Assembly (NCBI GenBank): GCA_904063045.1
Contig: CAJFCJ010000059.1
Location: 55,840 to 119,839 of the forward strand
Source of the DNA: Dimorphilus gyrociliatus
Taxonomy: Eukaryota > Animalia > Annelida
Direction: 5' to 3'
DNA: 64,000 nucleotides
The notes below the pieces were generated by a model. That model ran no database searches and had not been told where the DNA came from. It saw nothing but the letters and a program-made list of their open reading frames with translations. Of the stretch, positions 1 to 64,000 are shown one piece after another. Numbering within the stretch: the first letter of the stretch is position 1; the number at the start of each line of letters is the position of its first letter. A program made the position numbers and the translations under genes.

Positions 1-66
1 TTGTCTCATCTAAAATGTTTCTTACATTTGGGCTTGTTTCCATTATTTGTCTTTGAGCTCCCTCTT

Positions 67-1469
67 CTATCTCTTTTTCATCCATTTCTTCATATTCTTC
101 AGATTATCATTTTGTTGAGTAGTTGGTGTAGCAGTTGTATCAGAATGATTATCTCTTAAAATGGTTTCTTGTAATTCTATATTACTTGCATATTTATTTG
201 GAAAATGGTTATCTTTAACTGGCTTATCATTTGCATCCTTGTCAATGACTGTTGTTTTTTCCATTTGCAGATCACTAGCATTTTTCTCTCTTACTGGTAC
301 ATCTTTCATAATAATATCACTTGTATCCTTCTCAATTATAGATGTTTCTTTAAAATATTTTCTGGTATTTTTTCTATTTCCTTGTCAGTAGTACCTGCTT
401 TCTCTTTTCAAGTTTTTCTTCAATTGTTGTTCTATTATCTGTATCTATTTGTTTAACAGCAATCACATGATTTCCAACTTTTTCATCTCTTACAGCATTT
501 CTTGCAGTTTCTTACCACTTGTATCTTTCTCTATTGCAGATGTTTCTTTAAAATTCTTCTCACTTGCAGTTCTTCAATAACTGATGTTTTTTCCATTTGC
601 AGACAACTGGTATTTTTCTCTCTTACTGGTATTTCTTTTCATTGTAGTTCTATCAGCTGTATCAATATGATTTATAGCTTTTTCATCTCTTATAATTGTT
701 TCTTTCAGTTTCTTACCACTTGCATCTTCCTCTATTATAGATGTTTCTTTCATCTTCTCTTCTGGTGTTTTTTCCATTTCATTGTTAAGTGTACCTTTCT
801 CTTGTTCAACTATTATTTTCATTGTTGTTCTGTCAGCTGTTCCTATATGATTTCCATCTTTTTCATCTGTTGTAGTTGTTTCTTTCAGTTTCTTCTTTTT
901 TCTGTCTTTATCATTTTCTTTACTTCTGATACAAATTTCTATCAGACTTTGTTTTGTTTTTTCAACAAATTCCTTGTTCAATTTGATGGATTTTTCTAGA
1001 AAGATTTTTTGATATCAACCTTTTGATTTCATCTTCATTGAAATGTTTACATAAATGTACTAATATTATTAAAATAATTTTCCAATAGAACATATTGTTT
1101 CCAGGTTTTCTAAGTATCGTTTTCAATTAAAGCTTGAAATTCTTGATAATCTTTTCTCATTAGCTCTTGAAAAGGTTTAGAAATATTAAACCTATTATTA
1201 AAATATAAACATTCAGATGAGCTACAGATTTTCTTATATGAAACACCAACATGTTTTTCAATCTGCTTCTCAATAATAAATTTTAATTGTTTATAACTGT
1301 CAAAGTTTAAAGTCTTGAAATTCAACTTAAAACATTCCTTTTTTTCATATATTTCAGGGTAAAACCATGGATGATTCAGTGTTTTTGTTTTCCTTACAGG
1401 TTCATTCATTTTGAATTGTAAACTCTCAATTCTTTTCTTATAGGAATAACAAAAAAAAAAACAAAACAT
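67..1469 (-). pseudogene. Broken, charged low-complexity (K/E/T/D-rich) coding region with degenerate internal duplications
   Basis: Minus ORFs 67-309, 574-981 and 1110-1469 in different frames; duplicated DNA blocks, e.g. 248-308 vs 580-640 and 507-550 vs 707-750. No recognisable domain. Confidence 0.3.
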
Positions 1470-3409
1470 AAATAAGCATCAATAACATACTTAGAAAATC
1501 AACAAGTACATAACCTAACCCTATATATAGAAATAGATATAGATAATTATATTAATTCTTTTTTTCAAACCTGTTTGTGATATTCTTCCTCAATAAAAAT
1601 TAGTTAAAATTTTGGAAAAGATAAAAAAGAGTAACTGTAAATTTAAAAGCAAAAAAGCCATCTTATTTAGAGTTATTCTGTAAGGAAAAATGTGAAATTC
1701 AACAAGAAAGAACTTTGCATATTTATTGAAATAAAGAACCTAAAAGGTAAACTTTATTTTCATTGGGAATATACAAGTTTTTAGAAAAAATTAAAAAGCT
1801 ATGTAGAATTTTGTAATAAAAAACTTTGTATATTTATTCCATTGGAATGAAGAACTTAAAAAGTAAACTTTTTTCAATGGGAATATACAAGTTTAGAAAA
1901 TAAATAAAAAAGCTACCAAAATAAGGGTTTATATGTATTTTTTTTATACTAAAAGTAACTTTTTTGAATTTTATAAGAAAGGAGGAATATCTCAATATAT
2001 TATATCAACACATCAACACCAATAACAAATAGTTAAAAAACAGAATAAATTCATAGCCAAGGGCTGTAAATTTATTCAAGAAAGACAAGACTCTTCAATA
2101 CAAAACATATACTACTTACTTTGATAGTAAATTTCAGAAGATTCTTTCAAGATAGCTGTTGTCAGGTTTTGATCCTGTAGAATTTGCAATATGCTGATTA
2201 AGACTTTGGTTGGGATGCTGTCAGAAGATTTCAAGTCCACAAAGTAGTAGAGATTCAATCAGTAAAAAATTGATTCTGTAATAAATGTAAGTAGAAATTA
2301 CTAACAATAATTAATGAATTTAACAATTATATGCATCTGTTAATTAAAATATTTAAAGAACTGATATTTATTTCAATACACCAAAAAAGTTAAGAAAAAC
2401 ATAAATCTTACTAGAAATAAAGTCTGGGATGTTGAACTATCCTTCTTCTGTAGTGGAATAGATGAAAGCTATCACACTTTTGGTGAAGAGAAGACCTCTA
2501 TGTTGAGAAAGATTTATTATAACATAATATTTAAAAATAATGTAACATATAACATATAACTAACTGTGTAATCCAAGCAAAATGGAGAAAAAAGCAGCAA
2601 ATAGCAAATCAATCAGCAAAAAATTCTCTCTGTGTAAAGAATATAAAATGATTATTATGAAGAAACCATTAACTGAATATAGTAATTAAATTAACACTTC
2701 TATTAATTAACTTCTATAGCTAAAGAATTAACATTTCTTTCTTTCTTTCTTACATATCAAATATTTGTTTTTGCTTGTAAAATTTTTTTTCATCTAATCA
2801 AATAGATTTTTGCACAATGTTAACAGGCTTGAAAAGCTGATTCTAATGATATATAATATGTCTATATTCCATCAACTGTTTATATGAAAAAAGTTAAGAA
2901 AAGATTATAACTTACTTGAAACAGAGACTGGTCTGGTGAACAGTCTTTTCTCTATGGTAGCAGATGAGAGAATGAGCAATAGCAAGGTTTATATACACTT
3001 TAGCATAGAAAACCCCCATCATGGCAACAAAGCCCTTGATAAGACGCTATCAAAACATGTCACTTGTCACCTTTTCAGATTATATCATTTAAGATAAGGG
3101 CCTTCTTGTGAAGAAAGTGGCTCTCATAGTGTCACCTCTTAACCTTTGAATTATATTTCATAATGTATAGACAAAATTATATATTATATTTTTCTATTTA
3201 AAAAAATAGATTGAAATTCATTGACAATATCAAATAATCATTACAACTAATTGAACAGTCTTCATAATTCAATCAATTAATATCTGCTTAATTAATTAAT
3301 AATTTTATACTATTTTATATATTTAATTATTTATTAGGATATGGTTAGTTTTCAATACTCTTTTAATAATTTTTTGTTATGGTTAAGGGCTAAAGTTAGG
3401 GTTAGGTAG

Positions 3410-4044
3410 TGTACAACTTTGGTTATATTTTACATGCTTGAACTCTATTATTTTATGCAACATATACATGTACATCTTAAAACCTATGCAAGAAAATGCT
3501 AAAACATTGGCCAAACATAAGTCTGATTAGTCAGCTTGAAGGTTCATCTTTAATTACCAATAAAGGTTTGGCCAAGTTATAATTTAATTAACTTGCCTAG
3601 GGTGTGGCCAAGTTATAATTCAATTAACCTTCCTAAATGTTGAACCTTGTAACATCCTGTTACTAAAGATAAATATGAACTACACATTTTGGCAACTGTA
3701 AAGTGATGATTGGATGTCAGAGACAAACCTCAAAGTATATAAATCCTCATTATTCTCATTTGGCATGCAGCTTCCATCTGGACCCAAGGACCTGGGAAAA
3801 TCATCTGGAAACAACCTCCACTGGAACCATCCATCTACTCCTCAACATTAGAAGACAGTTTGGTAATTTGGCAACCTGCTTTTACAAACTATCTACTCTG
3901 CTATCGAACTCTCATATTGTTACTTGCTTAAGTATTATTATTGCGAATAAACCGTTTTAATTTAAACATTTGTTTAAAGGTTCGAGTAGAACCAGTATTG
4001 TTATAACTTGCAAACTCATAGATTTTGCCAGCAAGAGCAGTACA
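3410..4044 (+). repeat. 5' LTR of A1 (635 bp)
   Basis: Direct repeat of 12022-12656 with 6 mismatches; TG...CA ends with 5-bp terminal inverted repeat; internal ~37-bp tandem duplication at ~3569-3640. Confidence 0.97.
3736..3951 (+). promoter_or_regulatory. LTR TATA box (TATATAAA 3736-3743) and poly(A) signal (AATAAA 3946-3951)
   Basis: Motifs lie in the expected U3/R order inside the LTR and are retained in all three intact A LTRs. Confidence 0.55.
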
Positions 4045-4048
4045 AATT

Positions 4049-4066
4049 TGGCGCAGTCGACAGGAT
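4049..4066 (+). promoter_or_regulatory. Primer-binding site complementary to the 3' end of tRNA-Ser
   Basis: TGGCGCAGTCGACAGGAT, 4 nt after the LTR; reverse complement ATCCTGTCGACTGCGCCA matches the recalled eukaryotic tRNA-Ser(AGA/CGA)-type 3' end (...ATCCT.cCGACTGCG-CCA). Confidence 0.8.
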
Positions 4067-4104
4067 ATTCTTTTGGTTTATTCAAAAGTTTTGAGAAAGT
4101 AAAT

Positions 4105-4674
4105 ATGGCAGAAGGAGAAAATGGAAATACCACTGGGGCAGTTACAGACTCTAACCCTTCAACCCCAGCAACTCCAACAATTACAATTCATCCAGCAGGA
4201 ATGTCAGAAAGGCAACAAAGACTAATTGAAGACTATGATAGATTGGTGAGTGAAATGAAAAGAAATCGAATCACAATTCCAACAGATCATGGAGATGGAA
4301 CACATCACCCAGCACAGAACCCAAATGTTGATATCACAACAGTAATTCAAGCATTAAGGGCTGCTTGGGACTGCCCTCAAAGAACTATTCTCAAGTTGTA
4401 TGATGGAAGCAAGGAGTGTTCAAAATTCAAAGAAGACTTTAATCAGGCATGTTATGCTTATGGTTGGATAGGAGAAGATGTTGTGAAAGCAAATCTTTTA
4501 GATTATTTAACTGGTCCTGCAAAGGATTTGGTGTTGGCTCTGGATGGAGAGCCTACTGTGGAGGAAATATGGAAAGCCCTCCATGACGAATTTGATCTGG
4601 ATCCTTTGGAGTATCAAGAGAAATTGCTTAACTTAAAGCAAATGAATGGCAACCACAATTGCTTGCAACTATGA
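4105..4674 (+). CDS. gag: Gag N-terminal/capsid part of A1 (frame broken by an internal deletion near 4650)
   Basis: ATG at 4105 (MAEGENG...); retrotransposon capsid-like segment 'LKLYDGSKE...LLDYLTGPAKDLVLAL...IWKALHDEF' aligns with family B gag at ~26075-26500. Confidence 0.85.
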   Translation: MAEGENGNTTGAVTDSNPSTPATPTITIHPAGMSERQQRLIEDYDRLVSEMKRNRITIPTDHGDGTHHPAQNPNVDITTVIQALRAAWDCPQRTILKLYDGSKECSKFKEDFNQACYAYGWIGEDVVKANLLDYLTGPAKDLVLALDGEPTVEEIWKALHDEFDLDPLEYQEKLLNLKQMNGNHNCLQL

Positions 4675-7600
4675 AAGAAATAAAACTGATGGAAGTTTTA
4701 CAAAGAGGATTACAACAGGATATTCTACATTTAGTGTACACCTTACATCCTAAATGTCAAACATTGGCAGAACTATATGAGGCTGCTAAGCAAGCAGAAA
4801 CTTCATTAAAACTAACTCAAAGAAAACCGATCACAATGGTGTCAAAATTGGAAACTCAACAAAGAAAAGAGACCAAAAAGACCCAGGTAATCAGAAAAGA
4901 TGCTTCTACAGAAACCCCAAATTTCTGGAATAGAAAGCATGTACCTGACAACAAAAATGCTACTAAAGAAAAGTTTTCAAGCCAAAAAGTCCAAAAGTAT
5001 GCACCAACTACAACAAATAGGTATTATAAGAAAAATCAACCAGCAAAGACGATACTGAAAGAGGAACCTAAGCTACAAAAATTAGAAACATTAGACAATG
5101 AAAGCATGTCAGAAAACGACGAAGTTCAAGATATTCTCTGTTTTTCAGATAGTGACGAATCCACTTGTCAGCTGTTACAAAGCAAACAATCTGAGCGAAA
5201 TGCTTCAACATTTATTGGACAATTTGAAACTAATACTGGTTTTAAGTTTGATGCCTTGATAGACTCTGGTAGTGACAGATCTTTCATTTCAAAAAAGGTA
5301 TTAAGACAAGTTCAAGGAAAAGCATCCTTCCCAGAACAAACTGTGAAAAATGCTAGAGATGCTTCAGGAAATAGCATCGAGATATGTGGAGAAATCATTC
5401 TCAGACTTTATTTTAATGAAAAGATTATTAAACAACGCTTTCTGATCAACAAAATCATTACACAACAATGTATTATTGGGTGTGACTTTCTACAACAAAA
5501 TGGAGCTACCCTTGACTTTGGCAAGAGACAGATTATACTCCAGCCAGGTACAGAAAAGAATTACCCTGTTGGAACACAACACTTATCTTTCAAAGGGTTT
5601 TACCCAGTTCCTCTTATTATGAAAAAGAATGAGAGTCAAATACATACCCTTCAGACAACAATTGAACAAGAAAATCCCAAGATGAAGAACAAAGTTACCC
5701 AAATTCTGGCAAAATATAAAGAAACTATTGCAGAAGACAGATTTGATATTGGCAATCCAGAGGTACCACCCTTGGAAATAACTCTTGAACCAGGTTCAAC
5801 ACCATATAGACAAAGGCCATATAGAATGCCTCCTCAAAAACAAGAAGAATGTAAGCAACAGATAGCTGAATTGGTAAAAAGCAAAGTTATTCAACCAAGC
5901 AAGAGCAATTGGGCTTCACCAATTGTTTTCGTAAGAAAGAAGGAAGGTAGTCTACGAATGTGTGTAGATTATAGAAAACTAAACAAAATGACAGTTAAAA
6001 ACAAGTATCCACTGCCAAATCAAGATGATCTTTTTGACCATTTGGGAGGAGGAAATAAATTCTTTTCTACAATGGATTTGACAAGTGCATACCACCACAT
6101 TAATATCAAGAAAGAAGATAGGTCTAAAACAGCATTTATTACACCTTTTGGCTTGTTTGAATTTATTAAGATGCCTTTTGGATTAACCAATGCCCCTCCT
6201 CATTTTAGTTATGTAATGAATTCATTTGTGCTAAAGGATGTAAAGCATTTGTGCCTAAACTACCTTGATGACATAATAATATTTACCAAGTCGCTGGACC
6301 AACATTGGGAAGCATTGGAGACCATTCTTCAACAGATTCAAAAGTACAATTTTAAGATTAAACTAAGTAAATGTGTGTTTTTGAAAGAACAAGTTCAATT
6401 CTTGGGACACATTGTATCAGAAAAGGGGATTGAAACAGATAAGTCCAAGACAGATAAATTATATAATTTACAGCCACCAGTGTTTGCAAATTCACTACTA
6501 AGCTTTGTTGCATTTTGTGGCTATTACAGAAAATTTATACAAGATTTTGCAAGAGTAGCTAAACCTCTGTATATGTTAATGAAACTACATGGGAAAAAGG
6601 ATAAATTGCAATGGACTGAGGAAGCCAAGCAATCATTTTTCAAGTTGAGAGATGCAGTAGTTAACCCTCCTGTATTACAACTACCTGATTTTGCTAAAGA
6701 TTTTCACTTAACAACAGATGCATCGAATGTAGCTGTAGGAGGAGTTCTTGAACAAGTTTATGTAGATGAGAATGGGAAGAAAACAATGAAACCCATTGCC
6801 TACGCTTCAAAACAATTCAACAATAATCAAATGAAATATGCAGCCTATCAAAAGGAAGCATTTGGGGTTTACTGGGTTGTAAAGAAATTTTTACATTACC
6901 TTCAAGACAAGCCATTCTTTTTATATACTGACCATCAGAGTCTAGTACAAACATTTAAGCAAAACAAATTGAATGTCAGCACAGCAAAATGGGTCATGGC
7001 TTTAATGGATTTAAAATTTACAATTAACTATGTGACAGGACGAAAAAATAGAGCAGATGCATTAACAAGATTAGAAGAATATACACCCCCAAGGAAAGTA
7101 ACATTTGAAGAGCTAATTCATGGAAAGATCAAAAAGGAGAATTCTCCCTCTATTTCAGTTAAAATGGAACAGTATGAACATACACCAGAGTTAACTTTTG
7201 TAGCTACCAGTGATAACAGTGAAGAGAAAATTGATTTGTCTTCTGTTGACTTACAGTCAGAGCAAGAAAAAGATGTGAATTTAAAATCAATTAAAGAATA
7301 TTTAACATTGGATGGTCAGCTACCTATTCCTTATTTTGGAACTTTTACACCTTTCATAATGGAGATGTTTGTTCACAAGGAAATGATCTGGATTATCCTC
7401 GAAGAAAGAAACATTCTGGTTTTACCTGACCATTTGATGCTAACTCTGCTCCCTAAATTCCATAAAAATAAAATTCACAATCACCATGGACCCAGAATGA
7501 CATTACAAATAATTACAAAGACCTTTTGGCACCCAAAATTAAAGATTATGATTGAGAATTCAATAAAGGATTGCACTTTGTGTGAACAAATGAATGGTAG

Positions 7601-8360
7601 GAGTAGAGTATACCCTTTGGTAGAAACCTTTCACCCTGCATCACCAATGGAGTTGGTAGCCATGGATATAATGGGACCCTTACCCATGGTTAAGTCATAC
7701 AGATTCATACTTGTGATAGTGGATCATTTCAGTAGATACACAGTTTTATATGCACTCAAACAGCAAACCAGTAAAGAAATTGCAAACCTTCTTTTCAACA
7801 GATTTTTTCCCATTTTTGGAATTCCAAAACAAATGTTGACAGATCAAGGAAGAAACTTTGTTGGTAAAGCTTTTAAAGAGTTTATGAAGGTATTAGGTAT
7901 TGAGAAAATCCAAACAACAGCTTATAGAAGCCAGAGCAATGGACTAGTTGAACGAAGAAATAGAGAAGCGAGGAAGGAAATCAATAAATTAGTGGTGGAA
8001 GAAAATCAGCATAACTGGGTTGCAAACCTACCCTTGATTCAAGCATTTTTGAATCAATCACCTGTAGGAAGTACAAGACTACCACCCCAGGAACTTCTTT
8101 TTGGCACCAGCACAAGAACACTGATTGATGTAACAATGCATACTACCTCTCCTGAAACAAATGTACTATTTGTATTCAATCACCAGCAGCAATTGGTACA
8201 GTTAAGAGCTACAGCCTTCTGTAAATCCATCATGGCAAAAGAACAATATAGGGAAAGAAAGAATAGAAATCTCAATCTTCCAAAATATTTTGAGGTTGAT
8301 GATGAAGTATTCTTAAGAAATGATGCTGCAAGAATTGCAATAACAAAATCCCTTCTTTAA
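4659..8360 (+). CDS. pol: Gag C-terminus-Pol polyprotein: protease, reverse transcriptase, RNase H, integrase
   Basis: Protease ALIDSGSDRSFIS/IIGCDFL; RT WASPIVFVRKK..LRMCVDYRKLN, YLDD; RNase H LTTDASNVAVGGVL, YTDHQSL; integrase HH..C..C, MDIMGP, TDQGRNF, QSNGLVERRNRE. Confidence 0.97.
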   Translation: MLATMKEIKLMEVLQRGLQQDILHLVYTLHPKCQTLAELYEAAKQAETSLKLTQRKPITMVSKLETQQRKETKKTQVIRKDASTETPNFWNRKHVPDNKNATKEKFSSQKVQKYAPTTTNRYYKKNQPAKTILKEEPKLQKLETLDNESMSENDEVQDILCFSDSDESTCQLLQSKQSERNASTFIGQFETNTGFKFDALIDSGSDRSFISKKVLRQVQGKASFPEQTVKNARDASGNSIEICGEIILRLYFNEKIIKQRFLINKIITQQCIIGCDFLQQNGATLDFGKRQIILQPGTEKNYPVGTQHLSFKGFYPVPLIMKKNESQIHTLQTTIEQENPKMKNKVTQILAKYKETIAEDRFDIGNPEVPPLEITLEPGSTPYRQRPYRMPPQKQEECKQQIAELVKSKVIQPSKSNWASPIVFVRKKEGSLRMCVDYRKLNKMTVKNKYPLPNQDDLFDHLGGGNKFFSTMDLTSAYHHINIKKEDRSKTAFITPFGLFEFIKMPFGLTNAPPHFSYVMNSFVLKDVKHLCLNYLDDIIIFTKSLDQHWEALETILQQIQKYNFKIKLSKCVFLKEQVQFLGHIVSEKGIETDKSKTDKLYNLQPPVFANSLLSFVAFCGYYRKFIQDFARVAKPLYMLMKLHGKKDKLQWTEEAKQSFFKLRDAVVNPPVLQLPDFAKDFHLTTDASNVAVGGVLEQVYVDENGKKTMKPIAYASKQFNNNQMKYAAYQKEAFGVYWVVKKFLHYLQDKPFFLYTDHQSLVQTFKQNKLNVSTAKWVMALMDLKFTINYVTGRKNRADALTRLEEYTPPRKVTFEELIHGKIKKENSPSISVKMEQYEHTPELTFVATSDNSEEKIDLSSVDLQSEQEKDVNLKSIKEYLTLDGQLPIPYFGTFTPFIMEMFVHKEMIWIILEERNILVLPDHLMLTLLPKFHKNKIHNHHGPRMTLQIITKTFWHPKLKIMIENSIKDCTLCEQMNGRSRVYPLVETFHPASPMELVAMDIMGPLPMVKSYRFILVIVDHFSRYTVLYALKQQTSKEIANLLFNRFFPIFGIPKQMLTDQGRNFVGKAFKEFMKVLGIEKIQTTAYRSQSNGLVERRNREARKEINKLVVEENQHNWVANLPLIQAFLNQSPVGSTRLPPQELLFGTSTRTLIDVTMHTTSPETNVLFVFNHQQQLVQLRATAFCKSIMAKEQYRERKNRNLNLPKYFEVDDEVFLRNDAARIAITKSLL

Positions 8361-9571
8361 AATGGTTAGGCCCATACCGAATAACAAAAGTCAATCATCA
8401 AAAGTGGATATATGAAATACAAATGGATGATAATACATGCAAGTTGGTACATGGTAGCAGATTAAGACTAGCCAATGAATCTAATAAGTTGGAAACAAGG
8501 AAAGAAGCAACAACAATCTTTCACCTTGTGGAGAAGGAAATAACACACCTCCAATATCTTTCTCAGGTAGAAGGAAGAAATGACTTCCAATTCCGTTTGA
8601 AGAATCAAAAAGGCCAAGAAGTCATTGCCTTGTGTGACACAGGAGCATTGAGATCCTTTATTACTGAAAAAGAAATCAAGTTAATGGATGTTACAATTAT
8701 GGATAAAGAAACAATTGGCTTACCAATTATAACTTCAGCTGATGGGAAAGCTTTAAAGCAAAAAGGAAGCGTAAAGCTGAATATCCAATTTGCTGGAGAA
8801 AGTATGAAACAAGAATTTATAGTTATGGAAAATCTAGACATAGCAATAATACTTGGTTGTGATTTCCTACAAACTGTGGGAGCAAACCTCAATTTTGAAG
8901 CTAAACAGTGTTCTCTCAAATTTGATAGAAGGAAAGGGAACCTGGCTGAAAGAATAAGGCAACCTCAACTAAACAAAGTCACTATAGCCATGATGGGACA
9001 GCATGACTCTTCATCAGAAAGTTCAGATAGTGATGACTCAGAGATGGAAGTTACTAATTCTGATACTGGTTATGACACAAGCAATACTTTCAAAACAGAC
9101 AGTAATTACAGTCTCAATGAACCTTCAAGCTCATCTGAAAGTGATGACACAGAAACAAATAATGAACTGGATAAAAATACAGATTCAGAGGCAAACATTA
9201 TCTCTGATAGAGAAGATGAAATATCTAGTTCAGACAATGAGTCAATAACTATTGAAAGCGAAATTATTGATATAACCCATTCGGATAATGAGTCAATAAT
9301 TATTGAAGGTGAAATTATTGACATAACCCATTCGAATAATGAGTCCCTCATAGTGGTAGATTCATCCCAAGATGAGAAAGAAAATACAAGTGACACAGAC
9401 AATGAGTCAGTGATATTTTTAGATGAGACTAAAATCATCTCTGAACAATTAGATTCCCAACAAGAAGTGGAACCACAATATATAGAGTTAGAAGATGGAA
9501 TAACTATCAGAGTGGAACAACAACACAAAATTTTCAACCATTCAACTATAGCCAACACAGGAAGAGCTAAC
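8330..9571 (+). CDS. Integrase C-terminal GPY module followed in frame by a second retropepsin-type protease and an acidic S/D/E spacer
   Basis: Frame of ORF 8423-10399 read upstream gives KIPSLKWLGPYRITKV; then VIALCDTGALRSFIT...IILGCDFLQTVGANLNF; then an acidic region with 17-aa repeats. One-base frame slip from pol near 8334. Confidence 0.88.
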
Positions 9572-11990
9572 ATGAAACAGATGTTGTGGCTTCCACTAGT
9601 GATGACTGTAATGGTGATCTGTGGCTGCATCCACTCAATAACAGTCCCAAAACCATCCTACCAAGGTGCACATGTTACAAGTGCAAACATTACCTTAACA
9701 TTTAAACCACCGTTATACTTTTGTTCTAACCAACTACCAAGCCAGGCATTTGATCTAGCAGATGAGCCAACTTGTAATATAGAATCACAAGAAACCAAGA
9801 CAATTACAGCTGATATCTATGAATTGAACTTGGAAGAAATTGAAACAAGAGCAGTAAAATGTCAAGTGTATCTAAGAACTAATTTTTACACTTACTATTT
9901 CTTTGGAGCAAAGAAGAGGAGAATTGTTAACTCAGTTATCAAAGTAACTCATGATCAATGCAGACAGATGGTAAAAGACAAACGATCTTTTCAAGGAAAA
10001 CCTTTAATGGTGAAAAGAAACACTTGGATCCACCAAGATCAGTTTCCTGCTGCCTACACATGGCCAACAACTACCAAGGTGCTGGAATACACCACAATTA
10101 TCCAGTTTGGCAAAGCATATTGGCAACCTCCTAATATGAAAATTACAACTAATCTGGACTACCTGGAAGATTGTTTACCAGGGCAGTCCTATTGTGAGAC
10201 AGAAGAGGCAATTATTGTCTTTAGAAACCTCAAGAATAATTACACACTTGGGCAACAATCACCATGGATAAAAATTAGCAACAGAATTAGTTGTATCAAA
10301 TTTGCTGGTCACTATTCTTGTCCAGGGTATTCTATTCTGGACATCCCTTATCAAGATAAGTTATTGATGGAATTGGTGGTCCTGGAACAAAAGTACTAGT
10401 ACCACTGGAGGAACAGAGTTTAATACAGGAAACAAGCAAGGAACACCTATACAATTTGCTACAATATCAGAAGATTGGCAAAATGAAGAAAAACGACTAT
10501 TAAACTATCCCAATAAAGTTAAAGAACAAATTATACTATACAAGCGAAACAACCCCTTACCAAGTCTTAACCAATGGTACAGAGAAACAAACACAAAGTA
10601 TAAACTAATGAGAAATAAAGGCACACTCAAGGAAGTTGTGATATATCATCTACAACAACCCATTAGTCCATCTTACTGGGAGCTGGATAACTATTATATC
10701 CAAGAAATGCTGCAAGCAGTCAATTGGACAAGGGCAACAAGACAATCTGTGACGATTTCAAAATATGTATACAGTGAGAAAAGAATCAAAAAGAAGGTAT
10801 TACCAACATTGGGCATATGGTATAAAGGACCACCAGCCAGAGAATTTAAGATTACCTATGAAGGAATTTATTTTACTCTACACATGAGAATGGCTAAAAA
10901 GCAGATGAAGAAGGAAGCAAAACTGAAACATAAGATAAGTAAAAACCCATACCACAAATTCCCATTGGAAATGAGAGAAGCTGCCCAAACATCTACCTTA
11001 CTACATGGTATTGATTCAAATTTTAAGAATTTAAAAAAGTTTACCCAACAGCTGTCAAGTCTTCTCTGCAATCAATTTGTTCAAAGAAGCAGAATGATGG
11101 CATTACTAGCAAATTTGGATCCTCAATTGACCACAGTGTTAACAAATGAGTTGGGAATGCACAGTAGTCAGATGGGAGAATTAGCTATAATTAAACAATG
11201 TTCACCAATAGCCTCAACAGAAGTAGTTTGTGACTTAAGCATGATAAAAAAGAATAACAAATGTTCTCAATTTTTACTTGTCACCATGAACAACCTGCTT
11301 TTCCAAGTAGAACCAGTTACTCATGTTTTACAGCAAGTCAATCCTGAAGAGATTACCTATAATGAGTGTAAGTCTAACAAGTTATTCTACAAAACAACTC
11401 ACAACCCATTAAATCCTATAAGAAACCAACCAATGAAAGACAAAACGTATGTGTATTATTCAGAAAGAGGATGCAGATTTCACACTGTGTCTGCAAAATC
11501 CATGCAGTTACATATCCACAATCACCTTTCTGAACCAAAAATTGAAATTGCCAGATTAGCTGATCTACTCCACCATGGGGTAAAGAAGGATATTGCATAC
11601 CAGCACTCAAAAATTAAGCAAGTTATCAGTTCACTGGAACAGAAGCAGGCAAGGTATGATAACATGGTCACTGTTGCAGAGAAAAATGGCATTGTACCCA
11701 ATTTATCTGGAATTAAACAGTTTTTCCATAGTTGGTACTATAAACCTGGGAAAACACTTTATGTTATCATACGAAATATTTGTTTGAGTATTGTAGTGTC
11801 AATGGTATGTATCATCATTTTCAACTATATTATTGGAAGAAGAAAACAAAGAGAAGAAATTGCTACCCCAAGTGAGAGCACAGATAACTCTCCTGAAAAC
11901 CCAAAACTAATGAAACAAAGTTGTAGCTTTAGTCAACATCAAACTAATGAAGAAGAACAACCACCTGTAATTCTCATTAAATCAAGATGA
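9572..11990 (+). CDS. env: Env-like glycoprotein, probable class III (gB/chuvirus-like) fusogen, ~806 aa when two 1-nt deletions (~10370, ~10481) are corrected
   Basis: Signal-like MKQMLWLPLVMTVMVICGCIHS at ATG 9572; Cys-rich ectodomain; C-terminal TM (IIRNICLSIVVSMVCIIIFNYII-RRKQR). Copy A2 has the intact bases at both indels. Confidence 0.85.
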
Positions 11991-12006
11991 AGGGACTCAT
12001 CTTCAC

Positions 12007-12020
12007 AAAGAAGGGGGAAG
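12007..12020 (+). promoter_or_regulatory. Polypurine tract
   Basis: AAAGAAGGGGGAAG immediately before the 3' LTR; same tract at 33621-33634 on the minus strand. Confidence 0.9.
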
Positions 12021-12021
12021 T

Positions 12022-12656
12022 TGTACAACTTTGGTTATATTTTACATGCTTGAACTCTATTATTTTATGCAACATATACATGTACATCTTAAAACCTATG
12101 CAAGAAAATGCTAAAACATTGGCCAAACATAAGTCTGATTAGTCAGCTTGAAGGTTCATCTTTAATTACCAATAAAGGTTTGGCCAAGTTATAATTTAAT
12201 TAACTTGCCTAGGGTGTGGCCAAGTTATAATTCAATTAACCTTCCTAAATGTTGAACCTTGTAACATCCTGTTACTAAAGATAAATATGAACTACACATT
12301 TTGGCAACTGTAAAGTGATGATTGGATGTCAGAGACAAACCTCAAAGTATATAAATCCTTATTATTCTCATTTGGCATGCAGCTTCCATCTGGACCCAAG
12401 GACCTGGGAAAATCATCTGGAAACAACCTCCACTGGAACCATCCATCTACTCCTCAACATTGGAAGACAGTTTGGTAATTTGGCAACCTGCTATTACAAA
12501 CTATCTACTCTGCTATTGAACTCTCATATTGTTACTTGCTTAAGTATTATTATTGCGAATAAACCATTTTAATTTAAACATTTGTTTAAAGGTTCGAGTA
12601 GAACCAGTATTGTTATAACTTGCAAACGCATAGATTTTGCCAGCAAGAGCAGTACA
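12022..12656 (+). repeat. 3' LTR of A1 (635 bp)
   Basis: 99.1% identical to 3410-4044 by manual comparison. Confidence 0.97.
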
Positions 12657-12844
12657 GCATTACATAATCCTAAGCATTGATAAATGATAACTCTGCTTCA
12701 AATTCCCAGTTTCCAGCATATGCTATATATTCTTTCATTTATTTCACAGACATTACTTCCAATTGAAAATTCAATTAGACAACATCACTTCAATTATCAG
12801 TAATCATCTCTGAATCCTTCACTCAACAGCAGAAATTGATAAAT

Positions 12845-13260
12845 ATTAAAATGGTATGTACATTTTTTCAATAAACATTAGCATTAAAAGTAGCACTTTT
12901 ATTACAATATATTTTGATTAAAACCTGAAGAAGAGAATTCCCTATTGGAAATCTTCAACCTCTCTGTAGGTGTAGGTTAATAGACCCTGATGAGTCCTTG
13001 GTATGGAAAATAGAGAGGAAGACAAAACTGTGGTATGTCGAATAGGTAGGAAAATTAAAAAAAAGACATTTTTTGAAAATTTTTTGAAAAGTTTTTTCTA
13101 TTGGAAATTGCTCTAACAGTCGATTTTGGTGTATTTTTTCTTTGACTGCTTCCCAAAAGCAATTGGGACTCTTGAACTGTGAGAATTCTGTTTCTCCTTT
13201 TTGACAAAGTCAAAAAGAAACCTTTACTAACCCTAACCCCAAGACCTAACCTAACCTAAC
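12845..13260 (+). repeat. Dispersed repeat with a degenerate hammerhead ribozyme motif (12978-13042), ending in CCCTAA-like repeats
   Basis: Inverted homolog at ~58140-58510; CTGATGAGTCC...GAC-AAAAC-TGTG-GTA, i.e. GAAA core mutated to AAAA. Confidence 0.75.
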
Positions 13261-13910
13261 ATAGAATTGAAGGAACATAGAATTGAATCTAGGTCTTCTT
13301 CTGTTACATTTTATGAAAAGTGACTTACCTGATTGTTATACCTACGATTTTTGAAAGGTTACCCTCTAATTACTATAGAACATAGGGTCAAGATACTGGT
13401 GATAGAGTCTAAGGCTGCCAGTCAGCCATCCTCACCTACCACCATTAACTTCAAAGCTCCATAGCTCTGCAACCGTTCAAATTTTGCACAGTTGCTCAGT
13501 TCAATTAGATCTAGCACTGTGTAAAATTTCATAACAATCGGACCAAGTTGAAATTTCAACTTTCGTCAGTGGTTGACTTGCTTTACTGACCACCAAGTAG
13601 GTGATTTGTAGCGAAAAAAGTGTGGGATTTAACCAGTACCTATCCTAAGGTATAGTAAGCCTCTCAGAGATCAGTCTGGTGGCAATCTAACCAGCCACTT
13701 TTCCCCTCTCACTTGATAAAGGAGGAATACCTCTGAAATATTGTGAGTTTTAATCTGGTGACATTGTTTTAGTTGCTAAATACAGGTACTCTTCACCCTT
13801 GTGGAGAATTTGTAACCCTGACAGAAAAAAATTGTAACTATGTTCATGTTTTTTATTGATTTTCTATTCTCAATTGCAGACAAATTTCAAAATCAATAAA
13901 AGTACAATAC

Positions 13911-13974
13911 AGTACAATACTGTTTCAATACTACATATCTATTGTAGAATATAGCTGATGAATGTAAGTGTACA
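13911..13974 (-). repeat. Short fragment of the family B LTR 5' end
   Basis: Matches 31141-31204 (ATTGTAGAATATAGCTGATGAATGTA.GTGTACA). Confidence 0.7.
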
Positions 13975-14200
13975 GCCTAAAATAATTAAATGGTATGTAA
14001 TTATTTTATTTTGCAGTATTCAGTATAAGTAGCACTTTAACTTGGTGTTAATTAAACAAAAACCTAACAGTGATTTTTGATGTGTATGACAAAAAACCAA
14101 GTCTACTACAACAAGCCTTGTCTGAATATTGCTTGTAGGAATTTTTTCAGTATCTGGTAATACTTTCCTATTACAAATAAAAGGACCATTTGATTTTATA

Positions 14201-17200
14201 ATGGATTCATGCCTTAATACTGATGAAAAATTGTGTCTTAATTACAATAAAACAGAAATTGAAAAATTACTTAATACTAAATCAGTCTTTGATAGAGTAT
14301 GTATAAAATTAACAACTCTACAATTGTTATATCCTGATGACAAAGATATACTACAAAAGCAATATGATGGTGAGCAAAAAAGTTTGGCTGTTCAGTATAT
14401 TTTAAACAAATTGTGGCAGCTAAATTTTGTAGATATTTGGGAAATTTTCTTTGATATCGAGGATTTGAACTGTCAAAGATTAGCTGAGTGTTTATCTGAA
14501 AAAAAGAAAATATGGGAAAAATTGATTTGTGATACTAAAATAGAACGAAAAAAAGAATTTACAACAATTCCATTACTTCCTTTCACAAAAACTGAAGTCA
14601 AAATATCTGATATTATAACATCTATTAAAATATCTGAGGTACAGAAAATTGATATAATTGATTGGGAATTACAGAAAACAGAATATGAATATGAACATTT
14701 CTATAGAATATTTTGTTCAGAATTCAAAAAAATTTTAATTCAAGGCAAGCCAGGAATAGGCAAAAGTGTACATGTCAAATATCTACTCCACAAATGGGCA
14801 AATGACCAATGGAAAATTGATTCTCAAAAACTATTGTTATTTATCATTTTAAGAGAGGTTAAAAAAGATTCAAATATCTATCAGGAAATAATTGAACAAA
14901 ATTTCAAAAATATTCCATATATCACTGAAAATATAGTGGAATCTATTTTTGTTGAAAAGAGAAATGATGTTGTTCTTTTGATTGATGGGGCTGATGAGTT
15001 ATATCAAACAAATCATCCTCTATATGATCTATTAGAAAGTCCAATATGTGATATTCCAACTGCAATATGGTCTCGTGAATGGAGAGCAAAAGAATTACTT
15101 TCAAAATGTGATATAATATTTGATTTAACAGGTTGGAATACAACTCAAATGAGATCATTTTTTCAAAAGTGCTTTAAGGATGGAGATATTCAAAAGAGTT
15201 TAGAATTTGTAGAAAGTCTAGTTCACAAAAATAAAAAAATTGAGAGTCTCTGCAAGGTCCCATTGTTGGCAATGATATTATTTCATGTTTGGAAGAAAAG
15301 AGGGGAATCTATCTTTGATAGAACTCTTTATCAAAATTATGAAGATATAATAAGTTTTCCACAAGAAAATCATAGTTGCATCACAAAAGAAAATGATAAA
15401 AACTTTCAAACATTTTATGAACTCTGCCTTGAAAATCTTTCACAAAGTAAGATTATTTTAGATGATAAAAATCTATCTAATTTTATTGAGATACATTATA
15501 AAAATATAATTGAAATTATTCATTTGCCAACAAACCAAGTTGAATTACAATTCTATCATTTATCTTTTCAAGAGTTTTTTGCTGCAAAATGTCTAATTGG
15601 AAAAGCTAAAGACATTTTAATCGGAAGGATAAATGATATATTTAATTGCTTTTTACCAAGAAGAAATAACATAAATAGTCTATTTGAAGAATTAACCCAT
15701 ATAAATCTTTTTAATGTCATGGAATTTGTACAACATCATTCCACAGATATCTTTAAGAAAATTCTTCTACATTCTGAAATTGTTAGAGATATGTTTAACT
15801 TTAGCAATAACCTCAAAAAACTTTTAGAAAATGGTTTTGAAAATGACAAAATGATGAAATTAGAGAATGAAACTTTGAATGATGCTATCATTAACATTAT
15901 CTTTATTAAATATGGCAAAAATTTAGAGAATATCATTTTGATTAACACATCAGTAAATTTGAAATTATTGATTGATTGCTGTTTTGAACACTGTACAAGA
16001 TTAAAGTTTTTGGAAGTGAAAGGTCAAAAATTATATAATAATAATGAAGCATTTAAAGAAGATCTTTTTTTGGAGAATCTATTAAATCTGAAATTTTTTA
16101 AAGAATTAGAGAAAATACAGATTGGAGAGAATTTTTTGGATGTTAAAGGAAATACTATTTCTGGCCAATTTTTTGATAATTTTTGTAAATTTATCATCAT
16201 TTATTCTTCTAATTATATTATAGAATTTACTGATGAAGCATTCAATTCAAAAAACTACTTTACTGATGCAAAGATTAAACTTTTTGAAGGCTTATTTCAA
16301 CTAAAAAAATTGGTTATTGCAAATAAAAACTTTGGAGAAACTGGTAGAAAAAGGTTTTTTTCAATGATAGAGAAAAAGCTACAGAACACACAATTTAAAG
16401 AGTTTGAAACATATAACTGTGAAATAAGCAATCTGGACTGTGAGTTTTTGGATAATTACCTTAAATTAATTACAAATCAATATTGTCAAACATCTTTTGG
16501 AGGAACAACACATGATGAACAATTTTCAAATGATTATATCTCTCTTAAAATAGATAGTAATAGTCTACTTAGGGGTCGGGTGTGAACGTACCTGGGTGCG
16601 AACGTACCCGGGTGCGAACGTACCCTGGGCGGGTGCGAACGTACCCTGGGCGGGTGCGAACGTACCCAGGTACGTTCGCACCCTATTTTTATATTTATTT
16701 TATTTTTGAATTTTTGAATAAACATGTACATTGACACCCTTTTTTCCTTCTGTTCCTTCATTATATATTTGTTAATATATTGATTAGATAGAATGCAGAT
16801 ATTAAATAGAATACATATCCCATCAATATTAAATTACTACTTTAAAAGAAAATGTTGTTGAAAGTGAAATAGCAGCCATTTTAATAGTGATAGTTTTATT
16901 AAATAAACTTTCACTTGGAATATTTATCCTTGCAAAAGTAAAGCTATATTTACTGAATAAATTTGGACAAAGTTCTTCTTGGAAGCTTCAACAGAAGTGA
17001 GTATTTATATCTAATCATTGAGATTGTTGATTCATGATATTTTGATGTAATATACTATATTCAATTGTGAAAAAGCTGAATATTTTTCATAAATAAAATT
17101 TCAGCCATTTTGAATATTTGGAAAGGAAATTTATTGATAACTGGAAATATTTTTAGATAACCATCTACATTTGATTGAAGATTAAAAAATGGCTTTCAAA

Positions 17201-20200
17201 TGTCACAATTGTCATTCAACAATTTATGGAAGGCAAAAATATTTGAAATGCAGCCTTTGTAAGAATCTTATTCATAGGAAATGCACAGGTATGTAACTCT
17301 TTAATCAGCTTTCATGTAATTATATTTTTTAACATATTCTTATAGAAACACATAACATACCAATTTGCAAACCTTGTAACAAAAGAAAATGTACTGTCAT
17401 GCTCAAGAAGTTAACTAATCTGGAAATTCATCAATTCAAAGTAAATTCTGAAGAAAGCTTTATTGATGAAAGAAATAAGATTGCTGCAGTTGAGGAATCA
17501 ATATTGGAGGATGAAAATCATGTTCTTTCAGAATGCCAATCAATGGACCTAGACTCTTTGGAGGAAGTTGAAGAGAATGCTGAAGAATATTGTGAATCAT
17601 CCACAAAAAGTGATTTTGAGATTGTAAAAGGAGGAAGTAGAAAGGGACATGACATTTTACTGAATGATGGATATTCTTTTGTTGTTAAACATAAAACACC
17701 ATCAAGTACTATTTGGGTGTGCAGTGTGAGAAGTAAGAAGAAAAGATGTGTGGCCAGAATAAGACAAAATGGAAATTTATTTCTCAAAGGCAATTTGGAA
17801 CATAATCACAACAGAAAAAAGAATTTAGAAGTGGATATTAAAGTGAAAACAGATTTGAAAATTGTTTGCAGAAGTGATAATCAAACATCTGGAAGAAGCA
17901 TTGCTGAAAAAGTTCTTCTATCCTATGAACCCAATGCAACTTGTCTTCCTGATATCAACTATTTGAAGAGAATGGCAAACTCAAATAGACAAAAGTTTAG
18001 GCCAGTGGAACCTAAAGTGTACAACTTTAATTTAGATGAAACATTTTTGCCTGATGAATTTTTGCAGAAAGATATTTGTGAAAATGGAGAAAGAATTTTA
18101 ATCTTTGCAACAAACCATCAGCTGAATTTATTATCAAAATCCAACTGTTGGTACATTGATGGTACTTTCAAGATTGTAAAAGAACCATTTTATCAACTTG
18201 TCACTATTCACTCATTTGTTAAGAAGAGTGGTGATATGAAGCAAGTTCCTCTTGTTTTTATTTTTCTGACTTCAAAGCATACCAAAGCATACTTACAAGC
18301 ATTTCAAGTAAATATTTCATATTATCTCTTCAAAAGTGATGATAAATAAAGTTGCTTTTTTGTAGCATATCAACAATCTTATCAATGATTTTCATCCAAA
18401 AAGAATTACAATGGATTTTGAAAAAGGACTATGGAAAGCATTATCAAAAGTATATCCCCTCACTGAATTTCAAGGTTGTGTATTTCATTTCACACAAGCA
18501 GTATACAGGAAAATACAAGTCAGTTACATTCAAATATATATAACATTATCTATTAAATAACTTATATTATTGAATAGGCTCTTGGCTATGTAAAGAAATA
18601 CAAAGAAAAAGGAAATGATTGGAAAGATTTCAGAAAATTGATGGCTCTGCCATTCTTGCCAGCACATATTATTCAACCAACATTTGACAGAATAAATGCA
18701 GAACTTTGTGAAAAAAATAGATTTTTGGACCTGCTGCAATACTTCCAAACAAACTGGATCAAAAATAAATTATGGAAACCAAATAACTGGTCAGTTTTTG
18801 GTTTGTCTATTAGGACCAATAATGATTGTGAAGGATGGCATCAAAGAATGAATAGTAAGCTGCCTGCTAAAGGTTCTTTTTACATGCTGGTTGATGAGCT
18901 AAAAAAGAGTCTGAGTTGATTGCAGTTTATGAGAAATTACTGTCAGAAAAAAGGATTTACAAACATCAAAAGAAAAAGTATATTGACATCCAAAAGAAAA
19001 TTTTTGATTTATGGGATGATTTCAAGTTGAACAAATTGACATCAATTGATCTATTAATGCAGACATCCCATATCTACTCTCCAGCATAAATATCATTTGT
19101 CAAGCTTTATTGTTTTTTAGTATAATATTTAGTCTTTTAAATACATACTTTTAGATTTATAGCTAAATCTTTTATTCAAAAATTCAAAAATAAAATAAAT
19201 ATAAAAATAGGGCGCGAACGTACCTGGGTACGTTCGCACCCGCCCAGGGTACGTTCGCACCCGGGTACGTTCACACCCAGGTACGTTCGCACCCCAACTC
19301 GTCTACTTACTATCACATATTCAAACAAAAAGAAAAGGGTTGTATGGTATTCTGTCATGAAAAACCTCTTTCAACAGGAAAAACTAACTTTTATCAAATG
19401 GCTACCTAATAGTAAGTTTTCAGAAAAAAGATCTGTACACTTAATTGGACATTATTGTGATGTTATTACTGTTATAAAGATTATTATTAACTCTGACAGC
19501 CAGATGTTTAGTACTCTACAATTATTAAATCTTACTCATATTAAAATATCCAATGAAATAGATTTCAGTCAATTCATCAACTCAATTAAGCTTCTACCTT
19601 GCTTAACTGACATAAATTTTGAAAAACTTCAGAATACTAAAGAATATTTACAAACAACTCTCAATCATTTGAACTGCAAATCTATTACTTTAAGTCACCT
19701 AAATTTTGATTCATGTAATTTAACACCCATTGAAGCAAAAATATTGAGTCAATTCTTAAAACCAATTAAACATTTGAAAACACTGAATTTATCAAACAAC
19801 AAGTTGATGAAAGACAAGTTTCAAACAATTTGCCTTGGACTAAAATCTTCTTTTAAATCATTTGAGGGAATCAATATCCAAAACTGTAATCTCAATCACA
19901 CACATATGGATTCTTTTGAAAAATTAGTGTTACCCTCTTCTAATTTAGTGTACATCAATTTATCAGGAAATCCAAACATACAGAAGTCAGTATCAACAAT
20001 CTTTGAAGAATTACACCATTCTTCTAAAACATTAAAAAAGATTGAAGTCAATAACTGTAGCTTAACTATTGAAGAAGGGCATTCACTGGGGAAATTACTT
20101 AAAAAGTGCCTGTATATAACACATATTGGATTGGCATGGAATAAAAATTTGGGTGAATCATTTGGTAAAATACTTGAAGGATTAGAATCATCTTCAGATG

Positions 20201-22572
20201 TTTTGAAAAATATTAATTTAGGCAGCTGCAGTTTAAATGAAAAAAAAGGAAAATCTTTGGGAAAAATGTTTAAAAAATGCTCATCTTTAACAGAGATTAA
20301 GTTGGGAGCAAATAAAAATATTGATGAATCATTTCAAGAAGTTTTTAAAGGCTTAGACTCATCTTCAAAGACATTAGAAAAGATTGATTTTAATTACTGT
20401 TCTTTGAATAAAGAATATGGGAAATCTCTTGCAGAGTTATTAAAAAACTGTTCACATATCAAGTGCATTGACTTAAAAGGTAATAAAAACCTGGGAAAAT
20501 CATTCAATTTTGTGTCTGAAGGATTAGCTTCATCATCAGAAACTTTGCAAAAGATTCTTCTTGAAATGTGTAACTTAAATGTTGAGCAAGGACTATTTCT
20601 AGCAAAGTTATTTACAAAGTGCTTTCTTATAAAAGGTGTTAATATTGCCAAAAATAATAATATACGTAAATCATTTACAGAAATATTTGAAGGATTGGAA
20701 TCATCTTCAAAAACATTGGAATATGTTAATGTTGGGTGGTGTAAATTAAATGAAGAACAAGGGAAATCTTTGGGAAAACTACTTAAAAAGTGTTCTAATT
20801 TGAAAAACATAGATTTGTCTGGTAATAAAATTATGGGTAAATCAATGAATGAAATATTTCAAGGATTGGAATCATCTTCAAAAACATTGGAATATGTTAA
20901 TGTTGGGTGGTGTAAATTAAATGAAGAACAAGGGAAATCTTTGGGAAAACTACTTAAAGTATGTTCTAATTTGAAAAACATAGATTTGTCATATATTACT
21001 GTTTTGGGTAAATCAATGAATGAAATATTTCAAGGATTGGAATCATCTTCAAAAACATTGGAATATGTTAATGTTGAGTGCTGTAAATTAAATGAAGAAC
21101 AAGGGAAATCTTTGGAAAAACTACTTAAAACATGTTCTAATTTGAAAAAGATAGATTTGTCTGGTAATAAAGTTATGGGTAAATCAGTGAATGAAATATT
21201 TGAAGGATTGGAATCATCTTCAAATACTTTGGAAAATATTAATGTTGGGTGGTGTGAACTAAATGAAGAACAAGGGAAATCTTTGGGGAAACTACTTAAA
21301 AAGTGTTCTAATTTGAAAAACATAGATTTGTCATATAATAATGCTATGAGTAAATCAATGAATGAAATATTTGAAGGATTGGAATCATCTTCAAATACAT
21401 TGGAATATGTTAATGTTCAGTTTTGTGAATTAAATGAAGAACAAGGGAAATCTTTGGGAAAACTACTTAAAGTATGTTCTACTTTGAAAAACATAGATTT
21501 GTCTGGTAATAAAGTTATGGGTAAATCAATGAATGAAATATTTGAAGGATTGGAATCATCTTCAAATACTTTGGAAAATGTTAATGTTGGGTGGTGTGAA
21601 TTAAATGAAGAACAAGGGAAATCTTTGGGAAAACTACTTAAAAAGTGTTCTAATTTGAAAAACATAGATTTGTCTGGTAATAAAGTTATGGGTAAATCAA
21701 TGAATGAAATATTTGAAGGATTGGAATCATCTTCAAATACTTTGGAATATGTTAATGTTCTGTTTTGTAAATTAAATGAAGAACAAGGGAAGTCTTTGGG
21801 AAAACTACATAAAACATGTTCTAATTTGAAAAAGATAGATTTGTCTGGTATTAATGTTATGGGTAAATCAATGAATGAAATATTTGAAGGATTGGAATCA
21901 TCTTCAAATACTTTGGAAAATGTTAATGTTCGGTTGTGTGAATTAAATGAAGGACAAGGGAAATCTTTGGGGAAACTACTTAAAAAGTGTTCTAATTTGA
22001 AAAAGATAGATTTGTCTGGTATTAATGTTATGGGTAAATCAATGAATGAAATATTTGAAGGATTGGAATCATCTTCAAATACATTGGAACATGTTAATGT
22101 TCGGTGTTGTGAATTAAATGAAGAACAAGGGAAGTCTTTGGGAAAACTACATAAAACATGTTCTAATTTGAAAAACATAGATTTGTCTGGTAATAAAGTT
22201 ATGGGTAAATCAATGAATGAAATATTTGAAGGATTGGAATCATCTTCAAATACTTTGGAAAATGTTAATGTTGGGTGGTGTGAATTAAATGAAGAACAAC
22301 TGAAATCTTTGGGAAAACTACTTAAAAAGTGTTCTAATTTGAAAAAGATAGATTTGTCTGGTATTAATGTTATGGGTAAATCAATGAATGAAATATTTGA
22401 AGGATTGGAATCATCTTCAAAAACATTGGAATATGTTTATGTTGACTGGCGTAAATTAAATGAAGAACAAGGGAAATCTTTGGGGAAACTACTTAAAGTA
22501 TGTTCTAATTTGAAAAACATAGATTTGTCATATATTACTGTTTTGGGTAAATCAATGAATGAAATATTTTAA
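14201..22572 (+). CDS. NLR-type protein (death-fold-like N-terminus, NACHT NTPase, ribonuclease-inhibitor-type LRRs), interrupted by a MULE at 16572-19300
   Basis: Walker A ILIQGKPGIGKS, Walker B LLIDGADEL, FYHLSFQEFFAA motif, 28/29-aa alternating LRRs. Removing the element plus one TSD joins ...SNSLL-T-ITYSNKKKRVVWYSV-MKNLFQ in frame (1877 aa). Confidence 0.9.
16572..19300 (+). mobile_element. Mutator-like (MULE) DNA transposon, 2729 bp
   Basis: Perfect 9-bp TSD GTCTACTTA (16563-16571 / 19301-19309); TIRs 16572-16722 and 19171-19300; encodes a MULE transposase. Confidence 0.95.
17189..19089 (+). CDS. Intron-containing PHD-FLYWCH-MULE transposase (introns 17289-17345, 18308-18365, 18519-18577; 1-nt slip in A-run at ~18905)
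   Basis: Spliced reading gives MAFKCHNC...CSLCKNLIHRKC/ETHNIPICKPC (PHD), TIWVCSVRSKKKRC (FLYWCH), WYIDGTFK, MDFEKGLW..GCVFHFTQ and RTNNDCEGWH. Confidence 0.85.
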
Positions 22573-22581
22573 GGATTGGAA
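20701..22581 (+). repeat. Eleven 171-bp (57-aa) tandem LRR units
   Basis: Unit starts at 20701, 20872, 21043 ... 22411; the last unit ends in TAA (GAA to TAA) and is followed by a decayed unit. Confidence 0.97.
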
Positions 22582-22859
22582 TTTTCTTGAAATAATTTGG
22601 AAAAAGTAGATTTTGACTGGTATAACTTAAATAAAGAACAAGGAAAATATTTGGGAAACTTCTTAAAACATGGTGGAAAGAAATGGCCATGAAAGAAAAT
22701 GTCTATTAATATAAATTTCATTTTAATATAAATATATGTTGAAAAAGTTAACCTGGGGTAAAAGAAATTGTTAAATATATACTTAAAAAATGAAATATTC
22801 ACAAAAAAAATCACTTAACTTTTTCTATTAGCTTAATATTTTAGGAATTATATTTCTAA

Positions 22860-23110
22860 AAGGTACAAGCAAGGTATATCAAAGAGGCTAATACAGTAAC
22901 TCCGTATGGCTTAAATGAGGATCATGGTTGCTACAGTACAACTATAGTACCACTAGTGGTCTACCATCCAAGTCCTTGGTATAAACTAAATAGAATACTT
23001 AAGGACCACTGGAGTGCTCTTAATGATGACAGTCCACTGAAGGTGATTAGGCCTATTATTGCCTTGAAACCGGGGAGATCATTGGGTAGCCTTATAATAA
23101 AGGGAAGAAC
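22860..23110 (+). mobile_element. Penelope-like element remnant (RT thumb to GIY-YIG linker region)
   Basis: PLVVYHPSPWYKLNRILKDHWSALNDDSPLKVIRPIIALKPGRSLGSLIIKG matches the recalled PLE motif YHP..L..IL..HW..L..D....P..A....+L..+L; stops upstream. Confidence 0.65.
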
Positions 23111-24478
23111 TGAAGGTCCACCTCAAGAGGATAATACCAACACTCTGAATCTAGTAGAATGTTGGCCATCCCCATGGTGGCATATTAAACAGTCTTCAAT
23201 AAACCACATAACAAATTCTCTATTGTGAATAACATAGAGAGCCTGGACAACAGCAATGACACAATTCTCACCATGGCCAATAGCTGGGTTGGGAATGATC
23301 AGGAGAGTAGTTTTGCAGGTATTAATCTCCTATTGGAGATACAGAGAGAAATTGACAGTGAATGAAAATTAATAGGGCTAGTTATTAGTTGAGTAGGGAT
23401 TGAACACCTCTTTCATGGAGAACAGGTTGTGGTAGTTGGCAGTGAACAAACAGTTCCCCAACAAAAACACCACATCTGGTTCTTATATCCTAACCCTAAG
23501 CTATAGCCCCCTAAAAAGATACAAATTAGTGAAAGTTTACAACTAACCCTAACCTAAGATAATGGAACCAACACTTAACTTTGCAGAGAGGAAGGTACAG
23601 ACTGGATAGACATCAGACCTGTTCTGAACAATTGTTAAATAAAAAATGGGGTAATTTATGGGGAGACACCTCTCTATGAGAGAACAGATGGTTGACAGTT
23701 TAACATGGGTCTACTGACCTTATGCTACATAGTACCCTAAGGATATATATATATCAATGAGTTAGTTTTGATCCAAAAAAATCAGTGCTGTGGCAAAAAT
23801 GTCCCAAATCTGGGCCATTTAGGAGTTTCATTATGCATCATCCTAGATGTTTCAATTTTGTTGGAGGTGATAGAGCTCGAAAAGAGCTTTTCACTGATAT
23901 CCTACACAACCATGTAGCTCTTACAGTTCAGGAGTGGCTGAGCTTGGGAAATCGAAAATTTTCCAAGTTTGGGTAGAAAAATAAAAGATATTTTTTTTTA
24001 TCTTTCTGACATAGGGGCAAGCTTGGATTCAAGTTTGAAAGCAATCTGACGATTTTGAAAAATTGGCCTTCACTGAGGCTCTGGACTTCTGAAAATCATT
24101 AATTTTGTAAGTTCATTGTCAGGTTAATTACCTGTTAAAACAGGGTGTTGTTGAAAATGCCCACTGTTCTTGTTGAAAACCCTAACTGTGCTTTTTGAAA
24201 ATGCCCACTATGCCTAACTATTACACCAAAATTACAAAAGTTGTTTAATTACATTTGAAGTGAAAACATTTTAATAATAGACAGTGAAAAAAATTATTTT
24301 TTACATGTGTATTAAAGAATTGTAATAGAATTATTTAGAGTAGAAGCATTGACAGCAGACAGCTTTAAACATGATAAATTGCTGAATTTTTTTTCAAAAT
24401 TTTCTTCTTCATGCTTGCATAGATTTTTTTTGTATCCTACAAATCTTTTTTTCTGACAGTAGCTTTTGATAAATGTCA

Positions 24479-24765
24479 TGTACTGATCTTGCTGGCAAAA
24501 TCTATGCCTTTGCATAGTTCTACTCAAACCATTTAAATGAATGTTTAAATTAAAACAGTTTATTCGCAAATAATAATACTTAAGCAAGTAACAAGCTGGG
24601 AGTTCAATAGCAGAGTAGATAGTTCATAATATCAGGTCGCCAAATTACCAAACTGTCTTCCTATGTTGAGGAGTGGATGGATGGTTCCAGTGGAGGTTGT
24701 TTTCAGGTTATCTTCCCAAGTCCTTGGGTCCAGATGGAAGCTGCATGCAGAATGAGAATAATGAG
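24479..24765 (-). repeat. Diverged partial family A LTR (3' half)
   Basis: Reverse-complement match to ~3750-4044, ending TGTACTGATCTTGCTGGCAAAATCTATG; many substitutions. Confidence 0.85.
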
Positions 24766-25217
24766 TCTACACTTATGAACTATAGTTTATAGATATTTTA
24801 TAAATGATACTTACTATATGGTAAAAGTGTTGAAGTAGATGTTGCCTCTAGGGTAGATGGTACCGAACTGCCACAATCAACCCCTTTTATAGGCAAAGGA
24901 TAAGATGTTACATAACAAACATGTTGACAACAACAACAAAGGTTTATTTACATAAATATAATGTAAGAATTGACCCTTGATGGGTAACCTACACAAAGTT
25001 GTTGTTTACATCACTATTGCATAATATGACAACCCTTGACCCTATTTGTTGTGAATAATCCTTATCTGGGGTTAGACCCTTGTTGTTGACAGCCAAGGCA
25101 TAAACAACTGATAAGGAATTGTATAAAAGCAGGGTGTAGGCAGTAACAGGCATTTAGTCCTGAATCAACTCCCTTAGTGAACAGGTCTAGTATTAATTTA
25201 GAATACAGTTTTATTAT

Positions 25218-25820
25218 TGTACTTTGTTGTATTGTAATTGCAGGAATTTCTGCTTCTTCAGAACAGTATTTGTCCTTTCCAATCATTTATCAATTTACTA
25301 AAGTACTGGTCCAATTAGAACCTTTCAAGTTCATCTACAAATAGTCATAACAAATGTAATTTTGGTGGAAATAATTCAACAAAATACTAGTATTTTGTCC
25401 AAAGAATATGTATTGAGTAAATGAGTTTCTAGTTCTAAACAAGTAAGTTTAAACAACCAGTTAACAGTTAAAGAACTGAACTGACAAGCTGGGGAAATGC
25501 ATTTCCTTTTATACATTTCCAAAGCTGGGTTCAAGTGGTCAAAGGATTACAAAGTTGAAATCTGACTGTCTCATAATTCCCAAGTAGCCACCATCTGTTA
25601 CAGTCAAGAGTCTATTTCTTACAAAATAGAGTTCTTTCTACAGTACTAAAAGCTAACACTACGAAATAAAAGTCTTTCTAAAGTTCCACCACTATAATCG
25701 CTACAAAATATAAGTAATTCTATAATTGCACCAGTCTAATTCTTATAAAATAGAAGTCTTTCTAATGTAACCTTATATCTAAAGTCTAAGTATTGATATA
25801 TCATTATATCTAAGTGCACA
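25218..25820 (-). repeat. 3' LTR of a family B variant (B', ~603 bp)
   Basis: Shares its U5 end with 30271-30540; followed on + by the reverse-complement PPT GATATCCCACCCTTTT and env tail, as at 31205. Confidence 0.8.
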
Positions 25821-25834
25821 GATATCCCACCCTT

Positions 25835-26078
25835 TTAAGACCTTGCTTCCACGAAAGGTCTGGGACCTGTCACAATGACTCTATTACCTTCTTTTGAATA
25901 TGTTGGATAGTTTTGAAGAGGTATTGCTTCTTTGTCAATTTCCATAGTTGAGTATGTTGGAATCTGTAATTCTTCTTGTTGTATACTTGGAGCTGTTGGT
26001 TTGGCTTTCCTTCTTTCTTTGGAAAAGACAATTGCAAGTCTTCTAATTGATGCTAATGAGAAACCTAATACTACTTTG
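25835..26078 (-). pseudogene. env: C-terminal TM/cytoplasmic tail of a family B env
   Basis: Minus reading ...VVLGFSLASIRRLAIVFSKERRK...LQNYPTYSKEGNRVIVTGPRPFVEARS* matches the env B end LQNYPMFRKSGDNIIVTSPRPFMEARS* at 31219. Confidence 0.8.
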
Positions 26079-29000
26079 CTGAGACCCTATTCTGGTAGGA
26101 AAGATACTTGGGCCTTTAAGAGGAACTTTCAAACAGCTTGTGAATTAAACCTTTGGGATACAGAAGAGAAAAGAGTTTGAATGCTGAGAAAATACACTAC
26201 TGGAAGAGCCAGAGATGTTATTGAAAGTTTACCCTCCATGGCAAATGAAAATGAAATTTGGGATGCATTGGATGAAGAATTTAATCCAGATCCTATGGCT
26301 TACAAAAAAGAAATTGATAGATTGAGACAGTTCAATGATGAAACTGTCCAAAGTTTTGTTAGAAGAAGTAAAGAACTTGTGGAAAAATTCCTACCATTCA
26401 ATACTAATGAAATGGCTTGTGTTACTGAAAGAGTTAGAGAACTTCAACTGTTAACTGTATTCAGGAATGGTCTTAAAGGAAAAATTGTTAATCATGTGGA
26501 AAAAGATGGAAAGATTAACTCAGTTAATCAGTATATTAAATTGGCAAAAAGAGCAGAAATATTTTTTGATAATGCAAGAAAAGAAAGTGAAAATGAATTC
26601 AAACAGTACAAAAGGAGATTTGACAACAATCAGAGTAACTCAAATCAAAATGAACATACATTTAAACCTTTTTCTCAAAATAGATTTCAACAACAAAGAA
26701 ATGGAAATGCAGGAAATAATGAAAAAGGCAGCTTTAACAGACTAATACATGTTGGACCTGATGAACCTAATGAAACTGAAATTTCTAAAGGAAGAATGGC
26801 AATATTTAATCTCAAAGAAGAGAAAATCGCACATTTTAAGTGTACTTCTTTGGTAAAAGGCAGAAAAGATTTCCAATTTCGAATGAAAAATCATAATGGA
26901 AGAGAGGTTATTGCTTTATGTGATTCAGGAGCACTTTTGTCATTTATTACAGAAAAAGAAATCAGGTTAATGGATTCTAAATTCATCAAGAAAGAAACTA
27001 CTGGCTTACCAATCATCACTTCAGCAGAGGGAAATGCTTTAGAGACAAAAGGAAAAGCAAAACTGAATATTCAATTTAATGGAAGAATTATGGAACAAGA
27101 ATTCTTTATTATGGAAAAACTAGATATGGCTATAATACTAGGTTGTGATTTCTTAGAAAATGCTGGAGCTCTTATTGATTTTGCAACAAAACAAGTTTCT
27201 CTTCCATTCTTTATCAGAAAAGGACAACCAGTTAGAAAGTTTTTGCAATATAACGAAAATCGCCAAACAAAATTTGGAAAACAAGGCAGTGTAAAAAAAG
27301 TAACTGTTGGAATGATGGGACAGTATTTTGAAGATTCTGACACTCCATCTGAAGTTTTTGATACTCCATCTGAAGTTTCAGATTGTGTGGACTCAGAAAT
27401 GGAAGTTACTGATCCAGATACTGGCTATGATACAAGCAACACTCATGGTTCAAGCATAGTTTATGAGGGATTCAATGGTTTTGATTCAAATAGCAATTAT
27501 GGCACAGATGAAAGTTCCAGTACTTCTGAAAATTATGATACAGAAACAAGTATTGAATCAGATCACAGCCCAGACTCAGATTTGGATATAATCAATGGTA
27601 CAAGATCATCTGAAGATGAAATTAGTGATTCAACTGATTCTGATAATGGTTCAATGATTGTTAAAGACTCATCTGAAGAAGAGCTTGATAACATAACTGA
27701 GCCTGATAATGATTCAATGATTGTTATAGACTCATCTGAAGAAGAGACCAGTAACACAATTGAGTCTGACAATGATTCCATAATGGTTATAGACTCATCT
27801 GATGAAGAGACTGGAAACACACCGGAGTCTGACAATGGCTCAGTTATTTTCATAAATTCATCTGAAGAAGAAATTGAAATTACATCTGAAGACTTAGCTA
27901 CAGAAATGGAAATGAAACCACAATACATAGAAATAGAAGATGGAATAAGTATCAAAGTGGAAAAAGAACAAAAGAAACCTCCAGTAACTCCTGAAATAGA
28001 AGAATTACAGTTGGAAAGTATTGAATTTGAACATTTGTCTAATCAAAATGTACACAATATTAATTCAAATACACTAGAAATTGACAATTATTTACATGTG
28101 TCCAAAAATAATCTTGACAAGAACAGAGAAGAATTAAAAGAAATGATAAAGAATTATGAAGATATTATTGCTACAAATCAGAATGACATTGGTTCACCAG
28201 ATGTTCCACCAATGGCAATTGAATTATTGGAAGATATAAAGCCTTTCAAACAAAGACCATACAGATTGCCACCCAACAAACAGCAGGAATGCAGGGATCA
28301 ATTAAATGGATTATTGAAAATGGTCTAATTAGAGCAAGCAAAAGCCAATGGGCTTCACCCATTGTTTTTGTGAAAAAGAAAGAAGGAACATTAAGAATGT
28401 GTGTGGATTACAGAAAACTTAACAAGCAATCAAAAAAGAATTGTTATCCAATCCCACATCAGGAAGATTTATTTGATAAGCTTGGAGGAGGCCACAAATA
28501 TTTTTCTATATTGGATTTAACAAGTGCATTTCATCATATTCCAATCAAAGAAGAAGATAAGGAGAAAACTGCTTTTATTACACCATTTGGTTTATTTGAA
28601 TTCAACTGCATGCTATGTGGTTTGGCAAATGCACCTTCACACTTCAGCTATACATGGCAAATTTTGTTATTAATGGATTGGAAAACTTCTGCATTAATTA
28701 TATGGATGATATTATAGTTTTTACCAAAACATTGGAAGAACACTTTGTAGCTCTACAGAAACTTATGGAAAGAATCAAGGAAAAAGACTTTAGAATTAAA
28801 CTGAGCAAATGTGCATTCCTACAAGAATCAGTTCAATTCCTTGGTCATAGAATTACACAGAATGGTATTGAAACTGATCCTGAAAAGATTCAGAAAATAA
28901 AAGATGCCAAATTACCTATGTTTGCAAATACTCTGTTGAGTTTTGTGGCATTTTGTGGTTATTACAGAAGATTTGTTAAAGATTTTGCAAAAATCACAAA

Positions 29001-29676
29001 ACCTTTGAGAGAATTATTAAAAGTACACCAAAAGACAGAAAAACTGAAATGGACAAAAAAAGCAGAGGAAACTTATGAAACACTAAGGAATGCAATGACA
29101 GAGCCCCCAATCCTTCAATTGCCAGACTTTACTAAATCATTCTATTTAACAACAGATGCTTCTAATTATGCAGTTGGTGCAGTTCTAGAACAAGAATGGG
29201 AAGAAGATGGAAAGAAAATAAGAAAACCAATTTCTTTTGCTTCCAAGCTCCTAATCAATACACAACTAAGATATGCAGCTTATCAAAAAGAGGCTTTTGC
29301 AGTATATTGGGCAGTACAAAAATTCTCCCATTATCTACAGTATAAGAAATTTTTTCTCTACACTGATCACCAAAATTTGGTACAAACATTTGTACAAAAC
29401 AAACTGAATACAAGTACTGTTAAATGGGTGATGGCACTTATGGATATGGATTTTGAAATAATATACATACCAGGAAGAACTAATAGAGCAGACTGGATAT
29501 CAAGAATTGGTGAAACTCATGAAGTAATTGATTTTCATAATTTACTTAAGGAAAGATTAAATGAAGAAAAACAAAATGGCAATACAGTTCCCCAATTAGC
29601 AGAAAGAAAGGATATGCTTAAATGCTTTTATATTGATACAGAGGACTTAGAAGAATTAGATGACCTCGACATTTAA
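26075..29676 (+). pseudogene. pol: Gypsy gag-PR-acidic spacer-RT-RNase H, 5' and 3' truncated (no integrase); stop at 26178, frameshifts at ~28295 and ~28650
   Basis: Gag capsid motif; protease IALCDSGALLSFIT; 21-aa acidic repeats; RT WASPIVFVKKK, YMDD; RNase H LTTDASNYAVGAVL. Confidence 0.93.
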
Positions 29677-29751
29677 AACAATTTCCAAGAGAAAAGATTT
29701 TTTCAAAATATTTTCAAAAAATTTTTTGAAAAAATCTTTTATTATTTCCTA

Positions 29752-29824
29752 CCTACTCAACCTACCTTGGTTTCGTCCCCCTCTCTACTAAATTTTTAAA
29801 CCTGGGACTCATCAGGGTCTACTA
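29752..29824 (-). ncRNA. Type I minimal hammerhead ribozyme motif with intact core
   Basis: Minus strand: TAGTAGACC-CTGATGA-GTCCC-(24 nt)-GGGAC-GAAA-C-CAAG-GTA^GGTTGAGTA; predicted cleavage after GUA (29763). Confidence 0.75.
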
Positions 29825-30099
29825 TGCTAAATGAAAGAGAGGTTTGAGAGGTTAGGGTTAGGTAAATTTTTGAGAATCTTAATTAGAAGTTTCTCTCCAG
29901 ATTTTTGATTTATTTGTTTGTTGATAAAGATTCTTGTGGGGTAAAATTATAAATAAAAAATAAAAAATAAAAGTACATAATAGTTTAAAACTTTTAAAAT
30001 AACAAGGTATATAGAAGGAAGAATATATGGGCTTGAATAAAATGTAAGATAAAAAGAATAGTAATTTGAGTTGATATCTCTCCTACCAGTTGGAAAGAA

Positions 30100-30240
30100 T
30101 ATGACAGAAAATGGCCCCAACAGAAAACAGACCCAACAGAAAGCAGCCACAAATCAACAGAAAACAGCCTCAACTTGAACAGAAAATGGCCCCAACTGGA
30201 ACAGAAAACGACCCCAACTGAGACAGAAAATGGCCACAGG
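30100..30240 (+). repeat. Array of ACAGAAAA(T/C)GGCCCCA-like motifs (transposon subterminal repeats)
   Basis: About 7 degenerate copies; related to GAAAA(C/T)GTCC arrays at 52310-52340, 52490-52560 and (inverted) 56866-56953. Confidence 0.6.
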
Positions 30241-30270
30241 ATTCTTCAACCTAAAATATATAAAACAAGA

Positions 30271-31204
30271 TGTACTTTGTTGTATTGTAATTGTAGGAAT
30301 TTCTGGTTCGTCACAACTGTAATCGTCCTTTCCAATCATTTACCAACTTGCCAAAGTACTGGTCCAAATAGAACCTTTAAAGTTCATCCACAAATAGTCT
30401 AACAAAGGCAATTTCGGTAGAAATTGATTAACAAAACACCAGTATTTCGTCCAAAGAATATGTATTGAGTAAAATGAGCTTCTAGTTCTAAACAAGCTAG
30501 TTTAAACAACTAGCTGACGGTTAGAAAACTGAACTATCAACTGTTAATTTCCTAGGGTTTATATACTCTTTTAAGGGTTGATAGTTCACAAATTTCAATG
30601 TTCACAAAAACAAAAGTAACATTTGAAGACAAAGAAAAGTTCTAAATATGGTCATGTTTTTATTGTTTTCCTCTTCTAAATAATAGTTGAATTTCGAAGG
30701 TTGGAGAGTTGCATAAGATGTAACAATTTTAGTAGGACAAGTCCAACAATGAAGAAAACATGTAGATTATATATTTGACAGTTTTTATATTCTACCTTAA
30801 TAATGATATTCAATTGATTGAGTTAGTAAATTTAGCATCAGCATATAAGGAGGAAGTATATCTGATTAATGCATGTTAAAAGAACAGTATTGTGTATACA
30901 ATACTGTTGAATAGTGAATATAATCTAAACTTAGAATTTAAGCATAATTGATAATTAATTGAACTAGTTTTAGTTCGAAATCATAAATTTATGGATTAAT
31001 AAATTGTAATATTAATGCTAGGTTGCAAATAGCAAATATTCTTTATATAATTTAATAGGTTTTATTGCTGCATAATGTGTATGCACTGTCCTATGCAAAA
31101 CTAGGTCACTACTGCTTATCTTTATCAGTGCTATCTGCATAGTACAATACTGGTTCAATACTACTTCTCTATTGTAGAATATAGCTGATGAATGTATGTG
31201 TACA
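30271..31204 (-). repeat. 3' LTR of family B element (934 bp)
   Basis: TGTACA...AGTACA ends; PPT AAAGGAGTGGGA at ~31209-31220 (minus); near-identical inverted copy at 54339-55273. Confidence 0.92.
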
Positions 31205-31218
31205 AACATCCCACTCCT

Positions 31219-32984
31219 TTAAGACCTTGCTTCCATGAAAGGTCTAGGACTTGTGACAATTATGTTATCACCACTTTTTCTGAACATAGGATAATTTTGC
31301 AGTTCTATTTCTTCTGATTCAGCTGTTGGAGCTGAAGGTAATCTTTTTGTTTTTGTAGTAGTTTAGATAGTCTGGTAAATTGAACTCTTTTCAGTTTTTT
31401 CTTCCAAATAAAGTAAATGAAGAATCCAATTCCAATCAAGAGTATAATTGGCACAAGTGTATCTATTAGAATTTTGAAAGGTTTTCTTATCCATGAAGAA
31501 AATAGATGTTGTGTTGGTGACAAGGCTGCATCAATTCCTAAATCATTTGCAAAGTTAATATGCTCTCTATGCTTAGTCAAAGTATCCTGTATGTATTCCA
31601 AAACTTGTTGTATCTGATAATGTTTCTTGCCCACATCTTCTTTTATACCTAGTTGTAATAATTCTGTGAGTCTGACAACTTCTAGTTTTGGTTCTTCAAT
31701 TTGACTGTTGATTTTCATTCTGATTGATTGTGCTGCTGCTGTTTGGAACCTGCATCCTTTCCTTGTATAATTGATAAATGTCTTCTTGCCAGAATGTATG
31801 GCATATTGATTTTGTTCTGCATCCAAAGGATTTTTCTTGGTCTTGAAGAGATGCTGAGTTTGGTCACATGTACCATATCTTATGTCTTCTTTTGTGATGT
31901 GGTAAGCATGATGAAGTATTGGATCAATTGAGAATAGGAGATCTTTATATTTGATCAGAAATTCTTTTGAACATAATCCATTTTTTGTTATAATTGTTGT
32001 GTCACAAACTACTTGAACAGTTTTTAATTCTGTACATGTATTGAGGGTTGTTAGATCTCCTAACCATGTACTATGGGTTCCATGTTTAGATCCAAGTATT
32101 GTTGGTAGTTGAGGTGATAGTGGTGTAAGTAGGGCTATCATCTTGTTTCTCATGATAAATTCTTTGCATAAAAGTTGTGAAACTTGTTTAAAAACTGTTT
32201 GTAAATTTTGAAAATTTTTGTCAATATTGTTTAGTAGTGCAGCTGTTCTTATAGCATCTTTTATATTTATTTGGTGTGATTCTGGAATCTCCATGTTTTC
32301 TAATTGTTTCCTCTTCCATTTGTGATTTATTGGTTTTCTTTGTAAAAGTGTATATTTGCCATTTTCTGTATGAATTTGAAATTGTGTATCTTTTGGGCTT
32401 TGATACCAAATGTTCATGTTTGGGAGTGGGTTGAAAGTAACTGGTTTTTTGTCCAATTCAAAATCTTGTAATCTTACTAGTCTGGCAGGTTTTAGCTTTG
32501 TTGTTTTCAGCATTTTTAGTATATATTTGTTGTGAATATCCCAGATGTCTGGAGAAATAATTTCTTTGACAAACCAAGTCCTCACTAATGGTGTTGCATG
32601 ATTTTTTATCAGCATATGGTAGGTTTTGTCACCATCTCTATACCAATCATTATATGTTAAAATATCTTGTATTTCTGTGACATTGGCCTTTCTTAGTGAT
32701 GATTTCTTTCCAATATATTTCTCCAATCTATTAACTTCTTTTTTTGAAATGATCTTGTATTTTGTATCCTCTATTATTTTATTGTCAGCATAATTAGAAT
32801 TTGTAAGATCAGTTCTAAGTAAGTCATATTCTTTCTGGGGTACCAATACTCTGGTATCAGGACCACCATATCCTTTGATATATCTGTCTTGGTAAGGTAA
32901 ATCCATTATTGCATAGTTGGGGCAGGAAAAATATCCTCCAAGTTTTACACATTCCACATTATGGGAAACTATTTTCCATGGTGA
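31219..32984 (-). pseudogene. env: Family B env (C-terminal two-thirds), 5' part removed at the A2 insertion; frameshift in the cytoplasmic tail
   Basis: Colinear with env A (SPWKIVSHNVECVKLGGYFSCPNY vs SPWIKISNRISCIKFAGHYSCPGY); TM ILIDTLVPIILLIGIGFFIYFIW. Confidence 0.88.
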
Positions 32985-33619
32985 TGTACTGCTCTTGCTG
33001 GCAAAATCTATGCGTTTGCAAGTTATAACAATACTGGTTCTACTCAAACCTTTAAACAAATGTTTAAATTAAAATGGTTTATTCGCAATAATAATACTTA
33101 AGCAAGTAACAATATGAGAGTTCGATAGCAGAGTAGATAGTTTGTAAAAGCAGGTTGCCAAATTACCAAACTGTCTTCTAATGTTGAGGAGTAGATGGAT
33201 GGTTCCAGTGGAGGTTGTTTCCAGATGATTTTCCCAGGTCCTTGGGTCCAGATGGAAGCTGCATGCCAAATGAGAATAATGAGGATTTATATACTTTGAG
33301 GTTTGTCTCTGACATCCAATCATCACTTTACAGTTGCCGAAATGTGTAGTTCATATTTATCTTTAGTAACAGGATGTTACAAGGTTCAACATTTAGGAAG
33401 GTTAATTGAATTATAACTTGGCCACACCCTAGGCAAGTTAATTAAATTATAACTTGGCCAAACCTTTATTGGTAATTAAAGATGAGCCTTCAAGCTGACT
33501 AATCAGACTTATGTTTGGCCAATGTTATAGCATTTTCTTGCGTAGGTTTTAAGATGTACATGTATATGTTGCATAAAATAATAGAGTTCAAGCATGTAAA
33601 ATATAACCAAAGTTGTACA
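32985..33619 (-). repeat. 3' LTR of family A copy A2 (635 bp)
   Basis: Reverse complement of 3410-4044 with few differences; PPT at 33621-33634. Confidence 0.97.
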
Positions 33620-33650
33620 ACTTCCCCCTTCTTTGTGAAGATGAGTCCCT

Positions 33651-36301
33651 TCATCTTGATTTAATGAGAATTACAGGTGGTTGTTCTTCTTCATTAGTTT
33701 GATGTTGACTAAAGCTACAACTTTGTTTCATTAGTTTTGGGTTTTCAGGAGAGTTATCTGTGCTCTCACTTGGGGTAGCAATTTCTTCTCTTTGTTTTCT
33801 TCTTCCAATAATATAGTTGAAAATGATGATACATACCATTGACACTACAATACTCAAACAAATATTTCGTATGATAACATAAAGTGTTTTCCCAGGTTTA
33901 TAGTACCAACTATGGAAAAACTGTTTAATTCCAGATAAATTGGGTACAATGCCATTTTTCTCTGCAACAGTGACCATGTTATCATACCTTGCCTGCTTCT
34001 GTTCCAGTGAACTGATAACTTGCTTAATTTTTGAGTGCTGGTATGCAATATCCTTCTTTACCCCATGGTGGAGTAGATCAGCTAATCTGGCAATTTCAAT
34101 TTTTGGTTCAGAAAGGTGATTGTGGATATGTAACTGCATGGATTTTGCAGACACAGTGTGAAATCTGCATCCTCTTTCTGAATAATACACATATGTTTTG
34201 TCTTTCATTGGTTGGTTTCTTATAGGATTTAATGGGTTGTGAGTTGTTTTGTAGAATAACTTGTTAGACTTACACTCATTATAGGTAATCTCTTCAGGAT
34301 TGACTTGCTGTAAAACATGAGTAACTGGTTCTACTTGGAAAAGCAGGTTGTTCATGGTGACAAGTAAAAATTGAGAACATTTGTTATTCTTTTTTATCAT
34401 GCTTAAGTCACAAACTACTTCTGTTGAGGCTATTGGTGAACATTGTTTAATTATAGCTAATTCTCCCATCTGACTACTGTGCATTCCCAACTCATTTGTT
34501 AACACTGTGGTCAATTGAGGATCCAAATTTGCTAGTAATGCCATCATTCTGCTTCTTTGAACAAATTGATTGCAGAGAAGACTTGACAGCTGTTGGGTAA
34601 ACTTTTTTAAATTCTTAAAATTTGAATCAATACCATGTAGTAAGGTAGATGTTTGGGCAGCTTCTCTCATTTCCAATGGGAATTTGTGGTATGGGTTTTT
34701 ACTTATCTTATGTTTCAGTTTTGCTTCCTTCTTCATCTGCTTTTTAGCCATTCTCATGTGTAGAGTAAAATAAATTCCTTCATAGGTAATCTTAAATTCT
34801 CTGGCTGGTGGTCCTTTATACCATATGCCCAATGTTGGTAATACCTTCTTTTTGATTCTTTTCTCACTGTATACATATTTTGAAATCGTCACAGATTGTC
34901 TTGTTGCCCTTGTCCAATTGACTGCTTGCAGCATTTCTTGGATATAATAGTTATCCAGCTCCCAGTAAGATGGACTAATGGGTTGTTGTAGATGATATAT
35001 CACAACTTCCTTGAGTGTGCCTTTATTTCTCATTAGTTTATACTTTGTGTTTGTTTCTCTGTACCATTGGTTAAGACTTGGTAAGGGGTTGTTTCGCTTG
35101 TATAGTATAATTTGTTCTTTAACTTTATTGGGATAGTTTAATAGTCGTTTTTCTTCATTTTTGCCAATCTTCTGATATTGTAGCAAATTGTATAGGTGTT
35201 CCTTGCTTGTTTCCTGTATTAAACTCTGTTCCTCCAGTGGTACTAGTACTTTTGTTCCAGGACCACCAATTCCATCAATAAACTTATCTTGATAAGGGAT
35301 GTCCAGAATAGAATACCCTGGACAAGAATAGTGACCAGCAAATTTGATACAACTAATTCTGTTGCTAATTTTTATCCATGGTGATTGTTGCCCAAGTGTG
35401 TAATTATTCTTGAGGTTTCTAAAGACAATAATTGCCTCTTCTGTCTCACAATAGGACTGCCCTGGTAAACAATCTTCCAGGTAGTCCAGATTAGTTGTAA
35501 TTTTCATATTAGGAGGTTGTCAATATGCTTTGCCAAACTGGATAATTGTGGTGTATTCCAGCACCTTGGTAGTTGTTGGCCATCTGTAGGCAGCAGGAAA
35601 CTGATCTTGGTGGATCCAAGTGTTTCTTTTCACCATTAAAGGTTTTCCTTGAAAAGATCGTTTGTCTTTTACCATCTGTCTGCATTGATCATGAGTTACT
35701 TTGATAACTGAGTTAACAATTCTCCTCTTCTTTGCTCCAAAGAAATAGTAAGTGTAAAAATTAGTTCTTAGATACACTTGACATTTTACTGCTCTTGTTT
35801 CAATTTCTTCCAAGTTCAATTCATAGATATCAGCTGTAATTGTCTTGGTTTCTTGTGATTCTATATTACAAGTTGGCTCATCTGCTAGATCAAATGCCTG
35901 GCTTGGTAGTTGGTTAGAACAAAAGTATAACGGTGGTTTAAATGTTAAGGTAATGTTTGCACTTGTAACATGTGCACCTTGGTAGGATGGTTTTGGGACT
36001 GTTATTGAGTGGATGCAGCCACAGATCACCATTACAGTCATCACTAGTGGAAGCCACAACATCTGTTTCATGTTAGCTCTTCCTGTGTTGGCTATAGTTG
36101 AATGGTTGAAAATTTTGTGTTGTTGTTCCACTCTGATAGTTATTCCATCTTCTAACTCTATATATTGTGGTTCCACTTCTTGTTGGGAATCTAATTGTTC
36201 AGAGATGATTTTAGTCTCATCTAAAAAGATGACTGACTCATTGTCTGTGTCACTTGTATTTTCTTTCTCATCTTGGGATGAATCTACCACTATGAGGACT
36301 C
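33651..36301 (-). pseudogene. env: A2 acidic spacer-env, with a TGG to TGA nonsense at 35520-35522, truncated at the assembly N (36302)
   Basis: Near-identical to 9341-11990; ORFs 35520-36311 and 33651-35507 are in the same frame. Confidence 0.92.
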
Positions 36302-36360
36302 NTTTGTACAAGATTCTCCTTCTTGTAAATAGACAATTCTTCCATCTGTGATTTTTTGAC

Positions 36361-36591
36361 TGTACACATACATTCGTCAGCTATATTCTACAATAGAGAA
36401 GTAGTATTGAACCAGTATTGTACTATGCAGATAGCACTGATAAAGATAAGCAGTAGTGACCTAGTTTCGCATAGGGCAGTGCATACACATTATGCAGTAA
36501 TAAAACCTATTGAATTATATAAAGAATATTTGCTATTTGCAACCTAGCATTAATATTACAATTTATTAATCCATAAATTTAGGATTTCGAA
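36361..36591 (+). repeat. Truncated family B LTR (first ~230 bp)
   Basis: TGTACACATACATTCGTCAGC... matches 54339-54570. Confidence 0.9.
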
Positions 36592-36599
36592 TCCAAAAA

Positions 36600-37953
36600 G
36601 TTACCCAAAAATCATTCCATTGTTGACAATTGATATATTGTTGAACCGATGAGTCACAGAATTTTTTATTTGGATTTAAGATCTCTATAAAACTTTCTAC
36701 TGTATTTGATATGAAAATTTTATAAATTGCAATATCGTTATAATAGAATGAAATATATATCTCGCTGCAACTGCTCTTCTCTCTGTACAAACTGAAACTG
36801 AATGATTTAAAATTGTTGTAAATGTATGATGGAAGATTGTAAACAAATTCTAAAGTGTTTTGTAAAATATATGTTCTTTTTGGTGAATCTGTGAAAAACA
36901 AAAAAATCAATAATTCATTGACAGAATAATCAATATTTTTTTTTTACATACTTTCAATAAACACTTGAACTAATGAAAATCCAATTTTCCGACGTCCTGT
37001 TACTTCTGTAGTTTCTACGTAAACTGGAGTTTACAATAAAATCTTTGGTATATTGAAAACACTGCTGATAAGGATTTTCCTTTAGATCAAGAAATTTGAT
37101 CAGACCGGAAGTCGATTTTACTTTAACCTTTGTAATATAATATCTTTCGGCCTGACGTTGCTAATTGCCAAGACAAAAGATTATTGGGTTGCCATAAAGT
37201 GCGAATGTAACATTAATGTATTGTCCAATGCAGGTTTCGTATAAACAATCAGCACAATATTCCATACGGTGAAAAAATATACAACTTGTTAAATCCAATG
37301 CCTTTTCGCAAGCCCAGTTTTGGTGTATTTTAGTTTTTGCAGTACATGTTCCTCCGTTTGATCCTAAGGCTATATCTGTAAAATATTTTTCACTGTCGAC
37401 TTTTCCAGAAATATCTGTTTTTTCCAACAAAAAACGGTGCTATTTTGCAGTAGAAAACGAATAGTTTAATGATAATACAAACCAATGTCGTATGCAAATA
37501 TCATAACTGAAGTAAAGCCTGAATTTTCTGCGGTTGATGAATGAAATGGAGAAAAAGTCATGTTTTGTATTTGTCCAAAATTATTAATGCTTGGTAGAAA
37601 ACATTGAATTTCCGCTTCAATATCAAGCGTCACTATATATGGTGAGTCATTGCCAACAGTAATTACAGCGTGTCTTGCTACATGCGTAGACGAAAGAAAT
37701 GGTTGAGAAACGCAATATTCAATAATATCATATGGTTTTCTAAAATTTATTTTCCGAACTACTACAATCTGAGATACACTTTGTCCTCCAAGATTTTCAT
37801 TTGAACCCAATGTGGATAGAATACATTATCGCATACAAAGTTAAATCCTGCATGTGGAGATGCAGTTGTCATACTTGTACACGTTGAATTCATTGATTTA
37901 TCAGCAATATTGATTAATTTTCCTTCTGAATAATAATTTAAAATATTAAACAA
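36600..37953 (-). other. Uncharacterised multi-exon, Cys-containing protein gene or pseudogene (possibly carbohydrate-binding/discoidin-like repeats)
   Basis: Consecutive minus ORFs 37762-37953, 37466-37810, 37161-37430 and 36566-36910, with GT/AG borders and more CpG than the flanks. Domain guess is weak. Confidence 0.35.
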
Positions 37954-38279
37954 ATTGTTGTTTTTGTTATCTAAAAATGAAAGAGAGAAGTTAACGAATT
38001 TCCAGATCCGAATGTAAAAGATTATTTATCTTATTCAAAAGTATTCAATCACAAATTTGAATTTGGCACAATTCAACTTTAAACAAAGCAGAAAATGTAA
38101 GCAAAACTATACTAACTAGTTTGTATTGATGAAAGAGAAGATAAGAACAAGGAAGAGACTTGCAAAATAATGAAAATATACATTGGTAACAAGAATTCAG
38201 TATCTTCACATTTTTGATTAAAAAGACTGTTTCCATATAATAATATTAGAGTTTCATTTATTCATTTCTTTTGTCATTG

Positions 38280-38630
38280 TTTATATTTTAGAACATTTTT
38301 GCAGCAAATTTCCAAATTTTCTACATTGTTCTTCGCTCAAAGAGCATCTGTTGAAATCAATATACTTTAGTGTATTTGATGATTGTTCAAGTCCTTCAAA
38401 TATGTCAACTAATCCACTATGCAAAGCACCATTTTCTGAAATATTTATTGTTTTTTGTTTTAGAACATTTTTTCAGTAATTTTCCAAATTTTCTACATTG
38501 TTCTTCACTCAGAGAGCAGTTTTGAAATTTAACATACTTTAATGTTTTTGATGATTGTTCAAGTCTTTCCCAAATGCTTTTCATAATTGTACAGATATAT
38601 AGACATTTTCCATGAACATCCAATAATCCT
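38280..38630 (-). pseudogene. NLR-type LRR remnant (two 57-aa units)
   Basis: LEQSSKTLKYVKFQNCSLSEEQCRKFGKLLKKCSK is homologous to the 20701-22581 units. Confidence 0.75.
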
Positions 38631-41600
38631 TAGCATAAAGACTGCAATGAGCAAGAACTTCCAATGGTCAAAAATAAAACAAGACACAAATCATAAAGTT
38701 ATACTCTAAACAGTATAAACCACATTTATAACCACAGAGTTGTATATATTGTTAATTTATAACCTTCAATAATGTCTTGCGGCTATACTTTGTCTGTAAA
38801 ATGTTATCAAAGATCAAAGATTATTTTATTTTTTATACAGAAAGTGAAGTTTTAATTCCAACTAAATAACAAAATAAAAAAAAAAGCTAAAATTGTCCTT
38901 AATGCAAAAAGATAAATTAGATAAAAAAAACTTGTTATTCCTCAATTCATTTTTTGAATTTGGCCTATCACATTAAAGTGATTATATTTCTGAGATTTAA
39001 AACGAAAGTAATTATGATTGGATATTTTCAGAGTGGCATCATAAACTCTTATAATTTTAAACAAATATTAATGTTGACCTATTTGTATACAACTTTCATA
39101 ATACATAATAACCTTACATTTTGTCTCTAATCTTACTTTTACTTGTGTGAATAGTGAAATTTTGTCAACGGATGCAACAGAAAACGTCGACAAATCAGTA
39201 CTTTTACCCTAACCCTAACCCAGCCCTTAGCTCTACCTAACCCTTTTCTGTTGTACAGATATATCTTATATCAACAACAAATTTCAAACAATTACTATGC
39301 AGAAAGATCAAATTATATTTCAAATATTGAGTTTGGACTTGGCAGTTCAAAAGTATTTTCGAGAAATCATAAAAATAAAATTCAGGAAGTTTATTGTTGC
39401 CTTGATATTTCTCTATTTTCTTCATAGTGAATATTTTCTTTGTCAAACAACAAATTTCTTTTGGCAAAATATCAAAATATATATTTAAAACACTTTAAAA
39501 GTATTAGATGTCACTGATTCATATTTAAATAATCACCAGTAAGTTCAATTTTAATAGAATAATATAAAAGATCTACCAATAAGTATAAATCAAATCTAAA
39601 ATTCTAAGACATTATCTGGACAGTTCACCAACTGCAAAGCAATAATTGAGAATTAGATGCAAACTTCAGAGTGTATAAACCCTCCACTGAAAACAAGCTT
39701 AGTTCAACAAGATATCTACTTTACCACAATGGATGTTAGTGTGATAATTTAGCATATGTCAAGACTACACATTTGTTAATTATTTAGTTTATTTCAAATT
39801 GCAGTAAAACAAACATAGGAGGTTTAACCTATTCAACTATTAGTGAGCTCATTCATAAACATCAATAAATTCATTGTCACTTGCATAGGTGAATTTTACA
39901 ATTGAATAAAAAAAATTTGAAAAATCATTTTTCAGGTATAAAATTTCTTCATCATTCCTAAAACAGAAACTGATATCAAAAACCCTTAATGTATTTGATG
40001 ATTGAAAATAATATATTCTCCCTAAAATAGAAAATAAAAGTAGAACAATACTAAAAATTTCAAAGAATAAAATAGCAAAAGTGGGTTGGGACATTTTATC
40101 CTGAACATTTTGCCCCTGAATGGGATATTTTTTCTCCCTTTTCCCTTGACAAAATAATCATGTGATCATGCACATTTTTTATGATTGGTTTGTTGAACCA
40201 ATGCACTTTTTTGATCATTCTTGTTCACTTAGATGTCATGATATGATATATTAATATTTTAGACTTTATATATAAAGGTACATTAGAAAGACTTCTATTT
40301 CATAGGAATTACAATGGTGCAACTTTAGAAGGGCTTTTATTTCGTAGAGTTAGCTTTTAGTACTTTAGAAAGAATTTTATTTTGCAAGAAATTGTGTGGG
40401 ACAATCCATTCATGTTTCTAAATCCCTATTCTGCTTTTTCTCTGCATATAACTTCCATTCACACATGTCATTACTGAAACTGTCTTCCTAGCAACACTTT
40501 TTGGAACTCCCTATTTTCCATATGTTGAACCCTCACTTATAAAGGCCTTATTACACTATCCCAAGAGAAAGAATTCTATGTAAATATTTAAAATTGATTG
40601 GCAAGAGATCTTTTAATCTCTGAAGTGACCAGGTATGCCTGTGACAAAATATACTGTATATTTAGTATTGCTCTTTATATATTGCTTCCAGACCAAACTG
40701 TCCAGTGAAACATATACATTTGAAGATGAATTTTTTTTAGAAAATGTAAATTTTTTAAGATTTAAAAGCAGTTTTAATGCATTTCTCAGTCCATTCCCTG
40801 GTATGATCAGCTTCAGTCAAGCCAGTTCTTAATTGAACACATACAACCCTGTTGTATTGTTGAAAATTGTTGATATGAGACTGAAGCTGATTTAACAGTA
40901 ATCCTTTTGGTTTAAATAGTTTCTCAAAGTATTGTAAAAACAGTTTTATATCTGTTTTATTTTCCTTAAATTTCTCAGTTGAAAGTTAGTTTTTGAATAG
41001 TGATCACATTTGAATAAAGAAGTCTCTTTGTAGTATATTTATGAGTTTTCAATTTATTCTTCTCAACAACTTCAATAGAGTCAAGTATGTTCTTGATATA
41101 AACATTCTTCTTTGAAGTAGAAAAATAACTTTGAAATTTTTTAGCCTGGTTTGATAGCTACACTGTTTACCTAATGTCAATATTTATATATTAGAAATGT
41201 CCAATGTCATCTGTTTAAAATGATCTTTTAAAATGTTTTAAATAAAAATTTAATTGCAAATTATGTCATAGCAAAGTAAAAACTCCATGTTTCTTGTATA
41301 TATTATATTATAAGTGAATAAGTGACAGAAAAAACTGGTCACCCATAAGTTTTTATAGGCTAACTTTTAAAGTGGCCCATATATGCCATTTTAAAACAAA
41401 CCTGCCTCATCAGCATTTGGTATTGAGTAACAAGTAACAACTTTGACATTCATATTTTATTATGTTATTTTGTTCCATTGTTAATTCTATAGTGGCTCAA
41501 TCAAATATTGGCAAAGAATCTATATCTTACAAAATAGAATTGTTTCTAAAGTTCTAGAATCTAATTCTATGAAAGTTCCACCATTATGAGTATATTATTA

Positions 41601-41946
41601 TAGCTAAGTGCACAGCCTCATTTAGAAAATTGATAGATGACATATAATTGTAAATAGTTTATTAAAGAGCTCTATTATTGGTTTATTGTATCAAAATTAG
41701 TATTTTAGCCTAGGTGCTTGTCCAAGTTCTGCCTACAACGATTCTTAGAATTATAATTATAGATAAGTGTAAACAATTCTTCAAAAACTTATTTTTAAAA
41801 AATTGCCAATTTCAGCAAAAAAAAATAATATATAAATAATCATAAATACCATACTAATGGCTGAATTGATTAACAACTAATACTGGTGTGTTTTTCTCAT
41901 TCAATCTTTACAGATAAAATTGGAAGAGAAGAATAAAGAAATAGAA

Positions 41947-44317
41947 ATGTTTAAAAATTTTCAAGCAGGCGTTCTGTTCATCAGTGTAAGTGATATTTGT
42001 TGTTTCTTTCTATTCAATTTTTACATATTCAAAGGTAAATTTCTTTCAATAGATTCTTTTATTTAAAAATGATGTTAAAAGTGATAAATGTATTGACAAC
42101 ATTTTAAAGGAAAATATGAAATTGATACAGAATGATATAAATCAAAGAATTGATAATTTGATTAGTTTGTATTCAAAAATCTTTATACTTTTCCTATTAA
42201 ATTTTTCTTTTTCTTTTTCAGGTTCAGTCAACAATCCAAGATTATCAAAACACAGTTTAAAACAAATTGAATGCAAAGGACAGATAACGTTAAATCAAAA
42301 ATTGAATGGTAAAATGATAACGGATTATTTAATCACTTCAAAGGATTATCCATCGGATTATCCAAATAATCATAATTGTATGATAATTATGAATGTTGAA
42401 GAAGCATTTAATGGGGTTTGTATGAGGAAAATAGACAAATCTATTGTCCAATAATTAGTTAAATTGGGATAAAATTTGGGATTAAAATCCATTTATGCTA
42501 TAATTATGTATACTTTACCAATAATGTTAAATGAATTTCTATTTATAGTACATAGAGTTCACATTTCACGAATTCCATCTGGAATTTTCAAAAAATTGCC
42601 GTTACGACTCTCTAACAATTTCTGATGATAGAGAAACAGTGACTCTATGTGGAAAAGGCCTAATGAAAAGTTAGAAATATCTTATCATTTTTTACTGCCA
42701 AAAACCATTCATTTTGTAAATTTTGAATTATTTACAGATTCTACTGCAAATTTTGGAGATAATGTTAACGTTGGAATGCATCCGACAATAAATAAAACAA
42801 TTAAATTGAAACCAAATGGAGCATTAGTCATTCATTTTAAAACTGGTAACAAATTCACAAAATCTGGATTTGTTTTAAAAGTTAATTTTAGAAATGATAA
42901 GTTAAATTGTAATAGAAATGGAACAGTTAGTGATAAAATTGATAAAATTACTGAAATGATACAAACTAGAGAGAGTCGAAGAGATGACTTTTATTCATCA
43001 GGTAACTACTCTGATGAAAACACAACAATTAGTAGTAATAGCAGTAGCAGTAGTAGTAGTAGTAACATTTCCATGGAAATAAACTCAACTACTCCTATGC
43101 CCCAATTAACACCACAAACAAGAGAAATACAAAAATCAGCAACGCTACTCGTAAACAATAAAACAATTTCTTGCGATAGTCTAAAATTTTCTGAATTGGA
43201 ATTTGATTGTAATGGAAAAAGCTATGATATCATTTCAAATAATCCATATTTGCCCAATTCAAATTGTCGTATTGATTTACTACCTCCAAAAGAGAAGAAT
43301 GGGGTAAAAATAATCATTTTTTTAATAAATACAAAACAACAAAAAATATTCTATTTCTTTTTTTGCAGACGATTTTTTTCAAATTTAAATATTTTAGTAC
43401 AGAAAGTAGTTTAGAATGCAAATACGATTATGTTCAGATTGTTGATGATCATGGATTGACTCATGAATTCTGCGGAGATCAAAGTAAACATATCACCAAT
43501 TTGATTTTCAAATTGTATTTTTTATTACTCTTCTCCCCTTTTTTTTATAGTTCTGGGCGATAAAGGGAATACTTCCCTACAAAGTACACGCTATCCTAAT
43601 GAAGTGGATATAAATAAAACATATTTTACAAAAATGAAAAAATTATTTCAATTAAGATTTAAAAGTGATGATGGATTTAATCAATTCTCTGGATTTCATT
43701 TAAGAACAACATTCTCTTGTCAACCATTCGTTCTACCAGAGAGACAAGTTTTATGCAAAAGGAATAGTGAAAATATTCAAATACACTGCGATATGGGAGA
43801 TTTAAGAATCATTGCTCCAATCAGTAAAACTAATAAATGGTGTTCAATTATTTTAGCTGTACACAGAAAAAAGATTGTATGTTATCTATATTTTTTCACT
43901 ATTCAAAACATTCAAATCAATTGTTTGTTTATCATTTTAGGAAGTTGAATTTGAATTTCTCTCATTCAATCTAAAGAAAAAAACTGGAATGAATTACAAT
44001 GCTTTGCAATTTGCTCTAAATTTTCAGTATATTAAGTATTCTGGAAAAGCGAATGAAGTGGGGTTAGTATACATAGTATTACCTTCATTGCAAGGTCAAG
44101 GTCATAATATATAAAATGATATATTCCGCTTTCTATTTATGCTAGTACGGGAAAGAATCGAATTAGCCTCTTCAGTGGAGAAGATTTTAAACCTCCAAAA
44201 CTGGGAACAACTTATTACATTAGCGAAACTGGAGATTTAGGAATCCATTATTCCGAAAATACTGATACTGTAGGAAATTCATTTGAAATGATTGCACGTG
44301 CAAAATGTACTTCATAA
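41947..44317 (+). CDS. Secreted multi-CUB domain protein (about 3 CUB domains with an S/T-rich linker), multi-exon
   Basis: CUB motifs ITSKDYPSDYPNNHNC, IEFTFHEFHLE..CRYDSL, ECKYDYVQI..FCG and FKSDD..FSGF; signal-like N-terminus; short GT-AG introns. Confidence 0.78.
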
Positions 44318-44689
44318 AAGCTTAAATATTATTTTACATTTATTGTAGTAGTTGTCTATTCAATCTAATCTGCTTTTTACTGTTCAAAAATTTCATTTAG
44401 CAATAAAGTAAAAAAGAGAAAAAAGTAACAATGTTTTGTACAATTTTCAATAATCAACTCCTCATAGATATTTTCTTGCAAAATTTTCAAAGAATAGGCT
44501 TTGAGTAAATGAGTTTCTAGTTCTAAACAACGAAGTTTAAATAACTAGCTCATGGCGAAAGAAATGAACTGACAAGCTGGGGAAATGTTTTAAAGGCTTA
44601 CCCAGAAGAAATGTGACAATCCCATAATTCACATGTAACAAGAATATGAAAGATTGTTATATCACACATAAATGTGTTTTTTACTTCCT

Positions 44690-44873
44690 TTTTAATGAAC
44701 TTCCTTGTTGGCGAATTCTTTGTAGGACATCTCAGCCTTTTAGTTCTTTTATTGCACACCCAAATGCTATTTTTAGAAGTTTTAGCCTTGAGTGTGAATG
44801 AAAATTCATTGTTTATCAGAATGTGTTTTTCAAGTTGACTTTCACTCCAACTTATTTGAAAATCCTTATTCAT
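44690..44873 (-). pseudogene. FLYWCH fragment of a MULE transposase
   Basis: ILINNEFSFTLKAKTSKNSIWVCNKRTKRLRCP resembles ILLNDGYSFVVKHKTPSSTIWVCSVRSKKKRC (17399 ORF). Confidence 0.6.
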
Positions 44874-46163
44874 AACTTTTTGGAAAATGTCAACAACTGC
44901 AGGGTCTATTATTTCAGGATACGACAGAAAATGTCCCCAAATACACAGTTTAACTCTAATCCTAATCCTCTAGCAATTGTCTTTCCTTAGCCTTTTTGAT
45001 TGCTCCTAACCCATAGATGAAACCTTCCCAAGTACAAATCAGTTGTTGCCCTACTCCTCCTAACCCATTTCTCAATCTAAAATCTAATCTTGAAACTTCT
45101 CATTTGTGGACATTTTCTGTTGATGTAATTCAATTGCTGGTTTCCTCAAAACGCATAAGAAAAGTTCGATAGTGACAATCTGTAAGAATTCTTTTTTAGC
45201 GTACTAATTACTTATAAACCATAAATCAATGAATTCTGCCACGTCAGAAATATTGTTTTTATTAGTTACATCACCTTAATTTCTAACTGTAGAGCTTGGA
45301 GGTGTGTTTGTTTGGTATATTATTTCATAAGTACATTTTTGAATAGCAATTGTGTAACCTGAATTTAGCCTCTTTCCCCATTAAGCAGTCTGCTACAATA
45401 GATGACGTCAATTTGAACTAAACAGCTTAGAGGGCGTTTTGGAGAAATGGATATTCATTGATATCAACGATGAGTGCACTATTATAGATAACAAATATAG
45501 ACTCATCAATAAATTTCTTCCTTAACTATAATTGTAGTTATGGGAAATGGAATATTTAAAATAAAACTGGTAATCTTTTCAATTATATATATATATATTT
45601 CATATAACACCAATATAACAGCTGCTTTCAATCAAATTCAATTTCCTTAAGATTGAATGTTAAAAACAAGAAAAATAATGTTGAATTGTATACCAGTTTC
45701 TTTTTTTTGTTAATATCAATAATAAAGATATTTTCTAATTTAGAACAGATATCTTTAGGATAAACGAATTTTTTAGCGAGTTTGTCTAATCATGTTTCTC
45801 GAAAACAATATCTTCATTGTTTATACTAGTTGTTTGCCTACCATTTCAATAGGTTGTTTTACAAAAAGGCCTATTTATTTGGGTTGCACAAAATTAGATT
45901 CTATACTATATGTCGGCAATCTATTTATAATTCTGTCTACTATTTTTCTTTGTTCAAAAACAGAAAGTAGAATTCTTCTCTTATCGACTTGGACACACTA
46001 TTGGATATAAAAAGTATAAAAAGAACTTCTAGCAGTCATTTATATTTGTGAATTTACTAGAGAGATTGTTTAGACATAAAAAGAAATGTCTAAAAGGTAA
46101 GAATTCCTACATTCGTATTTCATCATCATTGTAAAATTTTATTATTTTATATTTCTCTCATAG

Positions 46164-48935
46164 AAACTTAAAAGGATGTCAAATTGACAAAAATTCAGAG
46201 TTTTCACAAATAGACATTCAATATTTGAATGAATTGAAAGAGAGAATAAACCTTCAAATTTTACAATTAGAAATTAATGTAATCCGATGATTAATAAAAC
46301 AAAAATTTTACTTTTATCCAATAATTTAATTTCCCTCTCTACAGGAGTGTGTTTGTCAGTTGAAATGTTTTAATTGGCCTAATATTGTAGAAGAAATTCT
46401 TAATTTCTTTAATGTAAACGACATTTCACATATTTTTTTTTTACTTACAAAAATTTTTTTTTCTCATAGAAATTTATTAGAGAAGTTAAAAGGATTATTG
46501 AAGAAATTCATAATGTAATATTTATCTTTATTGAGCAGTGTCAAAGATTTAAAAATGAAGAAACAAACTTTACTGAAATATCAGTAAAACGTATAAATTC
46601 ACTCGATAATTTGTAAGTTAATATTTAGGCTTTTTATTGATATACTAAACTTTTAGAATATTTTTTGACATCTGTTCAGAATGTCTGAATTCATTGAATC
46701 AATACAAGAGTTTGATATCATCTTACAAGAATTGGTTGAAGAATCAGAAATTTTACAGTATTCCGACACTCTAAATTGTAAAACGCTGTTTATGGAAAAA
46801 CACACTTTAATGACTTTAGATAATGATCTAAGAGTAGCTACAAATATCCTATATAATGATCTTCACCAGTTGATAAATCAATTTCTCTTTGTCGTATCAC
46901 CAACACCTGAAATTGTCAAATATGAAAAAAGGAATGTTGTAAAGAGTGAATTTACTATACGTTTAATGTGCAGTGAGGCTTTGAAGTTGACAACTTCTAT
47001 AGGAATTAAGGAAATAAACATTATTCAACAGATACCACAAATGAATACATCTACCTATGAACTTCAAAATAAATCTCCAAAGAAAGTAATTTATCCCAGT
47101 GGAATGGTTAATTTTGAATTTGACTTACTCTTACAAAATACATCTCAAAATAAGGATAGACTCAAAATAGATAAGGATAATGCAGTTGCATCATTCAGAT
47201 ATTATTTAAATGTTGATTTGGAGAAATTCAAATGGCATAATAGGGAATTTAATTTGTGTATTAGCACAAGAGCATTTGGAATCATTTCTCAGACATCACA
47301 AGTTGTTCAGGCTACAGGCAATATGAAATGGTTTAGATGTTTTGGAGAAGCTACTAGAAAACCTTGGAGTGAATTCAAGAATTTATTGTTGGACTATTAC
47401 CATAGAAATACTGGAAGGCATTTAACATCTGAGCAAATCAACTATTTAAGAGACAGATTCAGTAAGAATAACAACTTTTTCACAAATACAAAATTCAAAC
47501 TTTTCCATAATCTTTTGCAGTGTTAGAGAATGATGATAGTATTATCTCTCTTAATGATTTTTTACAGGTAAAAATTAAATATTTTCTCAAATATTTCATC
47601 ATTCGTTTTCTACTAATTTTTGTTTTTTTAAATTAGAAAAGATATTCAGACAGATCTACAAAAACAAATTGTATTAAACTTCAAAAATCAAATTTTACAC
47701 CTTGGTATTGGTTTGTGGCATGCATAAATTTATTAAATAGAAAGGAAGCCAAACAATATTGGCAGCAAGGGTAAGAACAAAAAATTCTTGGGCACTAATT
47801 TTACTGAAATCCAATTGGTTTTTTCCATAGATTGATTTATGGTTTTATAAGTAAAGAATATGCTGATAGAATTCTTACAGATTGTCACCATGGAACTTTT
47901 CTTGTCCGTTTTGCTGAGAGTAGAATACAACCTACCCAGAAAGCAGCACCAAATGCAAATTTTACCTTAGCTGTGAAATATGAAAACACAATCTACCATC
48001 TACAGGATTATTTGACTTTTAATGATTTGGAAGACAAAAAATTGGATTTATTTCAGACCTTAAATGAAATGACAATTCATAGTACTGGAAATAAACTAGT
48101 TGCAAATGGGCAAGTTGTTCTTAGTCCTATAGAAAATCAGCCATTGAAGTTGAAAATTTTCACAGAGATCCTATCTAACAACAACCCGGAATTATGTAAG
48201 AAATAGTAGTTCAATAATAAAAGCAATGTAATTGTATTTTTTCAATCAGCTGAAGATTGTGACTATAATGCAGAGGGTAGAAACTATCATATTATTCTTA
48301 AATCATCTAACAGGTATTAAAAGTTTATTACAATGTGTAAGAGATATGAACATTGTTGAAAGGGTTTACAAGTCAATGAAAAGAGTTCATAGGCTGATTT
48401 AGAGGATTCACAAGAATTTGTAAATAGACTTAAAAACATGTTCTTTTTTGGGAAATTTCTAAATTCTATTATGTTTTCTACTTTATTTAACAATATATGC
48501 AAATTCATTATGAACAACGATGATTTTCCTCTTCAGCTTCCATTTTTAAATATCTCAGAAGATCTATCAGTCAGCAAAATATTCTCTTTCACTTCCTTCA
48601 AATGTAATTTCATTCACCTGTTAAAAATGGAATTGCTTGTTTATTTATCATGTTTTGGAAGAATTCTTCCAATTTTTGCCTTGTTGACCCTTTCAATTGA
48701 CTTACACCATCTATACTGGTCCCAAGGAATGTTAGACTATTGTTTAATTAAAATATTTGATATATTTAGGACTCGGAATAAATTCATCGCGGAATTGAAT
48801 GGAAAGAAAGAAGAATTTGAGCCACTTACACCTGTTGTCAACAACACACCTTTTACCATTGTTCAGGATGTGCTTTCGACTTTGTCTCCTGTGCAAAGCC
48901 CTCCCATGCGAATCTTTATAGAAAATGGTCTGTAA
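46164..48935 (+). CDS. STAT: Divergent STAT-family transcription factor (coiled-coil, DNA-binding, linker, SH2, C-tail); 5' exons uncertain
   Basis: ISTRAFGIISQTSQVVQATGNMKW aligns with the end of the STAT DNA-binding domain; YWQQ-G-LIYGFISK..L...HGTFLVRFAES is STAT SH2; spliced tail ...GRNYHII...PVQSPP*. Confidence 0.8.
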
Positions 48936-50349
48936 TCAAAATCCAAGATTAATCACAGTACCATAGATTATGAAACTTTGTTCAGTATGCATCTCCAGCA
49001 GAATAACTCAAATGTATGTCCCAACTTTTCAAAACAATCTAGCCAAGCCAACAGCAAATAATACTTCTATCTTTTCAAGAAATAATATGAATATCAGTGA
49101 TAAAGATTAAATGGCAAGGTACCCCTTTTTTGTTTGGCTTGAAGAAAGAATTATTTTCAAAATTGACAAAACACTTAGGTAATTTAAAGAAAAAACTATA
49201 GGGTTTTAATGTCAAAGAGTACATAATCCAAACTGTTGAGTTTTAATAATGAAATTGTATTTGAAAATTTAAGAATATTTTTGCAGATATTTGAATCTCT
49301 TAACAGAATTTCAATACAATTTATGACAAAATTGATATTTAAGGGTTCACCTATACAAAACTTGTTGTTGTTCACATTACTTTTGAATAATATGATAACT
49401 GTTGATTCTTCTCTGGGGATTTGTTTCTCCTAGCCATTTAGCTTATTCATGACTGTTCATCATTTGAATTACACCTATCACAATAAATTGAACTGCTGCC
49501 AAAGTTACAAATTCTATTTATCATTCAATTATGAATTGTCCTTGACCTTGGAAATTTTTTTATATGGCTGAATATTATTTATTTTTCAATTTTGATTTGT
49601 ATTAAATTATGAATGGCACATCACCACCCAGATAATTACTATAAATAGTTCACTATCCTTATACAGTATAGATTTCACATAACAAAGGAAGGTTTCTCAA
49701 GCCTTAATACATTTATTACATTAGGGTGTTTTATTGGTGTGTAGATCTTTCAAGTAGGTTTATCAGTATAGTCAGATATCTGATCCCATATAAACATATG
49801 TAACTTGATAGTGGAATTAAATTTCCACATCTTCTATCTTTCAGCAACCTTTAATGTAGAGACAATTTGATAAAAATCTCAAAAAAAAGGATACAATTTT
49901 CTGTTTTTCACATTAACATTTTATCCCTTGTTATAATTACTTATCATTGTGTCTGTATGTTTCTAAAATATTAAGAAAAATATATATATTTTAGAGTTGA
50001 TGAACTGTCTATGTTATGTTTATCTTATTTAACAGAATGTTACAATGTTGAACATTTAGGACCAGACCTGATGGAATAGGTTAGCTTATCTGGCAGTTTC
50101 AAGTGTTTTTTTTTGCTTCAGAAAAATGATTTTCTTGATATTCAACTGAGCTGTTTAGTGTTACATTCTTTCACAACAATTAGAGGAAAGAATTTAGATA
50201 TTTTTTCATTAGATATACATATTCATTCCTAAAAGAAGAATGAAAATAACAAATGTAAATTACTGATTAATTTTTGTTGTTGCACTAAAATCTTGACCTT
50301 TTTTGAGAAAAAAGCTTTATTTAAATATTTAAATTATGAAAACATTCAA

Positions 50350-51030
50350 CTCACATTTAAGCAGTTTAACAGTTTCTTGTTGTAAATCTTTTGGTATTGC
50401 ACACTTTCCAATATTAGTTATAAGTGTACAATTTGAAAGATTTTCTCTTCCATTTAGTTTTGACAGCAGTCTTTGACAAGCTTTATTAAAAATAACACCA
50501 ATATTTTAGGTAAAAGTCTTAATATGAAACAAAACTTTGAATAATAATACCAAAGCTCCATTCAATTTCTGTAATCTGAATTGCTAAGTCATTGTTTAAA
50601 CCAGGACAGGCTTTTTTGAGACACAGCTTTAGTTTTTTGCCCTGTTCACAAAGTTTTTCAGCATTAAATGACTTTAGAAGCTGCAACTGTTCAAATACAG
50701 ATTGACAAAGACATTCCATACATTTTGTATAACAATCATCTTGATCAACATTCTCCATTTCATGAAAAGGAGAATATGTAATTAGGTCAAAATCATGAAT
50801 ACTGTTGCCAAGTTTTCTATTCTGCTCCTTTGACAAGGAAAAAAGAGGATAATCATTGGTGTCAAATTAAAGATTTTTTAATTTTAAATCAGTTAAAAAG
50901 AACATTTGTTAATGTTATGGAAACTGTTGCTGTTCAACAAAAAAGAACAAAGTCCACTGAAAAAATGATATGTATTTGAAAAAGTGCACAGTTAACTTTT
51001 CACTACATTCCATTCCTTTTCTCATTCATG
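50350..51030 (-). other. Small Cys-rich multi-exon protein gene, unknown family
   Basis: DCYTKCMECLCQ...KLCEQGKKLKLCLKKACPG in ORF 50519-50836, plus a neighbouring exon-like segment at 50360-50480. Confidence 0.35.
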
Positions 51031-51899
51031 ATACAGTGTTTCATTTTTCAAATTGCAATAATTATCATTGTTCACAAATTCATTTTCTCGGATTGAAATG
51101 TAAAATAAATTCATATTTAAATTGTTTAAAATACATAAAAACTGTTTTGTAAATTTTTCAGAATGTTTATATCGATTAACAGAGAATAGAAGATATGCAG
51201 ATAGTAATTTTATACTGCCAGCAACATTTTATGATCACTTGTGATTAGTATGAATTGTGCAGGTTATCTAAAAAAAATACACCAAAAGTGAATAATCTTT
51301 ATTTTTTTCTAACCAGAAATATTGTAAATATACATTCATTTCTGTTCCTCTTAATAAAATATGTTACTTGAAAAAGATAACAATAGCTGAAAGGGGTTGG
51401 GAAAATACGTCCTTGGGAAAAAATGTCCTAAAGGCTGGGAAAAAAGTCCTATGCCTGGCAAAAGATATACTTGTCCTAATTATTGATACTTATAATCAGA
51501 AATGTTTTTCTCTTTGCTGTTTACTTCATTTATAGAATAAAATATTAATATTTTTGAAGAAAGGGATATGTATTGTGATGTTTTTACCAGTTTTCTCTGA
51601 ATTATGTAATGCTATTAAAAGAGAAATGAGTTATTTCCTTGTCTTGTCTGTAAGTGAAAGATAAATTTTGCATTTCTTGGCATGTTTTCAGGCTAATTTG
51701 TTTTTTAAGCATTGAAACTCTGGTATTGATTTGGTTTATTGAATATTACAAGATTATACATTTTTTAAGAACCCTTCTTTCCAGTGAGTTATTATTTATC
51801 ATTTTTGTATTGGCAGCCATATTTGATTTTGAAAGTGAATTTATTTTTGCAGAAACTTAGTAATGGCACCTGTTTTGTATTAATTGTAATAAAAGATTT

Positions 51900-52310
51900 T
51901 ATGGCAGACAGAGAAAGATGAAATGCAGTGACTGCGAAGATTATGTCCATGCCAAATGCATCAAAGGTCTGTCTCTTTATATGTTTTTATTAAATTATTC
52001 ACTTTTTTCATTTTCAATTTAGAATCTGAAAGAGTATTTTGCAATAATTGTGCAGAAAAGTTCAGGATTGAAGAAATTGCATGTTCACTTTGTCATCATA
52101 TCTGTAAAGGTGATATTTACTATGTACAAACATACATTTATTTAACTTTGCTTAATATTACAGAAATGAAAGATGATAAGTGTTCTTCATGCAAAAGTTT
52201 GAGTGAAAGATATTGTCTCATTAGTTTATCAGATGTGATTAATGATGATCCCATTGTAAAAGCTGCTCTGAGTTGTACTCATAATAACATGGTTAAAGAC
52301 AATTGTAGGG
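51900..52310 (+). pseudogene. PHD/zinc-finger fragment, probably the N-terminus of a decayed MULE
   Basis: MKCSDCEDYVHAKCIK/..FCNNC..CSLCHHIC, followed by GACAGAAAA(C/T)GTCCCCA repeats. Confidence 0.45.
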
Positions 52311-53022
52311 TTCAGACAGAAAACGTCCCCAAACAGACAGAAAATGTCCCCAAAAATTAATTGTCAAAAAAGTTGAAAAAAATTAAAAAAATTTCACCAT
52401 TTTTACAATGACGGTATAGGAAGATATAGTCTTTTTTGTTATATGTCATTATTTCAGCAAAAAAAAAAGAACTATATAAAATAAACTAAAGAACAGAAAA
52501 CGTCCTCAAAGTGACAGAAAACATCCCCAAAGTGACAGAAAACATCCACAAGCTCAGAGAAAATCCCCTAATGCAGACAGAAGAACAGGCTATGTCAATT
52601 AAAAAATATCTGCACAAAATAATATAAAAATTTTTACAATATTTCACAAAATTCAAAATAAATGCTCCTAAAAACAATTGGAAATCTTCAGGCAGTAAGA
52701 CAGAAAAATTCTACTTCCTTCTTTATTATCACTCATTAGAGGTAATGTGAAAATTTATTATTTATTGTTTTTTTTTCAAAGCTTTATTATTATATTAATT
52801 TTTTAACACTACAAAGGATTTTTATAATCAAAAGTTTATATATCATCCTAACCAAAAAATTGACAATTTGAAGTTCATTTTTATCTTTTAATTTGATTTT
52901 TACATTGTAATGCTTGTGGTAATCCAATTATCATCCAATCATTTTGACTTTTCATATCAATTTTACTCTAACAAATTATTACTTACCAAGGTTTGAAAAA
53001 GAATATTCTCAATTTTTCAATA

Positions 53023-54338
53023 ATGGAAAACACATGCTATATCTGCAATGATGCCTTCATAGGCAGCCAAATTAAAGGCAAATGTTGTCTTTGTTTCAAA
53101 ACATGCCATATCAAGTGCATTCAGGGTTTGTATTATTTATGCCTTTAAAAAATCAATCATCCTAATGATTCAGATCCAGCATCAAATTCACCATTATGTT
53201 TAAGTTGTTTTCAAATCTCAAAAAGAAATTGTTCTGTAATCTTGAAGAGAATAGATGAAGAAAAAGAACAAAGCATAAATGAATCCAGAGAGGAGTTGAG
53301 ATTATCATTTTCTTTTGAGAGCATGGAAAGCATTGATGATTGTTCAAAACGAGTTCAAAGTGTTGTGAATGAGGAGGATATTATGTTCAGTAATGAAATT
53401 GAAGTAAGTACACTGACTACACTCACTGGTGGAGAAATCTCTGATGTGCAGGAAGAGTCTTTTGAAAGTGATATTGATCAAACCAAAAATGACACAGACA
53501 AATGTCATTTTAAAATTTTACCAAAAGCAAGTCAGAAAGGAAAAGACATTTTAATCTATAATGGATATACCTTTAATGTTAAAATCAAAAGAAAAGCTAC
53601 TACAACATGGATTTGCTCAGTTCGTAATAAATCTAACAAATGTTCTGCTACCATCATTCAAAAAGAAAAAAATTTCCATTGTGGAAGAAAAAACCACAAC
53701 CACTCACCAGTGAAAAATGTTGAAAAGCAGATTGTCATTAGAAATGATATCAAATAGAAATCTGCTAATGATATTAAATCATCAGGAAAAAGAATAGCTG
53801 AGGAAATTCTTTTAAAACATTGTCATGGAAAATGTAGTTTGCACAATTGCAAAGAAGTAGCCAACTACAGCAGGAGAAAAAATAGACCGGTTGAACCAAA
53901 TGATTTAAATTTTCAACTTGATTTAACTGATCATCAGTTAAAACTCTTGTCTATGGCAAAGATATGGTACATGGATGGTACTTTCAAAATTGCAAGAGAT
54001 CCATTTGTTCAAATATTTTCAATACATGGCTTTTTAAAGAAAAATGGAGAGTTGAAGCAGGTGCCATTGCTTTTTTCATTTCTAAGCTCAAAAAAGAAAA
54101 GAGCTTATAAATTATTATTCAAGGTAAGTTAGGTTTATAAATACTTGAATCAATGACAACCTATGAATTTAGGCTGTAAATGAGCTAACTGACAAAAATT
54201 GTTTTGGACTACGAAAAGGCAATATGGAAAGGTATCAGAGATACTTGGACAGATATTTTAATGGTTGATTGCTCTTTTCACTGGTCACAAGCAATATTCC
54301 GAAAAATTCAGGTTAGGAAAAACGTTGAATAGTGTAAA
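53023..54338 (+). pseudogene. Decayed PHD-FLYWCH-MULE transposase (copy 2), cut at the solo LTR
   Basis: MENTCYICNDAF..CCLCFKTCHIKC, TWICSVRNKSNKC, WYMDGTFKIARDPF, FHWSQAIFRKIQ; several stops. Confidence 0.85.
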
Positions 54339-55273
54339 TGTACACATACATTCATCAGCTATATTCTACAATAGAGAAGTAGTATTAAACCAGTATTGTA
54401 CTATGCAGATAGCACTGATAAAGATAAGCAGTAGTGACCTAGTTTCACATAGGGCAGTGCATACACATTATGCAGCAATAAAACCTATTAAATTATATAA
54501 AGAATATTTGCTATTTGCAACCTAGCATTAATATTACAATTTATTAATCCATAAATTTATGATTTTGAACTAAAACTAGTTCAATTAATTATCAATTATG
54601 CTTAAATTCTAAGTTTAGATTATATTCACTATTCAACAGTATTGTATACACAATACTGTTCTTTTTAACATGCATTAATCAGATATACTTCCTCCTTATA
54701 TGCTCATGCTAAATTTACTAACTCAATCAATTGAATATCATTATTAAGGTAGAATATAAAAACGGTCAAATATACAATCTACATGTTTTCTTGATTGTTC
54801 GACTTGTCCTACTAAAATTGTTACATCTTATGCAACTCTCCAACCTTTGAAATTCAACTATTATTTAGAAGAGGAAAACAATAAAAACATGACCATATTT
54901 ACAACTTTTCTTTGTCTTCAAATGTTACTTTTCTTTTTGTGAACATTGAAATTTGTGAACTATCAACCCTTAAAAGAGTATATAAACCCTACGAAATTAA
55001 CAGTTGATAGTTCAGTTTTCTAACCATCAGCTAGTTGTTTAAACTAGCTTGTTTAGAACTAGAAGCTCATTTTACTCAATACATATTCTTTGGACAAAAT
55101 ACTGGTGTTTTGTTAATTAACTTCTACCGAAATTGCCTTTGTTAGACTATTTGTGGACGAACTTTAAAGGTTCTATTTGTGTGAGTACTTTGGCAAGTTG
55201 GTAAATGATTGGAAAGGACGATTACAGTTGTGACGAACCAGAAATTCCTACAATTACAATACAACAAAGTACA
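54339..55273 (+). mobile_element. Solo family B LTR (935 bp), no TSD
   Basis: Inverted near-identical copy of 30271-31204; flanks GTAAA and TAACA do not match; no PBS or PPT adjacent. Confidence 0.92.
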
Positions 55274-56663
55274 TAACATAAAGGAAAAAAGGAACAAAAC
55301 AACATTCTGGATATGTAGTGTTAGGAACTAAAGAAACAAATGTTCAGCAACAGTTAGCCAGCAGGGGAACAACTTTTATCCTGGAAAGATGTCACATTCT
55401 CATGAAAGAGTACCAGATCTTGAAAAGAAAATAACCATCAGAAATGAACTGAAAAATGCTTGCAATAAAGATATTATTAGTTCAGGAAAACGTTTAGCTG
55501 AAAATGTTCTGGTGGAACATTGCAGTTCTGGTGAAGCTATTCCATCTTTAGATAATTGTACAAGACTGGCAAACTGGACAAGAAAGAAGTTTAGACCAGC
55601 TGAACCTCAAAGTATTCACTTTGATCTGGTAAAAACATTTATACCTGATGACTTTTTACAAATGGATATTCAAATGGAGAATGATAGAATACTGATATTT
55701 TCAACTTTAAAGCAAATTGACTTATTATCAAAGGGTAAAATATGGTTTATGGATGGCACATTTAAATGTGTAAAAGACCCATTTTATCAACTTTTTTCCA
55801 TTCATGGATTCATCAAAAAGAATGGTGAGATGAAACAAGTTCCAATGGCATTTGCTTTTATGGGATCCAAGAAAAAGGTGGCTTACAAGAAACTTTTTAA
55901 GGTGCAGAAACTTTACATTTCAACTTTAATGATCTGATAACTTTCAAAGCAGGCAATGCAAGATTTAACAAATGGACATAGCCCTAAAAAAATTGTTGTG
56001 GACTTTGAAAAGGCTATTTGGAAAGCTTTATCCTCCACTTATCCTCAGACAATCATTAAAGGATGTGTTTTTCACTGGACACAAGCAGTTTATAGAAACA
56101 TTCAAGTAATTGAATCAACCACTTCAGATGCAGATATAATACATATGTTTTTTTTCCAGGAATTGGGATTTTGTAAGATGTACAAGGAAAGAGGAGCAGA
56201 ATATGATGTCATGAAAAAGTTAATGACCTTACCTTTCCTGCCTTCTGATTTAGTTCAACCAACTTTTCAGGCTATAAAAGAAATATGTTCCTTTGAAATA
56301 CATCCTTTATTTGAGTACATTGAAACTCAATGGATAGATGGATATTTTAAACCAGAGATGTGGTCTGTATATGGTGAGGCTATCAGAACCAATAATGACA
56401 TTGAGGGCTGGCATCGCAGGTTAAACAAAAATCATCAATCTAACTCTGGCTTCTATTCCCTTTTGGATGAACTGAAAAGAGAAGCAGATCTGATAAAACT
56501 ATATAAAAAACTGCTGAGCGAGAAGAAAATCTGTAGACAGCAAAGAAAAGTATATCAGAATATTCAAAGCAAAATATTTAGCTTATGGCAACAATTTGAG
56601 GTTGCTTCAATCACATCATTGGATTTACTTGAAAAAGCTTCCAATTTTTATAGCCCAGTCTAA
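55274..56663 (+). pseudogene. MULE transposase (copy 3), 5'-truncated within FLYWCH, spliced
   Basis: FWICSVRN..KCSA, WFMDGTFKCVKDPF, VDFEKAIW..GCVFHWTQ, RTNNDIEGWH, ends SNFYSPV*. Confidence 0.88.
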
Positions 56664-56865
56664 TATCTCTTTGTTCTTCAATTTTGTTACACTGTTGTCT
56701 ATCATTATTATTATTATTGGTCTTTAGTTGTACTTATTTAATATATTCATATTCAAATATTTCCAGTTGTTCTTATTTAGTTTTTTCCTTTCAAATTTGA
56801 CTTATAACTCTGAATATTAAATATTTTCATCCCTACATCAAATTCCTCTAAGAGGCATTTCATCT

Positions 56866-56953
56866 ATTGGACATTTTCTCCAGTGGACGTTTTCTCCAGT
56901 GGACATTTTCTCCAAACAGTGGACGTTTTCTCCAAATAGTGGACGTTTTCTCC
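56866..56953 (-). repeat. Subterminal GGAC(G/A)TTTTCTCC repeats at the right end of MULE copy 3
   Basis: Five copies; inverted relative to the GAAAACGTCC arrays at 52310-52560. Confidence 0.65.
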
Positions 56954-57305
56954 TGTACCCTTTTAATTTACATCTTGGTATATTTCATTCCTATATTCTC
57001 TTTTAAGTCTTTACATTTCCAAGGTTTTTTATTCTCCATTTTTTATTTTTTACTTTTTATTTGTTTATTTAATTTTTATTTATTTTCTATTTTTGTATTT
57101 TTATTCTCTATTTTGTTTCTTATGTTTCAATTTTTGTTCTTTTATTCTTTCTATACTTTATTTTAACACTCTCACTACAACTGAATTTAAAAGAATCTTT
57201 ATCAATGCTTGTGTAATCAATATCTGAAGAGAAATCTTCCAACCAAACCTAAGTTTTTCATATCTCTACATATTAAAATAAATTGTAATTGTTATATTGC
57301 AGTTG

Positions 57306-57665
57306 TTAAACAAAAATGCAGATCAAGATATAACCTTGATTTTGAAAAAAAATGGCAATAATAATTGAAATACAGGCAAGTAACAGATTTGGAGGAGATT
57401 CAATATTTCCAGTATTATATAAATGACTGTTACATAGATCACTATCACAGCAACTAATGCAATTTTTGATATTATTTTTCAAATAACATATACTATCCCT
57501 CTCACTGTCTGTGCAGGGAGTATCAGAGCATTTTTGTTGGTAAGTAATAACCTCATCTTTTTCTTTATGAATTACAGAACAAAACATAGAACTACACACC
57601 ACAGTTTTGGCACTTTGAGAATGACATTTGTCTCCTTCACATGTATTATATCTTAGTATAGTCAT
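57306..57665 (-). CDS. Ly6/uPAR (three-finger) domain protein with a GPI-anchor-like tail; signal exon not located
   Basis: Cys pattern ending in CCDSDLCN, followed by a hydrophobic C-terminus LLLACISIIIAIFF. Confidence 0.75.
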   Translation of the reverse strand: MTILRYNTCEGDKCHSQSAKTVVCSSMFCSVIHKEKDEVITYQQKCSDTPCTDSERDSICYLKNNIKNCISCCDSDLCNSHLYNTGNIESPPNLLLACISIIIAIFFQNQGYILICIFV

Positions 57666-58139
57666 TTTCTATTGTTATTCTCTAACTGTACCATCAGAAA
57701 TTATCAATCACCATATATCAAGGTGTCTCTCTACTTTAAAGAAAACTTTACAAAGTTATAAAGTTGCAATCTGGCATATCTGACCTATATGACCGACCTG
57801 ACTTGTATCACACATCTGACCATCAGAAATTTTAAGTCAGCATACTTTGCTATGAAGATAATAAGAACACTTTCAAAATTTCATCATTTGGCTTTAACAA
57901 CAAATTATCAACAGAACAAACTTAAAAAATTCACCAACAAAACAAAATTACTTCACAGTGAAAATGTATAAGAATCTTTATCCTTTGCAAGAAGGAGAAA
58001 AAAAAGAAACAATTTTGAAGGCTATAGTCAAATATTGTAATTTTGAATTGAAAAAAATCAATCCATGGAAAAAGCTTTGTTTTAGTCATTGATTAAGGCT
58101 ATTGTATTAGTTCTTCTCATTCCACATTCTCTTTACTAG

Positions 58140-58510
58140 TTGGGGTTCGTGAAGGGTTTTTTTTGACAAAAGTCAAAAAAGAGAAACAGAATTCTCACAT
58201 TTCAAGAGTCCCAATTGATTTTGGGAAGCAGTCAAAGAAAAAATACACCAAAATCAACAATAAAAGCAATTTCCATTAAAAAAATTTTTTTCTGAATTAT
58301 TCCTTCCTATTTGGCCTACCATGGTTTTGTCCTCCTCTCTATGTTCATTACCAAGGGCTCATCAGGGTCTACTAACCTACACCTACAGAGAGGTTAAAGA
58401 ATTCCAATAGGGAATTGTCTTCTTCAGGTTTTAATTAATATATATCATATTAAAACTGCTACTTATAGTAATACTGTTTAACAGTTTAATGTACATACCA
58501 TTTTATTCAT
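58140..58510 (-). repeat. Copy of the hammerhead-bearing repeat (motif 58311-58374, degenerate core)
   Basis: Minus strand: TAGTAGACC-CTGATGA-GCCC...GGAC-AAAA-C-CATG-GTA-GGCC; inverted homolog of 12845-13260. Confidence 0.8.
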
Positions 58511-58899
58511 TTTATTATTGAAGGATGTTGATTTTCAAAAGCAGTTGTAGCAGTTGCACATTTAACTAAATGTGATGTTGACTCCTTGATCTGCAAACTG
58601 CAAATGAACCATGTGAACAAATATTTACAATATATGTGTATGAGATATGTGGAAAAATCTGTGAGAACATGTCACAACCTGATTATCTATAGATAAGATT
58701 ATGTGGTGCCAACAACTATGTGAGAAAATGAAACCAGTAAACCAAACTCTGTTGAAAACTTTCCTTTTTATTGGTCATTATTAACCTGACTGTGAGTACT
58801 TTCTACAAACTTGTCAAAAGAGATGAGGATAAACATTGATAAAAGTTCTGTGGGAAGTCTGCAAATCCATCAGAATGATACAATAGCAATGAATGTTGA

Positions 58900-59270
58900 T
58901 AGTGCCATAACTCTGGAACCATGAAAGATAATTGAATTCTGTAAATGGATTTGGAATCGGTGTATCCAAATTACTATATAAAAACAATTTCAGAGCTCTA
59001 TTCTAAATATTAACAGAGATAGCTTAGCCCTGACGAATATTACATATAGGCATATATGTACTATATAGTAATGAATGTTGACAGCGCCATATCTCTGGAA
59101 CCGTAAGAGATAATTGATTTCTGTAAAAAGATTTGTAATCGGAGTACCAAAATTACTAAATATACCCAATTTTAGAGCTCTATCTTCATTAATAAGAAAG
59201 TTAGTTTTTTTTGGTACATATAGGCAAACATTTAATGTACTGTTCAAAAGTAAGTTATCTATCTTGGAGG
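58900..59270 (+). repeat. Two degenerate ~183-bp tandem units
   Basis: GCCATA(A/T)CTCTGGAACC.T.AGA.ATAATTGA.TTCTGTAAA...AATCGG...AAATTACT...AGAGCTCTA at ~58904 and ~59087. Confidence 0.7.
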
Positions 59271-60049
59271 AAAACTAATACAATTTAAAGGGACATAATT
59301 ATGAATAAGTGTAATCGGCACAGTGAAATTAGTCTATGTACAAATTTTCAAAGCTCTAGCTTGAATATTAAAAAAATTTATATTTTCATGACGACTATTT
59401 TCATTTTATATATAAAACCATATCTCAGCAACTACTAGACCGATTTTGATGAAATTTGAAGCAAAATTATTGGCAGAAAAAGTTATAAACAATTAGAAGA
59501 CATTCGTTATAACAATTTAACTATCTTCCCATCAAAAAATAAATGTGTTATTTATAAATTATATAAGGAAAATGTAATAAACTTTGATGTAAAATAGGTG
59601 AATAACTATCCAAGATAATTAAATTCTGTTTGAAGATTTGATATTGGAGTAGTGTTGCTATTTTAATTGCAAAACTTCAGAGCTCTAACTTAAAAAATAA
59701 AAAAGTTATTTTTTTCTGAGGAATATTTTGGTTTATATGGCTGTATAACAGAGTTAAAATAGAACATTGAAACAAAATCATATCTCACATTTGGGTGTGC
59801 TTCACACCCCCTGACTGGTATTGAATAAATTTAATGATTTTTTTTTAACAATGTTTGTTTGAAAAGGTAATTTCATAAGAAATACTAAGATCTAAGAAAT
59901 GTGTAATTGCATAAAATTAGGTATTATTCTATTGAGTTTCTAAGTAAATTTTAGAAGACTTTTCTAAAACTTGAGATGAAGTTATCTGACGCTTCTCAAA
60001 TTTTTCCCAAATCATAAAAATTTTAATTTGCAAATTCTTATAAAGCTTT

Positions 60050-60360
60050 CTTTCATATCTGATCATCTTTTTTTCTAATAGCATTCTCTGATATGCTATA
60101 GTATAAGGTCTTCTTCCCTTTTCAATTCATCTACCATAGAATAGAATGATAAATTAGTGCCAATATTTCCATTTAAACAATTATGGAACCCTTCCGCATC
60201 ATTATTTGTTCTTATTGGACATTGATATATGGACCATTTTTTGGTCTTTTCAAAATAATCAATAAAATCATCAAGTTCATTAATTGATTTAAGGTAGTCG
60301 TTTATTTTTGTAAATTCTAATGGAATAATATGAGATGGAAGAAATGGCAAAGCCATAACT
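60050..60360 (-). pseudogene. MULE transposase C-terminal fragment
   Basis: MALPFLPSHII...IRTNNDAEGFHNCLN...SFYSMVDELKRE. Confidence 0.8.
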
Positions 60361-61077
60361 GTCTCATTTCAAACCATTGTTTTAACAGAAACCCAAAACA
60401 TTCCACCAACAAAAAAAACTGGTGGAAAATTTGAACATATTTTCACTCAATACTTATCAATTGTTATTATACAAGTTTGATATAAATGTCATTTCTTAAA
60501 AAAATCTTCCAATTTATTCAATACATTATAATACTTGAATTATTTATGGCCGGTATGACAAAAACAAGAGAATGGAATGAAGAGAAGATCTCATGAAGAT
60601 CACTGGAGCGAGAATGCTGATGTAACAAATTGTTGAATTTGACATATATTGCTTGTAACAGTGTATGCAAAAATCGAAATTCAAGTCTTTCACTTCATCT
60701 TCGCCATTTAAACAGTCATTGTAAATGGCTGTAAATGTCTAAAAAATATTGCAATTCTCATAATGATTGCTCGATAAATGAAATATTTACCAATTGAAGA
60801 AGATGTAGAAGTTGAAATGAATATCTTAACTATCTCTCTTAGAAGTCAATTCAATCAAAAGCCAATGTTTTACAGATCATTAAGCTTGTTCTTCCAGATA
60901 TCTTTTAGTTTGTTTGATGTTGAATAATGTTTACTATTTGCTTGTCCTTCCAGACTCGTCTAATGTCTCTTTTTTTTGAAATACTACTCAAAGAGAGAAC
61001 ACCTAATGTTTGTAGTTGATGGCAAGAATACTGTAAGAGAAGAAAGACTACTTCTTTATACAGTTATTGTTCTACAA

Positions 61078-61088
61078 ACACACACACA

Positions 61089-61122
<34 letters not shown>

Positions 61123-61127
61123 TTCTC
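61078..61127 (+). repeat. (CA)n(CT)n microsatellite
   Basis: Directly visible in the sequence. Confidence 0.9.
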
Positions 61128-61449
61128 ATTCAAATCTTTTGTTTATTCAAATTGACTATTCATTAATTATTTCATATAAATTCTAAGCACAAAGTCATCA
61201 CCTTTCATTTTTAAATTATTCATTACATTACATATTAGATATTGGAGTGAGAGCACTGCTCAATGAAATCTCAATATTGCTGCCATAGTTAGGCATAGCT
61301 GTTTACCAGCAACACATGCTGTTGAATACTAATACAGAAACCAGTGATACGTAAGAAAAGTAAGTAGAAATTTTCTACTAATTAGGATTAGGAGGGTTGG
61401 AGCTTGTTTATTCTCTCATTTTCTTCCTCAGAACATTCAGATAAGAAAA

Positions 61450-63010
61450 ATGGTGGAAAAGAATGAATTATTAATATTCTACTATAAAATAATGAAGGAA
61501 TATTTTGAATCTGACAAAATGTTTATTTCCTGTTTTGTTAAAAATTCAATTTTAGATTATTCTTTGAAAGTTGAAGATGAAGATAAAGATGATTATGATT
61601 TTTTTAATCAATATATTAAATATTTGATAACCGAAGAATTTCTACCTATCTTAGAGATTTTAGAGGGCGAACAAGGTCAAAGAAGAATTTTAATTAGGGG
61701 TCAAGCAGGTATGGGTAAAACTTATCATGCTACGAAGATTTTACATACTTGGATTACTGGTAATAATTTCTTAGAGGACTGTCTTCTCTTATATATTCCC
61801 ACTTGGAAGAGTTCCAAATATAACCTACTCTCAATTCGTCGAGTTCCTCTTCCGTAATAATTTTCCAAAGAATTCAAACTTTAACGAAAAGCTGTTTGAA
61901 TACTTTTTAAAGAGTACGAATGTTCAAGTAACACTATTACTAGATGGAGCCAATGAACTACAATTACTTTGGAAGTTTTTTCTATCCTATTAAACTCAAT
62001 AGGTAAAACTTCTCAGTACACGGAACTATTACAAGGTGAAAATACTATTGAAACTGGTAAAAAATTCAATTTTTCACTATCTCTCAACTCTTGTAAATGT
62101 AATTTTCAATTCATATAACTCTGTTTATGATTTATCTATTAAGAAAGTATTGAGTGCAACAGTTGGCAAACAAACCCAATTGACAGTTTTGATTTTTGTG
62201 GAAAATATACTCAATAGTGATATGATTAGAAATATCTTTAAAAATATTCTACTCACCTGCACAAAACTAAAAGAAATATGGTTTGGAAATTGTAGATTTG
62301 ATTCAGAAATTGCGCTAATAGTTGGTGAAGCCATTGGGAGGCAATCACAATTGACAGCATTGAATTTTTGGGAATAATTCACTTGGAAGTGATGTGGGGA
62401 GAATCATCTTTCAAAATATTAAACTCAATTGTACACAATTGGAAATAGTATGGTTTGAAAATTGTGGATTCGATTCCAAAATTGGGAAAACATTTGGGGA
62501 AGCAATTGGAAGACAACCACAATTGACAACATTGAATTTGAGGAATAATTCACTTGGAAGTGATGTGGGAAGAAATATCTTTAAAAATATTCAAATCAAC
62601 TGCTTACTATCGGAAAAGATATGGCTTGAAAATTGCGGATTTGCTTCAGAAATTGGGCATAATAGTTGGGGAAGCCATTGGAAGGCAAAAACAACTCACA
62701 TCTTTGAATCTTGTTGGTAATTTACTTGGAAGTGAAGTTGGAAGAAATATTTTTGAAAACATTTATCTCAACTGCTCAAAATTGAAAGAAATATGGTTTG
62801 AAAATTGCCGATCTGATTCAGAAATTGGGTAAATAGTAGGCGAAGCAATTGGAAGGCAAACACAGCTGACAATTTTACATCTTGGAGATAATTCACTTGG
62901 AAGTGATATTGGAAGAATTATCTTTGATAACATTAAATTCAACTGCACAAAATTGAAACAAGTATTGTTTCAAAATTGTGGATTCAATTCAGAAATTGGG
63001 CACATCTTCC
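61450..63010 (+). pseudogene. NLR pseudogene (NACHT Walker A/B, internal deletion, 57-aa LRR units with frameshifts)
   Basis: RILIRGQAGMGKT, LLDGANE; repeats GEAIGRQxQLTxLNLxxNSLGSDVGRNIFxNIxLNCxxLKEIWFENC. Confidence 0.85.
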
Positions 63011-64000
63011 ACTTTGTTGGAAATACAGAGAAGAAAAATGATAAAATTTGTTTTGACAAGTCTCCTAATCAATCATTTAAAGGTTTGAAAGTTTATATCA
63101 TCTTGAAAAAAAATTGTAGATTTTATTTTTTGTTAATTCACATCCTTCCAAGCAAACTAGTAGTAGTCAACTTTTCAAAAATATCTCTAACTAACCCTTC
63201 TTCAATTCAAATTGGCTAATTGTATATCTAGGTTTTTTGGGCCAGACTGATTCAGAGTCCGTTAACCCTAACCCTAACCACTGAAATGATTTATGTGACG
63301 CAATCCAATTACTATGGTGATGACGTCACAAAAGAAAAATTTGAAAGCAATTTAAAAATCTAGAGAGCTAGAATGAAAATTGGAGAATTATGATAAATTC
63401 TTGTTTACTATAATAATCCTTTTATGAATATAATACCTAAATATTTACACTACTCAGCGGTATAGATGATCCCATTTAAATGAAAATGAGAAGGTAACCA
63501 AGAAAATTAGAGAAGGGAGAACAAACACCTTGAAAAGATGCAGGTGAAAATTGTTAAATCATTTTTTCTAATATCATATGATGATTTGTTACCATACTGT
63601 AAAGTATTGCCAAAGAATACTTTATTGAATCATATGAAAGTTATTAAGCATTGTCAAATGTTAAATTTTACATTGCAGATGAGAATAGACTAATTAGGTT
63701 AAGGTGTTTAGATAATTGCAATTTGTTAAAAGTTGGAAAGGTGCCAATAAAAAGTGGATTGGTATGTGGTGTGTGTTAGGTCAACTTTTTCGCCTACTCC
63801 TAAAAAACAACTATTTAACAGCTTTGGTTCGACAGTATAAGCATAACACAATTGCTGCTATGGTAAGAATTACTATTGCAGATCCACTTGAAATGCCTAT
63901 GATCAAATAAAGCTTGCTTGAATTTTCCTCAATCGGTTTTGCAGTAGATGTTGCTGTTGTTACTGCATTGGTTTTTGTTGGGTTTGTAGATTCGTATTTT

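Follow-up and report, generated by a model that had tools for sequence, protein, structure and literature searches.

The window, a 64,000-nucleotide stretch of the Dimorphilus gyrociliatus genome, contains an env-carrying Ty3/gypsy element (E1) with two retropepsins whose motifs are intact: a protease in the canonical place upstream of the reverse transcriptase (PR1), and a complete second protease (PR2) between integrase and env. Retroelements are taught as having one protease, before the reverse transcriptase (RT). Judged by its sequence, PR2 is no new kind of enzyme: it is closely related to the proteases that sister families carry in the ordinary place, and it was likely captured by recombination, together with an acidic spacer, from one such family, where the two lie at the gag-pol junction. 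We tentatively favor the reading that PR2 is an active accessory protease cutting on the side of the Env signal peptide that faces the cytosol.

Two retropepsins in one LTR element

E1 is bounded by 635-nt LTRs on the forward strand (3410–4044, with TG...CA ends, and 12022–12656), which differ at 6 of 635 positions and are thus 99.06% alike. A primer-binding site (PBS; 4049–4060) follows the 5′ LTR, and a polypurine tract lies directly upstream of the 3′ LTR. These Ty3/gypsy hallmarks are joined by a PR-RT-RH-IN domain order in Pfam searches of 4632–8357, and both the domain order and the nearest matches of E1 point to the gypsy type. The 5′ part of gag (4105–4674, from the list of open reading frames) is followed by PR1 (5190–5561), RT and RNase H (5931–7007; RVT_1, RT_RNaseH and RT_RNaseH_2), and the integrase zinc finger and core (7425–8360; Integrase_H2C2 and rve). 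No target-site duplication was found around E1, where the flanks differ; this is a trait of the window copy, which is recombined or collapsed, and is not decisive for the family. The window as a whole is a nest of related LTR elements. A second copy of the E1 family on the reverse strand (32985–36296) comprises the spacer end, env and 3′ LTR at 99.4% identity over 3324 nt, with a stop near 35520; it ends at a single N (36302), and PR2 is therefore not covered.

The original prediction placed a complete retropepsin with an intact D-T-G after the integrase, in addition to a normal protease upstream of RT, and both assignments hold. PR2 (8516–8941, D-T-G at 8636–8644) exceeds four Pfam cut-offs: RVP_2 (32.6 bits, cut-off 20.3) and Asp_protease_2 (27.6, cut-off 24.3), together with the two families proposed for checking it, gag-asp_proteas (30.6, cut-off 28.2) and RVP (27.6, cut-off 20.7). 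The Pfam matches, alignment and model agree on a single-domain retropepsin fold with D-T-G, flap and G-x-D-F-L helix. The predicted structure (pLDDT 81.8) matched Ddi1 and retroviral proteases in a fold search, with 47 PDB matches at E<=0.001. In fold, D-T-G, flap and G-x-D-F-L helix, PR2 is like known retropepsins (MEROPS A2-like; the RVP domain of Ddi1, HIV and EIAV protease), but it differs from them in its position after the integrase. PR1 scores above the cut-off for RVP alone (24.0 against 20.7) and retains D-S-G (5262–5270), the flap glycines and the G-x-D-F-L helix. Conserved retropepsin columns are matched at 24/35 positions in PR2, 23/35 in the protease of the sister element E2 and 18/35 in PR1, a count biased in favor of PR2 because the outside proteases were collected with PR2 as query. 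In the tree, PR1 has a long branch (2.47) and does not belong to the clade of PR2.

PR2 is followed by an acidic Ser/Thr-rich spacer (8996–9529), which has 51 D/E and 7 K/R among 178 residues (net charge −44), and then by env (9572–11990). Hydropathy and modeling predict for env, all downstream of pol, a signal peptide (9572–9637, cleavage site judged by eye), a class III (gB-like) ectodomain and a C-terminal transmembrane helix (11784–11834). A model of the first 262 Env residues matches herpesvirus gB (best E 1.7e-6) at a low query TM of 0.30–0.36, and the relative P0003 is above the Rhabdo_glycop_FD cut-off.

The reading frame in the window and in other copies

The uninterrupted run proposed from the integrase GPY motif through PR2 and the spacer into the env signal peptide is confirmed: the frame 8324–10399 (691 codons) is free of stops from the KWLGPY half of the GPY/F motif to the env Met at 9572 and beyond, and the signal peptide is its only hydrophobic stretch (Kyte-Doolittle 2.36). 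The second half of the GPY/F-SH3 tail (8354–8473) lies in this downstream frame and was recognized by our own six-sequence profile (16.2 bits; E 8e-7, from a two-sequence search). The PR1-RT-RH-IN frame (4632–8360) terminates inside the GPY/F motif at the stop 8358–8360, and PR2 is thus in a different frame from pol in the window copy. This is one of four breaks in that copy, the others being in gag (near 4650) and env (near 10360 and near 10480). We considered whether programmed −1 frameshifting could bridge the break in the integrase tail and rejected this, since inspection by eye revealed no in-register X XXY YYZ heptamer before the stop.

Contigs from three public runs of two studies extend the picture to other copies. 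The order IN-PR2-spacer-env is colinear in one contig each of runs X1 (5420–10995) and X2 (7704–10930), and a contig of run X5 (6326–9512) bridges integrase to the end of the spacer. All three runs show length differences from the window at the four breaks, and a contig of a further run, X6, spans the integrase-tail break without a length difference. Length arithmetic across several contigs, none of which runs the whole element, suggests that dominant copies carry one Gag-Pol-PR2-Env frame of ~2,650 codons. The window copy by itself thus gives no evidence of the predicted Pol-Env polyprotein; the contigs of other copies point to one, and a single frame is probable for the dominant copies.

The main X5 contig skips 60 nt of PR2 in frame (8664–8723). 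We do not take this as decay of PR2, because the skipped stretch, read on the antisense strand, has the ends of a canonical intron (GTAAG...TTTCAG; the GTRAG..YAG pattern fits 5/118,635 antisense windows) and the median intron of the likely host is given as 66 nt in the text of PMC7854359. No credible PR2-less joint was found among the joints listed (15/43). In X6, two joints lead into PR2 or beyond it (5983–9016 and 7571–8688); we discarded them because their sides measure just 21 and 24 nt and because C>T or G>A accounts for 56/72 of the changed places in that run.

An assembly chimera, or a one-off nested insertion confined to the window copy, is extremely improbable as the source of PR2 and is largely refuted. 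The nest of related elements, the four breaks and the missing target-site duplication would suit such an event, as would a possible link of runs X1 and X2 to the assembly source. Nevertheless, the IN-PR2 joint occurs in single contigs of three runs from two studies, the spacer-env joint is common to the copy at 32985–36296, a published element of nearly equal length has 7 copies, and PR2 is just 76% identical to E2, which means that it is no mis-joined piece of E2.

Origin and relatives of PR2 and the spacer

The sister element E2 is a forward-strand fragment (26028–29676) with the order gag-PR-acidic spacer-RT-RNase H, recognized from its open reading frame (26181–28328), Pfam, tblastn and alignment. 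Its PR2-type protease sits in the canonical place (26802–27236). PR2 and the E2 protease share 87/136 residues (64%) and 76% of nucleotides over 357 nt, with a dS of about 1.0, whereas PR2 is 32% identical to PR1. The E1 spacer (8966–9529) is identical to the PR-RT spacer of E2 at 101/188 aligned residues, and the similarity stops near 9528. By contrast, E1 and E2 have 53% identity in RT-RNase H with saturated dS, 35% between PR1 and the E2 protease, 35% in gag and 34% in env. In the tree, E2, P0002 and the gag-linked P0004 form one clade with PR2 (support 99/98), and the closest relatives of PR2 and spacer are canonical proteases of sister families. Because PR2 and its spacer most resemble a sister family's pre-RT protease (64% against 32% to PR1), capture by recombination of a segment from the start of PR2 to about 9528 is the likely origin. 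Both capture joints are in frame, for which the chance is 1 in 9. In neither X1 nor X2 does a further contig at >=85% identity contribute depth over PR2, and therefore no close donor is visible in these runs, although contigs are unable to prove a donor absent. The host has several PR2-type families (E2, P0002 and P0048), and the closest named proteins to PR2 and to the spacer derive from Dimorphilus gyrociliatus.

A search for decay of PR2 revealed none. Its dN/dS is 0.23 (bootstrap 0.11–0.39), with branch values of 0.25 for PR2 and 0.23 for E2, there are no stops, and the conserved columns are kept with a single, conservative loss. Free drift of 10% per site would give at most one such loss with P 0.04 and a lack of stops across 352 codons with P 0.02, whereas drift of less than about 5% after the capture stays compatible with both counts (P 0.28 and 0.13, respectively). 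With P0004 as reference, the PR2 side has 11 changes against 5 for E2 (P 0.21); with P0002, the counts are 9 and 11. The low dN/dS of PR2 may stem from an unsampled donor.

The element family is very likely a published one. Annelida_Polychaeta_Dgyr_errantivirus_1 was described by Chary and Hayashi (eLife 2026, PMC13524379), who list for it the same 12-nt PBS at equal distance from the LTR end, a 635-nt 3′ LTR, an LTR-to-LTR distance of 8684 against 8612 in E1 (within 72 nt), an HSV/gB-type env, gag and pol in one ORF, and 7 copies at >98% identity over three ORFs. It is labeled there as GAG-POL with a chromodomain, and not as GAG-POL-ENV, a label that other elements in the supplements carry; no chromodomain was found in E1 by Pfam or a three-sequence profile. 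The published length (modulo 3) would leave one break if all of the difference from E1 were coding. From PBS, LTR length, spacing and env type, we conclude that the E1 family is very likely Dgyr_errantivirus_1, a 'Dingle' (Dinophilidae Gypsy-like) element. Dingle elements are the most abundant LTR class of Dimorphilus gyrociliatus and, like E1, have a gB-like env downstream of integrase, according to the text of PMC7854359. That text does not mention a second protease, which the domain map in its Extended Data Fig. 3d may show. The main text of PMC13524379 has a single occurrence of 'protease', in a figure legend, and the 7 supplements have none; in these supplements, with long table cells cut, no element sequence was found and two short motifs gave no match. 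In the literature searched, which is mostly non-subscription, there was no description of a second, extra, tandem or post-integrase protease, or of the E1 family with PR2; the figures of PMC7854359 and PMC13524379 and the sequence repository of the latter may show PR2. Thus, of the suggestion that E1 is an undescribed system, the part concerning the element family very likely falls, while the second protease is unmentioned in the texts searched.

The claim that a second protease is unusual also needs qualification, because gypsy polyproteins with two proteases occur elsewhere. Like E1, the unnamed P0104 (Env-PR-PR-RT-RH-IN) and P0065/P0066 (PR-RT-RH-PR-IN) have two D-T-G retropepsins and a single RT; unlike in E1, the extra protease does not lie between IN and env and has another origin, the P0104 pair being sisters in the tree (97/93) by tandem duplication. 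No printed description of P0104 or P0065/P0066 was found in the literature searched. The E1 layout was present in 0/42 single-RT long polyproteins of other species, and homologs of the 691-aa frame at near or longer lengths in 0/7042 and 0/6826 candidates. None of 65 matches in a HMMER scan with this frame spans both PR2 and env, locus scans of metagenome contigs (with PR2 and an env alignment) and viral contigs (with env) returned nothing, and ESM Atlas gave no usable match.

Possible roles of PR2

The original prediction was that PR2 may release Env from a Pol-Env precursor. By established topology, it is host signal peptidase, working in the ER lumen, that releases an ectodomain behind a signal peptide. 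Because PR2 would lie on the cytosolic side, it is unlikely to release the Env ectodomain; the two intact retropepsins, the colinear order in other copies and the lack of any sign of decay do support the original interpretation. Nor does the layout need PR2, because one-frame Gag-Pol-Env proteins with a single protease exist. In P0107 (12 members, with the env type of E1) and P0126 (6 members), Env follows integrase in frame behind an internal hydrophobic signal stretch, as in E1, but the one protease is before RT and neither a protease nor a long acidic spacer separates IN and Env. The Atlas belpaovirus is likewise described as one-frame Gag-Pol-Env (text of PMC9094657), but it belongs to BEL/Pao and its Env is of class II.

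Our preferred reading, held tentatively, is therefore narrower: PR2 may be an active accessory protease that cuts on the cytosol-facing side of the Env signal peptide. This internal signal would direct the ribosome to the ER, where host signal peptidase would free the Env ectodomain into the lumen, and Gag-Pol-PR2-spacer would stay tethered to the membrane via the signal helix. PR2 crowded at the membrane would dimerize and cut around itself, and these cuts would free Gag-Pol before particle assembly activates PR1. A predicted option is a spliced RNA (donor 4246, acceptor 8567), from which a precursor of a short Gag leader, PR2, spacer and Env would be made, lacking RT and IN. The candidate donor (4246–4251, phase 0) is the sole sense-strand GTRAG between the LTR and 5851; the candidate acceptor at the N-terminal edge of PR2 (8557–8567, phase 0) is, at the threshold applied, the last pyrimidine-rich YAG before the env ATG and is absent from the matching place of E2. 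No sense-strand joint at this acceptor was seen among the joints listed (15/43). Against an accessory protease stands the broken integrase tail of the window copy. A related but unlikely reading makes PR2 a dedicated protease of the Env precursor, produced from the spliced RNA (first 47 gag codons joined to PR2-spacer-Env) or the full polyprotein, with PR2 cutting at the ER membrane and PR1 maturing the particle. Such a division of labor between two retropepsins can be likened to the leader and capsid proteases of RNA viruses and may have arisen more than once, as P0104 likewise has its extra protease beside its Env anchor.

The main rival to an accessory protease, in our estimate somewhat unlikely, is a tolerated passenger: after a recent in-frame recombination the frame would be kept open for Env, PR1 would make the needed cuts, and PR2 would be redundant even if active. 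The single-protease proteins P0107 and P0126, the youth of the family (LTRs 99.06% alike, published copies >98%), transfer of the spacer as block transfer predicts, and the failure to find the layout conserved in other species all suit this explanation, and with several PR2-type families in the host a closer donor may be unsampled. On the other hand, about 1 kb has been retained in a family that spread, neither a PR2-less form nor a donor at >=85% identity is visible in X1/X2, the intact conserved columns limit drift to under about 10%, and the acceptor-like site at the PR2 edge is absent from E2. It is quite unlikely that general Gag-Pol maturation has passed to PR2, wholly or in part, because of a weakened PR1, or that pairing in cis tunes the timing of processing. 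PR1 has the lower Pfam score, the fewer conserved columns (18/35 against 24/35) and the long branch (2.47), but the column count is biased towards PR2, PR1 retains D-S-G, flap glycines and G-x-D-F-L helix, and its identity to the E2 protease (35%) is on a par with that seen in gag (35%) and env (34%), the level that plain vertical divergence would give.

Env could also be made without PR2, if a spliced or separate RNA were translated from the env ATG at 9572, leaving PR2 and spacer as an integrase tail or untranslated; we consider this highly doubtful. The start context at 9572 is good, copies with a broken integrase tail exist (the window copy and probably the published one), and in insect errantiviruses env expression relies on splicing to a subgenomic RNA, according to the text of PMC13669377. 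Opposing this, the frame is open across both capture joints, no sense-strand joint into the region appears among the joints listed, and the interval from 8567 to 9572 has weaker YAG sites but no acceptor that reaches 9 of 12 pyrimidines.

A young multi-copy family with a captured protease beside env indicates that whole enzyme modules can pass from one LTR family to another and stay in frame. Should PR2 have a job of its own, this would bear on how Gag-Pol escapes the Env signal anchor in one-frame Gag-Pol-Env elements of invertebrates, and on how Env amounts get set. If PR2 is a passenger, E1 is a tidy case of inter-family recombination and a warning for annotation.

A second retropepsin in E1 and in other copies

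E1 is a complete Ty3/gypsy LTR element with env (3410-12656; LTRs of 635 nt, differing at 6 places) that carries its canonical protease, PR1, before RT and a second retropepsin, PR2, between integrase (IN) and env. A stop-free frame (8324-10399) takes in the KWLGPY half of the integrase GPY/F motif, PR2, with D-T-G at 8636-8644, and an acidic spacer (51 D/E against 7 K/R in 178 residues), then the env Met at 9572 and a hydrophobic stretch, and runs on into env, bearing out the original prediction of a protease between integrase and env with no intervening stop. The further claim, that this frame comes from the integrase, holds from the KWLGPY half onward; in the window copy the pol frame (4632-8360) is a different one and stops inside the GPY/F motif. 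The copy has three more breaks, one in gag (near 4650) and two in env (near 10360 and 10480), and alone it is insufficient to show a Pol-Env polyprotein. E1 is a recombined or collapsed copy, having no target-site duplication (flanks 3400-3409 versus 12657-12666) although its LTRs are 99% identical. After the integrase, only a GPY/F-SH3 tail was detected at 8354-8560; a chromodomain, stated in the text on the published family, was not detected there.

Profile searches agreed with the protease assignment, PR2 passing four Pfam protease cut-offs and PR1 one. The predicted structure of PR2 (pLDDT 81.8; 35 sequences in the alignment) matched Ddi1 and retroviral proteases in a fold search, and that of the first 262 residues of env (pLDDT 73.3; 8 sequences) matched herpesvirus gB with low TM-scores.

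Between 84 and 88% of sampled words were present in five public sequencing runs from two studies, and next to none in a sixth run assigned by species label. Contigs were compared for runs X1, X2, X5 and X6. The predicted colinearity of IN-PR2-spacer-env recurred in single contigs of X1 (5420-10995) and X2 (7704-10930), which bridge the whole arrangement, and an X5 contig spans 6326-9512; rare variants are lost in contigs, and the study behind both X1 and X2 is perhaps not independent of the window. The main contigs of X1, X2 and X5 depart in length from the window at all four breaks; three of these, all small, may stem from misassembly. The net length arithmetic would fit one gag-to-env frame of ~2,650 codons, spanned whole by no contig. 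An X6 contig crosses the integrase-tail break without length difference; this run looks base-converted, with C>T or G>A at 56 of its 72 changed places. No credible joint removing PR2-spacer occurred among the 15 of 43 joints displayed. The PR2 arrangement is family-wide, within a known element family. The env start is matched at ~90% identity by a 766-nt X5 contig (9535-10289, record 18), a hint of a diverged subfamily.

The main LTR class of Dimorphilus gyrociliatus is described as Dingle, with a gB-like env (PMC7854359). The E1 family is very likely Dgyr_errantivirus_1 of Chary and Hayashi (7 copies >98% identical; PMC13524379), which they list with a PBS identical in sequence and offset, an LTR of 635 nt and an LTR-to-LTR distance of 8684 versus 8612 in E1. 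That element is labelled GAG-POL, and if the length difference were entirely coding, one break would be left; copies whose genes do not share a single frame are therefore probable. GAG-POL-ENV labels appear among elements in the supplements of PMC13524379, and a one-frame Gag-Pol-Env is reported for Atlas virus (PMC9094657). The searched text of PMC7854359 and PMC13524379 makes no mention of a second protease. Literature searches turned up no published account of an additional protease or of one following integrase, and the arrangement is apparently undescribed.

Probable capture of PR2 from a sister family

PR2 was likely acquired by capture. The closest relatives of PR2 and its spacer are the protease and spacer of E2, a sister-element fragment in the same window (26028-29676) with the normal order gag-PR-acidic spacer-RT-RH. 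The proteases share 76% nucleotide identity over 357 nt (87 of 136 residues) and the spacers 101 of 188 residues, in a block from near 8515 to near 9528. Outside it, identity is 53% in RT-RH, with saturated dS, 35% in PR1 and 35% in gag, and E1 env is 34% identical to the sister env (31305-32984). The simplest history would be uptake by the E1 lineage of a ~1-kb block from the sister family's gag-pol junction, in frame at both ends, perhaps by two template switches or by nested insertion and deletions. Among database proteins, P0004 has a PR2-type protease immediately behind gag, and in P0048 a spacer like that of E2 occurs together with RT, IN and an env tail resembling the sister env. A tree built from 25 protease domains, its bootstrap not yet settled, unites PR2 with E2, P0002 and P0004 (99/98); PR1, on a long branch, lies outside this group. 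The closest named proteins to the PR2-spacer region are from D. gyrociliatus. The E2 spacer, between protease and RT in the ORF at 26181-28328, has 225 residues, net charge -58 and 63-nt repeats; from D-S-G to the RT lead-in, E2 has 443 residues versus 183 in E1.

The RT-IN region of E1 has 76 long relatives; 42 with a single RT were kept and 34 with several RTs, which look like gene models spanning nested elements, were excluded. A protease after integrase was found in none of the 42. Eight carry env in frame (counts read from outputs), and in seven of them a single protease was detected; the order is IN-env in P0107 and P0126. The eighth, P0104 (3203 aa, one contig), is a one-frame Env-PR-PR-RT-RH-IN protein with a duplicated protease in tandem directly behind the Env anchor. 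Two proteases per gypsy polyprotein also occur in P0065/P0066 (Logan, 1845 aa; PR-RT-RH-PR-IN, with an unassigned region, OTU-like by eye only, before the second PR), both retropepsins having D-T-G. Two short proteins, P0008 and P0015, are built from retropepsin-like domains in tandem, two or three in number.

Selection on PR2 and its possible role

Between PR2 and the E2 protease, dN is 0.23 and dS 1.0 (ratio 0.23, bootstrap 0.11-0.39; core only, 0.26, 0.14-0.46), and the spacers give 0.33. The two protease branches are equally long (0.25 versus 0.23), and polarised changes number 11 versus 5 with P0004 (P 0.21) and 9 versus 11 with P0002. The 32 outside proteases share 35 conserved columns, of which PR2 keeps 24, E2 23 and PR1 18, a count biased to PR2, which served as the query. 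Had PR2 drifted freely by 10% per site, the loss of no more than one conserved column would have P 0.04 and a run of 352 codons without a stop P 0.02 (substitutions only), which makes such drift unlikely; 5% is compatible with the data (P 0.28 and 0.13, respectively). PR2 is therefore either under selection where it now lies or was recently captured from an unseen donor. The depth in X1 and X2, where no extra contig of at least 85% identity adds depth over PR2, leans against a close donor. A redundant passenger, the main rival to a function for PR2, seems rather unlikely.

By established topology, the host signal peptidase cleaves a polyprotein's internal signal peptide from the ER lumen. PR2 would sit in the cytosol and so could not free the Env ectodomain, its cuts being possible only upstream of the signal helix; this topology speaks against the proposal that PR2 itself releases Env. 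A dedicated Env-precursor protease is improbable. As a putative role of PR2, we tentatively favor a membrane-tethered precursor whose tether PR2 would cut, all steps beyond the anatomy being inferred. Translation would arrive at the signal and Env enter the ER, leaving Gag-Pol-PR2-spacer tethered to the membrane, where PR2 might dimerise and sever the tether before assembly activates PR1.

In a variant of the tethered-precursor model, a Gag47-PR2-spacer-Env RNA would be spliced from a predicted donor at 4246 (phase 0, the only GTRAG upstream of 5851) to a predicted acceptor at 8566/8567 (phase 0, the last pyrimidine-rich one before env, at the PR2 edge and absent in E2). This is a weak lead: there are eight such acceptors in 8 kb, the match was noticed post hoc, and no 4246-8567 joint appeared among the contig joints displayed. 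Spliced env RNA is reported for insect errantiviruses (PMC13669377).

Antisense skips and surrounding sequence

The main X5 contig over PR2 omits 8664-8723. Read on the opposite strand, this stretch has the ends GTAAG...TTTCAG; 5 of 118,635 antisense windows fit such a pattern. Decay of PR2 was set aside as an explanation, these being canonical intron ends on the antisense strand. Comparable 57-66-nt GT..AG skips, also opposite to the elements, affect env, the sister env and an LTR (11344-11402, 31338-31394 and 33301-33366; contigs of X5 and X3). They probably stem from spliced antisense RNA covering several LTR families, of the kind that a silencing, piRNA-cluster-like locus might produce.

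A nest of LTR pieces at 24479-36591 includes a partial E1-like LTR (24479-24765) and a minus-strand env tail with LTR adjoining E2 gag; a second E1 copy interrupts the sister env, which is on the minus strand, and near 30878-31204 there is a short repeat of high depth. NACHT-like NTPase frames with a long leucine-rich repeat of 171-nt units (14126-16585, 19141-22572 and 61348-63219) are, by eye, NLR-like immune genes; a Mutator-like transposon (~16578-19294, inverted ends) splits them. Exons of a STAT-like gene with DNA-binding and SH2-like parts, likewise by eye, lie at 46669-48206.
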